Source of the DNA: Bacteroidota bacterium
GTDB lineage: Bacteria > Bacteroidota > Ignavibacteria > UBA10030 > SZUA-254
NCBI GenBank assembly: GCA_049515655.1
Contig: JBEKTW010000012.1
Span: forward strand, 8,904 to 72,903
Length of the DNA: 64,000 nt
Direction of reading: 5' to 3'
A program made the translations under genes and the position numbers. Below the pieces are notes generated by a model. It searched no databases and was not told the origin of the DNA. It worked only from the letters and a program-made list of their open reading frames with translations. Positions 1 through 64,000 of the stretch are shown one piece after another. The number at the start of each line of letters is the position of its first letter. Positions within the stretch are counted from its first letter, which is position 1.

Positions 1-283
1 TTCCAATTGTGCTGAAACGAATCCACGACGTGGTGTCCGCAGCCCATTTGAACCAAACTGCTTTTCCGTCCCCGCCCAGTCCGTTATTGCAGAGGATGAT
101 GGGGTCGGTGGAATCGGGCGTCGCAAGTCGCGTGTTCTCAGTGGTGTGATACGGCAGCGAAGGAATAACGGTTGCGCCCGCACATGAATCATTGGCAGGT
201 TGAGCAAGACTCAAAGACGAAACGCCAACAATGGCGACAAGAATGCATGATAGCCGTCCGAAAAGGGGTAGCAGACTTTTCAT
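1..283 (-). CDS. partial CDS (N-terminal about 94 aa) of a secreted protein, runs off the left edge
   Basis: Reverse-strand ATG at 283-281. The product begins MKSLLPLFGRLSCILVAIVGVSSLSLAQPANDSCAGA..., a signal-peptide-like N-terminus, and the frame stays open to position 1. Absent from the ORF track because it has no stop codon in the window. Confidence 0.35.
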   Translation of the reverse strand, partial: MKSLLPLFGRLSCILVAIVGVSSLSLAQPANDSCAGATVIPSLPYHTTENTRLATPDSTDPIILCNNGLGGDGKAVWFKWAADTTSWIRFSTIG

Positions 284-495
284 AAGAATTCTCCTGAGAA
301 TGATTGAACAATGGCTTTTTTCCCGGAATCCAACAACGCGGGGAGGACTATTCACAAAGGGAAACTGACATGAAATTATATCGAATTTTACCCTTAGTGT
401 CAAGCAAAATTTTAAAAAAACGGGAGGATTTGTGAAAATGCCACCCCGGTCTGCCAATGAGCCCAAACCGGATGACTTTTGCCGTCATTCTCCTA

Positions 496-3162
496 CTACT
501 TGATAAGGAGCATTTTCCTCGTATCTATGAGCCGTTTGCCCGAAAGGGAGCTGAGGTCGCGTGCCTCCACGGTATAGAAATACACCCCCGATGCAAGCTC
601 GCCAGCGTCGAATGTCGGGTGGTACGAACCCGCTGGTAACTCGCCATCCACAAGTGTCGCAACCTCCCGTCCGGCGACATCAAACACCCTCAGCCGGACG
701 TACGACCGCTGAGCAATGCTGAACGGAATGGTCGTCGTTGGGTTGAAGGGATTCGGATAGTTCTGCTGGAGAACGAACGCCGCAGGGATAGCGGGCGGAT
801 GTTCCTCCACCCCCATCGGAGCGGTTGTTTTGAACATCCCCCGACCGTGCGTTCCGGCAAAGAGATACCGGTCTGCACGCACAACAAGCTGCGCGACGGA
901 AACATTGGCCAGACCATTGTTTTGCTGGGACCAGTTGGTGCCGTTGTTGGAGGACGCAAAAACACCGAGGTCGGTTCCCACAACGATGTGGTTCGAATTC
1001 GCCGGGTCGATCACGATAGTATTCACAGGAATGTCCGGCAAATCGCCGCCTGCATTCGTCCATGAATTCCCACCATTCGTCGTGAGGAAAAGATGTCCGG
1101 GTGTTGACGGAGTATTTGCATTATAGCCGGAGAATGCCGCCAAGGCCCGGGACGCGTTTGTCGGGTCGATAGCGAACGCCGTCACCTGCCGTTCTGGCAG
1201 CGGAGATTTCGTGGCGTCGGTCCACGTATGACCCGTCGTGGCGGTTGTCGTCACCTGGATCTTGGCGGTCGCAGTCACGCTGCCGCTCGTGCCAATGTAG
1301 ATCGTGGCCGACGATGACGGCGCAACAGCGATCGCGGTAATCGTAGAGCCGGCCTGTCCGACCTGTCCCGTGCCGTCGCCGTCACCCGTGAGGTCACCAC
1401 TGATGCTTGCCCACGAGTTGCCGCCGTTGGTCGTGCGATAAATCTTGAACGTGCCCGCGACCAGCGTCTGTGAATTCGAAGGATCCATGGTGAACGGAGC
1501 GATGAACGAACACCGGTCGGAAGTGCCGGTGGAGGACGCGGCAGGAATGCCGTTCATGATGGAGTTCCATGTATTCCCGCCGTCCGTCGATTTGTACATC
1601 TGGAGGTAGACGTAAGAGCTGTACACTGTTGTTGGCGTGGTTGGGTCGACGAAACTCGGTCCCCCATCCCCGTCGACAACCTGAGCCCAATTCGTTCCGT
1701 CAAATCGCATGGTCCCGTTATCCTGTGTGCCGCCGTAGTATATGTCAAGCGTGGGATGAACGGCGATGGAATAGAATTGGACGGTCACCAGACTATTGTT
1801 GAGGGTCGAGAAACTCATCCCACCATTCGTCGACTTGAACACACCGCCGTCATTTCCAAAGAAAACCACATTCGCGTTTCCCGGCTGGAACACAATCGCA
1901 TGTTCGTCAACATGGACATAGGGAAGACCATTATACCCGTACCCGTCACTGATGGGATTCCAGTTGGTACCGCCGTCAAGCGATTTGAAAAGATTAATGC
2001 CGCCGGTATAGACGAAGTTCTCGTTAGTCGGATCCACCGCGATGACGTTGTCGTACCAACCCTGCCCGCCCAGGTGTGTCCCGGTGACCAGCGGGTCGTG
2101 GTCAAAGGGAGTGCCGACAGCAGACCACAAAGCCCCGCCGTTCGTCGACTTCTGAATGCTGTGCGTGTAGTCGTTGGAATCGGCAAGGCACGCGTAGATG
2201 ACACTTGTGTTGCTCGCCGCCACGGCCAGGCTGATACGATGATAATTCTGCGACACCGGAGGAAAACCGGTCGCTTGTTTGCTCCACGTGGTTCCGCCAT
2301 TCGTGGTTTTGTACACTCCATCGGGACTGTGAAGTCCGAACGCCGAGTACAGGATGCTGGCATTCGACGGATCCGCGACGAGATCCATGCAGGCGCGACT
2401 CGTGTACGGGACATTGAGTTTTCCCCAGCTCAAGCCTGCGTCCGTACTCTTCCAGATTCCGCCGATCATCCCGGCATAGAGAGTGCTGGAATTAGCGGAA
2501 CTGATAACGAGTTTATTGATATAGTAGTACCCGAAATCCGGATCGGGAGTAGCGAAGTTCGTCAGCGTGGTCCATGTTGAACCGCCGTCGGTCGTTTTCA
2601 AAACGCCGATGCCGCGCAGCGCATCTATCGGGAAACAACCTTCGCCGGTGCCCGCGTAGAGTATGCTCGAATTCTTCGGATCCATCACGAGGGTATTGAT
2701 AGCAAGGTTGGATGCGAAATCTGTCGCCGGAAACCAGGAGCTTCCCCCATTCGTCGTTTTCCAAACGCCGCCGCTCACCGAACCGCAGTACATGACGTTT
2801 GTATTTGTCGGGTCGACAACGATCGAGCGCGTACGACCGCTGATCGTGCCGGACCCCAGCGTTGTCCACGACAGGGTGTTCAGCACCGACGATTTCTGAA
2901 GATTATTCCGTTGGATGTGAGCAAGAGCTTTATCCCTCCAGTCCACGGGAATGGAACCCTTCGGATACGCTCGCTGGTCGTTGTACCATTTGAGCGCCTC
3001 GTAGGCGAATTTCTCTTCCTGCTGTTCGGAGATTCCCTCTCTCTCCCGCTCAAATGGGGAATGCGCATCGGGTTTCTTCACAATGATCAACCACACTGTG
3101 AGAACAAAAAGGATCACGGGGATCGACCATTGAACAGCGAGTCTCTTCATGGGGCTCTTCAT
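496..3162 (-). CDS. BNR/Asp-box repeat beta-propeller protein (sialidase/GH74-like) with T9SS C-terminal sorting domain
   Basis: 888 aa with an N-terminal signal/TM segment. Many S-x-D-x-G-x-T-W Asp-box repeats (STDGGSTW, TTNGGTTW, STNGGALW ...). C-terminus is QNYPNPFNPTTTIPF...GVYFYTVEARD...KMLLIK, a Por secretion tail (TIGR04183-like). Confidence 0.8.
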   Translation of the reverse strand: MKSPMKRLAVQWSIPVILFVLTVWLIIVKKPDAHSPFEREREGISEQQEEKFAYEALKWYNDQRAYPKGSIPVDWRDKALAHIQRNNLQKSSVLNTLSWTTLGSGTISGRTRSIVVDPTNTNVMYCGSVSGGVWKTTNGGSSWFPATDFASNLAINTLVMDPKNSSILYAGTGEGCFPIDALRGIGVLKTTDGGSTWTTLTNFATPDPDFGYYYINKLVISSANSSTLYAGMIGGIWKSTDAGLSWGKLNVPYTSRACMDLVADPSNASILYSAFGLHSPDGVYKTTNGGTTWSKQATGFPPVSQNYHRISLAVAASNTSVIYACLADSNDYTHSIQKSTNGGALWSAVGTPFDHDPLVTGTHLGGQGWYDNVIAVDPTNENFVYTGGINLFKSLDGGTNWNPISDGYGYNGLPYVHVDEHAIVFQPGNANVVFFGNDGGVFKSTNGGMSFSTLNNSLVTVQFYSIAVHPTLDIYYGGTQDNGTMRFDGTNWAQVVDGDGGPSFVDPTTPTTVYSSYVYLQMYKSTDGGNTWNSIMNGIPAASSTGTSDRCSFIAPFTMDPSNSQTLVAGTFKIYRTTNGGNSWASISGDLTGDGDGTGQVGQAGSTITAIAVAPSSSATIYIGTSGSVTATAKIQVTTTATTGHTWTDATKSPLPERQVTAFAIDPTNASRALAAFSGYNANTPSTPGHLFLTTNGGNSWTNAGGDLPDIPVNTIVIDPANSNHIVVGTDLGVFASSNNGTNWSQQNNGLANVSVAQLVVRADRYLFAGTHGRGMFKTTAPMGVEEHPPAIPAAFVLQQNYPNPFNPTTTIPFSIAQRSYVRLRVFDVAGREVATLVDGELPAGSYHPTFDAGELASGVYFYTVEARDLSSLSGKRLIDTRKMLLIK

Positions 3163-3166
3163 TCAG

Positions 3167-3631
3167 TTAACGATTATTTGATTCGACATCTACGATGACC
3201 CAGTTTCCCTTCGCGGTCAGAGAGATTTTTCCGATGAACATATCGCCGGACCTGGCGGTTCGTATCCCCAGGAGTCTCTTGTTCCGCTCAACGGTCGTGT
3301 CGACGAACCCGCTTCCACTGAGAAAGAACTGCGGGGCAGCAACAATTTGCTGACCCGGCTCGGCGAAGTTCTCCATCGAGCCTTCCGGTAGCGAGCTGTT
3401 TACCTGAATCGATACCTTATAGCGTAACGAATCGACAAGTTCCAGAGCAGTGATGATTCCACTTACCGATGAGGTATTGGGTTTGATGGCCGTCTGTTGT
3501 TTCACCATCGGTCGCCGAGCAGCGCTCGTACTATCCGCACCGGCTTGCCTGGATGTCTCCATGTGCCGACAACCGGTCACGATGACGAGAACCTGGATGA
3601 CAAAAAACAGGCGAATAGACTTCATATCCAT
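3167..3631 (-). CDS. hypothetical lipoprotein
   Basis: Internal ATG gives MDMKSIRLFFVIQVLVIVTGC..., a lipobox. The track's longer N-terminus (start 3739) is unlikely. No recognisable domain. Confidence 0.5.
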   Translation of the reverse strand: MDMKSIRLFFVIQVLVIVTGCRHMETSRQAGADSTSAARRPMVKQQTAIKPNTSSVSGIITALELVDSLRYKVSIQVNSSLPEGSMENFAEPGQQIVAAPQFFLSGSGFVDTTVERNKRLLGIRTARSGDMFIGKISLTAKGNWVIVDVESNNR

Positions 3632-3869
3632 CAATAATATGCGGAGAGTTTGAGTGAAAAGCAAGACTCTCTTGACTTTCCGAAGTGGATTCTTTAGATT
3701 TCTGGAAGAGAAACGCACCCCGGAGGTGACCCGGCGCACATTCCGGTCTTCTCCGGTGAAGCTACTGCGGGCACGATCCCGCGCTTGAGGGCAGGCGCAC
3801 CGGCCTGCAGATGTTCTTTCCGTAGCCGTAGCATGTTATCGAACTAACGAACATGAAGGCACTGGACAC

Positions 3870-4940
3870 ATGAGGGCATTGGTTGTTTCTGCAACATTGG
3901 TCATCCTGATGTGCTTTGATATTCAGGCATGCCGCGAGACTCCCCCGGCGCCTCCGCAACCCGGAACGCAGTGGGTCACCTTCAACAAATCCAACAGCGG
4001 ACTCCAGAACAATTACATCCATGCTATCCTCACAGACGCCGAAGGAATCATGTGGATTGCAACGGACAGCGGTGCGTATTCTTACAGCAGAAGGTCCTGG
4101 AACTGTATTTGGGATAGTCTGTCGTTCATGACGTACGGTACCGGCGGCGGCGGTCATCTGGTGAGTATCGTTACCTCGATCGCACTGGGCTCCGACCAAA
4201 GTCTCTGGTTCGGGTTGGCGGGAGGGGGAGTCGCCCGGTACAATCGACAGGGAGTCACAACAGTGTGGAAACGGTTCACCAGTGTCGACGGTCTCCCTTC
4301 AGACAATGTGCTCTCGATAACAGCCGACCGGAAGCTCGGGCAAATCTGGTGCTCTACCCTGGCCGGCGTAGGCCGATTCATACCGACGACAAATGAAGGA
4401 GGTGTGTGGGAAACGTTCACCAGTTCGAACAGCACGCTCTCTTCAAATATGGTCCGATGCGTGGCATACAACCCCATTGACTTTTCCATCTGGTTCGGGA
4501 CACAATACAACGGCGTGACCTATATCAACGGCGCGAATGAGTGGCAGCAGCCGATGCCTTTCCCCGGTCCGGTAAATTATCCGGTCGTCGCAATCGCATT
4601 CGATGTGAACACCACGTGGTTTGCCACCTGGGATGGGATTCTGAGCTTTGTTCCGAAAACCTACGTATGGCGCCAGTACAACTCTGATAACACGCATGGC
4701 ATTGTGCCGTTCGGGATTGTCAATGCGGTTACCACAGATTACCTGACGACGCGGTGGTTCGGGACGAATGCAGGAATGGTCAGACTGAGCGATGCGTCGT
4801 GGACGAAATTCAACCGTCAGAACACCCCGCAACTTCCGAGCGATACGGTTACGGCATTTGCATACGATATTCGGGGGAACCTGTGGATCGGGACGGTGAA
4901 CGGCGTGGCTGTGTATAATGAAAACGGAACAAAATTTTGA
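3870..4940 (+). CDS. two-component-regulator propeller (Reg_prop/Y_Y_Y-like) repeat lipoprotein, paralog 1
   Basis: Lipoprotein signal (LVILMCFDIQAC). Repeated about 45-aa units of the form NSGL..N.I..I..D..G.IWIGT..G (e.g. NSGLQNNYIHAILTDAEGIMWIATDSGAYSY, LPSDTVTAFAYDIRGNLWIGTVNGVAVYN). Confidence 0.7.
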   Translation: MRALVVSATLVILMCFDIQACRETPPAPPQPGTQWVTFNKSNSGLQNNYIHAILTDAEGIMWIATDSGAYSYSRRSWNCIWDSLSFMTYGTGGGGHLVSIVTSIALGSDQSLWFGLAGGGVARYNRQGVTTVWKRFTSVDGLPSDNVLSITADRKLGQIWCSTLAGVGRFIPTTNEGGVWETFTSSNSTLSSNMVRCVAYNPIDFSIWFGTQYNGVTYINGANEWQQPMPFPGPVNYPVVAIAFDVNTTWFATWDGILSFVPKTYVWRQYNSDNTHGIVPFGIVNAVTTDYLTTRWFGTNAGMVRLSDASWTKFNRQNTPQLPSDTVTAFAYDIRGNLWIGTVNGVAVYNENGTKF

Positions 4941-5005
4941 GCTGTTAAAGCCATTGAGCACGTATCGACTGCTCTTGAAGCCGAGAAGATATCGAGTCTG
5001 GAACC

Positions 5006-6067
5006 GTGCAAGCACAAGTCAAACTCATAATCGTTGTGTTTGTTTTCTGCCTTGAGCTCCAGGGTTGCAAAGGCAATCCTCCATTGGGTCCGTCGACTCT
5101 GTTACTGCCGAAATGGGTTGTTTTTAAAACGTCGAACAGCGGATTAGTGAACAATCATGTGAATGCCGTGTTATCCGATTTTGAAGGAGGGATATGGGTA
5201 GGTACCGATGGCGGCGTGTCGACCTATTCCGGAGGTTCCTGGAACTCTTTTGTTGACGAGTTCTTTTTTATGACTGACAAAGGGGTCAGAAGCATCATTA
5301 CCTCCATGACCGAGGATCCGAATCGCAACCTGTGGTTTGGCCTGGCTGGCGGCGGTGTTGTACGGTACAACGAACATGATACAACAGACGTGTGGTGGCG
5401 CTACACAATAGACGATGGCCTTCCTTACAACTATATCCTTTCTATCACAGCGGACTTGCAACACTCAGAAATCTGGTGTGCCACAATGCTTGGCGTGGCA
5501 CGGTTCGTTCCCGAAGGGAATGAAGGCGGTGTATGGCACACGTACGGTTTGTCCAACAGCACACTCCCGTCAAATATGGTCCGATGCGTGGTCTACAACC
5601 CCATTGATTCTTCCATCTGGTTTGGAACACAGTACTCAGGCGTCACCTATATCAGTGGCGACAGAAGATGGCAGGCGCCGATCGTGTTTCCGCAGCCGGG
5701 GACGTATCCCATTGACGCCATTGCGTTCGATGAGAACAGTACGTGGTTCGGTACGGAGGCTGGCATCTTGCAGTACGCGACGAATATATCCGTTTGGCGT
5801 CAGTACGACTCCTCGACGACGAACGGACTCGTGCCGTTCGGTCCCGTGCACGCCGTAACAACGAACTATACGACGACCCGGTGGTTTGGGACAAACGGGG
5901 GTTTGCTGAAACTGACCGACACACTATGGACTGTAATGAATCGTTATAATACGCTGGAGCTTCCAAGCGACACTGTGACAGCATTGGCGTACGACATCCG
6001 GGGGAACCTGTGGATCGGGACAGTGAACGGTGTGGCTGTGTATAATGAGGAAGGAACGAAATTTTGA
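5006..6067 (+). CDS. Reg_prop-like propeller lipoprotein, paralog 2 (tandem duplicate of 3870..4940)
   Basis: About 60% aa identity to the upstream paralog, with a near-identical C-terminal 30 aa and a shared downstream motif. GTG start. Lipobox CLELQGC. Confidence 0.7.
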   Translation: MQAQVKLIIVVFVFCLELQGCKGNPPLGPSTLLLPKWVVFKTSNSGLVNNHVNAVLSDFEGGIWVGTDGGVSTYSGGSWNSFVDEFFFMTDKGVRSIITSMTEDPNRNLWFGLAGGGVVRYNEHDTTDVWWRYTIDDGLPYNYILSITADLQHSEIWCATMLGVARFVPEGNEGGVWHTYGLSNSTLPSNMVRCVVYNPIDSSIWFGTQYSGVTYISGDRRWQAPIVFPQPGTYPIDAIAFDENSTWFGTEAGILQYATNISVWRQYDSSTTNGLVPFGPVHAVTTNYTTTRWFGTNGGLLKLTDTLWTVMNRYNTLELPSDTVTALAYDIRGNLWIGTVNGVAVYNEEGTKF

Positions 6068-6117
6068 ATTGTTAAAGCCATGTTGGGCTCAGATGTCAAT
6101 ATCTTGAAGAGAATCTT

Positions 6118-8238
6118 ATGAAGCGTAGATATCGATTTCTCGTTATGGTGTTGGTCATGGCGACTGTCACGGCCGTGGAGTCACAGGCGCAATGGGTTCA
6201 GTCCGACTGCCCTTACGGTGGGGCTTTCGACAACCTCGCCGTGAATGAAAAGTATGTTCTCGCAAACGGGTTCTTTTATTCGAGCGATATGGGGTCAACG
6301 TGGCAGGCTACCGGGTTTGGAAGATGGTCAAGATGCCTGGCCGTCGCCGATTCAAACGTGTTCGCGGGCGACTTGTGGGGGTCAGTCTACGTCTCGACCG
6401 ACTACGGGTTGACCTGGGCGACCGCCGGAACGGGGAAAAGTGGGTTACCGGCCAGTGTGATCTATTCGCTTGTCGCGATGCCCGGGTGGGCCGGGGGAAA
6501 TGTGATCGCCGGTACCGACAGCGGGGCGTACCGGTCGACGGATAGGGGCGCATCATGGAGCGCCGTTAATAACGGCATCGCCGCCTATGATCAGGTCGCC
6601 TCTCTGATGCTCGACGCAACGTACATCTTTGCCGGTACGCAGACCGGGGTGTACCTTTCCACGGACTTTGGAACGACATGGAAACTCGTCACCTACGCGG
6701 GCAGCAAAGTCTGCGCGTTCGCATCCGTCGCGTCCTATGTCTACGCCGGCACTGTGAGCAGCGGCGTCCTACGCTCGACGAATTATGGAAAAGACTGGCA
6801 GCCGGTCAACGGAGGACTTACAAGCAACAGTGTTCTCTGCATTGCGATCGGCCCCGCCATAACAGGTGGCTATAACGTGTACGCCGGTACGCCTGACGGC
6901 GTATTCGTCTCGGGAACCACGGGGTCCTCGTGGCAGGCTCTGGGCCTTTCGGGGTATACTATTCAATCGCTCGTCACCCTCGGTGTTGAGCCCCTCGCGG
7001 CCACGAAGTTTGGCATATTTAGGTCCACTGACCTGGGGTTGACGTGGCAACCTTCAAGCAACGGCATACCTGCACGTGTGTGGGCTCTCGGCTCTTATGG
7101 TTACAAGACGCTCTCTCTCAGTTCGGCAGGTTTTTGCGTGTCCATGGATGGGGGGCAAAGTTGGTCGCAATCGAATACGGGGCTGCCCGACAATAGCTTC
7201 AGCTCTCTCGCCATTAATTCATCGATGATCTTCGTCGGAAGCTCTGTCAACGGAGTCTACCGGGCGAGCGTCAGTAGGATGGTATGGGAGGCGGATACGA
7301 TCGGCATGGGGCCTCAGGCGCAGGTGGCGTCAATTGCGGCATCCGACGCCAGGATCTTTGCCGGGCTCAACTGGTGGGGCGGACTTTACGCGTCGTGCGA
7401 TAATGGAGGCCGGTGGAGCGCTGTGCAGTCAAACTCCCTCTGGAATAACCACCGCTCCGTCTATTCGATCGTATTGAGGGACTCGCTCGTCGTCGCCAAT
7501 ACCGACGGCGGGGTGTACGTTTCTTCCGACAACGGCGTAACATGGTTGGTGCGGGCGCTTGAGAAATACAGGGTGAATGCACTGGCTTTCGGTGGGCAGG
7601 TACTGTATGCCGGAACATCCAGCGCGGGGGTATTCACGTCCACCGACAACGGCGTGAGCTGGTCCGGCGGCGGAACGGCAAGTGGTCTGACGAACACCCA
7701 TGTGAATTGCTTCGCGACGAAAGGAACCAATGTTTTTGCGGGAACCAATCAGGGGATTTTCCTTTCGACCGATAGCGGGACGTCCTGGTCGTCAGTTACA
7801 GTAACGAACCCGGCTCTTGACTCCGGCGGCGTTTATTGCCTCGCAATTGTTAATTCCCAGCTTCTTGCGGTCGTGTCCGCCGGCGGGGTGTGGCGCAGGC
7901 CACTCTCGCAGATGATAACAGATGTTCCGCCCAGCCGGCGCAACATTCCCCTCACATACAATCTCGACCAGAATTATCCGAACCCGTTCAATCCCACGAC
8001 AACAGTGTCATTTGTTATTGGTCATTCGTCATTGGTGACACTCACGGTGTACGACATACTGGGACGGCAAGTCGCGACGCTGGTGAACGAGGTAAAGCCA
8101 CCGGGTGAGTATACGGTTCGGTGGAATGCAGACGGAGTGCCGAGCGGTGTTTACTTCTACCGTCTGACGGCCCGCCCAACAGACGGCGGGCAGGCCGGAA
8201 GGTTCAGTGATACAAAAAAACTATTGTTGATTAATTAG
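6118..8238 (+). CDS. BNR/Asp-box repeat protein with T9SS C-terminal sorting domain
   Basis: 706 aa with a signal peptide. At least 10 Asp-box repeats (STDYGLTW, STDRGASW, STDFGTTW, SSDNGVTW ...). C-terminus is NLDQNYPNPFNPTTTVSF...GVYFYRLTARP...KKLLLIN. Confidence 0.8.
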   Translation: MKRRYRFLVMVLVMATVTAVESQAQWVQSDCPYGGAFDNLAVNEKYVLANGFFYSSDMGSTWQATGFGRWSRCLAVADSNVFAGDLWGSVYVSTDYGLTWATAGTGKSGLPASVIYSLVAMPGWAGGNVIAGTDSGAYRSTDRGASWSAVNNGIAAYDQVASLMLDATYIFAGTQTGVYLSTDFGTTWKLVTYAGSKVCAFASVASYVYAGTVSSGVLRSTNYGKDWQPVNGGLTSNSVLCIAIGPAITGGYNVYAGTPDGVFVSGTTGSSWQALGLSGYTIQSLVTLGVEPLAATKFGIFRSTDLGLTWQPSSNGIPARVWALGSYGYKTLSLSSAGFCVSMDGGQSWSQSNTGLPDNSFSSLAINSSMIFVGSSVNGVYRASVSRMVWEADTIGMGPQAQVASIAASDARIFAGLNWWGGLYASCDNGGRWSAVQSNSLWNNHRSVYSIVLRDSLVVANTDGGVYVSSDNGVTWLVRALEKYRVNALAFGGQVLYAGTSSAGVFTSTDNGVSWSGGGTASGLTNTHVNCFATKGTNVFAGTNQGIFLSTDSGTSWSSVTVTNPALDSGGVYCLAIVNSQLLAVVSAGGVWRRPLSQMITDVPPSRRNIPLTYNLDQNYPNPFNPTTTVSFVIGHSSLVTLTVYDILGRQVATLVNEVKPPGEYTVRWNADGVPSGVYFYRLTARPTDGGQAGRFSDTKKLLLIN

Positions 8239-8369
8239 ATCAGAAGGAGGGTCTGAACCGTGATTTTTGGGATCATAGGATTACCATGATCAGAACAATC
8301 GAGGTAATCACATGAATCGAGCGAATCGCGGTTCAGACGGTGAAGATTGAGCGGTTTGTGATTCGCTCA

Positions 8370-8391
8370 GGGAGATTCATCTCCCTTTTTT
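8370..8391 (+). terminator. rho-independent terminator downstream of 6118..8238
   Basis: GGGAGA-TTCA-TCTCCC hairpin followed by TTTTTT. Confidence 0.55.
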
Positions 8392-8400
8392 CGATTCAGC

Positions 8401-8518
8401 ATAACCATTTATGGTTATGCGTGCATGACAGCATGAGCATCGCCATCAATGGCGACGCTCGTTTCGAATAAAGCACCATGAATGGTGCTACAAACCATTC
8501 ATTGTTGTGCGTGCGCTA
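8401..8518. promoter_or_regulatory. array of four CCAT-NN-ATGG dyad-symmetric sites (candidate operator array) upstream of the TPR gene
   Basis: ATAACCAT-TT-ATGGTTAT (8401-8418), CGCCAT-CA-ATGGCG (about 8442-8455), GCACCAT-GA-ATGGTGC (8473-8488), AACCAT-TC-ATTGTT (8494-8507). Sites 1 and 4 are each followed by TGCGTGC, forming a direct repeat about 25 nt long. Confidence 0.3.
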
Positions 8519-8586
8519 ATTGACAATTAGACCCCCACAACAGCGCCTGTTTGCACAACTCCCAAATAAACCCTATCTTTTGAGTG

Positions 8587-11500
8587 ATGAGATCTAAAAT
8601 TGCCCATCGTTGTTTTTCCGTAATTCTCTTCCTACTGCTTTCAGCCTGCTGCCTCACTGCTTACTCACAGGACAACAAGGAGAATTCGGATTTCAAGCTC
8701 GCCGTCAATCTATACAACGACGGCATGTACGACCTTGCCGCCGAGCAGTTCAAGAATTTCATCTCTGCCTACGCGTCCACGGCCAACGGCATCGAAGCCA
8801 GGTTCTACCTCGGCCTCACGCAGATGAAACTCAAACGCTACGAAGACGCCCGGATGACGTTCCAGAACTTCGCCCTCGCCTACGTCGACCACCCCAAATC
8901 AGCAGAAGCCTGGACAAAGGTCGCGGAGGCGTTTCTCGCGCTGAAGAATGACCGCGAAGCCGCCTCGGCGTACGAGCGTGTGAAAGTCTTCCACCCCGGA
9001 AGCCCGCTGGCGCCCGACGCTCTCCTCAGCGCTGCACGAATCTATCTCCGTCTGGGCGAACGGGAGAACGCGATAAGAATCTACCGCTCCATCGTTTCGG
9101 ATTATCCCTCGAGCCAGAGCACTCCTTCCGCCCGGCTCATCCTTGCGGAATTCAAGGCCGAAGATGGACAGACGGATCAGGCGGAACAGGAAGCGCAGCG
9201 TGTGAGCGAAAGCAACGCGCCGGCAGAAGTGCGTGCAGAGGCATTGTATCTCATAGGCACACTGAAAATGTCTGTCAGCTTGTTCGATGAAGCAGAAAAC
9301 ATTTTCCGCACTATCGCCGCACAGTATCAAGGCACAACGGGAGCAACCCGCGCCTCCCTCGCTCTCGGAGGGATTCTGAGAAGCGTCGGGAAAACCGGCG
9401 ACGCACTTCGCCAGTTCCTGGACGCGCTCGCCTCAAATCCCGCCGATTCGCTCAGAGCACAGGCACTCTATCAGCTCGGTCTCACCTACGCGAAGGAGGA
9501 GAATTACGATTCGGCAAGAACTTGCTACGACCAGATCATCAAGTCCCTCTCGAATTCCCCGGTGTATGAGCGTACATTGTTCGAAGCCGGCAACGCCGCA
9601 CTTCATCAGAAGGACTACAACGGCGCGGGGCAGTATTTCAGAACCATACTCTCGCTCCCATCGGATGGTCTCCGGAGTAAAGCCCTCGTCCGGTTGGCGG
9701 AATCCGCCGTCGCGGGCGGGCATTTCGAAGAGGCGGCAAAGTCGTATCAGGCGGACATTGATCAGTATCCGGACAACCCCTTCACTCCCCGGGTCGCCTA
9801 CGCCCTTGGCTCCCTCTACGAACAGCCCATCAACAACTACAGAAAAGCGATCGAAATATTCAACCATGTTGTGGATAAATTCCCGCAGTCGCCGTACGCC
9901 GCCGACGCCCTCGTGGAAATCGGCCGCTGCTACGAAAAGTTGGAGAGTTTTGAAGAAGCGACGCAGTCCTACAACGACGTCCTTGTCCGCTACCCTTCAC
10001 TCGCAGGAAATGAAGTCCTGCAGAAAAGGATAGAATTCCTCCGGAATCACCGCGTCAGGAACCGCGACGCGGGCATGGAGAAGCTCGCCCGGCTTGTCGG
10101 TGACATGCTGGTTCAGAAAGCAAAGGCGAATGTGGCGTTCCAGCTCGGCCAGGTCTATTTCTACGACCTCAAGGACTATCCGTCGGCAGCCCAGCAATTC
10201 ACGTTCGCCATAGAGAACGGCCTTGATGAAGATAAGCTCATCGAGGCGAATTTCCTCCGCGCGCGATCGTACGATATGTGGAGCGAAATCGATTCGACCG
10301 TTGCCGAGAAGGCAATCATCTACTATGGCGCGTTCCTCAAACAGTATCCTGCGGACAAATGGAGCGGAGATGCGGCGTACTACAGTTTTCAGTTGAGAGC
10401 CAGGAAGAAATCTCCGGAAGAAATTCTTTCGCTGGCGAAGGGACTTCTCGCGGCTCACCTGCGGCCTGAGTTCCGGGAGGAGGTGTTGTTCACCATCGGC
10501 ACGGCGAGTCTCGCGGCGGGTTTGGCTGCCGATACGCTCCAATTCTTCATGCAACTCGAACAGGAGTTCAGGAACTCATCGACCGCCCAGCACGGTCTCC
10601 TCGCTCTCGGATCGTGGTATGCCGGGCACAGCAAACCGGATAGCGCGATCATGTACTGGCAGCGCGCGATAACAAATGCGCCCAGCGGTTTCTCGAGCGC
10701 CGCGATTCTTCAACGGCTCGCGGTGCTCTACATCCAGCTCCATAATTACGGGGAAGCCATCTCCACGTACAAAAAAATCATCAGCGATTTCCCCTACACG
10801 CATGAAGCTGAGCAAACGCGCACAGTGCTGGCAAACGAGTATTTTGCCGGCGGGCAATATGAGCAGGCAATCACGGAACTCGAATCGTATTTGAAACAAC
10901 TGGAGATATCTCCCTTCAGCGCGCCATATCCATGGGACATCACCCTTCAGCTCGCGATGGCATACGAGCGAAAAGGAAATGGCCAGAAGGCGATGTCTTT
11001 GTACGGCGAGTACCTGCTCAATAACCGCACGAGCAAGAACGCCGGGGAAGTCTACTATGCTCTGGGCATCCTTGCACGCAACCAGGGACGCACGGACGAG
11101 GCGACGTATTATTTCAAACAAGCGGCCACTCTCGGCTCTGCGGGCTCCGCTTCGCAAGAAATCGCCGATTTATTGTTCGAGAACGGAGAATATCAGGAAG
11201 CTGCGAAACAATACGGGCGATTGGCGCAGGCGGAAACGAGCACCGTCAGGAATCAGCAATTTCGTTCAAGAATCATCGTCGCGACACTGCGCATGGACAA
11301 GCTCTCCGAAGGCCAAAAGCTCATTACGGACTTCGAAAAATCCTTCGGCATTGTGAAAACGTCCCGTGCAGAGTTCGAATACGAGAAGGCCATGATTCTT
11401 TACCGGAAACAGGACTACCCGAAAGCATCGAAAGCGTTCGGGAAAGTTGTTGACGACTACGAGGGCACGGCGTTCGCCCCGTGGGCTCAATACTACGTCG

Positions 11501-12216
11501 GGAAAATTCTCGAGGTTTCAAACAAACTTGAAGACGCCACGAAAATCTATAACGACATTCTCAAGAACTCTCCGAACTCGGACGTCATCCCCCACATCCT
11601 GCTCTCTCTCGGAAATATTCAGTACAACGCCGAGCACTACGACGAGGCGATCCGTTTCTATCAGCGGATTCTCGACCAATCCGACAAGGCGGGCGATATT
11701 CTTCCCTACGCGATAAACAATCTCATCGAAGCGTACGAATCGACGAAGCTGTACGATGCCGCGCTCAAGCTGACGCGTGAATTCATCGAACGGTACCCCT
11801 ACGATGAAACCATCATCGACAAGAAAATCAAAATCGGAACCCTGTACACGAAACTCGGCTACTTCGACCAGGCGGTATCGCATTTCCAGAACCTGCTGAA
11901 TGAATCCGGCAGTCTTATGGAAGCCGAGCTCCATTACGACGTCGGCGAAGCGTACTTCTATAAGGGAGATTACCAGCAGGCAATCCTGGAATTCCTGAAA
12001 GTCCCCTACCTCGTTTCGCGCCAGGGCAAGGTGAACTGGACGGCAACGTCGCTCTACATGGCCGGCCAGGCGTACGAAAAAATGTCGAAGTTCGACGAAG
12101 CGATCGGCATGTACCAACAGATCGTGGACCGCTCGGGCATCGACGCGACGTTCAAGGCGGCGGCCCGGAAGGAAATCGACCGCGTGAAATCCATCATTAA
12201 AAAGGATTCGAAATGA
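8587..12216 (+). CDS. large tetratricopeptide-repeat (TPR) protein, secreted/periplasmic
   Basis: About 1209 aa. Signal peptide (ILFLLLSACCLTAYSQ). TPR-like 34-aa helical repeats throughout (recurring A..Y.LG..Y....Y..A pattern). The track start at 8584 is a GTG; ATG at 8587. Confidence 0.85.
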   Translation: MRSKIAHRCFSVILFLLLSACCLTAYSQDNKENSDFKLAVNLYNDGMYDLAAEQFKNFISAYASTANGIEARFYLGLTQMKLKRYEDARMTFQNFALAYVDHPKSAEAWTKVAEAFLALKNDREAASAYERVKVFHPGSPLAPDALLSAARIYLRLGERENAIRIYRSIVSDYPSSQSTPSARLILAEFKAEDGQTDQAEQEAQRVSESNAPAEVRAEALYLIGTLKMSVSLFDEAENIFRTIAAQYQGTTGATRASLALGGILRSVGKTGDALRQFLDALASNPADSLRAQALYQLGLTYAKEENYDSARTCYDQIIKSLSNSPVYERTLFEAGNAALHQKDYNGAGQYFRTILSLPSDGLRSKALVRLAESAVAGGHFEEAAKSYQADIDQYPDNPFTPRVAYALGSLYEQPINNYRKAIEIFNHVVDKFPQSPYAADALVEIGRCYEKLESFEEATQSYNDVLVRYPSLAGNEVLQKRIEFLRNHRVRNRDAGMEKLARLVGDMLVQKAKANVAFQLGQVYFYDLKDYPSAAQQFTFAIENGLDEDKLIEANFLRARSYDMWSEIDSTVAEKAIIYYGAFLKQYPADKWSGDAAYYSFQLRARKKSPEEILSLAKGLLAAHLRPEFREEVLFTIGTASLAAGLAADTLQFFMQLEQEFRNSSTAQHGLLALGSWYAGHSKPDSAIMYWQRAITNAPSGFSSAAILQRLAVLYIQLHNYGEAISTYKKIISDFPYTHEAEQTRTVLANEYFAGGQYEQAITELESYLKQLEISPFSAPYPWDITLQLAMAYERKGNGQKAMSLYGEYLLNNRTSKNAGEVYYALGILARNQGRTDEATYYFKQAATLGSAGSASQEIADLLFENGEYQEAAKQYGRLAQAETSTVRNQQFRSRIIVATLRMDKLSEGQKLITDFEKSFGIVKTSRAEFEYEKAMILYRKQDYPKASKAFGKVVDDYEGTAFAPWAQYYVGKILEVSNKLEDATKIYNDILKNSPNSDVIPHILLSLGNIQYNAEHYDEAIRFYQRILDQSDKAGDILPYAINNLIEAYESTKLYDAALKLTREFIERYPYDETIIDKKIKIGTLYTKLGYFDQAVSHFQNLLNESGSLMEAELHYDVGEAYFYKGDYQQAILEFLKVPYLVSRQGKVNWTATSLYMAGQAYEKMSKFDEAIGMYQQIVDRSGIDATFKAAARKEIDRVKSIIKKDSK

Positions 12217-13340
12217 CTCTCTTCGAACATGAAACAGAGCAAATCGTCGCAACCGCGAAGCAGCGCACGATCGGCAATTCTCCCGGCATTGCAGTGAAGG
12301 ATCTCCTGGCCGCAGATATCCCACATCCGCTCAAGACGTACTTCCGCACCTACGTCCAGTCGTTGCTCGAAGAGGAACTACAACAACATCATTCCTCCAG
12401 CCGGTTCAAGTTCGACCATCACGAGGTTCAGAGTCTCCAGAAGCAAATCAACTCCATCCTTATCATGCAGTATGTCTTCGAGGAGCAGGAGTTCCTTCAA
12501 CAACTCGACGATGCGGTCCACCTCATCATCAATTATCTCGTCCGACCGCAGTGGACCCTCAGGAATTTCGCCTTCACGAAAGGGCAGGAAATCTCGTCTC
12601 TGACGCTCATTCCCATGCTCCGGTACTTCGGTCCTTTCGAATACCTCAAAGACCTGATTTATTCGTACGTACGGCAAAAGCACATTCCATCGTTCACCGA
12701 CAAGGAATTTTCCCATACCGTGTGGAAGCTTGACGGCGAATATATTCGCCGTAAGACGGGAGACGAACTCGCCCTTCTCCTAAAACCGATGTACGACTTT
12801 ATAAGCTTTCCCTCGAAAAACGAGGACTTCGCGCTGCCCGTCAAAAGCCTGGTGAAACATTATGAAGATAAGGGACTCAAAATGGTCGTGCGGCGGCTTG
12901 AGGAGGTGGAAGCCGGAAACAACCAGGACTTGACCTGGCCTGCGCTGGCAGAACTCCTGGAAAGTGTCCGCGCGGCCGCCGATGGCTTCAGCGTCGAGCC
13001 GACCTGGGTGGACGAACAACCGGTTCAACCCGACGTCGCACAGGAAGCGGCATCGCCCCAGCCGGAGCAGCAAACCGACGCTCAACCGAAACAGGAGGAA
13101 TTCATCTCCATCGAAGCGTACATGGATGAAAGTGATAGGAAGCGCTTCATCAAGAAAATATTCAGACAAAGCGAGAACGCGTTTCTTGAGGCGGTCGATA
13201 CACTCAACGGCATGCCCACCTGGAAACAGGCATCCGTCTACATCGATGAGATTTACATCCGGTACGGAGTCGACCCCTACTCAACCGAAGCCGAACGATT
13301 TCTTGAAGTTGTGCGACAGAGATTTTACTCGGATAAATAG
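12213..13340 (+). CDS. hypothetical acidic protein, translationally coupled to the TPR gene (ATGA overlap)
   Basis: 375 aa with a clean ORF and no recognisable motif. Gln/Glu-rich linker (PQPEQQTDAQPKQEE). Confidence 0.55.
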   Translation: MTLFEHETEQIVATAKQRTIGNSPGIAVKDLLAADIPHPLKTYFRTYVQSLLEEELQQHHSSSRFKFDHHEVQSLQKQINSILIMQYVFEEQEFLQQLDDAVHLIINYLVRPQWTLRNFAFTKGQEISSLTLIPMLRYFGPFEYLKDLIYSYVRQKHIPSFTDKEFSHTVWKLDGEYIRRKTGDELALLLKPMYDFISFPSKNEDFALPVKSLVKHYEDKGLKMVVRRLEEVEAGNNQDLTWPALAELLESVRAAADGFSVEPTWVDEQPVQPDVAQEAASPQPEQQTDAQPKQEEFISIEAYMDESDRKRFIKKIFRQSENAFLEAVDTLNGMPTWKQASVYIDEIYIRYGVDPYSTEAERFLEVVRQRFYSDK

Positions 13341-13369
13341 ATTTCTCCATTCGCGCGACGGCGGACTGA

Positions 13370-14422
<1,053 letters not shown>

Positions 14423-14476
14423 AACCAAGCCGCGCGTGATGCACATCATAGAAGGAAACATCACATTCAAAAAGGC

Positions 14477-14505
14477 TTGACTTTCCCTGAAACTTTAGTT
14501 ATTAT
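14477..14505 (+). promoter_or_regulatory. sigma70-type promoter (TTGACT-N17-TATTAT) in front of the TetR/efflux island
   Basis: TTGACT at 14477-14482, a 17-nt spacer, TATTAT at 14500-14505. It lies 28 nt upstream of the TetR start, inside the AT-rich island. Confidence 0.45.
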
Positions 14506-14532
14506 TAGACCGTAAAACGATTTGAGTCGAAA

Positions 14533-15114
14533 ATGCCAGGACTGAGTAAAGACGATATTGTAAGAGCTGAAATCTTAAAAGCTGCAGAGCGCGTTTTCCA
14601 ACGATGGGGAAGCAAAAAAACCACGATGGATGATATTGCGGGCGAAGCAGGTAAGGGAAAGAGCACACTCTATTACTATTTTCAGAGCAAAGAAGAAATA
14701 TTTGATGCCGTAGTAATTGTTGAATTGGAAAGGATCTTTCGAAAGGCAAAAGAATTAGCACAAGAAACTGAAAATGCGAAAGAAAGACTGATCAAGTATA
14801 TCGTTGAGTCAATCAATGAAATGAAAAGCAGGATCAGCACCTTTACTATTATGCGGGAAGAAATTAAGCAAAACCAAAAATTTATTAGAAAATTACGTGC
14901 TATGATTCAGCCAAAAGAAGAACAATACATCAAGGCAATCTTAAAATCTGGTTTGGAAAGAAAGGAATTCACGTTTATTAATGAACGCGAACTAACGACT
15001 GCGGCAAAAACAATTACAGGAATGATGCATGCGCTTGAGCTCTATTTATTAGTAGAAAATGATGATACCTCTCAGATTGATATAGCAGCGCGACTTATCG
15101 CAAACGGACTTTAA
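14533..15114 (+). CDS. TetR/AcrR-family transcriptional regulator
   Basis: N-terminal helix-turn-helix (TTMDDIAGEAGKGKSTLYYYFQSKEEIF), length 193 aa, and position upstream of an RND efflux operon. AT-rich codon usage. Confidence 0.85.
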   Translation: MPGLSKDDIVRAEILKAAERVFQRWGSKKTTMDDIAGEAGKGKSTLYYYFQSKEEIFDAVVIVELERIFRKAKELAQETENAKERLIKYIVESINEMKSRISTFTIMREEIKQNQKFIRKLRAMIQPKEEQYIKAILKSGLERKEFTFINERELTTAAKTITGMMHALELYLLVENDDTSQIDIAARLIANGL

Positions 15115-15176
15115 ATTTTTTTATCAATAATTCGACCACAATACCATATTCGTCTAATGATCCAAAGGACTAAATT

Positions 15177-16214
15177 ATGAAAAATAAAGAGAATGTACTT
15201 GTCATCTTCTTTATTGGAATCGCATTTTCAGTGTGGGGTTGTTCCGGTAATTCAGGCAATCAAAATAATGCGACTATTAATGTACAGATCGAAAAAGTAA
15301 AACCCACCGACGCAAGTCAAGAGCTTGCTTACAGCGGCACCATAGAAGAATCCGAAACGATTCCGCTTAGTTTTTCTTCGGCAGGAACTGTATCGAAAGT
15401 ATATGTGTCCGAAGGAGTGTTTGTGAAGAAAGGGCAATTGCTTGCAACGCTGGATGATACAACGCACCAAAATGCCTATGCGATAGCGCAAGCGGCCGAG
15501 CAACAGGCAGAAGATGCCTACAAACGTTTAACACCGATGCATAAAAATGGCAATCTGCCGGATGTAAAATATGTAGAAGTGGAAACCGGTTTGCAGAAAG
15601 CAACGGCGGCGGCAGCAATAGCAAAAAAGAATTTGGACGCCTGCAATTTATGTGCAACAACTGAGGGCTATATCGGCAAACGATCAATAGAGCTCGGAAT
15701 GACCGCTACGCCGAACCTTGCCGCGATCACGATTGTGAAAATCAACAAAGTGCTTGCGCGTGTATCGGTTTCAGAAAACGAAATTGCTCTTATTCACAAA
15801 GGACAAAAGGCAAATATCACAATTGGCGCATTGAGGTCCGCGCACTATGACGGTGTGGTGGAAGAAATCGGTGTGGTTGCGGACCCAATAGTGCATACCT
15901 ATAAGATTAAGATCGGAATAACAAACAAGGATTTGTCCATAAAGCCGGGAATGATCTGTTCTGCAACCATTGAGAGCCCAAGCACAGTGCATGGTATGGT
16001 TGTTCCGAGCAGATCCGTTATGGTAGATGAGTTAGGAAAGAATTTTGTGTATGTCGTTTCATCACAGAATAAAGCAATGCGTAAATATGTTGTAACCGGT
16101 CAGTTGCTGAACGACGGTATTGAAGTGCTGGAAGGATTACAAATAAACGATGCGGTCGTTGTGGCAGGCCAGCATAAACTGATAGATAATGCATCTGTAC
16201 AAATTGAAAATTAA
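15177..16214 (+). CDS. RND efflux membrane-fusion protein (periplasmic adaptor, HlyD/AcrA family)
   Basis: Lipoprotein signal (FSVWGCSG). Coiled-coil/lipoyl and beta-barrel pattern (VSEGVFVKKGQLLATLD ... IKPGMICSATI). Sits directly upstream of the AcrB-like gene. Confidence 0.85.
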   Translation: MKNKENVLVIFFIGIAFSVWGCSGNSGNQNNATINVQIEKVKPTDASQELAYSGTIEESETIPLSFSSAGTVSKVYVSEGVFVKKGQLLATLDDTTHQNAYAIAQAAEQQAEDAYKRLTPMHKNGNLPDVKYVEVETGLQKATAAAAIAKKNLDACNLCATTEGYIGKRSIELGMTATPNLAAITIVKINKVLARVSVSENEIALIHKGQKANITIGALRSAHYDGVVEEIGVVADPIVHTYKIKIGITNKDLSIKPGMICSATIESPSTVHGMVVPSRSVMVDELGKNFVYVVSSQNKAMRKYVVTGQLLNDGIEVLEGLQINDAVVVAGQHKLIDNASVQIEN

Positions 16215-19200
16215 TGGCAAGCAGAGAGTACATAAGTATGAGAAAGAATGTGACATTGCTCGGAATGCTTCTGCGATACAAGCAGGTGATCTATATTTTC
16301 ACTGTCATTGCTATTCTTGTAGGAGTAGTGGCTCTCTTCCAGATGCCGCGCGATGAATATCCGACATTTACAGTACCAACAGGTCTTATCGTTGGTGTGT
16401 TCCCTGGCGCCTCTTCTCATCAGGTGGAAGAACAATTGACAACGAAAGCGGAGAATTATCTGTTCCAGTATAAGTCGGTTGACCGCGCCAAGACCTATTC
16501 CGTCTCCAAAGAGAACGTCATGCTCATCTACGTTCAGGTCTCAGATGCTGAAAAGGATAAGGATGGATTTTGGTTGAAATTGCGTCATGGCTTAAATGAT
16601 TTGAAACCAGAACTGCCCGCCGGAGTGACTTCTTTGACAGCGGATAACGATTTCGGCAGTACATCCGCCATGCTGCTCGCCGTTCAATCTGAAACGAAGA
16701 CATATAAAGAGCTTGAGAATTATATCAAGTCATTCGAGGATGATGTTCGTAAAGTGCCGTCCGTCTCCAAAGTGAAACATTACGGTTTGCAGAAAGAACA
16801 AATCAGCATTTACATGGATGATGCCAGGCTTGCTAATTATGGCATAAAACCAATCCAGGTTCTTGCCGCTCTTAAGCCGCAAAGCACGGTGAACTATGTG
16901 GGGGAGATAAATGATGGCAAATCTGTTCATCCGATCCATATTTCCTCAAACCTTAAAACCGAACAGGATGTAGCCAGCCAAATTGTTTATTCCGATCCGC
17001 CTGGCAATGTTGTACGCGTTAAAGATATAGCAAAAGTTGTGCGCGAATACGACGATATGGATTCTTATATCCGGGTTAATGGAAAGAAGTGCCTGCTTGT
17101 CTCGCTGGAAATGAAATCAGGGGAGAATGTTGTCCATTTTGGCGATGCAGTACAAAAGGCCATCGACAAGTTCTCTGTCATGCTCCCGCCTGATGTAAAG
17201 ATCATCACTATTTCCAATATCCCCGATGTAGTGAAGAAAGCTATTGCAAATTTTCTCAAAGAATTTGCCGTTGCAATGATAGCGGTAATAATGGTTACTA
17301 TCCTTCTGCTTCCGGTGAGAGTTGCTCGAATTGCAGCAATGGCAATTCCAACTTCAATTTTAACGGCTATCGGAATCATGTGGGCAAGCGGAATGGAGCT
17401 GCAGACTGTTTCGCTTGCAGGTTTAATTATTGTCCTTGGTATAACTGTGGATGATGCTATCGTTATAGTCGATAATTATGTAGAGAAGCTGGATCAGGAT
17501 ATGACCCCGTTTGATGCAGGAACAAAAAGCGTGACTCAACTATTCAGCTCAGTGCTTTCCGCTACGCTTATCATCATAGCGTGTTTTATGCCGATGCCGT
17601 TATTTATGACCGGTCAAGGTGCCGAGTTTCTCCAGTCACTTCCGATGACCATTACGTATGCACTGCTCGTTTCATTGCTGCTTTCAGTCTCTGTAATACC
17701 GTTATTAAGCTACACATTCATTAAAACAGGTTTAAAAGACAATTCATCAAAAAAGGGGAAAACGACATTCCTCGATAAACTTCAAAAATTCTATAACGGA
17801 GTCCTGGAGGAAGCATTCAGATGGAAAAAAACGGTTGTCCTTGTAGGTTGTCTTTCGTTCATCGCAGGAATTGTATTGATTGCGATTACTCCGCAGCAGT
17901 CATTCCCAAAACTTGAAAGGAACCAGTTTGCAGTGGAAGTATTTCTGCCCACCGGAAGTTCCCTGCAGAAAACGGATTCGGTAATGACAGATCTTGAAGC
18001 AATACTCCAAAAAGACCCCCGCGTTCGGGATGTGACGTCATTTATTGGAACGAGCTCGCCTCGTTTTAATGCTCTCTATGCGCCCAATTTTCCTGCAAAG
18101 AATTATGGCCAAATGGTTGTAGTAACGGAATCAAACAAGGCTACTGTTGAGATTCTTGACGAGTACAGCAAGAAATTGGAAGGCAAGTATCCCCTCGCCA
18201 ATATAAAATGGAAGCAATTGGCGTTCGAAATATTCAAGGCTCCGATCGAGATCCGTATTTCGGGAGATAGCATCCAGACCATCAAACAGACGGCAAATCG
18301 TGTCTCTGATATTTTACGCCAATTCAAGGATGTCGAATTCATACGCACCGATTATGAACAGCCGCTGCAATTCGCCGATCTGGTCGTAAAGAGAGATGAA
18401 GCAGCCCGGCTTGGTTATTCGAATACGCTTTTGGCTTATTCGTTGATGGTTGGGACCAAAGGATTCCCGGTCTCGACCGTATGGGAAGGAGATTATCCCG
18501 TTGATGTGAAGTTGAAGATCAATAAAAAGACCAAATCCAGTCCCAGCGATATCATGAATCAATACGTGACTTCTCCGTTCATGGTTTCTTCTGTTCCGGT
18601 TCGTCAGTTGGCAACGATAAAGCCAGGTTGGACAGAAGGAGAAATCGTGCGGCGCAACGGGATACGCACCGTAACTGTTTTTGCAGAAATAAAAAGAGGA
18701 TTACTTCCTGCACCGATATTCAATAGAATCAGACCTCTTGTCGATAAAATGGATCTGCCTTCCAGCGTCTTCATAGAATACGGCGGCGACTATCAAATGA
18801 GCGATGAGAATATTACACCGTTCTACTATTCACTGCTTGTTTCCGTTACTATAATTTTCCTCATTTTGATGTTTCAGTACAAAAACATCAAAACGTCGCT
18901 TTTGATCATGGTGACGCTTCCGTTAAGTGTGTTCGGCGCCGCGTTTGGAGTGTTTGTAACAGGATATCCATTCGGAACAACGGCCTTCATCGGATTGATT
19001 GGTTTATTTGGAATCGTCGTCCGTAATGGTGTAATATTTGTCTCGTATGCAGAGGAACTTCGTCATGAACACGGACTCACGCCGGGAAAAGCAGCAATCT
19101 TGGCAGGTAGGAGAAGAATGCGTCCCATATTTCTTACGTCAGCCGCTGCCGCAGTTGGCGTTATCCCAATGATTGCAAGCCGTTCATCACTTTGGGGACC

Positions 19201-19327
19201 GCTTGGTACGGTCCTTTGTTTCGGTCTGCTCTTCGCACTTGTGTTGTCACTGCTGGTTCTCCCGGTGCTCTATTATTACTTCCATCGAAATGATTTTGAC
19301 AAAGTTGAAGAAGGTGAGACATTATGA
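16214..19327 (+). CDS. RND family efflux transporter (AcrB/HAE1-like inner-membrane pump)
   Basis: 1037 aa with 12 predicted TM segments and two large periplasmic loops. Typical RND motifs (GLIIVLGITVDDAIVIVDN..., LIGLFGIVVRNGVIFVSY). The ATG overlaps the stop of the membrane-fusion gene. Confidence 0.9.
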   Translation: MASREYISMRKNVTLLGMLLRYKQVIYIFTVIAILVGVVALFQMPRDEYPTFTVPTGLIVGVFPGASSHQVEEQLTTKAENYLFQYKSVDRAKTYSVSKENVMLIYVQVSDAEKDKDGFWLKLRHGLNDLKPELPAGVTSLTADNDFGSTSAMLLAVQSETKTYKELENYIKSFEDDVRKVPSVSKVKHYGLQKEQISIYMDDARLANYGIKPIQVLAALKPQSTVNYVGEINDGKSVHPIHISSNLKTEQDVASQIVYSDPPGNVVRVKDIAKVVREYDDMDSYIRVNGKKCLLVSLEMKSGENVVHFGDAVQKAIDKFSVMLPPDVKIITISNIPDVVKKAIANFLKEFAVAMIAVIMVTILLLPVRVARIAAMAIPTSILTAIGIMWASGMELQTVSLAGLIIVLGITVDDAIVIVDNYVEKLDQDMTPFDAGTKSVTQLFSSVLSATLIIIACFMPMPLFMTGQGAEFLQSLPMTITYALLVSLLLSVSVIPLLSYTFIKTGLKDNSSKKGKTTFLDKLQKFYNGVLEEAFRWKKTVVLVGCLSFIAGIVLIAITPQQSFPKLERNQFAVEVFLPTGSSLQKTDSVMTDLEAILQKDPRVRDVTSFIGTSSPRFNALYAPNFPAKNYGQMVVVTESNKATVEILDEYSKKLEGKYPLANIKWKQLAFEIFKAPIEIRISGDSIQTIKQTANRVSDILRQFKDVEFIRTDYEQPLQFADLVVKRDEAARLGYSNTLLAYSLMVGTKGFPVSTVWEGDYPVDVKLKINKKTKSSPSDIMNQYVTSPFMVSSVPVRQLATIKPGWTEGEIVRRNGIRTVTVFAEIKRGLLPAPIFNRIRPLVDKMDLPSSVFIEYGGDYQMSDENITPFYYSLLVSVTIIFLILMFQYKNIKTSLLIMVTLPLSVFGAAFGVFVTGYPFGTTAFIGLIGLFGIVVRNGVIFVSYAEELRHEHGLTPGKAAILAGRRRMRPIFLTSAAAAVGVIPMIASRSSLWGPLGTVLCFGLLFALVLSLLVLPVLYYYFHRNDFDKVEEGETL

Positions 19328-20664
19328 AAAAGTACATTGTAATTTGTTTTCTCTTGGTTGTCACACTTCCTGTCTGTGCACAGCAGGTGCTGACATTGGA
19401 TGAAAGTAAACAACTTGCGCTGCAAAATAACGCCAGGATAAAAAATTCTTCTTTGGAAATTGAAGCATCCCGGCAAACGCGGAAAGCGGCGGTGACAAAA
19501 TATTTTCCGTCGATTAGCGCAAGCGGGGCCATGTTTGAATCGCAGAAGGACCTGATGGAAATATCTACAAATGGTGGTAATCTTCCTGTTTATGACGGGA
19601 ATCCGGCGCACCTCTCAGCTGCGACAGAGTATGCGTATATGCCTGCATCAACAATGGGTTTGTTGAAATCCGGCACATTCGGCATGCTCACTGCCGTGCA
19701 GCCGATCTTTGCCGGAGGCAGGATATGGAACGGCAATCGCCTGGCGTCGCTGGGCGAAGATGTGAGCGAATACAAGAATCGGCTTTCTCAGAACGATGTA
19801 CTTCTGAAAACTGAAGAGCAATACTGGTTGGTTGTTTCTCTGAATGAAAAATTCAAGACCATCCAGCGGTACGAAGAGCTACTCAACAGTTTGCTGGCGC
19901 AGGTGGAAGATGCCTACCGGTCAGGCATAGTGATGAAGAACGATGTGCTCAAAGTAAGAGTGAAGCGAAGCGAGGTTTTGCTCAACAAATCAAAATTAGA
20001 AAACGGGCGAAAGCTGGCTACGATGGCATTTTGCCAGTATATCGGAATACCATACGATTCGACGCTGGCGCTCAGAGATTCCTTGTCGCTCGAAGGTTCT
20101 CCGGAATCGTATTATGTGGAACATACTGAAGCGCTGAAGAACAGATCGGAGTATCAATTGCTCCAGGCATCTGTAACATCAGAAGAATTGCAGAGCAAGA
20201 TGAAGCTCGGAGAATATCTTCCCCAGATCGGCGTAGGTGTCACAGGACTGTACATGAAATTGGATGAAAGCCAGGACAGAACGCTGGGAATGGTCTTTGG
20301 AACGGTTTCCATTCCGATATCCGGCTGGTGGGAAGCCTCGCATGTACTGGAAGAACGAAGTATAAAAGAACAGATTGCGGAAAACAACATGAAGGACAAC
20401 TCCGAACTGCTCTTGCTTCAAATGCAAAAAGCGTGGCAGGATTTCACTGATGCATACAAACAGGTACTGCTAAGTGAAGAAGCACAAACACAGGCAGAGG
20501 AAAATCTGAAAGTCAATCGAGACGGTTATGATAACGGCATGATCTCGGTTGCCGATTTGTTGGAAGCGCAGGCGCTGGAACAACAATCACAAGATGGGTT
20601 AATCGATGCGAAAGCAAATTACGTTACGAAAAAGACAACGTATCTGCAGGTCACGGGCAGATGA
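19324..20664 (+). CDS. TolC-like outer-membrane efflux protein (OMF)
   Basis: Signal peptide. Two coiled-coil repeat halves with outer-membrane-factor signatures (LTLDESKQLALQNNARIK; LLEAQALEQQSQDGLIDAKANY). 4-bp overlap with the RND gene. Confidence 0.85.
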   Translation: MKKYIVICFLLVVTLPVCAQQVLTLDESKQLALQNNARIKNSSLEIEASRQTRKAAVTKYFPSISASGAMFESQKDLMEISTNGGNLPVYDGNPAHLSAATEYAYMPASTMGLLKSGTFGMLTAVQPIFAGGRIWNGNRLASLGEDVSEYKNRLSQNDVLLKTEEQYWLVVSLNEKFKTIQRYEELLNSLLAQVEDAYRSGIVMKNDVLKVRVKRSEVLLNKSKLENGRKLATMAFCQYIGIPYDSTLALRDSLSLEGSPESYYVEHTEALKNRSEYQLLQASVTSEELQSKMKLGEYLPQIGVGVTGLYMKLDESQDRTLGMVFGTVSIPISGWWEASHVLEERSIKEQIAENNMKDNSELLLLQMQKAWQDFTDAYKQVLLSEEAQTQAEENLKVNRDGYDNGMISVADLLEAQALEQQSQDGLIDAKANYVTKKTTYLQVTGR

Positions 20665-20735
20665 CTGATAATCGGCATCGAACCGACAAAATGAAGAAAC
20701 ATGAAAGAAAGACTCGAGAAAAAGCGGAGACAAGT

Positions 20736-21593
20736 ATGAGACCGCTGTTTCTGAGTATTTGCAGCCTGATCATTCTATGTGTGCAAACTGCGGGCTCTTC
20801 TGTCATTCTTACCGATGTGCAAACCATAACGGGGGATTCCGATGACTGTCAGCGCACAATGATATGCCCGGGCGAAGAACTGATATACGAGGTAAGTTGG
20901 TTTGGGGTCGGATTGGGGCAGATCCGGCTTCAGACCCGGGAACCAACGTGGAATGATGGAGAACGGCGCCACCATGCCACAGCGGTCATAGATTCTTACA
21001 AGGGTCTGCCGTTTGTCAGTGTGCATGCCCGGGATTACACGGAGATGGATTCGAACTTTAGTTCCCGTCGGTGTCGGTCGTTTGAAAAAAATGATGGATA
21101 CTGGCTTGGTGAGAATTATTACTACCTCATCCCTGAAAAGATCCTCGTTGTCGAAAAAACCAAACATGAAACTCTCTCTTCTCCTCCTGCAGAACGAGCG
21201 ACATATGATACGTTGCGAATCACCGACTCGTGGTTTGAGGATGGGCTTTCGCTTGTCTACTTCGCCCGTGCGAATGTCCATCGTCGAGATACTCTCCGTG
21301 CACCGACGATCGTCTACGGGAAAGTGGGCGCGACAAACTTCTACTTCACTGCTCAGAACACAACCGAAGAGATTGGCGCTCTCAAGAATCCCGTAAGAGT
21401 TATCGAGTTTGCCGGTAAAGCGGAGTTTGCCGGGATCTTCGGTCTCACCGGTGATTTCAAGGGTTGGTTCAGCGACGATGAAGCAGCGGCGCCAATCAAA
21501 GCAGAGATGAAAGTGCTCATTGGAAACATAACAATCGAGTTGATACAGTGGAAACGTCATAACTGGAATCCACCTACAGTGCTCGAACGGTAA
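20736..21593 (+). CDS. secreted hypothetical protein, DUF3108-like
   Basis: Signal peptide from the internal ATG (MRPLFLSICSLIILCVQTAG). GEELIYEVSWFGVGLGQIRLQT is reminiscent of DUF3108. The track's N-terminal extension (start 20661) was rejected. Confidence 0.45.
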   Translation: MRPLFLSICSLIILCVQTAGSSVILTDVQTITGDSDDCQRTMICPGEELIYEVSWFGVGLGQIRLQTREPTWNDGERRHHATAVIDSYKGLPFVSVHARDYTEMDSNFSSRRCRSFEKNDGYWLGENYYYLIPEKILVVEKTKHETLSSPPAERATYDTLRITDSWFEDGLSLVYFARANVHRRDTLRAPTIVYGKVGATNFYFTAQNTTEEIGALKNPVRVIEFAGKAEFAGIFGLTGDFKGWFSDDEAAAPIKAEMKVLIGNITIELIQWKRHNWNPPTVLER

Positions 21594-21626
21594 CTGCAGT
21601 CTCCTCATGAGACGAAGTATCTGTGT

Positions 21627-22541
21627 ATGTCAGCGATAGAATCAACGCTTAAATCTCGCGAAACGGAAGAGACGCTCGATATCTATTTTTATCGTCCGTG
21701 CGGCTACGTTGTTGCTCTCGCAGCCCGATGGATTGGCTTGACTCCGAACATGCTGACCGTACTTGGTGCGCTGATCGGGATAACTGCCGGACACCTTTTC
21801 TTCTATAACGATCTGACTATCAATCTTGTCGGAATTGGTCTGTTGCTCTTTGCGGAGACGATAGACAGTGCGGATGGACAGCTGGCAAGAATGACACAGA
21901 ACTTGTCGAAGCAGGGACGAATTCTTGATGGTCTCGCCGACAGTCTAAAATTCATCAGCATCTATTTACACATCTGTGCGCGTATTGTTGTGGCAACACA
22001 ATGGTGGTGGATTATTCTGATTGCTGTCCTTGCCGGAGTGAGCCATTCATTTCAAAGCGCGATTGCAGATTATTATCGAACGGCATATCTCTATTTCGTT
22101 GTGAATCCAGCGCATAACGATCACGAAAGCTCTCACAGCATTCTACAAATGTACAATACTCTTTCATGGAAAAAAGAACTCTGGACGAAGCTCTGCACGC
22201 GCTTGTATCTCAACTATACGGTTCAACAGGAATCGCTGACCCGGAGTTTTCGTGCATTGGAAGAAAAAACTGCACAACAGTTCGGCAACGATATTCCGGC
22301 GTGGTTTCGAGAAGCATTCCGGAGGAAAAATAGACCGATGATCAAATATTACAACATCTTGACGACGAATACCCGGATGATAGTGTTGATTCTCGGCATA
22401 TTTATCGATCTGCCGTGGATCTATTTTGCATTTGAATTGATCGTGCTGAATTTGCTGTTGGCTGCCGTGCTGTTCTATCAAAATATCATCAACATGTCGT
22501 TGCTAACGCTGGTGCAGACGGAACATGGAGAAACCGAATGA
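21627..22541 (+). CDS. CDP-alcohol phosphatidyltransferase family membrane protein
   Basis: Signature D-G-x2-A-R-x8-G-x3-D-x3-D is present as DSADGQLARMTQNLSKQGRILDGLADSL. Multiple TM helices. Confidence 0.7.
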   Translation: MSAIESTLKSRETEETLDIYFYRPCGYVVALAARWIGLTPNMLTVLGALIGITAGHLFFYNDLTINLVGIGLLLFAETIDSADGQLARMTQNLSKQGRILDGLADSLKFISIYLHICARIVVATQWWWIILIAVLAGVSHSFQSAIADYYRTAYLYFVVNPAHNDHESSHSILQMYNTLSWKKELWTKLCTRLYLNYTVQQESLTRSFRALEEKTAQQFGNDIPAWFREAFRRKNRPMIKYYNILTTNTRMIVLILGIFIDLPWIYFAFELIVLNLLLAAVLFYQNIINMSLLTLVQTEHGETE

Positions 22542-22607
22542 AGCATCAGGATAATAACATGTCGAGTCACACTGCTGGCATTTAGGAACTGATGGGACCC
22601 AGCCTAG

Positions 22608-22838
22608 GGAACACCTGATGCTGGTGGGCAGCGGTTCCGCCAAAGGAGAATTCACTGCTCTGAGGCAAAGGAGAAATTCTACGTGAACATAGATCGTAGG
22701 GCAAATACCTCGGCAGCATCGATTCCTATTGCCATGGTTGATGCCCGGAACGAAGGCAGACTCAAGAACGGGGATATAGTTGTACTGGCAGGTTTTGGCG
22801 CTGGATTAACATGGGGCGGTGTCGCAATGAAGTTTTGA
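22608..22838 (+). pseudogene. fabH: 3'-terminal remnant of fabH (3-oxoacyl-ACP synthase III); the 5' part is absent
   Basis: Translates to ...FYVNIDRRANTSAASIPIAMVDARNEGRLKNGDIVVLAGFGAGLTWGGVAMKF*. This matches the conserved FabH C-terminus (..DRYGNTSAASIPLAL..G.IK.GD..LL.AFGGG.TWG), with YG degraded to RA. An in-frame stop lies at 22605 immediately upstream, and nothing encodes the N-terminal 270 aa. Confidence 0.55.
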
Positions 22839-23034
22839 CTAATGTTCAGATCCCATTGATAACGAAGCCAACCTTTGCCTCGTATATTAGGCCATCCCGT
22901 CTTTGAGACCCTCGTGCGTGCGCTTGTCCCCTCCCAAGTGCAAGCATAACTCAGACCCCTGTTAGCGGCATAAGTTGGACGGTTTGTTCGTTTGGATCAG
23001 ATTAGCATCGAAACCGGCTGCATCACCCCTCCGG

Positions 23035-23120
23035 CGCCCCTACCACCTACGACCTATCACCTGTAACCTACTACCCACACCCTATCACCCACAACCTACC
23101 TCCTGCCACCACTTCGCCGG
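23035..23120. repeat. strand-asymmetric C/A/T-rich degenerate tandem repeat (CCTAYCACC-like units)
   Basis: The stretch cctaccacctacgacctatcacctgtaacctactacccacaccctatcacccacaacctacctcctgccacc has almost no G on the top strand, so the complement is G-run rich. Confidence 0.4.
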
Positions 23121-23178
23121 GAACATTCCCTCCTTTCGAAGAGTAAAAGGAGTAAGCAAGTGACATTATGCAAAGGAT

Positions 23179-23325
23179 GTTCGATGTCCAAAATCCGAAG
23201 CACAAAATTCGAAATCATAAACAAAACCTAAGCTCGAAACCCTAAATTCAAAAAAGGCGGAATTGGGTATTTGGACATTCGGATTTAGGATTTGTTTAGA
23301 GTTTAGTTATTCGGATTTCGGATTT
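23179..23325. repeat. A-tract-phased repeat element (modules X and Y, AAATCCGAA / TTCGGATTT motifs), copy A
   Basis: Module X at 23179-23250 (gttcgatgtccaaaatccgaagcacaaaattcgaaatc...). Inverted module Y at 23277-23325 (attcggatttaggatttgtttagag...). X is homologous to the reverse complement of 31253-31327. Confidence 0.5.
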
Positions 23326-23428
23326 ACTTAAGTTTCACGTATTCGTATGTGGAATTTTTCACTAAAAACTATACCTCTGCGTAAGATCACTAAATGACTT
23401 TCATTCACTCTATCGAAAGGGTCCCGCG

Positions 23429-24775
23429 ATGAAATACTACCCGTTGTACGTACTGGTTGCAGCGTGCCTGTTTCTTTTCAACGAAACGGGCAGGGCAATG
23501 TCGTTTCCCCCAGGCGGTGTCATCACGCTCAACGGAACATTGAATACGGGCTGCATTCCCCATAACGGCGGAACAGTCTACCTGCAGATTGAGCTCGATG
23601 CCCGAAACTTTCCGATGACTGCCGTTTGCCGCCACCCGATGAATATTGCCGTCGTTCTTGACCGCAGCGGTTCCATGGCGGATGCGCGGAAGATCGACTA
23701 TGCGAAAAAAGCGATCAATTCCCTTGTCGACGGTCTCTCGAGTGAAGATTACCTCTCGATCGTCATTTATGACGACCGGATCGATGTTCTTCTGCCGGCG
23801 CAGAGAGTTGTGAACAAGGAACGGATTAAGCGCATGGTCCGGGAAATCTATCCCCGCGGCTCGACGAATCTGGGCGGAGGAATGGTGGAAGGATTCCAAC
23901 AGATCGAAAGGAACTTCAGGAATGATTTCGTCAACCGGGTCATCCTGCTTTCTGACGGCCTCGCCAACACCGGCATCACCGACCCGCGGGAGCTCGACCG
24001 CATCGCCAGGACGTATCGCGATAGATCAATATCCCTGACCACGATGGGTGTCGGGTTGGAGTACAACGAAAATCTCATGCTCGGTCTCGCCGAGAACGGG
24101 GGCGGCAACTACTACTTCCTCGAGAGCCCGCACCAGATGGCGTCGATCTTCGAGCGCGAGCTCAACGGCATCGCCCTCGTCGTCGCGCAGAACGCGCACA
24201 TCGAGCTCACTCTCGCCGACCGTGTGACGTTGAATGATGCGGTCGGATGTGAATGGACCCATGAAGGGAATTCATGGATTCTTCCGGTCGGAGATCTCTA
24301 CGCGAACGCCCGCCGCGAGTTCACCGTCGAGTTGAGCTTACCTGAAGGAAGCGGGACGCGCCGTATCACAACCGGTGTCCTGAGGTACAGGGAGAAGAAC
24401 GGGTGGTTTGAGAACTATCCCCGGTTCTCCGTGGATATCCGTTACACTGACAACGCAGCGGAGCTCGAGAAGGGCAAGAACTGGGACACTCAGGCAAAGG
24501 TTGATGTGGCTCTTTCGACGCGCACGGTTGAGCGGGCGATGCAGGCACTCGACACGGGCCGCCGTGACGAGGCCTGCAAACAGTTGGAGGATGCGAAGGC
24601 GAAGCTGCTCTCCTCCCCCGCCATGCTGAACAGCGCCGCGGGTGCGCCGGCGATGAACGATCAAATCAAGCAGCTCGAGGAATATTCCCGGGATATCACA
24701 AGCGCCGCAGGCGACCTTCGCCGGGCCAAGAAGTCCATCCAGTACAACAACCACAAAATGCAGAAAAGCAAGTGA
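23429..24775 (+). CDS. secreted von Willebrand factor A (VWA) domain protein
   Basis: Signal peptide. MIDAS motif DRSGSM...S...T with a VWA fold (IAVVLDRSGSMADARKIDYAKKAI..LSDGLANTG). C-terminal coiled-coil region. Confidence 0.85.
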   Translation: MKYYPLYVLVAACLFLFNETGRAMSFPPGGVITLNGTLNTGCIPHNGGTVYLQIELDARNFPMTAVCRHPMNIAVVLDRSGSMADARKIDYAKKAINSLVDGLSSEDYLSIVIYDDRIDVLLPAQRVVNKERIKRMVREIYPRGSTNLGGGMVEGFQQIERNFRNDFVNRVILLSDGLANTGITDPRELDRIARTYRDRSISLTTMGVGLEYNENLMLGLAENGGGNYYFLESPHQMASIFERELNGIALVVAQNAHIELTLADRVTLNDAVGCEWTHEGNSWILPVGDLYANARREFTVELSLPEGSGTRRITTGVLRYREKNGWFENYPRFSVDIRYTDNAAELEKGKNWDTQAKVDVALSTRTVERAMQALDTGRRDEACKQLEDAKAKLLSSPAMLNSAAGAPAMNDQIKQLEEYSRDITSAAGDLRRAKKSIQYNNHKMQKSK

Positions 24776-25014
24776 TTCTCGACGGATGCCGCGCGCGACG
24801 GACTGCGCGCGGCATCTTTTTCTTGCCTTCCGTTCAAATTTTCTGTACATTCATACCCATGTGTCAATAACAGCGAAGTTCTTTAAGAGCATTCTACCAC
24901 AGCCAGGAAGTTGACAATCAGAACACCTATGCCTCTCGTGAGCAAAACCCGGCTGCAGGAAACCACCCGACCACTCAGTACGTCTCCCCCAATTGCCGAC
25001 CTTTTCATCAAGAA

Positions 25015-25614
25015 ATGAAAACCACCAGTGGCAGCACGGTAGTGTATCGGCGGAGGTTAATCCGGGAAAAAGTCCTCCAGGTGCTGTATGCCTACGAGAT
25101 TTCCAAGGAACCCCTTATCTTTGTCGAGGAACAACAACTCGACGAACTGAAAACGCACCGGAGCGAATTCGAGTTCGCGAAAGATCTAATCAGCCATGTC
25201 GTCCAGCACGAAGCGGAATTAGATGCGATCATCAAATCGAAAGCCTTCCACTGGGAATTCGACCGCATCGCGGTCATCGACAAGATCCTCCTTCGCATGG
25301 GAATCTGTGAGCTGATCCATTTCCCCGATATTCCACCCAAGGTGACGATCAACGAAGCAATTGAGATAGCCAAAGAATACAGCACCACAAAGAGCGGCCC
25401 ATTCGTCAACGGCATCCTCGATGCCATTCACAACGAACTGAAAAACAGCAGTTCCCTGCACAAGACGGGCCGCGGGCTTCTCACAAAGAGCCTCTCACCC
25501 GGACCGCCACGCGCCGTTCATCAGCCGGCGCCAGCGGCCAGGAGAGCCACCGTATCAAGGAAACCCAGCTTGAAGAAAAAACATCTGCGCGTCAAGTTTC
25601 GAAAAGGCATCTGA
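25015..25614 (+). CDS. nusB: transcription antitermination factor NusB with an unusual approximately 55-aa basic C-terminal extension
   Basis: NusB core (RRRLIREKVLQVLYAYEIS ... DRIAVIDKILLRMGICEL ... INEAIEIAKEY) followed by ...PAARRATVSRKPSLKKKHLRVKFRKGI. Confidence 0.8.
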   Translation: MKTTSGSTVVYRRRLIREKVLQVLYAYEISKEPLIFVEEQQLDELKTHRSEFEFAKDLISHVVQHEAELDAIIKSKAFHWEFDRIAVIDKILLRMGICELIHFPDIPPKVTINEAIEIAKEYSTTKSGPFVNGILDAIHNELKNSSSLHKTGRGLLTKSLSPGPPRAVHQPAPAARRATVSRKPSLKKKHLRVKFRKGI

Positions 25615-26882
25615 TGACGGCGGGGGCGACGGGAACAGGCAAGCTTCAGATTTTCTCCTGGACTCTCTTCGATTTCGCTCGAACTGCGTTCTCCGTTATG
25701 ATCAAGACCGTCGGGTACGCGCTGTACTTCCGCGCGATTGTAACGTTGAACTCGCCAAACGGAGACCTCTACTGGGGAATCTCCGACAGCATATCCATGT
25801 TTGCCGCAGCAGTCCTCTCACCGGTTCTTGGAGCTGCCAGCGATTATGCACAGGGAAGAAAGCGGTTCCTGCTCGGCTTCACGCTTCTGTGCGTCGTCTT
25901 CACTGCGCTTCTCGTGACCGTCCGTCCCGGAATGATCTTCCTGGGGATGCTTTTCTTTATTTTCGCCAACATCGGATTCGAAGGCGGATACGCATTCTAT
26001 GACGCGTTCCTTCCCCGAATTACCACCGAAAAAAATTACGGCAGAGTTTCCGGGTACGGATTCGCAATGGGATATCTCGGCGCATTGACAATCCTCGCTC
26101 TTTCATTTCCACTCATCAAAGGTGGATTTGAGCCGTCCAATATATTCAACTTCAGGCTGAGCTTTGGTTTTGCCGCTGTTTTCTTCCTCGTCTTCTCGCT
26201 CCCGCTCTTCTTCATTCTCAAGGAACAACGCGTCCGTCTGGCGGGAAAGATACCCTACATCAGGCTCGGTTTTCGCCGGGCCCTCAAGACGCTCAAACAC
26301 ATCCGTTCCTATCGCAACATCGCCTGGTTCCTGCTGGCGTTCTTTCTCTACATCGACGCCGTGAATACCGTCATCTTTTTCGCGGCCATCTTCGCGCAGG
26401 TGACCCTGCACTTCACCGAAGTCGAGGTCATCATGTTCTTTCTCGTGACGCAGACGACCGCGATCCTGGGAGCAGTATTATTCGGCATCCTCGCCGACTA
26501 TATCGGTCCGAAGAAAACGATCAGCATCACGCTCATCATGTGGATTTGCGTGGTCATCGGTGCGTTCTTCGTTGAGTCAAAAATCGCCTTCTACGGCGTC
26601 GGATTACTCGCCGGTTTGTCAATAGGGTCGTCCCAATCTTCAAGCAGGAGTCTTATGGCGAAGCTGACGCCACCCGAGCACGCGGGGGAATTCTTCGGCT
26701 TCTATGACGGGATCTGCGGAAATGCTTCCGCAATTCTCGGTCCCTCGATCTTCGGATTGATCTCTGCGGCCACCGGCAGTCAGCGACTCGCAGTTCTCTC
26801 CATCGGCTTCTTCTTTATTACCGGGCTCTCTCTTCTGCAAAAGGTGAGGGAAGAACCCCCGGGCGCCGTGCTCCCTACGTGA
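25614..26882 (+). CDS. MFS transporter
   Basis: 422 aa, about 12 TM helices, MFS-like loop motifs. The start overlaps the nusB stop (ATGA). Confidence 0.8.
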   Translation: MTAGATGTGKLQIFSWTLFDFARTAFSVMIKTVGYALYFRAIVTLNSPNGDLYWGISDSISMFAAAVLSPVLGAASDYAQGRKRFLLGFTLLCVVFTALLVTVRPGMIFLGMLFFIFANIGFEGGYAFYDAFLPRITTEKNYGRVSGYGFAMGYLGALTILALSFPLIKGGFEPSNIFNFRLSFGFAAVFFLVFSLPLFFILKEQRVRLAGKIPYIRLGFRRALKTLKHIRSYRNIAWFLLAFFLYIDAVNTVIFFAAIFAQVTLHFTEVEVIMFFLVTQTTAILGAVLFGILADYIGPKKTISITLIMWICVVIGAFFVESKIAFYGVGLLAGLSIGSSQSSSRSLMAKLTPPEHAGEFFGFYDGICGNASAILGPSIFGLISAATGSQRLAVLSIGFFFITGLSLLQKVREEPPGAVLPT

Positions 26883-27229
26883 TGAAGAAACGTTCAGCCG
26901 CGGAATTTTGTTTAGTGAAGGAAACCCGGGGGTGGTGTCTCAGTTTGAAGTCGCTATGTCCACGTTCGACCCCCTCTTGTATTGAGGCTGTCCAGAAAGT
27001 CCCGGCGTCATGCTGAAGTGCTTTTGTTCAGCATCCATTCTGCGCGTGCCGAGTTCAGATTCCGAACAGAAGCATTTCGGAATGACGGATTGGCCTATTT
27101 CTTGGACAGCCTCGACGGAAGGTGGGGTGTGGGCGCAGCTCTGCGAAATAGGAATGATACACTACCAGCGGGGCCTGTGGTTTGCCTTTTTCTTGATTTC
27201 TTCGTAATTATGACCCTGAAGGATACTTT

Positions 27230-27673
27230 ATGAAATGCATTTTAGCTCTGTTTGCCTCCCTTGCCCTGTTGACCGGCAGCGCTTCTGCGTTCGGCGAGAA
27301 GCCGGACGAAAACGCCTCGGTCAGGTGCGAGGTCAGCATGAAACAAAAATCGATCAAAGCCGGGGCAACGGGTCAGATCCTTGTTTCGTTGCAGCCGAAG
27401 AAAGGAATCCACATCAATCTCGACCAGCCGATCCAGATAAGAATGGATAGCGCGGAAGTCATCGCTTCCGTCGGCAAACCGGAGATCCCCGTGATCGATA
27501 CATCGTATGACGCATCCAAACCCATCCGGCTGCGCGTCACCATCTCCAAAAACGCAAAACCGGGGAAATTCAGTCTCCGCGGGACGGTGATTTATTTCTA
27601 TTGCTCGGACACGGAGGGCTGGTGCAGCAGATTCAAGCAGCCGATTGACGTTCAATGCACGGTAACTAAGTAG
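27230..27673 (+). CDS. small secreted protein, possibly DsbD-alpha (N-terminal domain)-like
   Basis: Signal peptide. A C-x5-C pair inside FYCSDTEGWCSRF resembles the DsbD-alpha catalytic CysX5Cys. This assignment is tentative. Confidence 0.4.
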   Translation: MKCILALFASLALLTGSASAFGEKPDENASVRCEVSMKQKSIKAGATGQILVSLQPKKGIHINLDQPIQIRMDSAEVIASVGKPEIPVIDTSYDASKPIRLRVTISKNAKPGKFSLRGTVIYFYCSDTEGWCSRFKQPIDVQCTVTK

Positions 27674-27679
27674 CCGTTC

Positions 27680-28405
27680 ATGTCCAAGGTATATTTCATT
27701 TCCGATGCTCATCTGGGCCTCGGCCCGGAGGAAGAAGAACGGGGAAAAGAACGCCGCATCATAGCTTTTTTGGATTCCATCGCGAACGATGCAAACCAGC
27801 TCTTCATCGTCGGCGACCTCTTCGACGCCTGGTTTGAGTACCGGACGGTCATGCCAAAGGGGTATCACCGCCTGCTCACAAAACTCGAAGATCTGGTCCT
27901 CCGAGACATCAAGGTGCACTACCTCGTCGGCAATCACGATTTCTGGATCCGGAATTACTTTCATGACAGGCTGGGTATGACAGTCTACCGGCATGCATTC
28001 GAGACAACAATCGACGGCAAGAGATTTTTCATCCATCACGGCGATGGCCTGGCCAACAACGACACGGGATACAAGATACTCAAGAAGATTTTACGGAACC
28101 CTCTCGCCATGTGGCTGTACTCGTGGGTTCACCCCGACATCGGTGTCGCACTTGCCGGGTTCTCGTCAAAGAAGAGCCGGCAGTACACCGCCGAGAAGCA
28201 CTACGGGGAGGAGGACGGCATGGTGAAATTCGCCGCTGAAAAAATCAGACAGGGAATCGACGTCGTCATCATGGGCCATCGGCATCAGCCGGTAGTAAAA
28301 GAGATGGGGAAAGGACTGTACGTCAATCTCGGCGATTGGATTGAGCATAACACGTATGCTGAGGCAGCCAACGGCGTGGTGAGTCTCAAAACCTGGAAGC
28401 CATGA
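27680..28405 (+). CDS. lpxH: UDP-2,3-diacylglucosamine diphosphatase (LpxH-family calcineurin-like metallophosphoesterase)
   Basis: Motifs ISDAHLG, GDLFDAW, GNHDFW, HHGDG and GHRHQP lie in the order and spacing typical of LpxH. Confidence 0.7.
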   Translation: MSKVYFISDAHLGLGPEEEERGKERRIIAFLDSIANDANQLFIVGDLFDAWFEYRTVMPKGYHRLLTKLEDLVLRDIKVHYLVGNHDFWIRNYFHDRLGMTVYRHAFETTIDGKRFFIHHGDGLANNDTGYKILKKILRNPLAMWLYSWVHPDIGVALAGFSSKKSRQYTAEKHYGEEDGMVKFAAEKIRQGIDVVIMGHRHQPVVKEMGKGLYVNLGDWIEHNTYAEAANGVVSLKTWKP

Positions 28406-30633
28406 AGGCATTTACTTCAAAACCTAATTCCCTGAGGAATCGACGCAACGCGTATATTGCCGGAAGCATTATCGGAGCTCTCCTGCTGGTCGCGTATGGC
28501 ATTTACATCATGTCGGGCCTGCCTTCGCTCGAGCAGCTTGAGAATCCAAAATCGGAGCTTGCCACAAAAATTTATTCGACCGACGGAGAAGTTCTCGATC
28601 AGTTTTTCATCAAGAACCGGACACAGGTAACCCTCTCCGAACTGCCGCCCTATCTCGTCAACGCACTTATAGCGACGGAAGACAAGGATTTCTATCAGCA
28701 CTGGGGTGTGGACCTGCCGCGCATCGCCAGGGCGATGGTCAAAAATATCTTTACGCTCCGGCTGCGCGAAGGTGCAAGCACGATCACACAGCAACTTGCG
28801 CGCAATCTCTACGGCTTCAAAGGGGTCCACGAGTTGTTGCCGGCAAAGATCACGCGAAAAATCCGTGAGTTTATCACCGCGGTGCAGATCGAGCGCAACT
28901 ATACAAAAGAAGAGATTCTTGAGATGTACTTGAACGTCGCGTACTTCGGCAGGAGCGCCTACGGAATCGCCGCGGCTTCGCAAATCTATTTTGGCAAGAA
29001 TCCTTCAAACTTGACTCTGGGTGAAACAGCCATTCTCATTGCGATGTTAAAAGGCCCGGGAATCTACGACCCGTTCAAGCATCGTGAGGCCGCGCTCAAC
29101 CGGCGCAACACCGTCCTGAGCCAGATGACAAAATACGGTTACATTACGGAGGCAGAAGAAAAGGCCGCCAGACAGGAGCACTTGAGCCTCCGGCCGATCA
29201 ACGAACAACAGGCTGGCGGGATAGCGCCGCATTTCGTGGAGTGGATACGGCAGCAGCTTATCCAGAAAGCGGAAAAATATGGTTTCGATATCTATCGTGA
29301 CGGCCTGTCAGTGTACACGACGCTCGATAGTCGAATGCAGCGCTACGCGAACCGTGCCGCCAGAGAACACCTTGCCGACTACCAGAAGTCATTCAACGAA
29401 ACGTGGCAGTGGAAAGACCATCCCTCCGAATTAAGCAGAGCCGTGTCTCAGGCAATCTGGACATCCGATGCGTATCGCCAGGCGGAACCTCAGAAGCGCG
29501 ACAGCATCTACCGGGCACTTAGAAAGAACAGGGCTTTCGTCGATTCCGTGAGCAAGGACGCGAAGCATATCGAGGTCGGTTTCGTTGCGGTCGACCATCG
29601 AACCGGGTACATTCTCGCCATGGTGGGCGGATCTCCGTTCGAGAATTTCAAGTACGGATTGAATCACACGACGCAGATTCGCCGACAGCCCGGTTCCGCG
29701 TTCAAGCCGTTCGTGTACACCGTGGCCATCGACAACGGCTATCCCCCCTGCTACGAATTGCTGAACCAGCCTGTGACCATTATAATGGCAAATGGGCAAC
29801 GCTGGGCCCCGTCGAATTTTGACGGAAGGTTCGGGGGCAAGTTCACTCTCCGTGAAGGGATCAAACATTCCATCAACCTCATCGCCATCAGGGCAATCAT
29901 GGAAATCGCGCCCGTTGGCCAGGTCGTCAGCTATGCGCATCGCATGGGGATAAAATCCGACATTCCTCCGTATGAGTCGATCGCGATAGGAACTGCTGAA
30001 GTGCAGCCCCTGGAGATCACGGCCGCCTACGGCGTGTTCGCGAACGACGGCGTCTACGTTGAACCCATTTCTATTGTGAGAATTGAAGACAAGAATGGGA
30101 ATGTGATCGAAGATACCAAAGCGGATAAGCGTGAGGTGTTGAGCCCGGAAACGGCCTACCTGCTTACCAGCATGATGGAAGACAATGTCAACGGAGGAAC
30201 AGGCGGCCGCGTGAGGCTGTACTTTCACCTGCCAGCCGCAGGCAAAACCGGAACGACGCAGGAATTCGCCGACGCGTGGTTTATCGGGTTCACGCCGCAC
30301 ATCACTGCCGGCGTATGGGTGGGGTTCGACAACAAAACTGTACATTTTACAAACATCGACGGACAAGGCGGACACGCAGCTGCGCCCATCTGGGCCCGTT
30401 TCATGCAGTACGTCTATGATGACCCGGAAATCGGAATGCCCCTGGATTATTTCAATCAACCGGAAGGGGTCGAGCGGGACACGATTTGCTCCGAGACAAA
30501 AAAATTAGCAACTCCGTTCTGTCCCGAGCGGATGGAGGAAGTCTTCAACAAGAAATACCGGCCGCCTGCGTGCGACAAGCACACGAGCGCGCATTGGAAG
30601 GAAGAAGAGACTAAACCAACGACACGATTTTAA
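28402..30633 (+). CDS. mrcA: class A penicillin-binding protein 1A (bifunctional transglycosylase/transpeptidase)
   Basis: GT51 motifs (EDKDFYQHWGVD, RLREGASTITQQLARN). Transpeptidase motifs SAFKP (SxxK), KHSIN and AGKTGTT (KTG). N-terminal TM anchor. Confidence 0.9.
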   Translation: MKAFTSKPNSLRNRRNAYIAGSIIGALLLVAYGIYIMSGLPSLEQLENPKSELATKIYSTDGEVLDQFFIKNRTQVTLSELPPYLVNALIATEDKDFYQHWGVDLPRIARAMVKNIFTLRLREGASTITQQLARNLYGFKGVHELLPAKITRKIREFITAVQIERNYTKEEILEMYLNVAYFGRSAYGIAAASQIYFGKNPSNLTLGETAILIAMLKGPGIYDPFKHREAALNRRNTVLSQMTKYGYITEAEEKAARQEHLSLRPINEQQAGGIAPHFVEWIRQQLIQKAEKYGFDIYRDGLSVYTTLDSRMQRYANRAAREHLADYQKSFNETWQWKDHPSELSRAVSQAIWTSDAYRQAEPQKRDSIYRALRKNRAFVDSVSKDAKHIEVGFVAVDHRTGYILAMVGGSPFENFKYGLNHTTQIRRQPGSAFKPFVYTVAIDNGYPPCYELLNQPVTIIMANGQRWAPSNFDGRFGGKFTLREGIKHSINLIAIRAIMEIAPVGQVVSYAHRMGIKSDIPPYESIAIGTAEVQPLEITAAYGVFANDGVYVEPISIVRIEDKNGNVIEDTKADKREVLSPETAYLLTSMMEDNVNGGTGGRVRLYFHLPAAGKTGTTQEFADAWFIGFTPHITAGVWVGFDNKTVHFTNIDGQGGHAAAPIWARFMQYVYDDPEIGMPLDYFNQPEGVERDTICSETKKLATPFCPERMEEVFNKKYRPPACDKHTSAHWKEEETKPTTRF

Positions 30634-30681
30634 GAGATTGGAAAACCAGCGGCAGAAAAGCTCTACAGCAGCAACCACAAT

Positions 30682-30841
30682 TTACTGCAATAATTCTTCT
30701 GCGAAAATGTTTGAACTGTCGTCTTCCGTGGTTTCCACCTGATGGGCTCTCAGCTTGTTGAGGATGAACAGAAGCGGGACGGCCGCGAGCGCGGCGATTC
30801 CAATCCACTTTAGCAACTTCGTTATACTTTTCGATTCGTCC
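30682..30841 (-). CDS. possible small (53-aa) single-TM membrane protein
   Basis: ATG at 30841. Product MDESKSITKLLKWIGIAALAAVPLLFILNKLRAHQVETTEDDSSNIFAEELLQ*. It is below the track's size cutoff and preferred over the overlapping track ORF 30611..30808. Confidence 0.3.
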
Positions 30842-31036
30842 ATGACAAAGGGTTCCAGTAATCTAATATACGTTCTATCATAATATACGATTTTTTCTGA
30901 TAAGATACTTGACGAAGATCACATAGAACCTTTTTCCCAACGGGAAACCGGCAGCGGGAGAAGTGCTCTATACGGATTGTTTTGCCCATAATAATAAATC
31001 ATATTACGCAGAGCTATAATTCTAAATGAAAAATAG

Positions 31037-31327
31037 TAAATCCGAATACCGAAACCGTAAACAAATCCTAAATCCGAATATCTAAACTCTAAATTCCGCT
31101 TTTCAGAATCCCGCTCCCCAGCGGAATCCAGAAGCGGGACAATTCCTAAATCTTAATATCCAAATTCTAAACAAGCACCAAGTCCCAGCATCTAAACCAA
31201 GACATCCAAAGAATCAAAAAAGGTTGTCGTTCTGATCGGTGTTTCGATTTTTGCATTTAGAACTTAGATTTTATTTAGGATTTCGGATTTCGTGCTTCGA
31301 ATTTATCTATGATTTTGGACATCGAAC
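31037..31327. repeat. A-tract-phased repeat element, copy B (module Y 31037-31100, internal hairpins, inverted module X 31253-31327)
   Basis: Shares the exact 21-mer aaacaaatcctaaatccgaat and the 12-mer ctaaactctaaa with copy A. The reverse complement of 31253-31327 (gttcgatgtccaaaatc...cgaagcacgaaatccgaaatc) matches module X of copy A, including an identical 17-mer. A TCCCGCT...AGCGGGA inverted repeat lies at 31109-31139. Confidence 0.5.
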
Positions 31328-31366
31328 GTTGCTTTACGTAACGTCACTTAATAATTTCATAGAGAT

Positions 31367-33292
31367 TTGCCTGTGAATCAAACACATCCTGTGACGGAAA
31401 AAATATCCATCGTTCTTTCAATCTTACTGTGCGGCGCATTCCTGTGCTACGGCAAACCGCTCCGGACAACGCCGGCAGGTTCTTCACACCCCTCACTCGT
31501 TCTTATGTGCCTCTCCGCCCATCCCGACGATGAAGACGGCGCCGCGCTCGCATTCAACGGAATAGTACGCGGCCTCAAAACGTACAGTGTCCTTTTCACA
31601 CGAGGTGAGGGCGGACAGAATGAAACCGGTTCCGAACTCTACGAGGACCTCGGTGAACTACGAACAAATGAAACGCTCGAAGCGGCCAAGATTCTCGGCA
31701 CCGAGGCCTATTTCCTCGGCTTCCCTGATTTTGGATTTTCAAAAACGGCGAAGGAGACTTTCATTAAGTGGGGCGGCAAAGACAGCGTCCTCGCGCGGCT
31801 CGTGTACTTCATCCGGGCGCTCAAACCTGATGTTATCATCACAAATCATGACACCGTCACGGTCAAACCGAATCGCCAGCACGGCAACCATCAAGCAGTA
31901 GGTATTACGGCCTATGAAGCGTTCTCGAAAGCAGCCGACCCGCTGTACCATCCGGGACAATTGAACGACAGGGTCACGACGTGGCAGGTAAAAAAACTTT
32001 TCTTCCGCTCGTTCAGGGCGGACTCCACGGCAAAGAACAGGCAGTTCGTCGAGCTGGATACGCGCCAGCGTGACAGTACCGGCACACCCATCGAGCAAAT
32101 CGCCATTGCCGCTCTCCACAAGCACCGTTCGCAGGGCCTGGAACGAATCACGCTCGAAGGTATCCCGGATTTCTTCCGGCGCCATAGATATTACCTCGTT
32201 GAGAGTGACCGTCAATATCCGTTCGATAACCATGATCTCTTTTCGGGGATCACACCGTCAATAAGAACTCAGGGCTCCGTCACAAGCGCGGCTCTCCAGG
32301 CCGCTGCACCCGTGAAAATCGTGGTGTCGCCGGGGTTCGTACCGCTAAATCTATCGGGAGAATCGGGCAGTAGGGACATCAGCCGGACATTCGTTGTCAA
32401 TCTCATCAAGAACACTTCCGGGAAGGTCGATGCGAGGCTGAGCATTCACGCTGGAAAGGAAGGCCGGAGCCTCTTCTCAAAAAGGATTTCCCTGGACTCG
32501 CAGAAATATGCTGACACCGTGCGACTTACACTGGGCAGGGATGAAATCATGGCCGCAAAAGTCCTACATTTTAATGTGGAAGAAGCAAATATCGCTCACG
32601 CGATTCCGGCCAGCACAATTGTAACATTCCAGCCTGTTACCGCGAATTTCGAATCCGATGCGCTGGTGGGTATTGTCGCCACGTATGACAATTCATTGGA
32701 AGAAGTGCTGCACTCATTCCACGTCAACTATCGCCCCATCGACTCGAGCGCGTTAGCCACGGAGGATTTAGGGAAATACACGACGATCCTTCTCGACCTT
32801 CGGACGTTTGAATTCCGGAACGACGCCGTCAAGTACGCAAACCGGTTGATCGACTACTCCTATGGCGGCGGCAATCTGGTCTGTTTCTACCACAAATTGA
32901 ATGACTGGAACGGGAAAGGATTCTCGCCGTACCCCATCACGATCACGAATGAACGTGTAACGGAAGAGGACGCTGCCGTCGTTCCGCTCGTGCCCGACCA
33001 CCCTCTGCTAACAACACCAAACATGATCTTGCCCCAAGATTGGAACGGGTGGGTGCAGGAACGAAGCATTTACCTGCCGAGCGACGACACGCTGAAGACC
33101 TCTGCAAGATATGTCCGTATACTGGCGATGAGCGACGAGAATGAACATCAACCGCCGACGTCCCTCCTCTGGACCCGATACGGCAAAGGGACATACACTT
33201 ACGCATCGCTCGTTCTCTACCGGCAGCTGCGCATCCTCAACGACGGAGCCGTCAAGCTGTTGTTTAATCTCATTTCCCGGAAGAACCGCTGA
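31367..33292 (+). CDS. secreted PIG-L/LmbE-family N-acetylglucosaminyl deacetylase fused to an approximately 350-aa C-terminal domain of unknown function
   Basis: The N-terminal domain has the LmbE signature (LSAHPDDEDGAALAFNG...ITNHD...HGNHQA). TTG/GTG start. The C-terminal half has no recognisable motif. Confidence 0.7.
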   Translation: MPVNQTHPVTEKISIVLSILLCGAFLCYGKPLRTTPAGSSHPSLVLMCLSAHPDDEDGAALAFNGIVRGLKTYSVLFTRGEGGQNETGSELYEDLGELRTNETLEAAKILGTEAYFLGFPDFGFSKTAKETFIKWGGKDSVLARLVYFIRALKPDVIITNHDTVTVKPNRQHGNHQAVGITAYEAFSKAADPLYHPGQLNDRVTTWQVKKLFFRSFRADSTAKNRQFVELDTRQRDSTGTPIEQIAIAALHKHRSQGLERITLEGIPDFFRRHRYYLVESDRQYPFDNHDLFSGITPSIRTQGSVTSAALQAAAPVKIVVSPGFVPLNLSGESGSRDISRTFVVNLIKNTSGKVDARLSIHAGKEGRSLFSKRISLDSQKYADTVRLTLGRDEIMAAKVLHFNVEEANIAHAIPASTIVTFQPVTANFESDALVGIVATYDNSLEEVLHSFHVNYRPIDSSALATEDLGKYTTILLDLRTFEFRNDAVKYANRLIDYSYGGGNLVCFYHKLNDWNGKGFSPYPITITNERVTEEDAAVVPLVPDHPLLTTPNMILPQDWNGWVQERSIYLPSDDTLKTSARYVRILAMSDENEHQPPTSLLWTRYGKGTYTYASLVLYRQLRILNDGAVKLLFNLISRKNR

Positions 33293-34756
33293 GTGTCGTC
33301 CCCGGCACCACACGACCGCCCGGAGCTCATACGAGGGGTCGGCCTCACGGCCGCTACCTCTCTGAACATGATCGACATGATCGGTGTCGGTCCGTTCATC
33401 ACCATCCCGCTGATCGTCGCCGCCATGGGAGGTCCACAGGCAATCCTCGGATGGATCTTCGGCGCCGTGCTCGTCGCGTGTGACGGACTTGTGTGGGCAG
33501 AGCTCGGCGCGGCATTGCCGGGTTCGGGCGGGTCGTACCGGTATCTCAAGGAAATCTATAACCCCGCCGGGCTCGGGAAGTTGATGGCTTTCCTGTACGT
33601 CTGGCAACTCTCGTTCAGCGCCCCCCTTTCGATTGCATCGGGTTGTATCGGCCTCTCGCAGTACGCCGGCTATTTACTGCCGTCCCTCGGGAAAACGCTG
33701 CTGCACCAGGATCTTCATTTTGCGATCCCGTTCCTCGGCACGGTGGAGGCAAGCTCGCTCCTGACTGCCGGCACATTTGTCGCAATGGCGGCGTGCCTGG
33801 CGGCAGTGTTCCTGCTCTATCGAAACATTACCGTCATCGCACGGATTTCCCGCTACCTGTGGGTGGGAGTAATGCTGACGATCGGCTGGATCATCATTGC
33901 AGGAATCACACATTTCAACAGCGCGCGGGCTTTCAGTTTCCCACCCAACGCATTCTCCCTCTCGACGAATTTCTTCAACGGGATGGGCGCCGGAATGATT
34001 GTCGCGATTTATGATTACTGGGGATACTATAATGTGTGTTTCATCGGCGGCGAGGTGAAAAACCCCGGTCGCGTCATCCCGCGCGCCATTCTTTTTTCGA
34101 TTCTGTTTGTGGCGATCATTTATCTCACAATGAACGTCAGTATTCTCGGCGTGATCCCCTGGCAGGAGCTGAGTGAGACCGCAGCTTCCGACGCCCGGCA
34201 GTACATAGTTTCGGTGTTCATGCAAAGGATCTACGGAAATTGGGCAGGGCTACTTGCGACAGTTCTCATCATGTGGACGGCCTTTGCATCGATCTTCTCG
34301 CTTCTCCTCGGCTATTCACGGGTGCCGTATGCAGCCGCGCTGGAGAGGGATTATTTCAGGGTATTTTCGAACATCCACCCCAAACATCGCTTCCCGAATG
34401 TCTCATTACTCGCGCTGGGGTTCGTGGCAATCCTGTTTTGCTCCCTGCGGCTCTCGGACGTCATCGCGGCGCTGGTCGTCATTCGCATCATCGTACAATT
34501 TCTAGCGCAGACGGTCGGGATCGTCGTCCTGCGTATTCGCCGGCCGGAGATGCCCCGTCCTTTCCGCATGTGGCTGTATCCTCTCCCGGCAATGGTGGCC
34601 TTCGTCGGGTTTCTTTACGTTCTGATTATGCGGGAGAACTTCCTGAAGGAAATCCGTTACGCCGCCGTCATTATTGTCGTCGGACTTGTTCTTTACGTAC
34701 TTCGTGCGGTCCGAAACGGCGATTGGCCATTCTCCGTGGCGCGTACGAATGAGTAA
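33293..34756 (+). CDS. APC-superfamily amino acid/polyamine permease
   Basis: About 12 TM helices. APC signature region (NMIDMIGVGPFITIPLIVAAMGGPQAILGWIFGAVL...GAALPGSGGSYRYL). GTG start, position uncertain. Confidence 0.8.
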   Translation: MSSPAPHDRPELIRGVGLTAATSLNMIDMIGVGPFITIPLIVAAMGGPQAILGWIFGAVLVACDGLVWAELGAALPGSGGSYRYLKEIYNPAGLGKLMAFLYVWQLSFSAPLSIASGCIGLSQYAGYLLPSLGKTLLHQDLHFAIPFLGTVEASSLLTAGTFVAMAACLAAVFLLYRNITVIARISRYLWVGVMLTIGWIIIAGITHFNSARAFSFPPNAFSLSTNFFNGMGAGMIVAIYDYWGYYNVCFIGGEVKNPGRVIPRAILFSILFVAIIYLTMNVSILGVIPWQELSETAASDARQYIVSVFMQRIYGNWAGLLATVLIMWTAFASIFSLLLGYSRVPYAAALERDYFRVFSNIHPKHRFPNVSLLALGFVAILFCSLRLSDVIAALVVIRIIVQFLAQTVGIVVLRIRRPEMPRPFRMWLYPLPAMVAFVGFLYVLIMRENFLKEIRYAAVIIVVGLVLYVLRAVRNGDWPFSVARTNE

Positions 34757-35169
34757 TCGGTTGGCAGATGGGATTGGGGAACGACATGAAACCTTTGCGC
34801 TCTCGCGATTTGAAAAGCTTTACCACAAAGACACAAAGGACACAAGGAGAAAACTTCATAGCCATCTTCAACCTCTGGGTTCTATGCGAATCCTTTACGG
34901 TCTCTGCGTTCAAAAAAACTTTAAACGCAGAGGACGCAGAGAAAAGATACGCAGAGATCGCAAAGGGGATTGGTTGCTACAGGGATGCATTCCAACTTCC
35001 GAGCTAGTGTTGCAATGCACAATACGTGCGTCATCCGCGCCGTATCAGTGAAAATCAGCTGTAAGTTGATAACTTTGAGTAGATCGGTCAACTTAGGGAA
35101 GTTGAACAAATGCCGGTGTTGTACCCTCGAAGCTTATTTGAATTGCACGCCGCCAGACGGCCGATGATC

Positions 35170-35604
35170 TTACTTGCCGATATCCTCATTCCATAGCGCG
35201 GGATGTTCTTTGATGAAATGCTCCATCATCTTCACGCATTCATCCAAATCAAGGTCGATGACTTCCACCCCGTGTTCACGCATGAAGTCGCGCGAGCCGG
35301 AAAAGGTTCTCGATTCGCCGACGACAACTTTTCGGATATTGAATTGAACCACCGCCCCGCCGCACAGGTAACAGGGCATCAAGGTCGAATAAAGGGTTGT
35401 GTTTCGGTAGTCTCCTACCCGGCCGGCGTTGACGAGGCAATCGATTTCCGCGTGCAACATCGTATTTTTTTCCTGCACTCGTTTGTTGTGCCCGCGTCCG
35501 ATGATTGTCCCATCCCGAACAAGCACAGAGCCGATAGGAATCCCACCTTCGGAGAGTCCCTTTTTTGCCTCCTTTATCGCTTCAGACATGACCTTATCCA
35601 TCAT
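35170..35604 (-). CDS. CDA-fold zinc deaminase (yeast-type cytosine deaminase / guanine-deaminase-like)
   Basis: HAE...PCxxC zinc motif (HAEIDCLVNAG...TLMPCYLCGGAV). Overall architecture and length (144 aa) match FCY1-type cytosine deaminase and B. subtilis GuaD. Confidence 0.8.
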   Translation of the reverse strand: MMDKVMSEAIKEAKKGLSEGGIPIGSVLVRDGTIIGRGHNKRVQEKNTMLHAEIDCLVNAGRVGDYRNTTLYSTLMPCYLCGGAVVQFNIRKVVVGESRTFSGSRDFMREHGVEVIDLDLDECVKMMEHFIKEHPALWNEDIGK

Positions 35605-35633
35605 AGATCTCTCTTGACTCCCTCAAGAATTAT

Positions 35634-35675
35634 CAATTGCTAACAACCAATTGACAATTGTCGATTAGCAGTTGG
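35634..35675. promoter_or_regulatory. dyad-symmetric element between the deaminase and ThrC-like genes
   Basis: caattgctaa...ttagcagttg is an inverted repeat (9 of 10 bases match) enclosing two CAATTG palindromes. Confidence 0.25.
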
Positions 35676-35710
35676 CCATTCACCATTACCTTGAGATGAT
35701 CAAGCTCGTC

Positions 35711-36943
35711 TCAGGTGAATTTCAGCCGCCTGACTGCCTCGAGCGTCGGCTCGATCACCGTGCCTGCACCCGCAACTTTCATCGCGCTTGCGATATCTTT
35801 CAAGCCGTTGCCGGTCAGCACGCACACGACTGTCTCATCCGATTTGACGAGACCGCCTTTGACTGCCTTTTTTAATCCCGCGTACGCGGCCGAGGCCGCA
35901 GGTTCGGAGAAAATCGCTTCGCCGCGCGCGAGTTCCGGAATCGCCGCGAGAATCTCATCGTCGCTCACTGTAAGGTATGCCCCCCCGGTTTCGCGCACGG
36001 CACGCACAGCACGCACACCGTCGCGCGGCATATCCGCGCTGATAGAATCCGCAACGGTTTGCGCATTGACGGCAGTGATCTTTTCTGTTCCGGCTTTCCA
36101 CGCGTTGTAACAGGCGGCCGAGCCTTCCGCTTGAATGCCCATGAGTTTCGGCATCCTGTCAATCCAGCCCAGGGCGAGCAAATCACGCAAGCCCTTCCAC
36201 AAACCGCTGATGATATTACCGTCGCCGACCGAAACGAAAATGGAGTCGGGCGTTTTCCAGCCTAGTTGTTCACACATCTCAATGGACGCGGTCTTCTTTC
36301 CTTCCACCGTATACGGGTTGAATGCAGTATTGCGGCAATACCAGCCGAATTCTTTCGAGACCTCCAGGCACAGGTCAAAGGCCTGGTCGTACGTACCTTT
36401 GACAAGGATGATGCGCGCACCGAAAATCAGCAGTTGGGCAATTTTCGCCTTCGGGGCCGTCTGGGGGACAAAAATCACCGCGGGCATTTTCGCAGCAGCG
36501 GCGAGACCTGCGAGCGCGGCGCCCGCATTACCGGTGCTTGCGGTTGTGATGACTTCAACACCCAGCTCACGCGCCTTTGCTACAACGACTGCGCTCGCAC
36601 GGTCCTTAAACGACGCGGTCGGATTGCGACCGTCGTCCTTGAGATACAGATGGCGCAATCCCAATCGTGGACCAAGAGTCGTCGAACGATAGAGCGGCGT
36701 CCAACCGACGTGAATCGGCGGCGCGGATGTGCGTGCATCGTCGAGCGGCAGAAGCGCCGAGTATCGCCAGATGGAGTAGTCGCGCGAATCGGAGATCGCA
36801 CGCGGAGAAGTTGATTCGTTGATTCGTTTGTAATTGAAAATCGTATCGAGGATACCATCAGACCCATGGTTGGGACAAACATAACGCGTGGTCCGGGGGT
36901 CGTACTCCGAGCCACATAGGGTACATTTGAAATGATAGTTCAT
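35711..36943 (-). CDS. threonine-synthase-like PLP-dependent enzyme (fold type II) with N-terminal Zn-ribbon
   Basis: PLP-lysine motif PTASFKDRA. Glycine-rich loop TASTGNAGAALA. N-terminal C-x2-C...C-x-x-H ribbon (MNYHFKCTLCGSEY..YVCPNHG). Start moved to the internal ATG at 36943. Confidence 0.75.
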   Translation of the reverse strand: MNYHFKCTLCGSEYDPRTTRYVCPNHGSDGILDTIFNYKRINESTSPRAISDSRDYSIWRYSALLPLDDARTSAPPIHVGWTPLYRSTTLGPRLGLRHLYLKDDGRNPTASFKDRASAVVVAKARELGVEVITTASTGNAGAALAGLAAAAKMPAVIFVPQTAPKAKIAQLLIFGARIILVKGTYDQAFDLCLEVSKEFGWYCRNTAFNPYTVEGKKTASIEMCEQLGWKTPDSIFVSVGDGNIISGLWKGLRDLLALGWIDRMPKLMGIQAEGSAACYNAWKAGTEKITAVNAQTVADSISADMPRDGVRAVRAVRETGGAYLTVSDDEILAAIPELARGEAIFSEPAASAAYAGLKKAVKGGLVKSDETVVCVLTGNGLKDIASAMKVAGAGTVIEPTLEAVRRLKFT

Positions 36944-36968
36944 ATGGAGACAACCACCTTCGAGATCA

Positions 36969-37985
36969 TTACCGTGTGATGTGCGTTCCGGTTTCACCGC
37001 GCAAGGCGCGCCCGATGTTTTCGGGATTCGTGATTATCGCGTGCTTGCCGCCGGCTTCGAGGAACCAGATGATCGCTTCAATCTTGGGAGCCATAGAACC
37101 TCTGGCAAAATGCGTGCCTTCCGCAAGATACCGTTTCGCCTCTGCTAGCGTTATCTTATCGAGCCATTGCTGATTCGGTTTGCCAAAATTAATTGCCACT
37201 TTCTCGACCGCCGTCGCAATCAGAAATAAATCGGCTTTGACTTTACTCGCGAGAAGACTGCTTGCAAAGTCCTTGTCGATAACTGCCGCGGTGCCCCGAT
37301 ACTCGCCATCGCCGACATCAATAACCGGTATCCCGCCGCCGCCAACCGTGATGACAATGATGCCCTGGTTCAGAACGGCTTCGATGGTTGACAGCTCGAC
37401 GATTTCTGCGGGCATAGGTGACGGAACCACGCGCCGCCAGCCGCGACCCGCATCTTCGACGACGCTCCAGTCCATTTCAGTTTTACGCCGCATCGCTTCA
37501 GCTTGATCCATGAATCCGCCGATGGGCTTCGATGGATGCTGGAAAGCCGGGTCCTTTTGATCTACCAGCACCTGCGTGATAATCGTCGCACATTGTTTCT
37601 TAATACCGCGATGATACAACTCGTTCTGCAGCGCTTGCTGCAATTCGTACCCGATCGCGCCCTGCGTATCCGCGCCGCATACATCAAGAGGAACTTCGTG
37701 CATTCCTTCGACTTTGGCGGCTATTTCGGAGCGGCGCAGGATGAAACCGACCTGCGGTCCATTGCCATGCCCGATTGCAACATCCCAACGTTGCTCGATC
37801 ATATCGGCGACATGATGTGCAGTTTCGCGTAATGCGCTTTCCTGATCTTCGACCGACTGGTGCTTTGTATCTTTGATGAGCGAGTTGCCGCCAATGGCGA
37901 TCACCGCGAGTTTGCGTTTGGGAACGCCGGGCCTTCTCCTGACAATTTTCCTCACCCTCTTCATTGTCTTCTTTTTCTTTGCCAT
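36969..37985 (-). CDS. arcC: carbamate kinase with a Lys/Arg-rich N-terminal extension
   Basis: CK core (KLAVIAIGGNSL..., VAIGHGNGPQVG, VITVGGGGIPV, GSMAPKIEA) preceded by MAKKKKTMKRVRKIVRRRPGVPKR. The track's longer N-terminus (38054) translates a repeat array and is rejected. Confidence 0.85.
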   Translation of the reverse strand: MAKKKKTMKRVRKIVRRRPGVPKRKLAVIAIGGNSLIKDTKHQSVEDQESALRETAHHVADMIEQRWDVAIGHGNGPQVGFILRRSEIAAKVEGMHEVPLDVCGADTQGAIGYELQQALQNELYHRGIKKQCATIITQVLVDQKDPAFQHPSKPIGGFMDQAEAMRRKTEMDWSVVEDAGRGWRRVVPSPMPAEIVELSTIEAVLNQGIIVITVGGGGIPVIDVGDGEYRGTAAVIDKDFASSLLASKVKADLFLIATAVEKVAINFGKPNQQWLDKITLAEAKRYLAEGTHFARGSMAPKIEAIIWFLEAGGKHAIITNPENIGRALRGETGTHITR

Positions 37986-38034
37986 GATTATTGTCCTTTT
38001 TTTGCCTTCGATAACCAGGTAACTACTCAACCAA

Positions 38035-38098
38035 TCAACGATCCAACTACCCAACTATTCAACTACTCAACGATCCAACCACTCAACTATTCAACTAT
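38035..38098. repeat. 32-bp tandem direct repeat x2 (tcaacgatccaactacccaactattcaactac)
   Basis: Two adjacent units differ at 3 positions. Same CAACTA-type 8-mer family as the arrays around the 39.1-39.8 kb cassette. Confidence 0.6.
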
Positions 38099-38106
38099 CG
38101 CACTAT

Positions 38107-39087
38107 TTAACCCATCGTCAATGCCATCGCCGCTTTCTGGGCGTGCATCCGATTTTCAGCTTCATCGTACACAACCGAGTTGGGTCCATCCATTACGCCG
38201 TCGGTCACTTCGATGTTGCGGTCGGCGGGAAGCGGATGCATGTAAATTGCATCGGGTTTTGCCAGCTTTAGCCGTCGCTCGTCCATAATCCACGACGAGT
38301 ATTTGCCGATGATTTTTGCGCCTTCTTTTTCGTCCGCCGTGTGGACCATCGCGCCCCACGACTTAGCGTAGACGACGTCGGCGCCCTTCATCGCGGCATC
38401 CATATCGTTAACCACCTCGAAGCCTGCGCCAAATTTCTTCGCTTGCTCACGCGCTTGATCCATGATCTCCGGCATCAGTTTAAATTCCGGAGGATGCGCA
38501 AGGACGACATCCATTCCAAAGCGCGGCATTTGCAGGATGAGTGATTGCGGTACCGACATCGGTTTCTGGTACGAGGAGGCGTATGCCCATGACACGACGA
38601 TCTTCTTGCGGCGCAGATCGCGTCCCTTCTTTTCGACAATCGTCATCAGGTCGGCGAGTATCTGGTACGGGTGATAGACGTCGCACTGCATATTCAGGAC
38701 CGGCACCCGCGAGTGTTTTGCAACTTCATTGATGTATTTGTTGCCGACGCCCCAGTCCACATGGCGGATGGCGATGCCGTCGAAATACCGGCCAAAAATT
38801 TCTCCGATTTCCTTCGGCGTGTCGCCGTGCGCAATCTGCGTCGACCGCGACTCGATGAATGCCGCGTGCCCGCCGAGTTGTGCCATCCCTGCTTCAAAGG
38901 AACCGCGCGTACGCGTGCTGGAGAAAAAGAATAGCATGGCGAGGACTTTATCGCGCAGCACTGCCTGCGATTCATTCAACGCGCGTTTGCGTTTTAAATC
39001 AAAAGCAACGTCGAGGACAGTTTCAACTTCTTCTTTGCTGAAATCGAGATCGCCGATTAAATCACGGCCATGTAGGTATGTTTGCAT
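38107..39087 (-). CDS. transcarbamylase (ATCase/OTCase superfamily), substrate unknown (YgeW-context paralog 1)
   Basis: STRTR carbamoyl-phosphate motif (FFFSSTRTRGSFEAG), HPYQ and HPLP motifs. 326 aa. Adjacent to carbamate kinase. Confidence 0.8.
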   Translation of the reverse strand: MQTYLHGRDLIGDLDFSKEEVETVLDVAFDLKRKRALNESQAVLRDKVLAMLFFFSSTRTRGSFEAGMAQLGGHAAFIESRSTQIAHGDTPKEIGEIFGRYFDGIAIRHVDWGVGNKYINEVAKHSRVPVLNMQCDVYHPYQILADLMTIVEKKGRDLRRKKIVVSWAYASSYQKPMSVPQSLILQMPRFGMDVVLAHPPEFKLMPEIMDQAREQAKKFGAGFEVVNDMDAAMKGADVVYAKSWGAMVHTADEKEGAKIIGKYSSWIMDERRLKLAKPDAIYMHPLPADRNIEVTDGVMDGPNSVVYDEAENRMHAQKAAMALTMG

Positions 39088-39102
39088 GGGTTCTTCTTTC
39101 GT

Positions 39103-39174
39103 TTGATAGTTCGATAGTTAAATAGTTCAATAGTTAGATAGTTGGATAGTTCAATAGTTCGATAGTTGGATCGT
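39103..39174. repeat. 8-bp-period tandem array (NNATAGTT) of about 9-11 units
   Basis: tgatagtt cgatagtt aaatagtt caatagtt agatagtt ggatagtt caatagtt cgatagtt ... It continues degenerately into the 3' end of the adjacent four-helix-bundle gene. Confidence 0.7.
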
Positions 39175-39597
39175 TCAGTCGTTTGGTGGTTTCTTCGTTG
39201 GATCGTCGGAGCGTTGTTTGTTCGATGCTGAGCCGTGTTCGCGAAGATACGCGATGAATGCATTCATGAGTTGTTTCGCTTCAGTTGCCAAATTGTAAAC
39301 GGCATCCATTTGTTCTTGCGTGACGTACTTGCGATCAAGCGCGAGGTTCAATTCAGACTGTACTTCGCTGGCTGAGCGGCGCGCAATCTTTAGAAACCGG
39401 ATGAATTCCGGATTATAGCCAGAATCGAAGCCCTCTGCTATATTGTGCATCACTGATCCTGCCGCCGCCTGAATCTGATCCCGTAGCCTAAAGTCTTTCG
39501 CAAATCGTGTTCCTTCAGTGAGATCATAGATCGCGTTTGCCAATTTCCGCGCCTTATGCCAACACTCTAGATCTTCAAAGTGTCTGATTGTCCCCAT
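39175..39597 (-). CDS. four-helix-bundle protein (23S rRNA intervening-sequence protein family, TIGR02436/PF05635-like), copy 1
   Basis: MGTIRHFEDLECWHKARKLANAIYDL...RDQIQAAAGSVMHNIAEG...FLKIARRSASEVQSELNLA matches the family consensus. The gene is AT-richer than its flanks. The track start at 39612 is a TTG. Confidence 0.8.
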   Translation of the reverse strand: MGTIRHFEDLECWHKARKLANAIYDLTEGTRFAKDFRLRDQIQAAAGSVMHNIAEGFDSGYNPEFIRFLKIARRSASEVQSELNLALDRKYVTQEQMDAVYNLATEAKQLMNAFIAYLREHGSASNKQRSDDPTKKPPND

Positions 39598-39770
39598 AAA
39601 AATCCTCCCCAACTGTCGAACAATTGAACGACCAAACGATCCAACGATTCAACAACCGAACAATCCAACTACCCAACTACTTAACTACGCAACCACACAA
39701 CTGTACGTTATTCAACGCCCGAACGATCTAACGACCCAACTATTTAACTACTCAACTACGTAACTGTAAG
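39598..39770. repeat. 8-bp-period array (NAACNANN / CAACTAYN), about 20 units, inverted relative to the 39103-39174 array
   Basis: gaacgacc aaacgatc caacgatt caacaacc ... caactacc caactact taactacg. The reverse complement of 39103-39174 aligns with it (shared ccaaacga, gaacgatccaac, caactat). Confidence 0.65.
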
Positions 39771-40751
39771 TTATTCAACAGCACCCAAAACGAGCGAGAT
39801 CAACCCCATTTTCAGGACGACGCCGTAGAATGCTTCCTGCCAGTAGCGCGCCCAGCGGGTAATGTCGACGTCCGGAGGAATCTCATCCATGCGTGGAAGC
39901 GAGTGGAGTAATATCATATCACTCTTTGCCTTGCTCATCAATAGCTCGCGCGTGATCTTGAAATTCGCCGGCGTGAGCGGTCGATCCTTCGTGGCTTCCT
40001 GTCGCGACTGCGAATAATCGGCCTGGATCACCGGCTCGACCAGAATCACATCGGCGTTCGCGATCGCCTGCTCGACGTGCTCCGCTTCGCTAAAGTTAAG
40101 TCCGTACTTCTTGAAATCCGCCTTGTATTCTTCCGGCATTCGCATGTCGGGCGAGTTTGGGAAAAGCGCATTCGGGGCCGGGCCGACGAAAGTGATGGGA
40201 CAATCGAATTGTGTAAGCGCATATCCGAGCGAGTGCATCGTGCGCATTCGCATGTCCCCAACGGCAAGCCAGCGCAGACCGTCAATGCGTCCGCGTTCGC
40301 GGAGGACCGTATAGAGGTCGGTGAGAATCTGGGTCGGGTGTTCGCCCCAGCCGTCACCGCCGTTGATGATCGGTACAGACGACCATTTCGCGGCCTCGTG
40401 CGGCGCCCCTTTCTGAAAATGGCGCATTGCAATCACGTCACCGTAGAACTCGAGCATCTTCACGGTGTCTTTGATGCTCTCCTGATAGTAATCGCCGGCG
40501 CGCGTCATTTTGGCGTCGGCAAAACCAGTAACGTGTCCGCCGAGGCGGTGCATGGCGGCTTCGTGGGAAAGACGCGTGCGCGTGCTGGGCTGATAGAACG
40601 CAGTCACGAGCGTCTTACCCTTGAGCATATCACTGTTCTGGCGATTGCGGGCGATCGGCTCCAGACGTTCCGCAATTTCAAACACGCGGAGGAACTCGCT
40701 TCGTTCAAATTCTTTAAGCGACAGAATGTCGCGACCGATGAAACTACGCAT
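39771..40751 (-). CDS. transcarbamylase (ATCase/OTCase superfamily), paralog 2
   Basis: STRTR motif (FYQPSTRTRLSHEAA), HPTQ, and an HSLP variant of the HPLP/HCLP motif. 326 aa. Confidence 0.8.
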   Translation of the reverse strand: MRSFIGRDILSLKEFERSEFLRVFEIAERLEPIARNRQNSDMLKGKTLVTAFYQPSTRTRLSHEAAMHRLGGHVTGFADAKMTRAGDYYQESIKDTVKMLEFYGDVIAMRHFQKGAPHEAAKWSSVPIINGGDGWGEHPTQILTDLYTVLRERGRIDGLRWLAVGDMRMRTMHSLGYALTQFDCPITFVGPAPNALFPNSPDMRMPEEYKADFKKYGLNFSEAEHVEQAIANADVILVEPVIQADYSQSRQEATKDRPLTPANFKITRELLMSKAKSDMILLHSLPRMDEIPPDVDITRWARYWQEAFYGVVLKMGLISLVLGAVE

Positions 40752-40831
40752 TGTGAAATTCTCCTTTTGTTTTGATGATTACCATTTTCAAACACTCTAC
40801 TCAGGCTCTTGGCTGTTAGCCCTTGGATTAC

Positions 40832-41383
40832 TTACACAATTTCCGACAACAATTCCTTCCTTGGCTGCGGGATAACGACCTTATTGACGAGAAGTCCTTT
40901 CTCCGCAACGATCGCCGCACCCGCGTCGACTGCCGATTGGACGGCGGCGACTTCGCCCGTCAGCGTGAGAAAGGCCTTTCCCCCCAGCGCCATGGCAAGC
41001 CGGATTTCGATCAATTGCACGCGCGCGGCCTTGACGGCGGCGTCGGCGGCTTCGATGAGCGCTGCCACGGAAAATGACTCCACAATCCCCAATGCTTCGA
41101 GCAGGTCGACTTTACTCGTGCCGCCGATTGCGGGAAAAACCGCGGCGTGCACATTCGGGATGACGAACGTGTCAATCACCGAACCCTGTGCAGCGACGCA
41201 TCCCGCTTCGACACTCGAGGTCACTGCGGCGACATCTCCCCCGACAAGCACCATGTACTTGCCCGAGCAGATTGTCCGCGAAAGGATGATTTCCACTTCC
41301 GCTGCTTTGAGCATTGCATCGGCGGCCTGGTAACCCGCCGCAATGCTCGTGAGTTCGATGAGGCCGATGGAGGTCTTAGTCAT
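40832..41383 (-). CDS. pduT: tandem BMC-domain shell protein, PduT-like (BMC-T with the single conserved pore cysteine)
   Basis: Two BMC domains (IGLIELTSIAAGYQAADAMLKAAEVEIIL...GGDVAAVTSSVEAG and LGIVESFSVAALIEAADAAVKAARVQLIEI...TGEVAAVQSAVDAG). The TICSGK motif corresponds to the [4Fe-4S]-ligating Cys of PduT. 183 aa. Confidence 0.85.
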   Translation of the reverse strand: MTKTSIGLIELTSIAAGYQAADAMLKAAEVEIILSRTICSGKYMVLVGGDVAAVTSSVEAGCVAAQGSVIDTFVIPNVHAAVFPAIGGTSKVDLLEALGIVESFSVAALIEAADAAVKAARVQLIEIRLAMALGGKAFLTLTGEVAAVQSAVDAGAAIVAEKGLLVNKVVIPQPRKELLSEIV

Positions 41384-41453
41384 AAAAACGTTCCATGATT
41401 GACGATGGATGATTGATGTCGGCCTTTAGCCCTTGGCTTCTGGCCTTTGGCAT
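41384..41453. repeat. low-complexity repeat (gatgattga units plus ggcctttagcccttggcttctggcctttggc)
   Basis: The reverse complement of 41811-41847 is about 85% identical to 41421-41451. The two flank four-helix-bundle gene copy 2 as inverted repeats. Confidence 0.6.
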
Positions 41454-41810
41454 TTAACTCTTAGAGATTTTCGATATCAGGGCGTTCGTCATCTTTTGCT
41501 CTGACGTCAGTAATCCTGCAACTTTTTCCACTTTCTCGGCTGGGACAAGACAGAGCTCTTGAAGAATCTGTATTTGAGTCTCAAGTTCAAACGCAGAGCC
41601 CATTGATAGCTCCAAGAATCTTTTGAATTCAATCTCACTATTTCTGCTACAGCCTTCTGCGATATTGGACGGAATTGAAACTGCGGCCCTGCACATTTGA
41701 GCCTTCAATCCGTACTGTTCTTCTTTCGGAAGTAATTTCGCAAGATCATACACTTGCTTCACAATCTCAATTCCATCCCTCCAAATAGTCAATTTTCTGA
41801 AGTCTCTCAT
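41454..41810 (-). CDS. four-helix-bundle protein (23S rRNA IVS protein family), copy 2
   Basis: MRDFRKLTIWRDGIEIVKQVYDLAKLLPKEEQYGLKAQMCRAAVSIPSNIAEGCSRNS..FKRFLELSMGSAFELETQIQIL is a textbook family match. About 43% GC. Confidence 0.85.
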   Translation of the reverse strand: MRDFRKLTIWRDGIEIVKQVYDLAKLLPKEEQYGLKAQMCRAAVSIPSNIAEGCSRNSEIEFKRFLELSMGSAFELETQIQILQELCLVPAEKVEKVAGLLTSEQKMTNALISKISKS

Positions 41811-41847
41811 CTTGCCTCCCAAAAGCCAAGAGCCAATGGCTAATAGC
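41811..41847. repeat. inverted partner of repeat 41421-41451 (ccaaaagccaagagccaatggctaatagc)
   Basis: Contains the 15-mer ccaatggctaatagc, whose exact reverse complement gctattagccattgg occurs in the 45438-45543 repeat. Confidence 0.55.
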
Positions 41848-43192
41848 TTTCTATTGTCACACTCTTCCCCACACTCTTCACCACTCCGTCAATACTCGCA
41901 TGCACTCTCGCCCCGAGTTTTCCTTCGGGAATTTCTCCGATGCACTGGCCTTTCACGACCATGTCGCCGGGGCGGACGATCGCGAGCGCCGGAAATCCCA
42001 TGTGCTGGGAGAGCGGAATCTCGACCTTCGACACCGTGATGTGCTTTTTGATGAACTCCGAGGGATGGTCGTAGTCGGTCACACCGAGACGTTTCACGAG
42101 TTGCCTCAGCGGCGTTCGCCTCCCCTCATACATGGGATGAGGTTGAACGTCCATATTCCCCGACCATTTGATTCCCTGTTCCTTCAAATCGTGTTTTGCC
42201 TTGTCGCAAGCTTCTTTGGGAAACAGGCTTTCAGGACACGCGTACAACGTGCAGAGCCCGCACGAGCAGCAGAGCTCTGCGTACTGATTCCAGATATTCT
42301 CTCCGGTCGTTGTAAACGAGAGACTCCGCATCACTTTGTGCGGCTGGATGTCGTAGCCGAGGAGGTAGCGCGGACACAATTCCGTGCAGTACGTGCACTG
42401 GTCACATGCTGATTTCCCTATCCGGTGCATCGATTTTTCCGGTTGACGCTTCCGCTGCACAAGAGTATGCTCAATCGGAAGAACCACCAAACCCGCCACC
42501 GTCTTTGTGATGGGAAGGTCAAGATTAAACTCCAATCTCCCCATCATGACACCGCCGACGAAGACCGCGAATCCCTTCGAGCCGTCGTAGGAGAACCCGC
42601 CCGCCGCTTCAATCGCTTTCGCGAAACTCATACCGATCGGTGCGAGAAAGGAACCCGGGTTCCTGACGGCGCCTGCGACGGTGAGGAATTTTTCCGTGAC
42701 CGGGTGACCTTCCGCCGCACGGACGATATTGTAGAGAGTCTCGACATTGTTGACCACGACGCCGACGTCGAGCGGAATTCCTTTCGGAGGGATCAGGCGC
42801 TTCGTCGCCTCATACACGAGGATGTATTCATCGCCGGATGGATAGAAATCTCCCAACAGATGGAACTTGGGATTATGCTTGGGATTATTGGCATGATTGG
42901 GATTATTGGAACTTAAGGCCGTGGAGAGTGCGTCGATAGCGAGCTTGTTCTTCTGCTTGATTCCAATGATCCCGGAACCCGCTCCCGTCGATTCCATGAG
43001 GAGTTGCAATCCCCGGACGACTTCCCCCGGATAATGGAGCATCAGTTCATAGTCCTTATGAATCAACGGCTCGCATTCGGCTCCGTTGGCGATGACGCAC
43101 CCGACCTTCGCGGAGGCCTTGACGTGTGCCGGGAATCCGGCTCCGCCCGCGCCGACAACCCCGGCGTTGCGTATTTTCTCTGAAATGCTCAC
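41840..43192 (-). CDS. RnfC/NuoF-like Fe-S flavoprotein, PduS-like
   Basis: GAGGAGFP NADH/FMN-site motif near the N-terminus. Two 4Fe-4S ferredoxin motifs (CDQCTYCTELCP; CCSCGLCTLYACP). 450 aa, GTG start. Lies immediately upstream of the PduT-like gene, as pduS-pduT do in pdu operons. Confidence 0.75.
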   Translation of the reverse strand: MSISEKIRNAGVVGAGGAGFPAHVKASAKVGCVIANGAECEPLIHKDYELMLHYPGEVVRGLQLLMESTGAGSGIIGIKQKNKLAIDALSTALSSNNPNHANNPKHNPKFHLLGDFYPSGDEYILVYEATKRLIPPKGIPLDVGVVVNNVETLYNIVRAAEGHPVTEKFLTVAGAVRNPGSFLAPIGMSFAKAIEAAGGFSYDGSKGFAVFVGGVMMGRLEFNLDLPITKTVAGLVVLPIEHTLVQRKRQPEKSMHRIGKSACDQCTYCTELCPRYLLGYDIQPHKVMRSLSFTTTGENIWNQYAELCCSCGLCTLYACPESLFPKEACDKAKHDLKEQGIKWSGNMDVQPHPMYEGRRTPLRQLVKRLGVTDYDHPSEFIKKHITVSKVEIPLSQHMGFPALAIVRPGDMVVKGQCIGEIPEGKLGARVHASIDGVVKSVGKSVTIESY

Positions 43193-43248
43193 AGATGAAG
43201 ATTCAATTCAGAGGTTAAAATAAGAAACAATGCCGGAAGTTCCAAGAA

Positions 43249-44715
43249 TCAGCCCGCCCTGCCGACTTCGCCGTTGAACTCCTCAATCAGCTTGTCAAAA
43301 TAGGCGACTTCGTCCTCAAAGATTGCCCGCCAGTACCCGGGATCCCATTGTGCGTCCAGTTCTTCGGAAGACTTCCCCTGCTGTTCCACCCACGTGAAGT
43401 ACTTGAGATGGTGAATCGCCTTTCTTTCGTAGTACGTGAGCTCCTTGAAGAAATCGATGCCCTGGTGCAGAAGCGGTCCGGCATGGTCCTTTGCCGCATC
43501 GACGAGGGAATAGCTCCCACGTTCCTCACGAAGTTCTTTCAGCCGGGACCGGTACAATTCAACAGAGTCCGTGAAAATCGTGAAAACCACATCATTGCTC
43601 TTCAACTCGAAGTGCTTTGCCGTTTTTATTGCAGCAAGAAGATTTGAAATGCTCGAAATGCCCAACAGCGGCAGTCGTTCCAACTCGGCAGCCGATACTC
43701 CATTACCCCGAAGGTACTTCTTCCCGGCATCATCATTAAAGAGCCGCAGCACTCTCATGCAATCTTCATCGTCGATGGCAGCCACGGCGTCGGTATTCAG
43801 GACGTTATGAACCCACGGCACATGTTTATCGCCGATCCCTTCGATCCGGTGCGCACCGTATCCGTTCATGAACAGCGTGGGGCACTGCAATGCCTCTGAA
43901 GCAACGACCTTCAGATGCGGAAATTGTTTCTTGAGGTAATCTCCCGCGGCGATCGTTCCTGCTGAACCGGTCGCCGAGATGTACGCGGCAGCGTTTGCAT
44001 TTTTCATATTGAGGGAATGGAACGCTTCTTCTATTGCCGGTCCCGTAACGCTGTAGTGCCAGATCGGGTTGCCAAATTCTTCAAACTGATTGAAAATCAT
44101 GTTGACGGGATCGTTCTTCAGCTCCCAGCATTTGTCGTAAATTTCCTTCACGTTGGATTCGGTCCCGGGTGTCGCAATGACTTCAGCGCCGATCTCTTCC
44201 AGCCATTCGAATCGCTCCTTCGACATTCCCTCGGGCAGGATCGCGACGGCGGTGCAATCCAGCAGCGCGCAATCGAAAGCCCCACCCCGACAGAAATTAC
44301 CGGTCGACGGCCAGACGGCTTTGTGCTCTTCGGGGTCGAACTCACCGCTCACCAGTCGAGGCACGAGGCAGCCGAACGCCGCACCGACTTTGTGCGCTCC
44401 GGTCGGAAAGTATTTCCCGACCATTCCGATGATGCGCGCATCCACCCCCGTTATCGATTTCGGTATTTCGACATAGTTCACAGGTCCGAATGAACCGGTG
44501 CGAATATCATTCTTCCATGATATCCGGAAAAGGTTGAGAGGATTGACGTCCCACAGTCCGACCTTGGAGAGTTTCTTTTTAATCGACGCCGGAATTTTCG
44601 CCGGGTCTCTCATTTGCGCGAAGGTCGGAATCACGATTCCCCGCTTCTTGCATCGACGGGCAGTTTTCTTGATAACTTCCGGGGAAATGTTCTTTATAAT
44701 CTTCGATTTCTTCAT
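43249..44715 (-). CDS. PLP-dependent enzyme, fold type II (tryptophan-synthase-beta/cysteine-synthase superfamily), 488 aa
   Basis: Candidate PLP-lysine region FPTGAHKVGAAFG. Glycine-rich phosphate loop ISATGSAGTIAAG. Exact function unknown. Confidence 0.65.
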   Translation of the reverse strand: MKKSKIIKNISPEVIKKTARRCKKRGIVIPTFAQMRDPAKIPASIKKKLSKVGLWDVNPLNLFRISWKNDIRTGSFGPVNYVEIPKSITGVDARIIGMVGKYFPTGAHKVGAAFGCLVPRLVSGEFDPEEHKAVWPSTGNFCRGGAFDCALLDCTAVAILPEGMSKERFEWLEEIGAEVIATPGTESNVKEIYDKCWELKNDPVNMIFNQFEEFGNPIWHYSVTGPAIEEAFHSLNMKNANAAAYISATGSAGTIAAGDYLKKQFPHLKVVASEALQCPTLFMNGYGAHRIEGIGDKHVPWVHNVLNTDAVAAIDDEDCMRVLRLFNDDAGKKYLRGNGVSAAELERLPLLGISSISNLLAAIKTAKHFELKSNDVVFTIFTDSVELYRSRLKELREERGSYSLVDAAKDHAGPLLHQGIDFFKELTYYERKAIHHLKYFTWVEQQGKSSEELDAQWDPGYWRAIFEDEVAYFDKLIEEFNGEVGRAG

Positions 44716-44969
44716 TTTGATGTCCTCATTTACTATGGTTAATTGATATCAAGCTCTAAGGGGTTCTTCGTTCTTTGTCATTGGTTCTTAGTCATTGGTC
44801 ATTGCTCTCAGCTTTTGGCTCTTAGCTATTGGCTACCAGCTTCTGAATTCTGTCTTCTGTCTACTTGGTTCCTTGTTCTTTGTTATTGGTTCTTCGTTCT
44901 TTGTCATTCGTCACTGGTCATTAGTGCGTTGTTCCTGCTTCCGTCATCCATCTTCCATCATCCATCGTG
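44716..44969. repeat. modular low-complexity repeat (ttctttgtcattggtt..., ttttggctcttagctattggc, cagcttctgaattctgtcttctg)
   Basis: Same orientation and same modules as 45438-45543, making direct repeats that flank the CoA-binding gene. Confidence 0.6.
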
Positions 44970-45437
44970 TCAAATTCTCCCAAACATCCTCATAAGGAAT
45001 CGATGGAAACCGTGCGCTCCTTTCGGATCGACGAACATAAATAGACATCTGCCGGTTATTACCTCTGCGCCGGTGTCCTTTGCAATTTGAATGGATTTCT
45101 GGGTTTCCGACATCTGTTGAAACCAGATAATCTCGAAACGCCTGTTTGCCACTTGTTCCATCAAAGCGTCGGTGGCACGACGGGGAGTCGCCACAAAGAG
45201 ATTCCTTACAGTTTGTGGAATACCTGCAATACTGGGATTGCATGCCACGCCGTCGATTTGAGTCGCTTCGGGGTGAACCGGATGCACCGAATAGCCATGA
45301 GTTCGAAGATGTTCGAAAAGCTTGTATCCAAATTTCTTCTTATCTCTTGATACTCCTGCAATGGCAATGTCTCTGGCCGAGAGGAATTTTTGAATCAGCT
45401 CCGAAGAGGTCATCCGGTCAATCATGTTCTTTGTCAT
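44970..45437 (-). CDS. CoA-binding domain protein (YccU/YneT-like)
   Basis: IAIAGVSRDKKKFGYKLFEHLRTHGYSVHPVHP matches the CoA_binding-domain consensus (IAVVGAS..P.R.G..V...L...GY.V.PVNP). About 48% GC, lower than its flanks. Confidence 0.7.
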   Translation of the reverse strand: MTKNMIDRMTSSELIQKFLSARDIAIAGVSRDKKKFGYKLFEHLRTHGYSVHPVHPEATQIDGVACNPSIAGIPQTVRNLFVATPRRATDALMEQVANRRFEIIWFQQMSETQKSIQIAKDTGAEVITGRCLFMFVDPKGAHGFHRFLMRMFGRI

Positions 45438-45543
45438 TGGTCATTGGTTCTTGCTTTTGGCTTTTGGCTTTTGGCTATTAGCCATTGGCCTTGGGCTGCC
45501 GGCTTCTGAATTCTGTATTCTGACTACTGGGCTTCTAATTGAC
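45438..45543. repeat. modular low-complexity repeat, direct partner of 44716-44969
   Basis: catgttctttgtcattggtcattggttcttgcttttggcttttggcttttggctattagccattggcc...ccggcttctgaattctgtattctg. Confidence 0.6.
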
Positions 45544-46869
45544 TTACAGTCTCTTCCATAACTCCGCCGCACACTCGCGCGCCCGAGCGTTGATACGTTC
45601 TTCGTCGATATTGAGCATCAACCGGCGGCCTTCCATCAATACATTTCCGCTCACAATCGTCGTGTCTACGGCAAACTGCGACGCTCCGAACAACAGATGA
45701 CCGAAGACGTTTGTGCCGTCGATCGGCGTCGTGGCATCATAATCGATGATGGCAATATCGGCAGCACACCCTTCACGCAGCTCTCCCAGCGGGACACCGA
45801 AGATTTGCCCGCCAATCGCCGGATTGTTCACGAAGAGCGCGTTCGTCACCTCGGACCATCCAATCGACGGGTTGCTTCCGCGGAGGTGCTGCATCCAGAG
45901 CGCAACGCGCAATTCTTCAAGCATGTTCGTCGTCATCGCATCCGTTCCGAGCCCGACGCGTATGCCGCGTTTCTGCATGGCAATAATGTCGGCGATTCCC
46001 ACGGCATTGTTCCCGTTCGATTGCGGGTTGTGAACGACCGTTGTACCCGTGCTTGAAAGAATATCCATCTCTTTCTCATCACAGTGCACACAGTGCGCAG
46101 CGATCGTCTGCTGCCCCAGTACATCAAATTTCTTCAACCTTTCAACGACCCGCATGCCGAAATGCTGCTCGGCGTACTCTTCGTCGCTCGCCGCTTCGGC
46201 GACGTGGACGTGAAAACCGGTCTTGAGGTCGCGTCCCAGCCTCGAAGCCGCCTCCAGGGTGTTGTCCGACAAGGTAAACGACGCGTGAAGTCCGAACAGA
46301 GCAGACACCGTGTGATCATTTCGACCCGTGCACTCGCGAATAAACTCTGCATTTTCATCCAATCCCTCTCTCGCAATTCGATCACCATCTCTGTCCGAAA
46401 GTTCATAGCAGAGACAGGCTCGGAGCCCGGTTTCGCGGACCGCCCCCTCGATCGCCTTCAACGAACCGCGGACTGCCCCGGGGCTCGCATGATGGTCGAT
46501 AAGCGTCGTGGTGCCGTGCCGGATAGACTCAATCAGGGCGACGAGCGCGCTGTAGTAGCAGTCTTCGGTTGTGAGCGCGGAATCCAGGCGCCACCAGAGA
46601 TTTTTCAGAACACCGACAAAATCGCCGGCAGGTTTTGCCTTCGTCAGACCTCGTGCAAACGAGCTGTACAAATGCGTATGGGCATTGATGAAACCCGGCA
46701 CAACGAGCTTCCGGCGTGCATCGATTCGCTCGGCCCCCTTTCCAATCTTGTCACCTTCCGGGACAATCCTGCTGATCCGTCCATCCTCGACGAGAACGGA
46801 ATGACCGTGAAGAACCTCGGGCGACTTCCCGAGCGTAACCAACGTTCCATTTTCAATGATAAGTGACAT
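45544..46869 (-). CDS. ssnA: SsnA-family amidohydrolase (chlorohydrolase/aminohydrolase), paralog 1
   Basis: HxH metal motif (PGFINAHTHLY). SsnA-specific block LKNLWWRLDSALTTEDCYYSAL...TTLIDHHASPGAVRGSL. Start set at internal ATG 46869 (MSLIIENG), 5 nt after the upstream gene's stop. Confidence 0.8.
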   Translation of the reverse strand: MSLIIENGTLVTLGKSPEVLHGHSVLVEDGRISRIVPEGDKIGKGAERIDARRKLVVPGFINAHTHLYSSFARGLTKAKPAGDFVGVLKNLWWRLDSALTTEDCYYSALVALIESIRHGTTTLIDHHASPGAVRGSLKAIEGAVRETGLRACLCYELSDRDGDRIAREGLDENAEFIRECTGRNDHTVSALFGLHASFTLSDNTLEAASRLGRDLKTGFHVHVAEAASDEEYAEQHFGMRVVERLKKFDVLGQQTIAAHCVHCDEKEMDILSSTGTTVVHNPQSNGNNAVGIADIIAMQKRGIRVGLGTDAMTTNMLEELRVALWMQHLRGSNPSIGWSEVTNALFVNNPAIGGQIFGVPLGELREGCAADIAIIDYDATTPIDGTNVFGHLLFGASQFAVDTTIVSGNVLMEGRRLMLNIDEERINARARECAAELWKRL

Positions 46870-46873
46870 CGAT

Positions 46874-49372
46874 TCATCCTTCTTGTAAAAGTGAGAGTTC
46901 ACGCCTGGACCTGTCCCGCATGGAGATTGCACCGGAGAAGCATTTCTGGGCACATAATGAGCAGCCGACGCATCGGGCAGGATCGAACTGCGGAATCCTA
47001 TTCTTATCCAGTTCGATGGCCTCGTATGCGCACCGCGTGCAATTGCCGCAGTGCTGACACAATTCGTGCACAACCGTCGGGATCTTCTTTGTCGCAGTAA
47101 GCTCACCGAATCCTGTGATGGGATCGGGCAGCGCAGAACCGATCAGCGCTTCCACGGACCGGATTCCGCGTTCTTCCATCAGATAGCTCAGTCCGGAGTG
47201 CAGTTCGTCGACGATGCCGTAGCCGTACTTCATGGCGATCGTGCAGAACTGAACTGTCCGAACGCCGAGCGCGAGAAAATTAGCTGCCGACTTGTAGTCC
47301 ATTGGCCCACCGTTGCCGGAGACCGTGATCCCCATGCCCGAGACCTTGGCCAGCGTCAGATTGCTGATCGGCAGAACACCTTCACCCGACATACCAACGA
47401 CAACTCCTTCGTCCCACGTTCGCTTCTTCCCACGGCGGAATGCAAGCGATGGAAAACTGTTCGCCAGCGTGACACCCGCCTTCTTGCGTGGATACCGGGA
47501 AAAAACCTCCTTGATAGCGCTCACAATCGGATAAATGGCGGTGACGGCCGCCGTCAGTTTGAAGAGCTTCGGGACATCGGCGCTTCCGGCCTGCATCACC
47601 CAGTCGACGATCTTGGCAGTCAGTTCTGCGTCCTGGGAGACGATGTCGCCCTTGGTGCCGTCTCCGCCCTGCGGGCATGAAAGACTGTATTCGATCCCCA
47701 TGACACCGGCGGATTCAAGTTTCCGGGTGTTCGACTGCCATGCTGCGCTATCCTTCTCGTCATCACCTGTTACCGGCCCGCCGGTCGAGGCGGCAGTCAA
47801 CCGGTCGGGGAACTCACGTCGCAGACGTTCGACTTCACGCCGAACGCGGTCGAGCGCATGGCCCGATACATTGTCGCAATTCGCATATGTCGACCTTGAG
47901 AATGCAAACATATACTCGGACGGAATGTGAATCGGAACATTATCGAAAGCGGTCTTCATGATACCACCAGCCCAGCCCGACTCGTACGCTCTTTTCATTT
48001 GATTGTACCCGTCAGTGGGCGGGCCCGCAGAAAGCAGAAAAGGAGAAAGAATTTTACGACCGAAGAAATCAGCTGTCAGCGGAACCGGAATCATCAACCG
48101 ACCCGGCATGACGGTGCGGTTCTTGGTTGCCTTTTCAATCCGTTTGGCGGAGTGGCCGGACACGAAAGCGTCGAGTTCCAGAGCGGCGTTCTTGCCGGCA
48201 GCTACTGCTTCGACGACCGTCGTCGGACCGTTGACCATGTCGCCCGCATAAAAAACGCCTTTCGTATGCGACATCTGAAGGGAAGACCGTGCACCGGCGG
48301 CAATAATCACGAAGTCGACATCCGGGCGCGTTTGCTCGGTTCCTTTGAGATCGACGACGTTGCTCGGATGGAATTTCTTTCCCTTCGGCAGGGTAACCTT
48401 CTGCGTCCGCAAACCGGTGATGCGCCTTCCGCTCCTCAGGATTTCCAGCACCCTCACTCGTCCGCTGACCGCAATACCCGTTTCTGCAATTGCATGACGC
48501 TCCTTGGCCGTGAGGGGCATCTCAGACCATGTCTCGAGCGCAAACATCTCCACGAATGTTGCACCTCGTGCAAGCGCCTCCTCAGCGCAGTCGAGCGCCA
48601 CTGCTCCGCCTCCGATGACTGCCACGCGCTTTCCCTTCACCGTGAATCGGGACGGGTCGCGGAGATAGTCCATCCATTCGACGGCCACGCTGCTGTTCTC
48701 CATCTTCGGAGTAAAGGACTCATCGAGGCCCGTCGCTACCAGAATGGCATCGTATCCGTTTCTTGATGCAGGAGACCATTTGCCCTTCTTGAACGTAATA
48801 TCACCAAGCAACTTCAGGAAATCGATATCGGTTTTGAGAACTTCCGGCGACAATCTAGATTCCGGGATGAGACGACACATGCCGCCGGGCTGCTTTGTCG
48901 TGTCCATAACGTCGACAGCGTACCCCTTCTGTGCGAGCAATGACGCAGCGCCGAGACCCGCCGGACCGGCGCCGTAGACTCCGACCTTGTTTCCATTTGA
49001 ATCCGCCTTTTCAAACTCAGGCATGACGCCAAGCTGTTTTGCTTTTTCAATGATTGTTGCCTGGACGGCCGGAATATTCACCGCGGAGTCGAACGTCCGG
49101 TGAACGCAGGCCTTCATGCAATGCCGGTCGGGACAAACTGCGCCGCAAACACCGCCGAGAGGATTACTTCCCATGATGAGCGCGGCGGAGCGTTTGAAAT
49201 CGGAATGACTGCCTGCCTTCACGGCCATAATAAAGTCCGCGGGCGAACAATCGACAGGGCATGCCTCCTTGCACGGCTTCTCTTCGCAATACTCGCATTT
49301 CTCGACCTCGGCGCGGAGTTGAGCGTCAGTGAGAAATCCTGTAACGCAATTCGTTTTTTTTACCTTGGTCAT
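46874..49372 (-). CDS. YgfK-like Fe-S flavoprotein (dihydropyrimidine-dehydrogenase-like fusion: GltD-like FAD/NAD domain, DHOD-like TIM barrel, 2x[4Fe-4S])
   Basis: N-terminal Cys clusters. Dinucleotide fold VGVYGAGPAGLGAASLLAQKGYAVDVMD. C-terminal ferredoxin pair CQHCGNCTRCAYEAI...CVGCSLCAQKC. ATG at 49372; the track's 49411 is a TTG. Confidence 0.8.
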   Translation of the reverse strand: MTKVKKTNCVTGFLTDAQLRAEVEKCEYCEEKPCKEACPVDCSPADFIMAVKAGSHSDFKRSAALIMGSNPLGGVCGAVCPDRHCMKACVHRTFDSAVNIPAVQATIIEKAKQLGVMPEFEKADSNGNKVGVYGAGPAGLGAASLLAQKGYAVDVMDTTKQPGGMCRLIPESRLSPEVLKTDIDFLKLLGDITFKKGKWSPASRNGYDAILVATGLDESFTPKMENSSVAVEWMDYLRDPSRFTVKGKRVAVIGGGAVALDCAEEALARGATFVEMFALETWSEMPLTAKERHAIAETGIAVSGRVRVLEILRSGRRITGLRTQKVTLPKGKKFHPSNVVDLKGTEQTRPDVDFVIIAAGARSSLQMSHTKGVFYAGDMVNGPTTVVEAVAAGKNAALELDAFVSGHSAKRIEKATKNRTVMPGRLMIPVPLTADFFGRKILSPFLLSAGPPTDGYNQMKRAYESGWAGGIMKTAFDNVPIHIPSEYMFAFSRSTYANCDNVSGHALDRVRREVERLRREFPDRLTAASTGGPVTGDDEKDSAAWQSNTRKLESAGVMGIEYSLSCPQGGDGTKGDIVSQDAELTAKIVDWVMQAGSADVPKLFKLTAAVTAIYPIVSAIKEVFSRYPRKKAGVTLANSFPSLAFRRGKKRTWDEGVVVGMSGEGVLPISNLTLAKVSGMGITVSGNGGPMDYKSAANFLALGVRTVQFCTIAMKYGYGIVDELHSGLSYLMEERGIRSVEALIGSALPDPITGFGELTATKKIPTVVHELCQHCGNCTRCAYEAIELDKNRIPQFDPARCVGCSLCAQKCFSGAISMRDRSRRELSLLQEG

Positions 49373-49608
49373 CTGATCACCCTCTTTCTTTTGATCACGT
49401 GGAGTCTTCAATTACTCGACCTGAATTTCGATCTGCCGCTGGGAGTCATCGAGAGTTTGAATGGCTCTTGCGATCTGATCGTGTCCTGTCCAACGGCACA
49501 GATTACTGCTAATTGCGGTGTGCATATCGTTTCCCGTGTTTGTGAAGTGCGAGCGTAAGCGAACATTTGGGCGAGGGGATCAAACCACAAACACCGTGTT
49601 AGGCGAGG

Positions 49609-50010
49609 TCATTTGCTCTGCTCAATGTCATCTAAAAAATCCAAAAGATGATCCCGCACAACAACAAATGAAGGACCCCCTCCAAATTCAACCCCTATCG
49701 CCGCTGCCTCCAACACCTCATCCCTTGTAGCCCCAGCCAAAATCGCATTGTTTGCATGGTTGGCAAGGCAAGGGATACATCTTGTAGCTACCGCAGCCGT
49801 GACGGCCATTAGCTCTTTTTGTTTTCTATCTAAAGCACCATGCTTGTAGTAGTGTTTTACCAATTCATTGAAACCATTGTAAAGGTTGGGTGCCTCCTTT
49901 TCCAAACGCTCTCTGTTGGCTTTTCTCTTTTTCAAAATATCTTTCACATTATGCATGGATTTACCTTCTATTTTATCATTCTGGGCCATTACTGCCTTAC
50001 ACTTTACCAT
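49609..50010 (-). CDS. carboxymuconolactone-decarboxylase/AhpD-like family protein (AT-rich insertion)
   Basis: AhpD-like core with CxxC-type motif (AAVATRCIPCLANHAN). About 43% GC versus about 58% for neighbours. Confidence 0.7.
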   Translation of the reverse strand: MVKCKAVMAQNDKIEGKSMHNVKDILKKRKANRERLEKEAPNLYNGFNELVKHYYKHGALDRKQKELMAVTAAVATRCIPCLANHANNAILAGATRDEVLEAAAIGVEFGGGPSFVVVRDHLLDFLDDIEQSK

Positions 50011-51202
50011 TCAATGTCGCGACGAACGCTGCGTAAAACGCGGCTGCTCGGCTGAGCTGCTCGATTTGACACGCTTCGTTCGGGGCGTGCGCATACAGTT
50101 CATTCCCCGGACCGAGCAGGAAACACGGGATACCGTGCATTCCGGCAATCGCAGTTGCGTTGCTGCTAAACGTCCACATGTCGACGTGAGGATCTTTACC
50201 GAACACTCCAGCGTACACTTCGACGGCGCTCTTGAGAAACGGAGAGTTTGCGTCCAGCGACCACGTCGGATAGTATTTTTCGGTTGGATACACCTTCCCG
50301 GTATATGCAGCGTCCTCGAAAATGAGCACGCTAACCTTCGCATCCTCGTAACCTGCGCGTCTGGCTGCTTCGTACACTTCAGCCACGGTGGTTTCTTTCG
50401 ATTCGTCCTGGGTCAACCGCCGGTCGAGACGGATGCTCGCGCCGTCCGGCACGGCGCAGATTGATGGAGACATGGAGCCGGCTTCAGTGACTGTGATCGA
50501 CCCCTTTCCCAAGAACGGATCGCTCCGCAGCCGCTCATTAAGCCTTTCGATTTCCAGCGCAATGCGCGCGATTTTATAGATGGCATTATCGCCGCGCTCG
50601 GGCGCGGAGCTGTGGCAGCTTCGTCCTTTCACTTCAACGCGCATCTCCATCCGGCCGCGATGACCGCGGTAGATGTTCATGTTCGTCGGCTCCGTAATCA
50701 CCACGAGCTCGGGCCGAAGGTGATCTTCCCTGATGAGGTGCTGCCAGCAGAGTCCATCGCAATCTTCTTCCATCACCGTGCCGGTGAAGTAAAGAGTGAA
50801 CGCGTCATTCAGATTCAGTTCTTTGATGAGCCTGGCCGCGGACAGCATCGCCGCCAGCCCGCCTTTCTGGTCGACAGTTCCGCGTCCCCACACCTTGCCG
50901 TCTGCCACCTTCGGGTCGAATGGGTCGAAGCTCCACTGCCCCCGGTCGCCTGCCTTCACGGTATCAACGTGTCCATCGAAGGCAATAGTTCTTGTTCCAC
51001 TGCCGATGCGTCCGATGATGCTCCCGAGTCCGTCAATCCTGATTTCGTCAAAGCCCACCTTTTCCATCTCTCGTCGGACAACCTGGACCGCCTCTTTCTC
51101 TTTCGACGAGAAGGATGGTGTACGAACGAGATCCATCAGAATCCGGACGGTGTCGTTTTCGATTTCCTTCGCTCGATCGTAAATGGCCTGGTATAAATTC
51201 AT
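49997..51202 (-). CDS. M20-family metallopeptidase/amidohydrolase (YgeY-like)
   Basis: M20 motifs (AFDGHVDTV; GRGTVDQKGG; TGTVMEEDC). Start at ATG 51202 (MNLYQAIYDRAKE); the track extension was rejected. Confidence 0.85.
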   Translation of the reverse strand: MNLYQAIYDRAKEIENDTVRILMDLVRTPSFSSKEKEAVQVVRREMEKVGFDEIRIDGLGSIIGRIGSGTRTIAFDGHVDTVKAGDRGQWSFDPFDPKVADGKVWGRGTVDQKGGLAAMLSAARLIKELNLNDAFTLYFTGTVMEEDCDGLCWQHLIREDHLRPELVVITEPTNMNIYRGHRGRMEMRVEVKGRSCHSSAPERGDNAIYKIARIALEIERLNERLRSDPFLGKGSITVTEAGSMSPSICAVPDGASIRLDRRLTQDESKETTVAEVYEAARRAGYEDAKVSVLIFEDAAYTGKVYPTEKYYPTWSLDANSPFLKSAVEVYAGVFGKDPHVDMWTFSSNATAIAGMHGIPCFLLGPGNELYAHAPNEACQIEQLSRAAAFYAAFVATLNGKV

Positions 51203-51225
51203 TCTTCCCGGGTTACTCTTCCCTC

Positions 51226-51687
51226 TCACTTTGCCGCATCCTTGATCGCTTCGACAATCTGAACGTAACCGGTGCACCGGCAGAGATTGCCCGAGATAGC
51301 GATTCGAATGTCCTCTTCGGAAGGATGGCCGTTCTTATCCAGCAATGCTTTCGCACTCATTAACATTCCCGGTGTACAGAAGCCGCAATGTGCTGCATCG
51401 TGGTCCATGAAAGATTCTTGAAGCGGGTCGAGTCTACCGTCCGAGATCAAACCCTCCACCGTCAGGATTTTTTTGCCGTCAATCTGAGGCGCGAGCACAA
51501 GACACGAATTCACGGCTGCTCCGTCGAGCAGAACCGTGCAGGCGCCGCATTCCCCCACTTCGCAACCGCATTTCGTTCCGGTAAATCCGAGTTCATCCCG
51601 CAGAATCTCAAGCAGCGTTCTGTCGGGGAAAATCGAGAGCACATATTCCCGACCGTTGATGGTTGTATGGATTGGGACTTGGGGCAT
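51226..51687 (-). CDS. molybdenum hydroxylase [2Fe-2S] small subunit (XdhC/CoxS-like)
   Basis: Plant-type ferredoxin motif CGCEVGECGACTV. Second cluster motif CGFCTPGMLMS...NLCRCTGY. Confidence 0.9.
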   Translation of the reverse strand: MPQVPIHTTINGREYVLSIFPDRTLLEILRDELGFTGTKCGCEVGECGACTVLLDGAAVNSCLVLAPQIDGKKILTVEGLISDGRLDPLQESFMDHDAAHCGFCTPGMLMSAKALLDKNGHPSEEDIRIAISGNLCRCTGYVQIVEAIKDAAK

Positions 51688-51887
51688 CAACTTGAAGAAT
51701 TGGAATGATTGGAATGATTCCAGAGATTATTCCTTCCCTTTTCAAATTTGCGAAGGTATTTCATATTGTACTCAAATCCTTCGGCGATATTGCTGGAAAT
51801 CGACATCGCCGTGTATATGTCGACCGCAACCTGCATCGCTTTCCGCCAAACTTCTAAGTCTTCAATCTTTCCAATCTTCCTAATCAC
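51687..51887 (-). pseudogene. decayed four-helix-bundle (IVS-protein family) gene remnant, copy 3, exactly filling the FAD-subunit / 2Fe-2S gap
   Basis: 66 aa: KIEDLEVWRKAMQVAVDIYT...SISSNIAEGFEY retains the family N-terminus and the SNIAEG motif but has lost the middle and the C-terminal helices. Flanked by inverted repeats gaagaattggaatgattggaatga (51693-51716) and tcaatctttccaatcttcc (51856-51880). Confidence 0.45.
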
Positions 51888-52741
51888 AATCTACACCCCT
51901 CCAGCGCCCGCCTGACCAAAACACCAATGACCGGTTCTTTGTATTCGGTTGACCAGCGTCTGCCGGTTTCCGAAATCATCAACTCCGAGACCTTCTGCCC
52001 CGCGGCTGCGAACAGTTTTTCCGAAGGTTTTTCCCCTATCAGCATTTTTTCCGCCTCATCGGCTCTTCTCCACTTCGAAAATGCAGCTCCGGGAGCAATA
52101 CGGGCGTCGACGATTTTCCCCTGTTCATTCTGTTCAATCACGGCGGCCACGCTCAATCGCGCGATGGAGAGCGCGTTCCGACGACCGAGCTTAATGAAGG
52201 CACTCCGGGCTTTTTCAGAAAGTTTCTGGAATCGGATTTCCGTCAGGAGTTCGTCTGGCCGGGCGTTTGTTACATACGGCCTCACAATCAATTCATCAAT
52301 TCCCATTTGCCGGCTCCCGCGCTTCGATTTCAGCGTGACACGGGCGCCAAGGGCAATAAGCGGGGGTACGGTATCGGCACAGACGGCGGCGTTCATGATG
52401 TTGCCGCCGATCGTGCCGCGATTTCTGATCTGCGGGGAACCGATGAGGGAAGCGGCAGCTGCAAGTAATGGCGCGTACTGATGGAGGATGGAGGATTGGA
52501 GCAACAGCGTGTGTGTCGCGAGGGGTTTGATGCGGACAGACCCGTTCTCCAGATTGATCGTGCCAAACTCATCAAGGAATGAGATATCAATGACCGCTTT
52601 CGGCGGCTTGCCATCGGGCCGACGGAGCTCCAGGAGCACGTCCGTGCCGCCGGCAAGGATACGCGCATCAGGACCATATTCAGCGAGCACTGAACACGTT
52701 TCGTCGATTGAACCGGTCCGTATGTAATCGAATGCCCTCAT
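51884..52741 (-). CDS. molybdenum hydroxylase FAD-binding subunit (XdhB/CoxM/YgfM-like)
   Basis: ILAGGTDVLLELR FAD-binding signature and a CO-dehydrogenase-flavoprotein-like fold. ATGA overlap with the Mo subunit. Confidence 0.85.
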   Translation of the reverse strand: MRAFDYIRTGSIDETCSVLAEYGPDARILAGGTDVLLELRRPDGKPPKAVIDISFLDEFGTINLENGSVRIKPLATHTLLLQSSILHQYAPLLAAAASLIGSPQIRNRGTIGGNIMNAAVCADTVPPLIALGARVTLKSKRGSRQMGIDELIVRPYVTNARPDELLTEIRFQKLSEKARSAFIKLGRRNALSIARLSVAAVIEQNEQGKIVDARIAPGAAFSKWRRADEAEKMLIGEKPSEKLFAAAGQKVSELMISETGRRWSTEYKEPVIGVLVRRALEGCRL

Positions 52742-55143
52742 CTTTTCTTTGAGCTTCGTTTCCTACCCGGTGGCTTCTTTCTTGGCCGCAACGGACGCTG
52801 AGGTTTCTGTCTTGTTTTACTGCTGTCAAGATTGAACTCGTCCTTCTTCACCGACCCGCGTTCACCCTTCCTCGTGAGCTTATGACCGAGGAGGACTCTC
52901 TCAAGGTTCGCGGGTAACTCGTCTATCCGTTTGCCCGTTGCGTTGTAGATTGCATTGACGATCGCCGGCGCGGCAAGTTCGTTCGCCGGTTCACCGATCG
53001 ATTTCGCGCCAAACGGTCCCGCCGCATCCTCATTCTCTATGACGATCGGCGTTATCTTTGGAACGTCCATCGACGTAGGAATCAGGTACTCATCGAAGTT
53101 CAGTTGCTTGGGAATTCCACCTTCAATCTCGAATTCTTCCAGCAGTCCGTAACCGAGTCCCATGGCAACCCCGCCGTAGAACTGGCCGAGCACTGTCGAC
53201 CGATTGATCGCTTTGCCGACGTCATGAGCGGAAACAACATTGAGAACATCCACTTTACCAGTCTCCGTATCGACCTCGACTTCCGCAACGTTTGTCCCGT
53301 AGACGAAGGTGAAGTACGCTTCCCCGTGTCCGTCTTCTTCATGCCAGGTTGTTCGCGGCGACTTGTACCATCCGAAGCCGTACATCGGCTTGCCCTGGTT
53401 GAAACATGCAGCGGCAAGCTCGGAAAATGATGCGAGTCTCTGCGAGCTCTTTTTGTCGATGAGATAATTCCCGGCGAGGTCCAGATCCTGCGCATTGCGG
53501 CCGGTCATTTCCGCCCCGGCGCTTAGAAGAGTCGCGCGGACTATCTCCGCCGCATGCTTTGCTGCCGAACCGCCCATGATGGTTCCGCGGGATGCCACTG
53601 TCGGACCGGAATCCGGAACCCTGCTTGTGTTCGTGTTGAGGAACAGAATACGCTCCATCGAAATGCCGAGAACCTCAGCCGCGATCTGCGACATTTGCGT
53701 TTGCGCGCCCTGTCCCATGTCCGTTATGCCGGAAGAAACAATGACACTGCCGTCGGTCTGCACGGATACGATTGTCCCGGCGGCATCCGCTCCTTCCGCT
53801 CCGAGTGAAACACCGCGGTAGCTGCAGGCAAGACCGATTCCCCTGCGTTTCGGGGCTCTTGGAGCAGTCCGGTACTCCTTCCACTTCTTCAGGAAATCCG
53901 ACGCCTCCGCCGCTTTGGTCAGAGCTTCCTTAAGACTCACAATATGGTCCAGCTTTTGACCCGTGGCCGTCACGGCCCCGCGCTCAAATCCATTCTGAAG
54001 ACGGATCTCGAGCGGATTCTTGCCGACCCGCTCCCCGAGTTCATCCATCATCGATTCAATCGCGAAGTTCACCTGCGGTGAGCCGAAGCCGCGCATGGCG
54101 CCGGTGTAATTGTTGTTCGTGTAGACCGCGTACACATCGGTCTTGACATTCTCGCAGTAGTACGGCCCGGTTGCCTGAACAACGGACCGCCACGTCACGA
54201 ACGGACTCATGGAGGCGTACGCACCGCCGTCAGCGATGACGCGGGCTTCCATCGCCGTGATCGAGCCGCCGTTCTTCGCTCCCCACTTGTAGTACATCGT
54301 GTAGGGGTGGCGTTTATAACTTTCAAGCATCGACTCTTCACGGGAATTTACCATTTTCACCGGCTTCCCGGTCTTCAGGCACAGCAACGCCGCCCGGCAG
54401 CACATCGACGTCATCACCTCATCCTTGCCGCCGAAGGAGCCGCCGAGAGTCGCCTGGATGATCTGAACTCTATTCAGGTCGAGATTCAACGCGGCGGCGA
54501 CCGACCTCCGGCTCGAGAAGAGATTCTGCACCGAGCCGACAATTCTCACGCCGCCATGCTCGGCGGGTTCGGCCAGAACCGCCTCCGGCTCGATGTAGGA
54601 ATGTTCGACGAATTGTGTCTTGAATTTCTTCTCGATAACGAAATCCGCTTCGGCGAATCCCTTTCCGGTGTCGCCCTTGCGAACCTTGTGATGAACAAAA
54701 GTATTATCTTCCCCGTGGATCCTGGGAGCATCCGCGGTCATCGCAAGCTCCGGGTCGGAAACGACGGGCAGTTCTTCGTATTTCACTTCAATGAGAGTCA
54801 GCGCGCGGGCCGCGATCTTTTCACTTTTCGCCGCAACCAACGCAATGCCGTCGCCTAAATAACGAACTTTCTCCCGGGCGAGTATCGCCTGGTTCTTCAC
54901 GACGATTCCAAACGCTCTTTCGCCCGGAATGTCCTTTGCGGTGAGAATGGCCTCCACGCCCTCGAGCTTCTCGGCCTTCGAAACATCGACAGACAGGATC
55001 TTCGCGTGCGGATGCTTTGCACGAAGGACTTTCCCATACAGTTGGTGCCCGGCATTATAGTCAGCGGCAAATTTTGCTTTGCCGGTGACCTTTCCGAGAG
55101 CGTCCACTCTGCGTTCAGGTTTTCCGATGATCCTGTTTGCCAT
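52738..55143 (-). CDS. molybdopterin-binding large subunit of a xanthine-dehydrogenase-family hydroxylase (XdhA/XdhD-like) with a Lys/Arg-rich C-terminal tail
   Basis: 801 aa. Ald_Xan_dh_C N-terminal region (GKPERRVDALGKVTGKAKFAAD...) and Mo-cofactor domains. The last about 45 aa are ...RKGERGSVKKDEFNLDSSKTRQKPQRPLRPRKKPPGRKRSSKKR. Confidence 0.9.
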   Translation of the reverse strand: MANRIIGKPERRVDALGKVTGKAKFAADYNAGHQLYGKVLRAKHPHAKILSVDVSKAEKLEGVEAILTAKDIPGERAFGIVVKNQAILAREKVRYLGDGIALVAAKSEKIAARALTLIEVKYEELPVVSDPELAMTADAPRIHGEDNTFVHHKVRKGDTGKGFAEADFVIEKKFKTQFVEHSYIEPEAVLAEPAEHGGVRIVGSVQNLFSSRRSVAAALNLDLNRVQIIQATLGGSFGGKDEVMTSMCCRAALLCLKTGKPVKMVNSREESMLESYKRHPYTMYYKWGAKNGGSITAMEARVIADGGAYASMSPFVTWRSVVQATGPYYCENVKTDVYAVYTNNNYTGAMRGFGSPQVNFAIESMMDELGERVGKNPLEIRLQNGFERGAVTATGQKLDHIVSLKEALTKAAEASDFLKKWKEYRTAPRAPKRRGIGLACSYRGVSLGAEGADAAGTIVSVQTDGSVIVSSGITDMGQGAQTQMSQIAAEVLGISMERILFLNTNTSRVPDSGPTVASRGTIMGGSAAKHAAEIVRATLLSAGAEMTGRNAQDLDLAGNYLIDKKSSQRLASFSELAAACFNQGKPMYGFGWYKSPRTTWHEEDGHGEAYFTFVYGTNVAEVEVDTETGKVDVLNVVSAHDVGKAINRSTVLGQFYGGVAMGLGYGLLEEFEIEGGIPKQLNFDEYLIPTSMDVPKITPIVIENEDAAGPFGAKSIGEPANELAAPAIVNAIYNATGKRIDELPANLERVLLGHKLTRKGERGSVKKDEFNLDSSKTRQKPQRPLRPRKKPPGRKRSSKKR

Positions 55144-55177
55144 ACTTGTTATTCATTGATTTGCCGGGCGTCATGAA

Positions 55178-56509
55178 TCAGATTCTTGCCCACAGTTTCT
55201 TGGCAGCATTCCGGGCCTTTTCATAGATAGACGGCACATCCTGCCCGACGATCTCGCGACCCTGTACAACCCACTTCCCGCCTACCATCACCGATTCAAC
55301 CATCGACGACTGCATGCCGAAGAGGAAATGACCCGGAAGATTCGCCCCGTTCAGAGGACTAGGGGATTCATACTCCATCACAACCAGGTCTGCGACCGAA
55401 CCCTTTTCCAGCGTTCCGAACTTCTGTGAAAAAATCTCCGACACCATTTCCTGATTGCTTTGAAGAAAAGAAGTGATTGGCTTAGCGGATTGAGAAATCC
55501 CGGATATTCTCCCGCCTCGTGCTTCTTTCTTCTTGTCTCTTTCTTCTTGATTCCAGAAAAAACCAACCCTGGCCTCTTCCAGCATGTCGGCCGGAAAACC
55601 GTCGGTACCCAGGCAGGCGCGATCACCGAAAAGACGCAGCGGGGCATGTCCGACACGGTTGTTCATGTTCGACCTCGGGTTGTGCACCAACCAGCATCGC
55701 GATTCCCGGAGTTTCAAGAAATCCCGTACTCCCACGTGAATGCAATGCGCAAGAATCGATTTGTCTCTCAAGATCCCGCACTCCGAGAGACGGCCGACGA
55801 CACTGCACTCGTAGTTTTCCTCCGCGTCGACACTATCGCACGTGTCTTCAGCGACATGGATATGAACACCCATTTTATTTTCAGACGCCATATCGCCGCA
55901 CAGGCGGAGAGAATCATTGCTCAAGGTGAACGAGGCATGAGCTCCGACCATGCCGCGGAACCGGGGATGTTTCCTGTTCGCCCGAATAAAGCGTTCGTTT
56001 TCTTTCAGTCCCTGGTCGCGCTCTTTCTTGCCGCCCCTGTCCGTCACTTCATAACAAAGAACGCCGCGAAGCCCGGCTTCTTCCACGGCCTGTTTAATAA
56101 TGTCGAGTGAACCACCGATGGCACTGGGTGATGCATGGTGGTCCACGAGCGTCGTCGTGCCGCAGCGCGCAGCTTCAACGGCACCGACGAGCGCACTGTA
56201 ATATATCGACTCGTCGTCGAGAGCCCGGTCGAGTTTCCACCATACCTTTTGGAGAATTTCGAGAAAGTTCGCTGGCTGAACCTTCGGCCCCGGCATGCCG
56301 CGGGAGAGTGCGGAGTAAAGATGCGTGTGCGCGTTCACCAAACCGGGGAGAACGATCCTGCCTCTGAGGTCAAGTCTCTCCTCATCATGGACCTGGGGCA
56401 GGTGCTTCCCCCGTTCCGTGATGATTCCATTCCGAATGCGAAGGTCGGTCGCTTCGATTGAGGGAGGATTCAGGACAGCGCTTCTGGCGTTCTTTATGAG
56501 AAGGTTCAA
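55178..56509 (-). CDS. ssnA: SsnA-family amidohydrolase, paralog 2 (closest to E. coli SsnA)
   Basis: LPGLVNAHTHLYS, LQKVWWKLDRALDDESIYYSALVGAVEAARCGTTTLVDHHASPSAIGGSL and HNPRSNMNN line up block by block with SsnA. TTG start. Confidence 0.85.
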   Translation of the reverse strand: MNLLIKNARSAVLNPPSIEATDLRIRNGIITERGKHLPQVHDEERLDLRGRIVLPGLVNAHTHLYSALSRGMPGPKVQPANFLEILQKVWWKLDRALDDESIYYSALVGAVEAARCGTTTLVDHHASPSAIGGSLDIIKQAVEEAGLRGVLCYEVTDRGGKKERDQGLKENERFIRANRKHPRFRGMVGAHASFTLSNDSLRLCGDMASENKMGVHIHVAEDTCDSVDAEENYECSVVGRLSECGILRDKSILAHCIHVGVRDFLKLRESRCWLVHNPRSNMNNRVGHAPLRLFGDRACLGTDGFPADMLEEARVGFFWNQEERDKKKEARGGRISGISQSAKPITSFLQSNQEMVSEIFSQKFGTLEKGSVADLVVMEYESPSPLNGANLPGHFLFGMQSSMVESVMVGGKWVVQGREIVGQDVPSIYEKARNAAKKLWARI

Positions 56510-56930
56510 GTGGATTATCTAGTTGTCGATAAGGGCTTGCTTCCGAACAACTTTCGGTAGTCATGCGATGAACCGCAAACAAAATGAATCAGACCGGTGC
56601 CGTACGGGTCGGTGGAGCTCTCGATCTTCATAACCCATTGTACTGACAAGCTTTGTACCACCGATTTCCCGGCCCGATGAAGAGAAAATGCCTTTTCGAC
56701 GAGGCAGACGGCGATTTTAGTCGCGCTGAAGGGATTCGATCACCGCCCGGAGCTATTGGCTATCAGTTTTGATATGGGACAAAAAAGACTTTTTCAGTTG
56801 TGATAACGCAGGATCAAGAGAATTGATGGGAGGTCCCTCTTCTCCTCTTGAAACTCCGAACGTGTTCCAAGTTCCGTCGTGCTCTCGCTCTTTGGTTCGT
56901 CGGTTCCCGACTGACCGACGTTCGCTGCTC

Positions 56931-58079
56931 TTATTGAACCGTAAAAGGAATCGATGCCTCTGTCTTTTCCCATTTGAGGCTGAGAGTTCCGTGGGAGCCA
57001 TCGGCAGTTATGCTGATCGTGAACCGCTCTGTGAAATCGTCAACATGTTTTACGTCGAGCGGAAGTCGTGCAAGGTCCTTCGACTGGTCGTAATCTGTTC
57101 CCCACTGACCGTGCTGATGATTGATGATCAGTTTCCAGCCGTCCTGTGAGGGGAGCACGAACAACGAATAGGTTCCGGCAGGTACCACGGTTGTACCAAA
57201 CGCCAGGTCTTTGCCGATGATGAGCTGGGTTGCGGCATTCGCACCGGTACGCCAGACGACATTCCACGGAACCACCTGACCGAAAATCGTACGTCCCCGC
57301 GCGGAAGGACGTCCGTAGTCGACAATAACGCTGGCTCCGTTGACCATAGCCCGCGTGGAATCTCTTGGAGAGAGAGGTCCGAGGGCACCTCCGGAACGCT
57401 CACGATCGGCGAAAGTCTTCGCGACCTCTTTGACATCAATATTGGCGGCACGCGTGGCAACGAATTTGTCCGTCGTTTCCGTCATATCGAATTTTTCAAG
57501 GAGGGCGTCCTTTCCGACGACGGCATGGAGCGGACCGAAGTCTCCGCCCGGGTTCAGAAGTTCCACCTTGCCCGGGAAACTTCCTTGAATGTCATAGTGC
57601 ATAACCTGCCTGCCGCCGAGTATTCCGAATCCCTTTTTCTTATCCATCATCAATGCATGCTGGATGGCGGCCTGCCAGCCGCCGAAAATATCGCCAAAGA
57701 ACGGAAAAGGACGGTCGGATGCAGCGACGGCGTATTTTGTCGTGACGGTGTCCTGTCTTGACACGATGTGAACGCTGTCATTTCCATACGTATAATCGCG
57801 TTCCGAAAAAATGGGATTGCCATAGCGTTGGGATGCCACATGAAAGCGCATGAGGCCGCCATCGGGTCCAAAAGTCCCCGAGTACTCGCGAATGGTGGTC
57901 TTCGGTGCGCGTACGACACTCGTCCCGTGCAACCCCCCACCATCCATAAAGAATTCTTCAACGGCGATCGTGTCCCGGCCAAGTGTGACCACGAAAAAAC
58001 CGTGCTGTTTCGGCTGTCCGATTGCAGCAATGGTCGAGAAGCCGGCAACGACTGCGAACAAGATGAATAAACGATTCAT
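56931..58079 (-). CDS. secreted protein with C-terminal DUF2911-like domain
   Basis: Signal peptide from the internal ATG (MNRLFILFAVVAGFSTIAAIG). C-terminal VVPWNVVWRTGANAATQLIIGKDLAFGTTVVPAGTYSLFVLPSQDGWKLIINHQ resembles DUF2911. Confidence 0.55.
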   Translation of the reverse strand: MNRLFILFAVVAGFSTIAAIGQPKQHGFFVVTLGRDTIAVEEFFMDGGGLHGTSVVRAPKTTIREYSGTFGPDGGLMRFHVASQRYGNPIFSERDYTYGNDSVHIVSRQDTVTTKYAVAASDRPFPFFGDIFGGWQAAIQHALMMDKKKGFGILGGRQVMHYDIQGSFPGKVELLNPGGDFGPLHAVVGKDALLEKFDMTETTDKFVATRAANIDVKEVAKTFADRERSGGALGPLSPRDSTRAMVNGASVIVDYGRPSARGRTIFGQVVPWNVVWRTGANAATQLIIGKDLAFGTTVVPAGTYSLFVLPSQDGWKLIINHQHGQWGTDYDQSKDLARLPLDVKHVDDFTERFTISITADGSHGTLSLKWEKTEASIPFTVQ

Positions 58080-58398
58080 ACTATTACCTTTCTTAAGGAT
58101 GCAAGAATGATTTAGGACATAATATATCGATAATTTGGTCAAAATGTAACACCTGGAGCGCTCGAAAAGATTCCGGCATTCCCCTCCCGGTTCCGGCAGG
58201 GTTTCGGAGGAATCTGGCCCTTCGGGGAAGAATGGCAAATTGATTCTTGCAGCATTTTCACCTTGTAAGGAAGGAGATTTTTTGTTACATTTGTATCGCA
58301 TCGAGATCACCGATCGAGATCTCGATCTGCTGTAGTAATATGGAGGGCTTCTCGTGGGGGTTTTGCTACCCGGAGGTCCTCAAACCACGGAGAAGATA

Positions 58399-58436
58399 GC
58401 CCGGATGGCGGAATTGGCAGACGCGCTAGATTCAGG
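58399..58436 (+). pseudogene. tRNA-Leu(CAG)-like 5' half (acceptor stem, D-arm, anticodon stem-loop) lacking a 3' half
   Basis: GCCCGGA-UG-GCGG-AAUUGGCAGA-CGC-G-CUAGA-UUCAGGG matches E. coli tRNA-Leu(CAG) up to about position 38. No complementary anticodon-stem strand, variable arm, T-arm or 3' acceptor (UCCGGGC) follows within 1.7 kb. Confidence 0.45.
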
Positions 58437-58962
58437 GATGAAACCTCCTCCGCGAAAACCTTTCAAGCTAACTCACCTTCCAAGAAGTTTCACGTTCGCA
58501 TCTCCATCCGTTCCTAAAATGGGACTAGCGGACCTGGCATTCGTGTCATGGAATGTGTCCAAATTCGGGAATCCCACTCTAACATATTCGGAGCGACCCG
58601 AATTGTAAAACCAAAACTTGCATTTCACATGCGACATTTCGCGTCCGAGATGAATATTGACGTATTCTTTTACCATTCGTATCGAATCCGCCCTATCATG
58701 AGCAAATGGGTTTCCGCCTACGGTTCCCTTATAGGAATCATCTGCGAGACACCTGAATGAAACAATGAGAATTGAAAATAGAATTCTACTAGTCATTGCA
58801 TCTCCTACAAGAAGTTTCCATCTCAATGATAAATACGAAACTATATTTTGTCTAAATGGATTGATCAGTACTGCTACTCCGGAGGTGTTGGTGGTTTCGG
58901 TTCGATGCTTGCACGTCAGGTTGGGCACCTGGTTAGGTGGCCATCTAAAAGCCATCGTTTGA

Positions 58963-59529
58963 TTACCTACTGACTGATTCATATTCAGATCCGACCATTA
59001 GATCCATTGGATCCATCGAGACCTTGACGCAAAGGATTTGGAATATCGCCTTAGCATCCTCGAGGTAAATTTTCGCATTCCGGAAGTTTATCTCCTTTTC
59101 CCAATTGGTCATAGGCATTTGGGGGCACTCACCTTCTCGAAGAAACTGAGTACTCTCTGCTGTCATAGATTCCGTTTTGCCATGAGCAAGCGCATCGCGG
59201 AGTCGAAACATACGCTTAAAAGTTTGAAACGGTCTTTTACTAAAATCAATCTTTAGGCCAAATAGGTTGGCTAATAAGTCGAGCTTATCTGGAGGAGACA
59301 ATTTACGTTCAACGGAAGACCAAAACGTAGTTCTATTGGCTCCGACGTGATTGAGAAAAGCCTCGACAGTAAATGCAGAGAAGACCATGGAAGCGGAGAG
59401 CATGAGAGTGCTACCCGCATCTGTCTCCTTAGCTCGTTCATAACATTCGTAACTGACGGTTCGTAAGCGCGCGAAAGTATATACCGTCCTACGTGCACTC
59501 GTATGAACGCGTCTTTTATTAGTTTTCAT
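58963..59529 (-). CDS. hypothetical protein in an AT-rich islet, possible HEPN-like (R-x4-H) nuclease
   Basis: Internal ATG gives MKTNKRRVHTS...FKRMFRLRDALAHGKTES..., which contains an R-x4-H-G motif. AT-rich promoter-like sequence upstream. Function speculative. Confidence 0.35.
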   Translation of the reverse strand: MKTNKRRVHTSARRTVYTFARLRTVSYECYERAKETDAGSTLMLSASMVFSAFTVEAFLNHVGANRTTFWSSVERKLSPPDKLDLLANLFGLKIDFSKRPFQTFKRMFRLRDALAHGKTESMTAESTQFLREGECPQMPMTNWEKEINFRNAKIYLEDAKAIFQILCVKVSMDPMDLMVGSEYESVSR

Positions 59530-59648
59530 TATTGATACTTGATTACGTAAAATAATGGTTGTGGCCGCCGAACGAACCGGAGCTATGCTGCAACGAATTT
59601 GCCGACAGATATTTCCGTCTCGCTTGCGCCGCTGGTTTGGCAGCCCCA

Positions 59649-59981
59649 TTATTTATATAATGAAATATTCCATGGTGATTTATAATCTGTTCGCGTTGCC
59701 TTCCACCCACGTTTTAATTGCCCAAGTTGGATTATACTACTATCGAAAGCAACAAGATCTCTCAAACTCGATTCGACCGCTAGATCGATCCCTAACATCT
59801 CATTGGATAGAAATTGCCAATCTCCTTCTTGATCATGAAGTACGAAAAGAATAGGTCTTTTTTTATCGATAACTGATTGTTGTGTCACAACTATTGTTGA
59901 TGGCGGATCTTGGAATGACCATTCTGAAGTACTGGCACAACCAATGAGCAATGTTATCAAGAGTAACAGTCGTCGTTTCAT
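59649..59981 (-). CDS. small lipoprotein, immunity-protein-like
   Basis: Lipobox LLITLLIGCAS. The ILFVLHDQEGDWQFLSNE motif is reminiscent of DUF2185/Imm-type immunity proteins. About 43% GC. Confidence 0.45.
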   Translation of the reverse strand: MKRRLLLLITLLIGCASTSEWSFQDPPSTIVVTQQSVIDKKRPILFVLHDQEGDWQFLSNEMLGIDLAVESSLRDLVAFDSSIIQLGQLKRGWKATRTDYKSPWNISLYK

Positions 59982-60149
59982 TCGTTCTCCATTCTAAGCT
60001 TACTTAATGGACCGGAGCTAAGCTGCGATAACGGCCCATAGCGGTGACAACTGATTCGGCATCATAGATCGCTTGATGCATCGGGAGTTCTTTTTGCTCC
60101 TGACTTTTTCCTTTTTAAAGTGGTTAGGCAGCAGTGCCCGCGTCTTTCT

Positions 60150-60956
60150 CTAAGGTACAAGAAAACTGACGGTATTGCTCGGTATTGTTCCTATGTTTGG
60201 ATAGATTGTTTTTCCCGTAGCTGGGTCGGAATAACCTGTATCGAGAAAGTTGGTTCCATCATCGAAGTAAGTGCTGTTCGCGGAAGCATAAGCTATCAAG
60301 TATACGGTCGACCCACTGGAAATTCCGGCGCGATTAAATGTGCTGGAAGTAATGCTCGTTGAAATCGCAGTGGTTGATGTACCGGAACTCAAATAGGAAA
60401 AAAGAAACGTCGTAGGGTTAGAGGAGACCGAACTGCTCGTTCCAATGAAGAAGCGCACGTAATGGACATAACCTGCAGAAGGAGCTGAAGAAATTGAGCC
60501 AGAGATTGTTACGCTGCTTGTTGTGGGAGTTGCGACGAGACTGGATACTGTGAACGCCGGAATTGCCATTAAGAATTGACTGCGCCCATAAAACAGATCC
60601 CCGCCGCCAGTAAATCCCAATCCGATTCGTTTGTAAACCCCAAAGCCAGTTTTTGAGAAAGTGAGTGTGTAAGATCCAGTTGCGAGTTCCGTGATTGTCC
60701 ATTTCCCGCTAATGTCGCTCGTTGTTGCTTTGTCCGAGTTCTCCACGGTAATCGTAACAGTAGAATTGTCAGGTAACTTACGACCGTAATCGTCATACAG
60801 TGTAACATAGCCGATAAGATTGCCCGTCAACTTCGGACCAGCCGGACCCGTATCTCCCTTGAATTTGTCGCAAGAAGAAGAGCAAATAGAGAAAAACAAT
60901 AATACTAGCGACATCGCCGCTGGTGTGCCGAGCAGTCGTTGAACTGTGTGTTTCAT
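60150..60956 (-). CDS. Ser/Thr-rich lipoprotein with a short collagen-like G-x-y stretch
   Basis: Start at internal ATG (MKHTVQRLLGTPAAMSLVLLFFSICSSSC). GDTGPAGPK triplets. Long S/T-rich low-complexity regions. Confidence 0.5.
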   Translation of the reverse strand: MKHTVQRLLGTPAAMSLVLLFFSICSSSCDKFKGDTGPAGPKLTGNLIGYVTLYDDYGRKLPDNSTVTITVENSDKATTSDISGKWTITELATGSYTLTFSKTGFGVYKRIGLGFTGGGDLFYGRSQFLMAIPAFTVSSLVATPTTSSVTISGSISSAPSAGYVHYVRFFIGTSSSVSSNPTTFLFSYLSSGTSTTAISTSITSSTFNRAGISSGSTVYLIAYASANSTYFDDGTNFLDTGYSDPATGKTIYPNIGTIPSNTVSFLVP

Positions 60957-61075
60957 AGGAACCTTCCTTTCTTTGTGGAATGCGATGATCAAGGCACTGC
61001 TGCCTAACGGATGGCGGCTCAACTGCCCTACTGCGCATGCCCTATAGCATGTCGCTGTGTTGGGATGTGCTGCAC

Positions 61076-62923
61076 TCACTTCAATAGCAACATTTTCTTA
61101 ATGTCTGTGAACTTCCCTGCCTGCAATCTGTAGAAATATATCCCGGATGGAACATTCGATGCGTCCCAGGTTACTGATTTGAAACCGGGCTCTAGCACAC
61201 CATTCACTAGCGTCGCAACTTGCTGACCAAGTAGATTGTAGATATTAAGAGTCACGGCACTCGTTGTCGACAACTGGTAACGAATCGTAGTCGAAGGGTT
61301 AAATGGCTCAGGATAGTTCTGTTCAAGCGAAAAGACTTTCGGCAGGTTGGCTGCCACCTTTTCATCGGGCGCAGGAGGCGGCATTTCGCTGGTAGACAAT
61401 ATCTTTATTCGATTCGTCTTCAGCATTAATGTGGATGACAAAGAGAGTATCAGTCTACCACTTTGATTAACTTTGACCCAATATCCTTTGCCTGGCTGGA
61501 TCGTGTCAACAGAATGGTATCCAGAACTGTAACCGAAGAACTCTGACGTGATCAATCCACTAGGGCTGCTGGCGATATTTGCAACTCGCATAGGAGAACC
61601 GATTGAACCAACTAAATTCCATCCGGTAACCACGGAGATTGACTCGCTCTCGGCAGGTAACCCCGGCGGAAAGGTCACGGTTTGTGGTGCACCGAACTTC
61701 AACCAATATCCGATACCGCCAGATAACGTATCCTTCGCCGCATAGCCATTGCTATACTCGTAAGCCTTTCCGACCGATGAAGGGAAAACAATATTCGCGC
61801 GATAGTCTCGCAGCGACTCAGGAACAGACACAAGGTTCCAACGAGTTTGGTAGGATGTAGAAAGAGGTTTCTGACCATAAATATAAATACCTGACGCACT
61901 GCGGTCCGAATTTACACCGATGTACACTCTGTCGTACATCGTATCGATAACAATCGAAGTTACCATACCTGAATCCGGCAAGCCATTGCTGAAATCATCC
62001 CAATGGGCAGCACCATCAGTGGTGCGAAAGAGCATCTTGCTTCCAACGGTATAGTTCGAGGTGCCAAGAAACATCTCATCGGGATTTCTTGGATTCATTG
62101 CAAATGCCCAAACATCCAGATTTCCCGGCCCGAGACCGTTGTTCATCGAAACCCATGTTTCTCCACCATCAGTCGATCCTGTCACGCCGCAGCCGGCAGA
62201 AGCCATGTATACATGACCACTATTCCTTGGGTCCACAAAAATTGTGCCGCCCCATCCCTGACATTCTGAAGGTTGTCGAGTCCACGTCGTTCCCAAGTCT
62301 GTACTCTTGAAAATCAATCCATTTGAGTCCGCAATTCCAAAGAGGAAGCTCCCCTGTGCCGCATACAAAATACTATCATCACTCGGGAAAATGGTCATAG
62401 ACATTATGCCGATATCAAAGGTTTGTGTCCAGTGGAGTCCTCGATCTATTGTCCGATATAGTAAAGGCCATACCTCCATGTAAACGACGCTCGTGTTTTT
62501 CGGATCTATTTCAATTGACACCCCGGATGCGTATCCTTCCCAGGAGAACAGGGTCTGCCAGCTTTGCCCTCCGTCTGTCGTCATCAACGATGTGTTACAG
62601 GGAGGGTCGCAAGTGGGGTCAGTTGTTTTTACGTATAGGATTTTGGAGTTCCCAGGATCAATCTTGAAATTCGTGACAAGGACGGATCCGAAGACTGACA
62701 CATTGGACCAGCTTTCGCCCCAGTTCGTGCTCAAAAGAAACATCGATTGACCAGATTCGGCATCCTCGCAACTGGCGAACAGCGTATCAGGATGTTTGCG
62801 ATATACATCCATTGGCCACGGCCAGACGCCTTCTGTCCCCCCTGCCCGTCTCCAAGACTGTTCCTGCGAGATAGCCATGCTGCAAACGAGCAATAAAGTC
62901 CAAAGTATTAGCAAGCGTTTCAT
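61076..62923 (-). CDS. BNR/Asp-box repeat protein with T9SS C-terminal sorting domain
   Basis: Signal peptide. Asp-boxes (TTDGGQSW, STDLGTTW, STDGGETW, TTDGAAHW). C-terminus FSLEQNYPEPFNPSTTIRYQ...GIYFYRLQAGKFTDIKKMLLLK. Confidence 0.8.
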   Translation of the reverse strand: MKRLLILWTLLLVCSMAISQEQSWRRAGGTEGVWPWPMDVYRKHPDTLFASCEDAESGQSMFLLSTNWGESWSNVSVFGSVLVTNFKIDPGNSKILYVKTTDPTCDPPCNTSLMTTDGGQSWQTLFSWEGYASGVSIEIDPKNTSVVYMEVWPLLYRTIDRGLHWTQTFDIGIMSMTIFPSDDSILYAAQGSFLFGIADSNGLIFKSTDLGTTWTRQPSECQGWGGTIFVDPRNSGHVYMASAGCGVTGSTDGGETWVSMNNGLGPGNLDVWAFAMNPRNPDEMFLGTSNYTVGSKMLFRTTDGAAHWDDFSNGLPDSGMVTSIVIDTMYDRVYIGVNSDRSASGIYIYGQKPLSTSYQTRWNLVSVPESLRDYRANIVFPSSVGKAYEYSNGYAAKDTLSGGIGYWLKFGAPQTVTFPPGLPAESESISVVTGWNLVGSIGSPMRVANIASSPSGLITSEFFGYSSGYHSVDTIQPGKGYWVKVNQSGRLILSLSSTLMLKTNRIKILSTSEMPPPAPDEKVAANLPKVFSLEQNYPEPFNPSTTIRYQLSTTSAVTLNIYNLLGQQVATLVNGVLEPGFKSVTWDASNVPSGIYFYRLQAGKFTDIKKMLLLK

Positions 62924-62953
62924 TGCATCATCTATTCTCCGTGCTGTGGATGA

Positions 62954-63880
62954 TCACTTCAGAAGCACCATCTTCTTAATATCCGTGAATCGGCGTCCTG
63001 AGCTTGCCGAAGGATTGCCTGCCTGCAATCTGTAGAAGTAAACTCCACTCGGTAGATCACTCGCGTCGACTATTCGAGAGTAATTTCCTGGTTCTTGCTC
63101 TCCGTTTACGAGAGTTCGCACTTCCCTTCCCAGCAGATCGCACAGCTTCAAGGTAACGAATGACTTTTGTGGAAGAGAGTATGAGATTGTGGATGTTGGA
63201 TTAAATGGGTTGGGGTAGTTTTGAGCGATTGAAAACTTTTCAGGCATCATGAATCGATTTTGTTCAACACCAACTATCCCATAGCTCACGCCGTTGATCC
63301 TCGCTCCCCTCAGTTGATAGTTGAATGCCTCGAGTGAGCCATACCCAATCATTCCAATACTGTCTGCAAATGCTACGGTTGTGAACCAGTTGTGGATGTT
63401 TGTAAATGTGCAACAAATACGGCTTCTCGAATACAAGGTGTCCTCCATACACCCATCGTGTATCCATTCCCCGGCAGTATCTCCGGGCGAAGATGCAAAA
63501 TCAAAAATAGCGTTCTCCATCCGGCTGGATGTATCATAACCCAGGAATTGTCCATGCTCTTCTCGAAAATACCCGCAGGAAAAGAACGGAAACACGTCAG
63601 CACAATTTGACGAGAACACAGAATAGGTCTTACCATTCGCCATCGTAGTATCCCGAAGGATTTCGACCTGGAGAATAATGTCCGGGCGCATGTATTCTAC
63701 GTACTGCCAAAGATTCCCGGGTTGAAAAGGATATTCAAGAACCTGTGAATTCGAAGTTCCTTGACCAATGAGCCAGCAAGCGAGCACTCCGAAGATAAAC
63801 CTCAGAACCCCTCCTCCCACACCAATTGGAATCGTCCCTGCAACTGCCCATTGCAGCGCAAGTATCATCAACCGCTTCAT
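62954..63880 (-). CDS. secreted protein with T9SS C-terminal sorting domain
   Basis: Signal peptide/TM. C-terminus FSIAQNYPNPFNPTSTISYS...GVYFYRLQAGNPSASSGRRFTDIKKMVLLK. Confidence 0.75.
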   Translation of the reverse strand: MKRLMILALQWAVAGTIPIGVGGGVLRFIFGVLACWLIGQGTSNSQVLEYPFQPGNLWQYVEYMRPDIILQVEILRDTTMANGKTYSVFSSNCADVFPFFSCGYFREEHGQFLGYDTSSRMENAIFDFASSPGDTAGEWIHDGCMEDTLYSRSRICCTFTNIHNWFTTVAFADSIGMIGYGSLEAFNYQLRGARINGVSYGIVGVEQNRFMMPEKFSIAQNYPNPFNPTSTISYSLPQKSFVTLKLCDLLGREVRTLVNGEQEPGNYSRIVDASDLPSGVYFYRLQAGNPSASSGRRFTDIKKMVLLK

Positions 63881-64000
63881 CTCTTTGCCAAGGTTGTGAA
63901 CGCCCCGATCGAAAAAGCCATAAGACTACCGCGACCTCTAGTTGAACGACAAAACCCGCCGTGCCATATACTTCAGCACAAGCGGGTTCTTTTTCGAACT

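What the first reader, a model, noticed from the sequence alone, without database searches (positions are those of the whole stretch)
58399..58436. tRNA-Leu(CAG) 5' half without a 3' half, at the edge of an AT-rich islet
The 38 nt match a class-II tRNA-Leu through the acceptor 5' strand, the D-arm (AAUUGGCAGA loop) and the anticodon stem-loop (UUCAGGG), then lose all tRNA character. The break sits at position 37/38, the canonical site of archaeal-type tRNA introns and also a common integrase target. No T-arm or 3' acceptor (UCCGGGC) occurs within 1.7 kb. Integration normally preserves a functional tRNA and leaves a 3' duplicate, so a lone 5' half suggests a disrupted or decayed tRNA gene, or a rearranged att site, marking the insertion point of the 58.44-60.0 kb islet. 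Immediately upstream (58312-58327) is a perfect 16-bp palindrome GATCGAGATCTCGATC with four GATC sites and an adjacent direct repeat of ATCGAGATC.
Basis: seen in the sequence. Interest (0 to 1): 0.5.

Follow-up and report, generated by a model that had tools for sequence, protein, structure and literature searches.

The report
Broken tRNA-Leu gene at integration hotspot
This is the dead front half of a leucine tRNA gene, cut at the spot where mobile-element integrases recombine; it marks where foreign DNA replaced the rest of the gene, which is an ordinary kind of genomic scar.

Summary
Window 58399-58437 (39 nt, one more than reported) is an exact copy of positions 1-38 of a bacterial tRNA-Leu(CAG). 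The same 38-mer starts intact tRNA-Leu(CAG) genes in 22 reference genomes and about 50 metagenome contigs. No 3' half, intron or complete tRNA exists in the window or in the next ~10 kb.

The junction is not an assembly artefact. Two strains assembled separately share it, and an independent k=31 assembly has a contig that starts exactly 30 nt before the break.

A related metagenome contig (L104) carries the orthologous locus: the same DUF2911 gene and intergenic region, 86% identical over 687 nt. Homology to the window stops exactly at tRNA position 38. There the tRNA is intact, and the remnant of a tyrosine integrase gene lies 17 nt past its 3' end. Related integrases sit beside this tRNA in three other contigs. 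Another lineage (L084 versus L106) has the same break.

The fragment is therefore best read as a scar of integrase-type recombination at the anticodon loop that did not restore the gene. It abuts lower-GC cargo genes: an ORFan, a HEPN protein and a small lipoprotein. This is a known kind of feature and of modest interest. The nearby palindrome is not conserved.

The parts
58399..58437 (+). tRNA-Leu(CAG) 5' fragment, canonical positions 1-38: acceptor 5' strand, D-arm, anticodon stem 5' strand and the full 7-nt anticodon loop TTCAGGG. It is a pseudogene, not a complete tRNA.
   Evidence: Exact match to intact tRNA-Leu(CAG) genes. ARAGORN and Rfam call no tRNA here. Identical in both strains and in the ortholog L104.
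58437..58438 (.). Breakpoint. Homology to the intact orthologous tRNA ends between tRNA positions 38 and 39, at the 3' edge of the anticodon loop.
   Evidence: BLASTN of L104 against the window: 86.5% over 687 nt, ending at 58437; alignment. Logan contig L035 starts at 58408, exactly 30 nt (k-1) before the break, and matches the window over 4617 nt.
58080..58398 (+). Native upstream region of the tRNA gene, shared with the divergent DUF2911 gene. It is homologous to the region upstream of the intact tRNA in L104.
   Evidence: Logan contigs L003 and L004 end at 58428, 30 nt into the tRNA.
58262..58301 (+). 40-nt block fully conserved between the window and L104. It contains TTG-N20-TACATTTG, which resembles a Bacteroidota-type promoter, about 100 nt upstream of tRNA +1. 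It is the likely tRNA promoter (inferred).
   Evidence: Alignment. The promoter reading rests on my own knowledge of the Bacteroidota -33/-7 consensus and was not tested.
58438..58472 (.). Spacer immediately after the break. It has no tRNA character and is the most strain-variable stretch: about 10 differences in 35 nt, including a 6-nt block replacement.
58473..58796 (-). orf107, a small ORFan with a signal-peptide-like N-terminus. Its 3' end faces the tRNA fragment.
   Evidence: Its only matches among 5.8 billion proteins are its own cluster, from JGI and Logan. No Pfam, NCBIfam, PADLOC or PHROG hit.
58963..59532 (-). Stand-alone HEPN-domain protein (189 aa), full length.
   Evidence: 1073 representative homologues aligned end to end. 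R112-x4-H117 is invariant or nearly so. Family members hit several HEPN Pfam families. Weak HEPN hits for the protein itself.
59649..59981 (-). Small lipoprotein-like protein (110 aa). Its homologues lie in variable or mobile contexts.
   Evidence: Homologues at 47-94% identity. Their contexts include a tRNA-adjacent island with two integrases in L061 and a PLD/SHOCT/integrase-fragment region in L058.
56931..58079 (-). DUF2911 gene, the conserved native left flank used to find the second strain, independent assemblies of the junction and homologous DUF2911 loci in relatives. The unbroken ortholog L104 was found instead by the 38-mer scan, but it carries the 5' end of this gene.
58312..58327 (.). 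It is not conserved and is probably incidental.
   Evidence: Imperfect in strain 2 and absent in L104.

Best explanation
The locus once held a normal, promoter-driven tRNA-Leu(CAG) gene divergent from the DUF2911 gene, as the related contig L104 still does. In this group of FCB-type bacteria, that tRNA is an attachment site for integrative elements with a lambda-type tyrosine integrase.

In the window's lineage, a recombination event within or at the edge of the 7-nt anticodon loop joined the native 5' part (positions 1-38) to DNA carrying no tRNA 3' half. The anticodon loop is the classical overlap region for such integrases. Two routes are possible: an element integrated whose attP did not restore the gene, or the element-supplied 3' half and the adjacent integrase gene were later deleted through the same site.

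What remains is a non-functional 5' fragment, probably still transcribed from its conserved promoter. It abuts lower-GC, cargo-like genes: an ORFan, a HEPN protein and a small lipoprotein. CUG must be read by another tRNA-Leu copy or isoacceptor elsewhere in the genome.

Shown: the fragment, the exact break, the intact ortholog, integrases at this tRNA in relatives, and recurrence of the break. Inferred: that an integrase made this particular junction, the order of events, transcription of the fragment, and the existence of a second functional copy.
For: 1. The fragment is an exact tRNA-Leu(CAG) 5' part and no 3' part lies nearby.

2. The junction is real. Two JGI assemblies that differ by 169 SNPs over the ~17 kb compared share it. 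In Logan run SRR13021855, one contig ends 30 nt into the tRNA and another starts 30 nt before the break and then matches the window for 4.6 kb.

3. Ortholog L104 has the same DUF2911 5' end and intergenic region (86.5% over 687 nt), with homology ending exactly at position 38. Its tRNA is intact. An ORF that ends 17 nt past its 3' end and converges on the tRNA encodes a 64-aa tyrosine-recombinase C-terminal remnant (LLGHLDIRASMIYAKV).

4. The same integrase family is next to this tRNA elsewhere. L115 has a full 383-aa integrase (PF00589, Arm-DNA-bind_2, Int_N) plus an HTH_17 excisionase-like gene. L068 has a 48%-identical integrase beside an intact tRNA. L082 has a remnant.

5. In L115 the host 5' part is followed by a degenerate, in-register 3' half, and ARAGORN calls no tRNA. 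Non-restoring junctions therefore occur with this element family.

6. The break recurs independently. L084 and L106 are 97% identical over 1435 nt, with homology ending at the same position 38. In L111 a 7-nt replacement starts at 38/39. Even allowing that the 38-mer query hides earlier breaks, three of three abnormal copies break within nt 39-42 of 47 possible positions.

7. The literature equates the 7-bp anticodon loop and its flanking stem with the overlap and core sites of tyrosine integrases (PMC8371274). tRNA fragments are described as routine products of integration (PMC4383910, PMC9897764).

8. Right of the break, GC and Leu codon usage differ from the core genes. Homologues of the lipoprotein ride in integrase-bearing islands.
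Against: - No integrase gene or remnant occurs in the window or within 15.4 kb to the right.
- No displaced 3' fragment and no second att copy was found, so the element's far end is undefined.
- The bases right after the break (ATGAA / GTGAA) do not resemble the TCTAG core arm expected of a proper attP.
- The genes further right (T9SS-secreted proteins, a Ser/Thr kinase) look chromosomal rather than mobile.
- The recurrence statistic rests on only three other abnormal copies.
Confidence: 0.6

Rival explanations
1. It is the displaced 5' fragment of an intact island of the minority '5'-fragment' type. In that type the element carries its own promoter and tRNA positions 1-38 in attP. The native 5' part is pushed aside at the island's left end, and a complete functional tRNA-Leu(CAG) sits at the island's right end, more than 15.4 kb downstream.
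For: Islander reports 159 islands with a 5' tDNA fragment against 3760 with a 3' fragment, the 5' fragment lying upstream of the full gene (PMC4383910). The geometry here fits: native upstream flank, fragment starting at +1 and ending at the anticodon loop, foreign DNA to the right. The Logan contig ends imply that the exact 39-mer occurs in at least one other context in the same samples, with a different base before +1 and after position 38.
Against: No tRNA was found up to window-equivalent 73.9 kb, and no integrase in that span. The integrase family seen at this tRNA in relatives sits at the 3' side of a tRNA that keeps its native upstream flank, as in L104. That is the ordinary 3'-fragment type. 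The extra copy of the 39-mer in the samples can equally come from other species, since 22 species share it.
Confidence: 0.15
2. It results from an ordinary deletion or illegitimate rearrangement unrelated to site-specific recombination. One endpoint happened to fall in the tRNA gene, producing a plain tRNA pseudogene.
For: There is no integrase, no att duplicate and no core-like sequence after the break. The genome is plastic here: the 94%-identical DUF2911 relative L030 has a different upstream region and lacks the neighbouring amidohydrolase gene, and the two strains differ by a Sod_Cu insertion.
Against: The endpoint coincides to the base with the 3' edge of the anticodon loop, and the same endpoint recurs in the unrelated pair L084/L106. 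The orthologous site carries an integrase remnant.
Confidence: 0.15
3. It is a functional interrupted or split tRNA. The 5' half would be joined to a distant 3' half by an intron (group I, group II or archaeal type) or by trans-splicing.
For: The fragment ends next to the classical 37/38 intron position. The 39 nt and 28 nt of leader carry no SNP between strains, while both flanks do.
Against: No 3' half exists within about 58 kb upstream or 15 kb downstream on either strand. There is no group I or II intron or other Rfam match. The downstream ORFs are on the opposite strand. The RNA fold of the half plus its downstream sequence is no better than shuffled sequence (z = 0.25). The organism is bacterial. 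SNPs between the strains are patchy everywhere, so the SNP-free stretch is weak evidence.
Confidence: 0.02
4. It is a metagenome assembly chimera, formed at a tRNA k-mer shared by many community members.
For: The 39-mer is identical in many co-occurring species, and it breaks the k=31 Logan contigs on both sides.
Against: Anything sharing the 39-mer should continue with a tRNA 3' half, not with this sequence. The junction k-mers themselves are present in an independent assembly. Two strains with different SNPs on both sides, including at 58438, share the junction. The strain-1 alleles of both flanks co-occur in SRR13021855.
Confidence: 0.03

Closest known systems
tRNA gene (tDNA) fragments at the ends of integrase-borne genomic islands and prophages (Reiter 1989; Williams 2002; Islander, PMC4383910; van der Gulik 2023, PMC9897764)
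   Same: It is a terminal piece of a tRNA gene. The break lies at the anticodon loop, one of the known crossover sublocations. Foreign, lower-GC DNA begins at the break. Relatives use the same tRNA as a site for tyrosine integrases.
   Different: It is a 5' fragment, a minority case (159 versus 3760 in Islander). No full-length partner tRNA, no integrase and no second att copy lies within reach. The gene appears unrestored rather than regenerated.
Gene inactivation by integrative elements without restoration, either off-target events or regulated gene integrity (Mageeney 2020, PMC7192596)
   Same: The target gene is cut by recombination and is not rebuilt from attP. L115 shows an intact integrase-excisionase element beside a non-functional hybrid tRNA.
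   Different: Known cases concern protein-coding genes. Here there is no evidence of reversible excision, and the window lacks the integrase.
pTN3-like archaeal integrases whose attB is the 5' half of a tRNA gene (PMC8371274)
   Same: [quoted passage not shown]
   Different: Those systems are archaeal and restore an uninterrupted tRNA. No such integrase or restored tRNA is seen here.
Split and intron-containing tRNA genes (Nanoarchaeum split tRNAs; archaeal 37/38 introns; bacterial group I introns in tRNA anticodon loops)
   Same: The discontinuity lies at the 3' side of the anticodon loop.
   Different: There is no 3' half, no intron signature and no complementary leader. The host is bacterial.

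Membership tests
Integration-derived tDNA fragment (Islander-type island signature) | The fragment is an end piece of a real tDNA, broken at a recognised crossover sublocation (anticodon loop, T-loop or 3' end). | tested here: met
   Positions 1-38 are exact. Homology with the intact ortholog ends at the 3' edge of the anticodon loop.
Integration-derived tDNA fragment (Islander-type island signature) | A cognate full-length tDNA lies on the same replicon in the correct configuration and orientation. | tested here: inconclusive
   None was found in window 1-64000 or up to window-equivalent 73.9 kb. The rest of the contig and genome could not be fetched.
Integration-derived tDNA fragment (Islander-type island signature) | A tyrosine integrase gene lies inside the interval. 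| tested here: not met
   No PF00589 gene appears among the called genes of L001, L002, L005, L006 or L007. tBLASTn with integrases from L061, L115 and L104 found no remnant.
Integration-derived tDNA fragment (Islander-type island signature) | The same tDNA is used as an integration site by integrases in related genomes. | tested here: met
   There is an integrase remnant 17 nt from the intact orthologous tRNA in L104. Full integrases occur in L115 and L068, and a remnant in L082.
tRNA pseudogene (truncated) | It has clear homology to a tRNA but lacks the elements needed to fold: no 3' anticodon-stem strand, variable arm, T-arm or acceptor 3' strand. | tested here: met
   ARAGORN and Rfam fail to call it. 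The sequence after the break is no more similar to 3' halves than random 47-mers are.
Intron-containing tRNA gene (group I or archaeal bulge-helix-bulge intron) | A 3' exon downstream on the same strand completes the cloverleaf, together with an intron RNA signature. | tested here: not met
   No 3' half within +15 kb. No Rfam intron family was found, even at E <= 10.
Split tRNA genes (Nanoarchaeum type) | A separate 3'-half gene with a leader complementary to the trailer of the 5' half, in an organism with an archaeal splicing endonuclease. | not testable with these tools
   No 3' half in the ~74 kb examined, and the host looks bacterial (T9SS domains). The whole genome was not available.

The most novel reading that the evidence does not exclude
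In this clade of FCB-group bacteria, tRNA-Leu(CAG) may be repeatedly cut at position 38/39 by integrative elements that do not rebuild it (window, L084, L115). Integration would then switch off a tRNA gene, and excision could switch it back on: a tRNA version of regulated gene integrity. Alternatively, the leftover promoter-driven 5' half could serve a purpose, for example as antisense or decoy RNA for the adjacent HEPN RNase module.
Probability: 0.08. Interest if true: 0.55.

Novelty: new member of a known kind. Interest (0 to 1): 0.27.

Why it matters
It matters mainly for annotation and for reading genome plasticity. The fragment pinpoints, to the base, a boundary between conserved chromosome and variable DNA in an uncultured FCB-group bacterium. 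It also identifies tRNA-Leu(CAG) as an integration hotspot for a family of tyrosine-integrase elements in these organisms.

The case shows that lone 5' halves can arise when the gene is not restored. Island finders that expect a full tRNA plus a 3' fragment would miss such junctions. If non-restoring integration at this tRNA proved common and reversible, it would be a new way of modulating decoding capacity. Nothing here shows that.

Tried and rejected
- **Intron or 3' exon.** ARAGORN, Rfam (gathering and E <= 10, including a run truncated at the break), a T-arm/acceptor pattern, and BLAST with 19 real 3' halves all found nothing.
- **Degenerate 3' half after the break.** An in-register TTCAAG looked suggestive, but gapped and ungapped tests against 32 real 3' halves were at background.
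- **Alternative fold of the half with downstream RNA.** z = 0.25.
- **att-like direct repeats of the tRNA part, or of the loop, at the islet's far side.** Only chance-level repeats were found.
- **First metagenome scan.** A locus-specific 24-mer (upstream region plus tRNA start) gave 0 hits, because the collection does not hold the source contig.
- **Synteny through DUF2911 homologues.** Relatives at 94%, 74% and 61% identity have different neighbours and no tRNA. The 87% relative had no DNA on file.
- **Homologous flanks among the 22 genome loci.** None found.
- **orf107 as a truncated gene.** This could not be judged because it is an ORFan.
- **Integrase remnants in the window.** None.
- **Extending the source contig.** I could not go beyond window-equivalent 73.9 kb, because look-ups are restricted to proteins encoded in the window.
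- **Viral contigs.** A scan with a 27-mer from the 5' half gave only intact tRNA-Leu(CAG) genes (two cut by contig ends), about half lying at contig ends. This is compatible with prophage boundaries but involves other taxa.

Full report
**1. What is there**

Window 58399-58436 reads GCCCGGATGGCGGAATTGGCAGACGCGCTAGATTCAGG. It occurs once in the window, with none expected by chance. The same 38-mer is the start of tRNA-Leu(CAG) genes in 22 GTDB species genomes. These are Ignavibacteria-, Bacteroidota-, 'Chlorobiaceae'- and Spirochaetota-labelled MAGs. ARAGORN calls tRNA-Leu(CAG) in 20 of them, and the other two copies run off a contig end.

The 38-mer also occurs in 55 JGI metagenome contigs. 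All but three of these continue with a normal 3' half, one being cut by a contig end. In the intact genes the next base is G, A or T, followed by TCTAG, the 3' strand of the anticodon stem.

In the window the next base is G (58437), followed by ATGAAACC. ARAGORN places the anticodon at nt 35-37, so nt 39 is canonical position 38. The fragment therefore covers positions 1-38: everything up to and including the 7-nt anticodon loop TTCAGGG.

**2. Nothing completes it**

- ARAGORN finds no tRNA in the 64-kb window or in loci that extend the contig to window-equivalent 73.9 kb, in either strain.
- Rfam finds nothing at gathering thresholds. It also finds no tRNA or intron family at E <= 10 around the site, even when the search stretch is cut at the break so that truncated matches are allowed.
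- BLAST with the 3' halves of 19 intact genes gives only 11-15 nt chance matches.
- An in-register TTCAAG after the break looked like a decayed T-loop. However, gapped and ungapped comparisons with 32 distinct real 3' halves are at the level of random genomic 47-mers.
- The RNA fold of the half plus its downstream sequence is no better than shuffled sequence.

Intron-containing and split-tRNA readings are therefore rejected.

**3. The junction is real**

The window is part of JGI contig Ga0427939_0000371. A second assembly from another sample (L001) differs by 169 SNPs over the ~17 kb compared and has the same junction. SNPs lie on both sides of it, including the first base after the break.

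Two Logan assemblies give independent support.
- Contigs L003 and L004 end at 58428, exactly 30 nt into the tRNA.
- Contig L035, from the same run as L003, starts at 58408, exactly 30 nt before the break. It then matches the window without a mismatch for 4617 nt.

Thirty nucleotides is k-1 for a k=31 graph (my knowledge of how Logan contigs are built). On that basis, k-mers spanning the junction exist in the reads. It also means the exact 39-mer 58399-58437 is present in another context in those samples, as expected for a conserved tRNA segment.

**4. The unbroken version of the locus exists**

Among the metagenome hits, L104 (Ga0209777_10000733) has an upstream flank that aligns with the window from inside the DUF2911 gene, through the whole intergenic region, to tRNA position 38. 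The alignment is 86.5% identical over 687 nt and ends at 58437.

In L104 the tRNA is intact. An ORF that ends 17 nt beyond its 3' end, on the opposite strand and converging on the tRNA, encodes 64 aa...LRREEILRLLGHLDIRASMIYAKV.... It is 39% identical to the C-terminus of the L115 integrase and 60% identical to a similar remnant in L082. This is a tyrosine-recombinase remnant.

Nothing to the right of the tRNA in L104 (integrase remnant, a cyclase, a 267-aa protein) is found in the window or its extension. The tRNA is therefore the edge of synteny.

A 40-nt block (58262-58301) is perfectly conserved between the two lineages. It contains TTG-N20-TACATTTG, which resembles the Bacteroidota promoter consensus (my knowledge; not tested). 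The fragment probably keeps its promoter.

**5. This tRNA is an integrase target in the group, and the same break recurs**

- L115 has the 5' part of the tRNA, then a degenerate 3' half that is still in register (CAGCTTCAAATCC against CAGGTTCAAATCC), which ARAGORN does not accept. Next comes a full 383-aa integrase (PF00589, Arm-DNA-bind_2, Int_N) ending 60 nt from the discontinuity, followed by an HTH_17 excisionase-like gene and further element genes.
- L068 has a 48%-identical integrase and excisionase beside an intact tRNA.
- L084 and L106 are the same locus in two samples, 97% identical over 1435 nt. L106 has the intact tRNA. L084 has only the first 39 nt, with homology ending at the same position 38.
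- In L111 the seven bases after position 38 are replaced.

My 38-mer query cannot see breaks before nt 38. Even so, the three abnormal copies it found all change within nt 39-42 out of 47 possible positions.

The literature describes the 7-bp anticodon loop and its flanking palindromic stem as matching the overlap region and core sites of tyrosine integrases, with cleavage bordering the loop (PMC8371274). It treats tRNA gene fragments as routine by-products of integration (PMC4383910, PMC9897764). In Islander, 3760 islands have a 3' fragment and 159 have a 5' fragment.

**6. What lies to the right**

Three minus-strand genes follow the break.
- orf107 is an ORFan.
- A 189-aa protein belongs to a large uncharacterised family with 1073 representative clusters. 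It has a conserved R-x4-H motif, and family members hit several HEPN Pfam families. It is an intact stand-alone HEPN protein.
- A 110-aa lipoprotein-like protein has homologues in variable contexts. One is an island next to tRNA-His/tRNA-Glu with two integrases (L061). Another is a region with PLD, SHOCT and an integrase-fragment gene (L058).

GC is 0.40-0.45 across these genes and stays below 0.50 to about window-equivalent 68.9 kb, against about 0.54 for the rest of the window. Leu codon usage also differs: CUG is 14% of Leu codons here against 27% in the core genes. No integrase or remnant is present, and no att-like repeat was found.

**7. Interpretation**

The best-supported account (confidence about 0.6) is this. 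A native tRNA-Leu(CAG) gene, which is an attachment site for a family of integrative elements, was recombined within or at the edge of its anticodon loop. The 3' half was not restored. Either the incoming DNA lacked a usable copy, as in L115, or the element-supplied 3' half and the integrase were later removed through the same site. This left a dead 5' fragment next to cargo-like genes.

The rivals are as follows.
- It is the displaced fragment of an intact 5'-type island whose complete tRNA lies beyond the sequence I could reach (0.15).
- It is a plain deletion whose endpoint fell here by chance (0.15).
- It is an assembly chimera (0.03).
- It is a functional split or intron-containing tRNA (0.02).

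Because CUG is the second most used Leu codon in the core genes, another tRNA able to read it must exist elsewhere. This could not be checked.

**8.

The palindrome GATCGAGATCTCGATC is present. It carries a mismatch in the second strain and is absent from the L104 ortholog. It is not a conserved element.

**9. Verdict**

The interpretation as a disrupted tRNA or att-site scar is supported. The islet boundaries, the 37/38 intron analogy and the significance of the palindrome are not. This is a new example of a well-known kind of feature. It is somewhat unusual in being an unrestored 5' fragment, and it is useful as a marker of an integration hotspot. It is not a new mechanism.

Noticed in passing
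window 60123-60138 and 60993-61008: A perfect 16-nt inverted repeat (GTTAGGCAGCAGTGCC / GGCACTGCTGCCTAAC) brackets essentially the whole CarboxypepD_reg-like gene. One arm lies just past the stop codon at 60150, the other just upstream of the likely start (MKHTVQ, about 60956). A perfect 16-mer pair is unexpected by chance in 6 kb. It could be an invertible gene segment.
   Followed up: no
window 59571-59591 and 60006-60026: A 21-nt direct repeat (AACGAACCGGAGCTATGCTGC / AATGGACCGGAGCTAAGCTGC, 86%) lies just upstream of two minus-strand islet genes, the HEPN gene and the lipoprotein gene. It may be a shared regulatory motif.
   Followed up: no
L111 1943-2028 (FWPV01002676.1): A tRNA-Leu(CAG)-like gene in which the 7 nt after position 38 (TCTAGTC, the 3' anticodon-stem strand) are replaced by GAACGAT while the rest is normal. 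ARAGORN then calls it tRNA-Pro(AGG). The discontinuity starts at the same 38/39 boundary as in the window.
   Followed up: partly
L084 (Ga0335085_10295755) versus L106 (Ga0335080_10113987): An independent lone 5' half of the same tRNA. The two contigs are 97% identical over 1435 nt, up to tRNA position 38. L106 then has the intact tRNA, and L084 has unrelated sequence with a terminator-like hairpin.
   Followed up: partly
L115 3050-5818 (Ga0335081_10058622): An integrative element abuts the tRNA-Leu(CAG) 5' part. It has a degenerate in-register 3' half, a 383-aa tyrosine integrase, an HTH_17 excisionase-like gene and two further genes. Related integrases occur in L068 (intact tRNA), L082 and L104 (remnants).
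   Followed up: partly
window 58963-59532 (-): The 189-aa HEPN protein belongs to a large family (1073 representative clusters at E <= 1e-3, mostly 180-200 aa). The family has no Pfam model of its own. W71, K83, P101 and H117 are invariant, and R112 nearly so.
   Followed up: partly
window 46750-64000 versus L001: Differences between the two strains are strongly patchy. Blocks with 5-10% divergence (for example 54.5-55.1 kb, 58.25-58.53 kb and 59.65-59.95 kb) are separated by kilobases with no SNP. This suggests recombination mosaics, or assembly consensus switching between strains.
   Followed up: partly
window 14000-24000: A second lower-GC block (0.43-0.48 against about 0.54) occurs elsewhere in the window. 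It was not examined.
   Followed up: no
L030-L033 (Logan; 94%-identical DUF2911 relative): In this close relative, the region upstream of the DUF2911 gene diverges about 85 nt from the start codon and has no tRNA. The amidohydrolase gene between DUF2911 and the xanthine-dehydrogenase-like gene is absent there. All four contigs end at the same GC-rich hairpin.
   Followed up: partly
L036-L054 (IMG/VR): In viral or prophage contigs carrying a 27-mer from the tRNA-Leu(CAG) 5' half, about half of the tRNA genes lie within 150 nt of a contig end. This is compatible with tRNA-Leu(CAG) being a frequent prophage boundary in other taxa.
   Followed up: no

Follow-up and report, generated by a model that had tools for sequence, protein, structure and literature searches.

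Gene content and ends of the AT-rich islet

A short run of small same-strand ORFs, with attC-type sites between them and a GC content below that of the host genome, is found beside a truncated tRNA gene in the 64,000-nt stretch of DNA analysed here (the window; Table 1). GC content is 0.397–0.447 across positions 58500–59999 (300-nt windows), and the 2-kb bin 58001–60000 has a value of 0.442, compared with 0.54–0.56 for 50–58 kb. The original prediction had described this place as an AT-rich islet (about 43% GC) holding three ORFs, all on the minus strand, between a tRNA fragment and a 'high-GC' gene. The composition (40–45% GC), the three ORFs (all in the ORF list) and the tRNA fragment are as described. 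The right-hand neighbour is not: GC content is only 0.45–0.50 over 60000–64000, so the low-GC tract has no boundary at 59990.

Table 1 Genes and sites of the islet and its surroundings, with positions in the window
Feature	Position	Strand	Description
tRNA-Leu(CAG), 5′ half	58399..58437	+	Acceptor stem to end of anticodon loop; 3′ half missing
orf3, 107-aa orphan ORF	58473..58796	-	Signal-like N terminus (MTSRILFSILIVSF); last, possibly truncated cassette
attC_d, degraded attC of the HEPN cassette	58850..58942	-	R″ ACCTAAC; L″ kept; R′ decayed to TTTAGAC
Solo HEPN-fold protein, 188 aa	58963..59529	-	R111-D-A-L-A-H116 motif; E56, N60 and H61 conserved, helix 1
attC_c, attC of the lipoprotein cassette	59563..59645	-	R″ GCCAAAC; R′ GTTCGGC; HEPN cassette starts at its G↓TT
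Exported lipoprotein, 110 aa	59649..59981	-	Distant Imm33/DUF2185-like domain, residues about 18–107
attC_b, degraded attC of the upstream cassette	60002..60133	-	R″ GCCTAAC and L′ kept; L″ lost; R′ ATTAAGT
Cassette ORF, signal-peptide protein	60150..60956	-	CarboxypepD_reg-like domain (Pfam E 1e-6, below cutoff)
attC_a	60998..61069	-	First discernible attC-type site of the array; short; canonical R′ GTTAGGC; just past the stop of the 615-aa T9SS-type gene

The tRNA fragment is, base for base, the 5′ half of an intact 85-nt tRNA-Leu(CAG) in a relative of about 88–91% nucleotide identity (L078, positions 2277–2361). Homology to this tRNA ends at 58437, directly past the anticodon loop (after TTCAGGG), and no tRNA-Leu 3′ half is found above chance in the window. 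The fragment is called by neither ARAGORN nor Rfam. A group-I intron was considered and rejected, with no match in Rfam. Beside the intact tRNA of L078 lies the C-terminal remnant of a tyrosine recombinase (E 1.5e-4); in the window, two signs of a tRNA-integrated genomic island, a 3′ half or repeat and an integrase, are both absent. The anticodon-loop break is the junction of the cassette array with the core genome.

The ORF nearest to this junction, orf3, is uncertain as a real gene. It can also be read as a 169-aa ORF (58473–58982), the form in which it was originally listed as of uncertain reality. The uncertainty stands but the length does not: the first 62 codons of the longer reading overlap attC_d, so only the 107-aa version is plausible. 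A search of 5.8 billion proteins returned no homologue of orf3 but itself, Pfam, PADLOC, NCBIfam and PHROG all lack a match, and it is absent beside all other homologues of the HEPN gene. A DUF4424-like N terminus was considered for it and dropped, as Pfam gave no support.

At the opposite end of the array, the start of the CarboxypepD_reg cassette, GTTAGGCAGCAGTGCC (61008–60993), is complementary at 16 of 16 positions to the flank of R″ (60138–60123) in the attC that belongs to it. The 615-aa T9SS-type gene beyond it was also considered as a cassette; it has no start complementary to the attC_a R″ flank, and hence there is no evidence for that assignment.

attC sites and cassette boundaries

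A covariance model, R1, was built from attC arrays around homologues of the lipoprotein, with 11 seed repeats. The arrays of two such loci, L008 and L011, contain 7 and 9 repeats of 150–250 nt, respectively, all scoring at E ≤ 1e-15 with R1 (11 of them seeded the model). At 150–205 nt in the relatives, these attC sites exceed the length of most described ones. In these repeats, R″ (CCTAAC) is paired to R′ (GTTAGG), with an asymmetric spacer and a 15-bp L″/L′ stem that has two extrahelical bases, and seven pairs show compensatory changes. The arrays of the relatives have the full attC grammar (RYYYAAC/GTTRRRY ends, spacer, L″/L′ stems, extrahelical bases, variable loop), and each small same-strand ORF is accompanied by a single repeat.

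R1 matches the 64-kb window at only two places, attC_c and attC_a, both on the gene strand and both in the array. The best match is attC_c (E 3e-4, or 3e-5 with filters off; 21.9 bits), in which several pairs are broken; attC_a follows (E 0.019, or 0.002 with filters off; 15.1 bits), also with broken pairs. The R″ end of attC_b (60095–60133) scores on its own, weakly (7 bits, E 0.33), and its 3′ module has six mismatches to the consensus. A 16-mer, ACCGGAGCTAWGCTGC, is confined to attC_b and attC_c (0.02 expected). The attC_d site scores below the R1 threshold; its 5′ module, CCTAACCAGGTGCCCAACCTGAC, has three mismatches to the attC consensus and is unique in the window (0.00 expected by chance).

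All four sites of the window are degraded: two pass R1 modestly, and attC_b and attC_d rest on half-site similarity. Two of these four sites would be likely to escape an attC caller. A generic attC detector (R″/R′ regular expression plus folding) found 33 sites in the real loci and 27 in shuffled ones; because it did not discriminate, it was dropped and replaced by R1 and a test of complementarity between cassette start and end. Repeats near HEPN homologues in L014 and L007 were rejected as attC sites, being terminator-like hairpins or unrelated repeats.

From G↓TTAGGC on (the arrow marks the boundary), the HEPN cassettes of the window, L085 and L084 share homology, each with a different sequence upstream of that point. 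In attC_d, the flank of R″ is complementary to the start of the HEPN cassette at 10 of 13 positions and, in comparison with L085, covaries with that start. R1 sites flank the HEPN gene in L084–L087. Start/end complements of at least 10 of 13 are present in 6 of 54 HEPN loci, where 0.4 are expected (0.7% of controls). One of the six is a Chloroflexia locus, L012, with a complement of 13/13 and an attC family of its own to either side. For the lipoprotein cassette, the complement is 12/12 in L011 and 13/13 in L008, and the homologues in both loci have intact attC sites on their flanks. These results establish the attC family as real and place the cassette boundaries at G↓TT.

A tblastn search with a tyrosine recombinase matched nothing in the window, and no integron platform (integrase, attI or Pc) was found there. 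Integrases in L008 were considered as IntI and turned out to be generic tyrosine recombinases, far below the IntI cutoff; a weak 37-position match to the IntI N terminus in L011 is the only intI-like trace. With its attC sites degraded and no integrase in the window, this array has probably lost its mobility.

The HEPN-fold protein and the lipoprotein

If its farthest ATG is used, the HEPN ORF spans 58963–59649 (228 aa) and contains the sequence FRLRDALAHG. The actual start is the ATG at 59529, which is backed by full-length homologues and gives a protein of 188 aa. This protein has the four-helix up-down HEPN fold and the R-[DN]-x3-H motif of catalytic RNase members, in invariant form; N- and C-terminal β-strands and a 25-residue loop past the motif are added to the fold. 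Across the aligned homologues (38 of 38; LR[DN]xLAHGKT), R and H are invariant and the residue next to R is D or N; within R-D-A-L-A-H-G-K-T, the G and K are nearly invariant. The original HEPN call, made from the R-x4-H motif, is borne out by both fold and motif, with matches to curated HEPN-clan profiles below threshold only. For the window protein, these are HEPN_Cthe2314 (E 0.097) and, in PADLOC, RTasHEPN (E 0.013). Among 38 members of the family, RiboL-PSP matches five (best E 0.0018), Cthe2314 two, and HepT (weakly) and Apea one each. Because no curated HEPN-clan profile is matched above threshold by the window protein, we leave the family unclassified. Models from defence databases likewise give nothing above threshold for it, and tests for sequence homology to the AbiV, AbiU2 and Esos-type named systems found none. 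A signal peptide is absent.

The HEPN gene is under purifying selection (dN/dS 0.15). Its family is patchy across Chloroflexota, Planctomycetota, Acidobacteriota and several proteobacterial classes, and its neighbours change from one to the next. A phage origin was considered and rejected, as 2.9 million viral contigs gave one weak match, PHROG none and BFVD no fold match. No conserved partner gene emerges from an all-versus-all BLAST of ORFs within 4 kb in more than 60 HEPN loci, in which the largest neighbour cluster, a type I methylase, comprises four loci. Pfam and PADLOC tallies of 233 neighbours show no recurrent family, and the 25 most frequent Pfam families among them do not include a nucleotidyltransferase. 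In L007 the homologue lies beside defence genes (AbiGi and type I R-M), and matches to SspH, SoFic and PD-T4-6 are found beside homologues elsewhere; many others have housekeeping neighbours (GcvP, FtsK, BipA, RsgA, KsgA and UvrB). About 89% of the loci of the family are without a cassette signature.

The lipoprotein carries a predicted export signal: its N terminus, MKRRLLLLITLLIGC, reads as a signal peptide with a lipobox (LLIGC), which is kept within the close subfamily. The HDQEGDWQF motif is at residues 49–57. Pfam gives no match to the window protein at E ≤ 1, and a word index returned only five homologues. A profile from the six closest sequences retrieved 1,477 relatives, of which 65, at E 1e-12 to 1e-44 to this family profile, were scanned in turn; 21 of the 65 match PF09951 (Imm33; best 7e-6) and two match Imm33-like. 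The protein would thereby be linked to Imm33/DUF2185 transitively, through its profile relatives, and the DUF2185/Imm-type call first made from the motif gains indirect support. An AF2 model from six sequences is unusable (pLDDT 52). The lipoprotein gene has a dN/dS of 0.11–0.24. Imm33 has been linked to HNH-type (HNH, DHNNK) toxins rather than to HEPN (PMC3482391). Neither a polymorphic toxin (HNH, DHNNK) nor a polyimmunity locus is found beside the lipoprotein in the window, L008, L009 or L011, where its neighbours are unrelated cassettes or housekeeping genes.

HEPN and lipoprotein cassettes occur independently of each other in other arrays and beside other neighbours. Together they are found only in contigs of the same strain (L001 and L002). 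The HEPN gene is absent from lipoprotein loci L008–L011, and the lipoprotein is absent from more than 60 HEPN loci. The original prediction had proposed a toxin/immunity pair and had named the lack of a homologous pair elsewhere as its own refutation; comparing L008–L011 with the more than 60 HEPN loci, no such pair is found. The two genes are nowhere conserved together outside their own strain, and each is a separate cassette with its own attC.

Origin of the islet, proposed roles and known systems

What the islet represents is not a toxin/immunity pair but the eroded terminus of an integron cassette array. Positions 58438–61069 would correspond to the distal end of a decaying CALIN-like array, integrase-less within the window, in which four same-strand cassettes, encoding the CarboxypepD_reg-like protein, the Imm33-like lipoprotein, the solo HEPN protein and the orphan ORF, would be set between attC-type sites, the whole having fused to the core genome at the anticodon-loop break of tRNA-Leu(CAG). 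The idea of a defence or toxin-immunity islet therefore survives in part: horizontally acquired DNA adjoining a tRNA remnant is supported, but a paired toxin/immunity or two-gene Abi module is not. As a whole, a decaying cassette array with a single-gene HEPN effector and an unrelated orphan immunity-type lipoprotein is, in our judgement, probably the best explanation.

Several other readings have to be weighed against it. A HEPN toxin working together with a dedicated immunity protein or antitoxin, the lipoprotein, as a toxin/immunity or Abi module of two genes, would account for two adjacent genes on the same strand with a gap of 116 nt, both HEPN toxins and Imm-type proteins are typical of conflict systems, and the HEPN and Imm33-like domain calls are themselves correct. 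However, outside L001 and L002 each locus carries one gene without the other, an attC site separates them, and L084 and L085 have other neighbours upstream of the HEPN cassette. The pairing is also unsupported because the lipoprotein would be exported by its subfamily-conserved lipobox and the HEPN protein is without a signal peptide, and because the nucleases reported as partners of Imm33 are of the HNH and DHNNK types. We consider such a module extremely improbable. Toxin–antitoxin cassettes stabilise arrays in chromosomal integrons, and the HEPN cassette might be an addiction toxin of this kind rather than a phage defence, its antitoxin (a small RNA, orf3 or a distant gene) having gone unrecognised. 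Across the more than 60 loci neither an MNT nor any other partner is conserved, the cassette (about 720 nt) is too short to hold a second gene, the motif of the protein continues H-G-K and so lacks the Rx4HxY tyrosine that MntA AMPylates, and orf3 is an orphan that is missing beside every other HEPN homologue; all of this makes an addiction toxin improbable.

The protein could instead be a non-toxic one of HEPN fold that binds or processes RNA or nucleotides and is carried on cassettes by chance in some lineages. The large share of homologues without a cassette signature, the many housekeeping neighbours and the absence of PADLOC or PHROG matches above threshold all suit this, but an invariant R-[DN]-x3-H is typical of catalytic HEPN RNases, patchy spread over distant phyla with varying neighbours is what one expects of an accessory gene that moves, and the gene is found in integron arrays and in a defence island. 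On this evidence a non-conflict protein is rather unlikely. Finally, the repeats could be palindromes of another kind and the islet the remnant of a tRNA-targeting island brought in by a phage-type integrase. The islet does begin at the tRNA-Leu break, L078 does have a recombinase remnant beside its intact tRNA, IntI was not found and the repeats are unusually long for attC. Nevertheless, this origin is very improbable: the repeats combine full attC grammar with compensatory changes, occur once per small same-strand ORF, and mark cassette homology that begins exactly at G↓TT in three arrays, with cassette starts complementary to the R″ flank of their own attC. Such an integration, moreover, normally leaves a 3′ tRNA repeat, and here there is a lone 5′ half with no 3′ repeat. 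Landing at a tRNA is in any case compatible with the integron reading, as the island that landed there could have borne the array.

Within the decaying cassette array, we hypothesize that the HEPN cassette is a self-contained RNase effector, silent or inactive until phage infection triggers RNA cleavage and growth stop; a single-gene, phage-triggered RNase is its most likely role. The lipoprotein, unrelated to the HEPN gene, would be an orphan of the immunity type that faces the periplasm or outer membrane and counters an imported toxin. More tentatively, and with considerable doubt on our part, the 188-aa protein may found a HEPN family unclassified until now, a one-protein abortive-infection system combining sensor and RNase and spread by integrons across distant phyla as a cassette of about 720 nt, the terminal β-strands and the loop after Rx4H serving as a phage-sensing or autoinhibitory element. 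The hosts reached in this way would be an FCB-like host, Chloroflexia, and beta- and gammaproteobacteria.

Two adjacent conflict-type genes that resemble a pair are here unrelated integron passengers, a caution for guilt-by-adjacency annotation in arrays. The HEPN family, compact and without a Pfam or PADLOC model, is a candidate for defence screens, and at least five lineages carry it as a cassette besides the Vibrio and enterobacterial integrons examined to date. The loci also document an attC family of 150–205 nt in uncultured bacteria and show how an array can decay and become fixed in a chromosome, in this case by joining to one half of a tRNA gene. The lipoprotein adds a branch of the Imm33 fold that is exported and lipid-anchored, which points to immunity to toxins that act beyond the cytoplasm. 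Integron cassettes with single-gene HEPN defences are already known, and the current understanding of them stands.

Comparison with known systems places the two proteins as follows. Imm33 (PF09951, formerly DUF2185), a polymorphic toxin immunity family, resembles the domain of the lipoprotein in its length of about 90 residues, its mostly β content and its conserved D-G-x-W-x-F, and relatives of the lipoprotein are also found fused to other immunity-type domains such as CdiI_3. By contrast, Imm33 is described as the partner of intracellular nucleases (Tox-HNH, DHNNK), whereas the lipoprotein has a predicted export signal; unlike Imm33 loci, it is an integron cassette without an adjacent toxin gene. 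In the HepT family, the tyrosine of Rx4HxY is AMPylated by MntA. HepT of MntA–HepT (PDB 5yep, 7ae2, 7bxo and 8xdj) has an adjacent nucleotidyltransferase, of which there is none in more than 60 loci of the window family; the window motif, RDALAHGK, is without the tyrosine, and the protein goes beyond HepT in its extra N- and C-terminal β-strands and 25-residue post-motif loop. HepS, a solo HEPN of the Gifsy-1 prophage (PDB 9oik) that recognises a phage tail-tip protein, defends on its own from a mobile element, as sensor and effector at once. HEPN-only cassettes have been reported to protect against phages: Esos in the Vibrio cholerae superintegron, AbiV/brcN in mobile and chromosomal integrons, and an AbiU2-domain cassette in V. 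mimicus, with growth arrest or cell death reported for the Esos, AbiV and AbiU2-like cassettes (10.1101/2024.07.02.601686, 10.1101/2024.07.02.601719, 10.64898/2026.03.17.712381). Esos is described with an HEPN-like domain only, and AbiV is reported to be common in chromosomal integrons (10.1101/2024.07.02.601686). Like the HEPN gene of the window, each of these is a single small HEPN-only gene carried as an integron cassette.

Composition of the islet and its attC-type repeats

A decaying array of integron cassettes, joined to a broken tRNA-Leu gene, makes up the region. Its GC content is 40-45% in 58.5-60.0 kb versus about 54-56% across the preceding 8 kb, and the ORF listing and GC windows bear out the original prediction of a low-GC islet with three minus-strand ORFs. 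Of the further claim that a high-GC gene bounds the islet, the low GC content stands but the right-hand limit does not: because 60-64 kb has a GC content of only 45-50%, the tract is open on that side. Doubt over the reality of a 169-aa ORF was justified, as only a shorter version is plausible (see table), and there is no support for orf3 as a real gene. A second low-GC tract in the window (14001-24000, GC 0.43-0.48) has no attC of the family described below in a scan with its covariance model. A 26-nt direct repeat (61113-61138 and 63015-63040) was rejected as a regulatory repeat; it is conserved sequence coding for the T9SS C-terminal sorting domain (..IYFYRLQAGK..) of two neighbouring secreted-protein genes.

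Features of the cassette array and its tRNA junction in the window
Feature	Position	Strand	Remarks
attC_a	60998-61069	-	R1 E 0.019; upstream of CarboxypepD_reg-like gene
CarboxypepD_reg-like gene	60150-60956	-	product carries a signal peptide
attC_b	60002-60133	-	half-destroyed; R'' and L' retained
Lipoprotein, 110 aa	59649-59981	-	N-terminus MKRRLLLLITLLIGC...
attC_c	59563-59645	-	R1 E 3e-4; between lipoprotein and HEPN genes
HEPN-like ORF, 188 aa	58963-59529	-	true start ATG 59529, stop 58963
attC_d	58850-58942	-	half-destroyed; directly after HEPN stop codon; R''/L'' module retained
Third ORF (orf3)	58473-58982	-	plausible only from internal ATG 58796 (107 aa)
tRNA-Leu(CAG), 5' half	58399-58437	+	exact match to intact copy at L078:2277-2361

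Long direct repeats bracket the lipoprotein gene in two other contigs, L008 and L011, and a 16-mer present in the window in only two copies flanks the lipoprotein gene on both sides (0.02 expected). The L008/L011 repeat, which starts with ...GCCTAACCAG-GCGCTCAAGCTGAC and ends with CAGCTTAGCGCC-CATCC-GTTAGGC, follows the grammar of the integron attC. In the folded repeats (n = 11), R'' and R' pair over 6 bp and L'' and L' over 15 bp, the latter stem containing two extrahelical bases; the structure also has an asymmetric spacer and a variable loop, and seven pairs show compensatory changes among the 11 copies. The covariance model seeded with these 11 repeats (R1) identifies 7 sites in L008 and 9 in L011 (E<=1e-15), one behind each small same-strand ORF. 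In the full 64-kb window it identifies only two sites, both inside the islet array and both on the gene strand; the R''/L'' module of attC_d has a single occurrence in the window (0.00 expected). The window shows no integrase, attI or Pc, and the array is probably inert, because base pairs in its sites are broken and their core sites mutated. The integrases of L008 are generic. L011 carries, divergent from its array, a 125-aa ORF (1882-2259, minus strand) whose last 37 residues weakly match the integron-integrase N-terminus (TIGR02249, E 6e-4) and which may be a truncated intI.

Cassette boundaries and the tRNA-Leu junction

HEPN genes 85-89% identical to that of the window sit in two other arrays with the same attC family (in the database their products appear as 146-aa proteins called from an internal start). 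In L084 the cassette neighbours are a classical PF05168 HEPN and a protein of 348 aa; in L085-87 they are LysE and a 201-aa protein. Within L084:855-1679, the 274-aa classical HEPN protein (PF05168, also DUF4145) is encoded two cassettes upstream of the unclassified HEPN, so that one short array contains two unrelated HEPN cassettes. Homology between the three HEPN cassettes begins exactly at G|TTAGGC (GTTCGGC in the window), with no relationship among the three sequences upstream of the G|TT crossover point. The R'' flank of the cassette's own attC covaries with the cassette start (GGCGGCCAC / GTGGCCACC in the window, GGCGGGCAC / GTGCCCGTC in L085). This boundary and the R'' covariation have the appearance of a footprint of IntI-type recombination.

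The start and end of the lipoprotein cassette are complementary at 12/12 positions in L011 and 13/13 in L008. The CarboxypepD_reg-like gene is a cassette too, because a perfect 16-nt inverted repeat brackets it (60123-60138 and 60993-61008, GTTAGGCAGCAGTGCC / GGCACTGCTGCCTAAC; 16/16). Among HEPN-family loci, complementarity of >=10/13 is found in 6 of 54, where about 0.4 would be expected from the 0.7% rate of mismatched-pair controls: the window, Chloroflexia L012 (13/13), L085, Ca. Onstottus L016, Lysobacterales L025 and Lampropedia L051. On this basis the family travels in integrons repeatedly, though not mainly. L012 has a different attC family, whose sites flank the HEPN gene directly on both sides. 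The long cassette array of this Chloroflexia MAG (L012:2500-12000) has attC sites of 98-150 nt (CTAACCCCCGCTCC...CCGGCTGCAGGTGAGCTCAxCCGTTAGG), with identical 79-nt copies at 8645 and 9299.

The tRNA fragment predicted beside the islet is the 5' half of tRNA-Leu(CAG), matched to the intact copy in the relative L078 (88-91% nucleotide identity). ARAGORN and Rfam make no tRNA call in the window, and the 3' half was not found within it. Synteny with L078 (DUF2911 gene, amidohydrolase, xanthine-dehydrogenase-like gene) ends at the last anticodon-loop base. In L078 (region 2065-2361), a tyrosine-recombinase C-terminal remnant (E 1.5e-4) directly adjoins the intact tRNA, beyond which there are also unrelated genes; because of this and the break in the window, tRNA-Leu(CAG) is a recurrent insertion point in the lineage. 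Integrase-mediated insertion usually leaves a 3' tRNA repeat. A lone 5' half, cut exactly past the anticodon loop, is the reverse of this. Two contigs from the source strain's own population (L001 and L002; window 58251-59949) differ by 16 SNPs (7 amino acids) within the lipoprotein cassette and by 14 differences in 90 nt at the orf3/tRNA junction, whereas their HEPN cassettes are identical (0 differences). This mosaic divergence suggests segment or cassette replacement.

The HEPN protein and the lipoprotein

Curated libraries give only sub-threshold matches to the 188-aa protein (HEPN_Cthe2314, E 0.097; PADLOC RTasHEPN, E 0.013), and none of its 61 homologues (5.8 billion proteins searched) has a Pfam domain. 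An alignment of 38 homologues reveals the conserved motifs FSAFTVEAFLNH and RPFQT..LR[DN]xLAHGKTE. The R and H of the Rx4H motif are invariant and the residue after R is always D or N; as alignment numbering is true protein +1, the invariant residues are R111 and H116. The HEPN call made from the FRLRDALAHG motif was correct, and the protein is a genuine HEPN-fold member of an unclassified family. Purifying selection acts on the gene (dN/dS 0.15 versus homologues at 89% and 60% identity).

The lipoprotein has only five close homologues. The six-sequence profile, whose match spans the mature approximately 90 residues, retrieves 1477 proteins, 280 at E<=1e-10, from 1.84 billion representatives. 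In many cases the matched domain makes up an entire cytosolic protein of 95-105 aa; in some it is joined to other domains. Pfam scanning of 65 proteins (64 profile-retrieved proteins plus the window lipoprotein, which itself has no match) yields PF09951 Imm33 in 21 (best 7e-6), Imm33-like in 2 and CdiI_3 in 1. Imm33, the former DUF2185, is tied to HNH-type toxins (PMC3482391). This bears out the immunity-like assignment indirectly, and the lipoprotein appears to belong, as a distant member that is exported, to the Imm33/DUF2185 fold. The lipobox is consistently kept in the close subfamily, and dN/dS is 0.11-0.24. The simplest reading is that it acts outside the cytoplasm as an orphan protein of the immunity type.

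The HEPN and lipoprotein genes do not form a pair. The proposed toxin/immunity module does not recur elsewhere: tblastn finds no HEPN homologue near the lipoprotein homologues of four other contigs, and more than 60 HEPN loci have no lipoprotein nearby.

Function of the HEPN cassette

The HEPN protein is a solo, cytoplasmic protein with an intact catalytic-type motif, carried on a single-gene mobile cassette without a partner. When all ORFs within 4 kb of the gene are clustered, no neighbour recurs. The 233 flanking proteins are mixed (Pfam, PADLOC), with housekeeping proteins, some R-M, matches to SspH, SoFic and PD-T4-6, and a few TA components. One 57%-identical homologue (L007:500-6600) follows an AbiGi-family gene at a distance of 34 nt, beside type I R-M (hsdM, hsdS), DUF4268 and a Trypsin_2 protein. 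Repeats of other kinds are seen in L007, where a 58-nt repeat that is not attC-like follows each of three consecutive genes, and just downstream of a 60%-identical homologue, where a tandem array has a 21-nt period (AACGTTTGGAACAATTGTCTG-like units; L004:6833-7021).

We tentatively favour, at somewhat less than even confidence, a self-contained RNase effector that some trigger, most plausibly phage, would release from a silent or auto-inhibited state. A role as an addiction toxin is quite improbable, and a non-conflict role is unlikely, though less so than addiction. The phage-triggered role is proposed because of integron precedents: AbiV occurs commonly in integrons, both chromosomal and mobile, and an AbiU2-domain cassette gives protection against T4 and T7 (10.1101/2024.07.02.601686, 10.1101/2024.07.02.601719, 10.64898/2026.03.17.712381).
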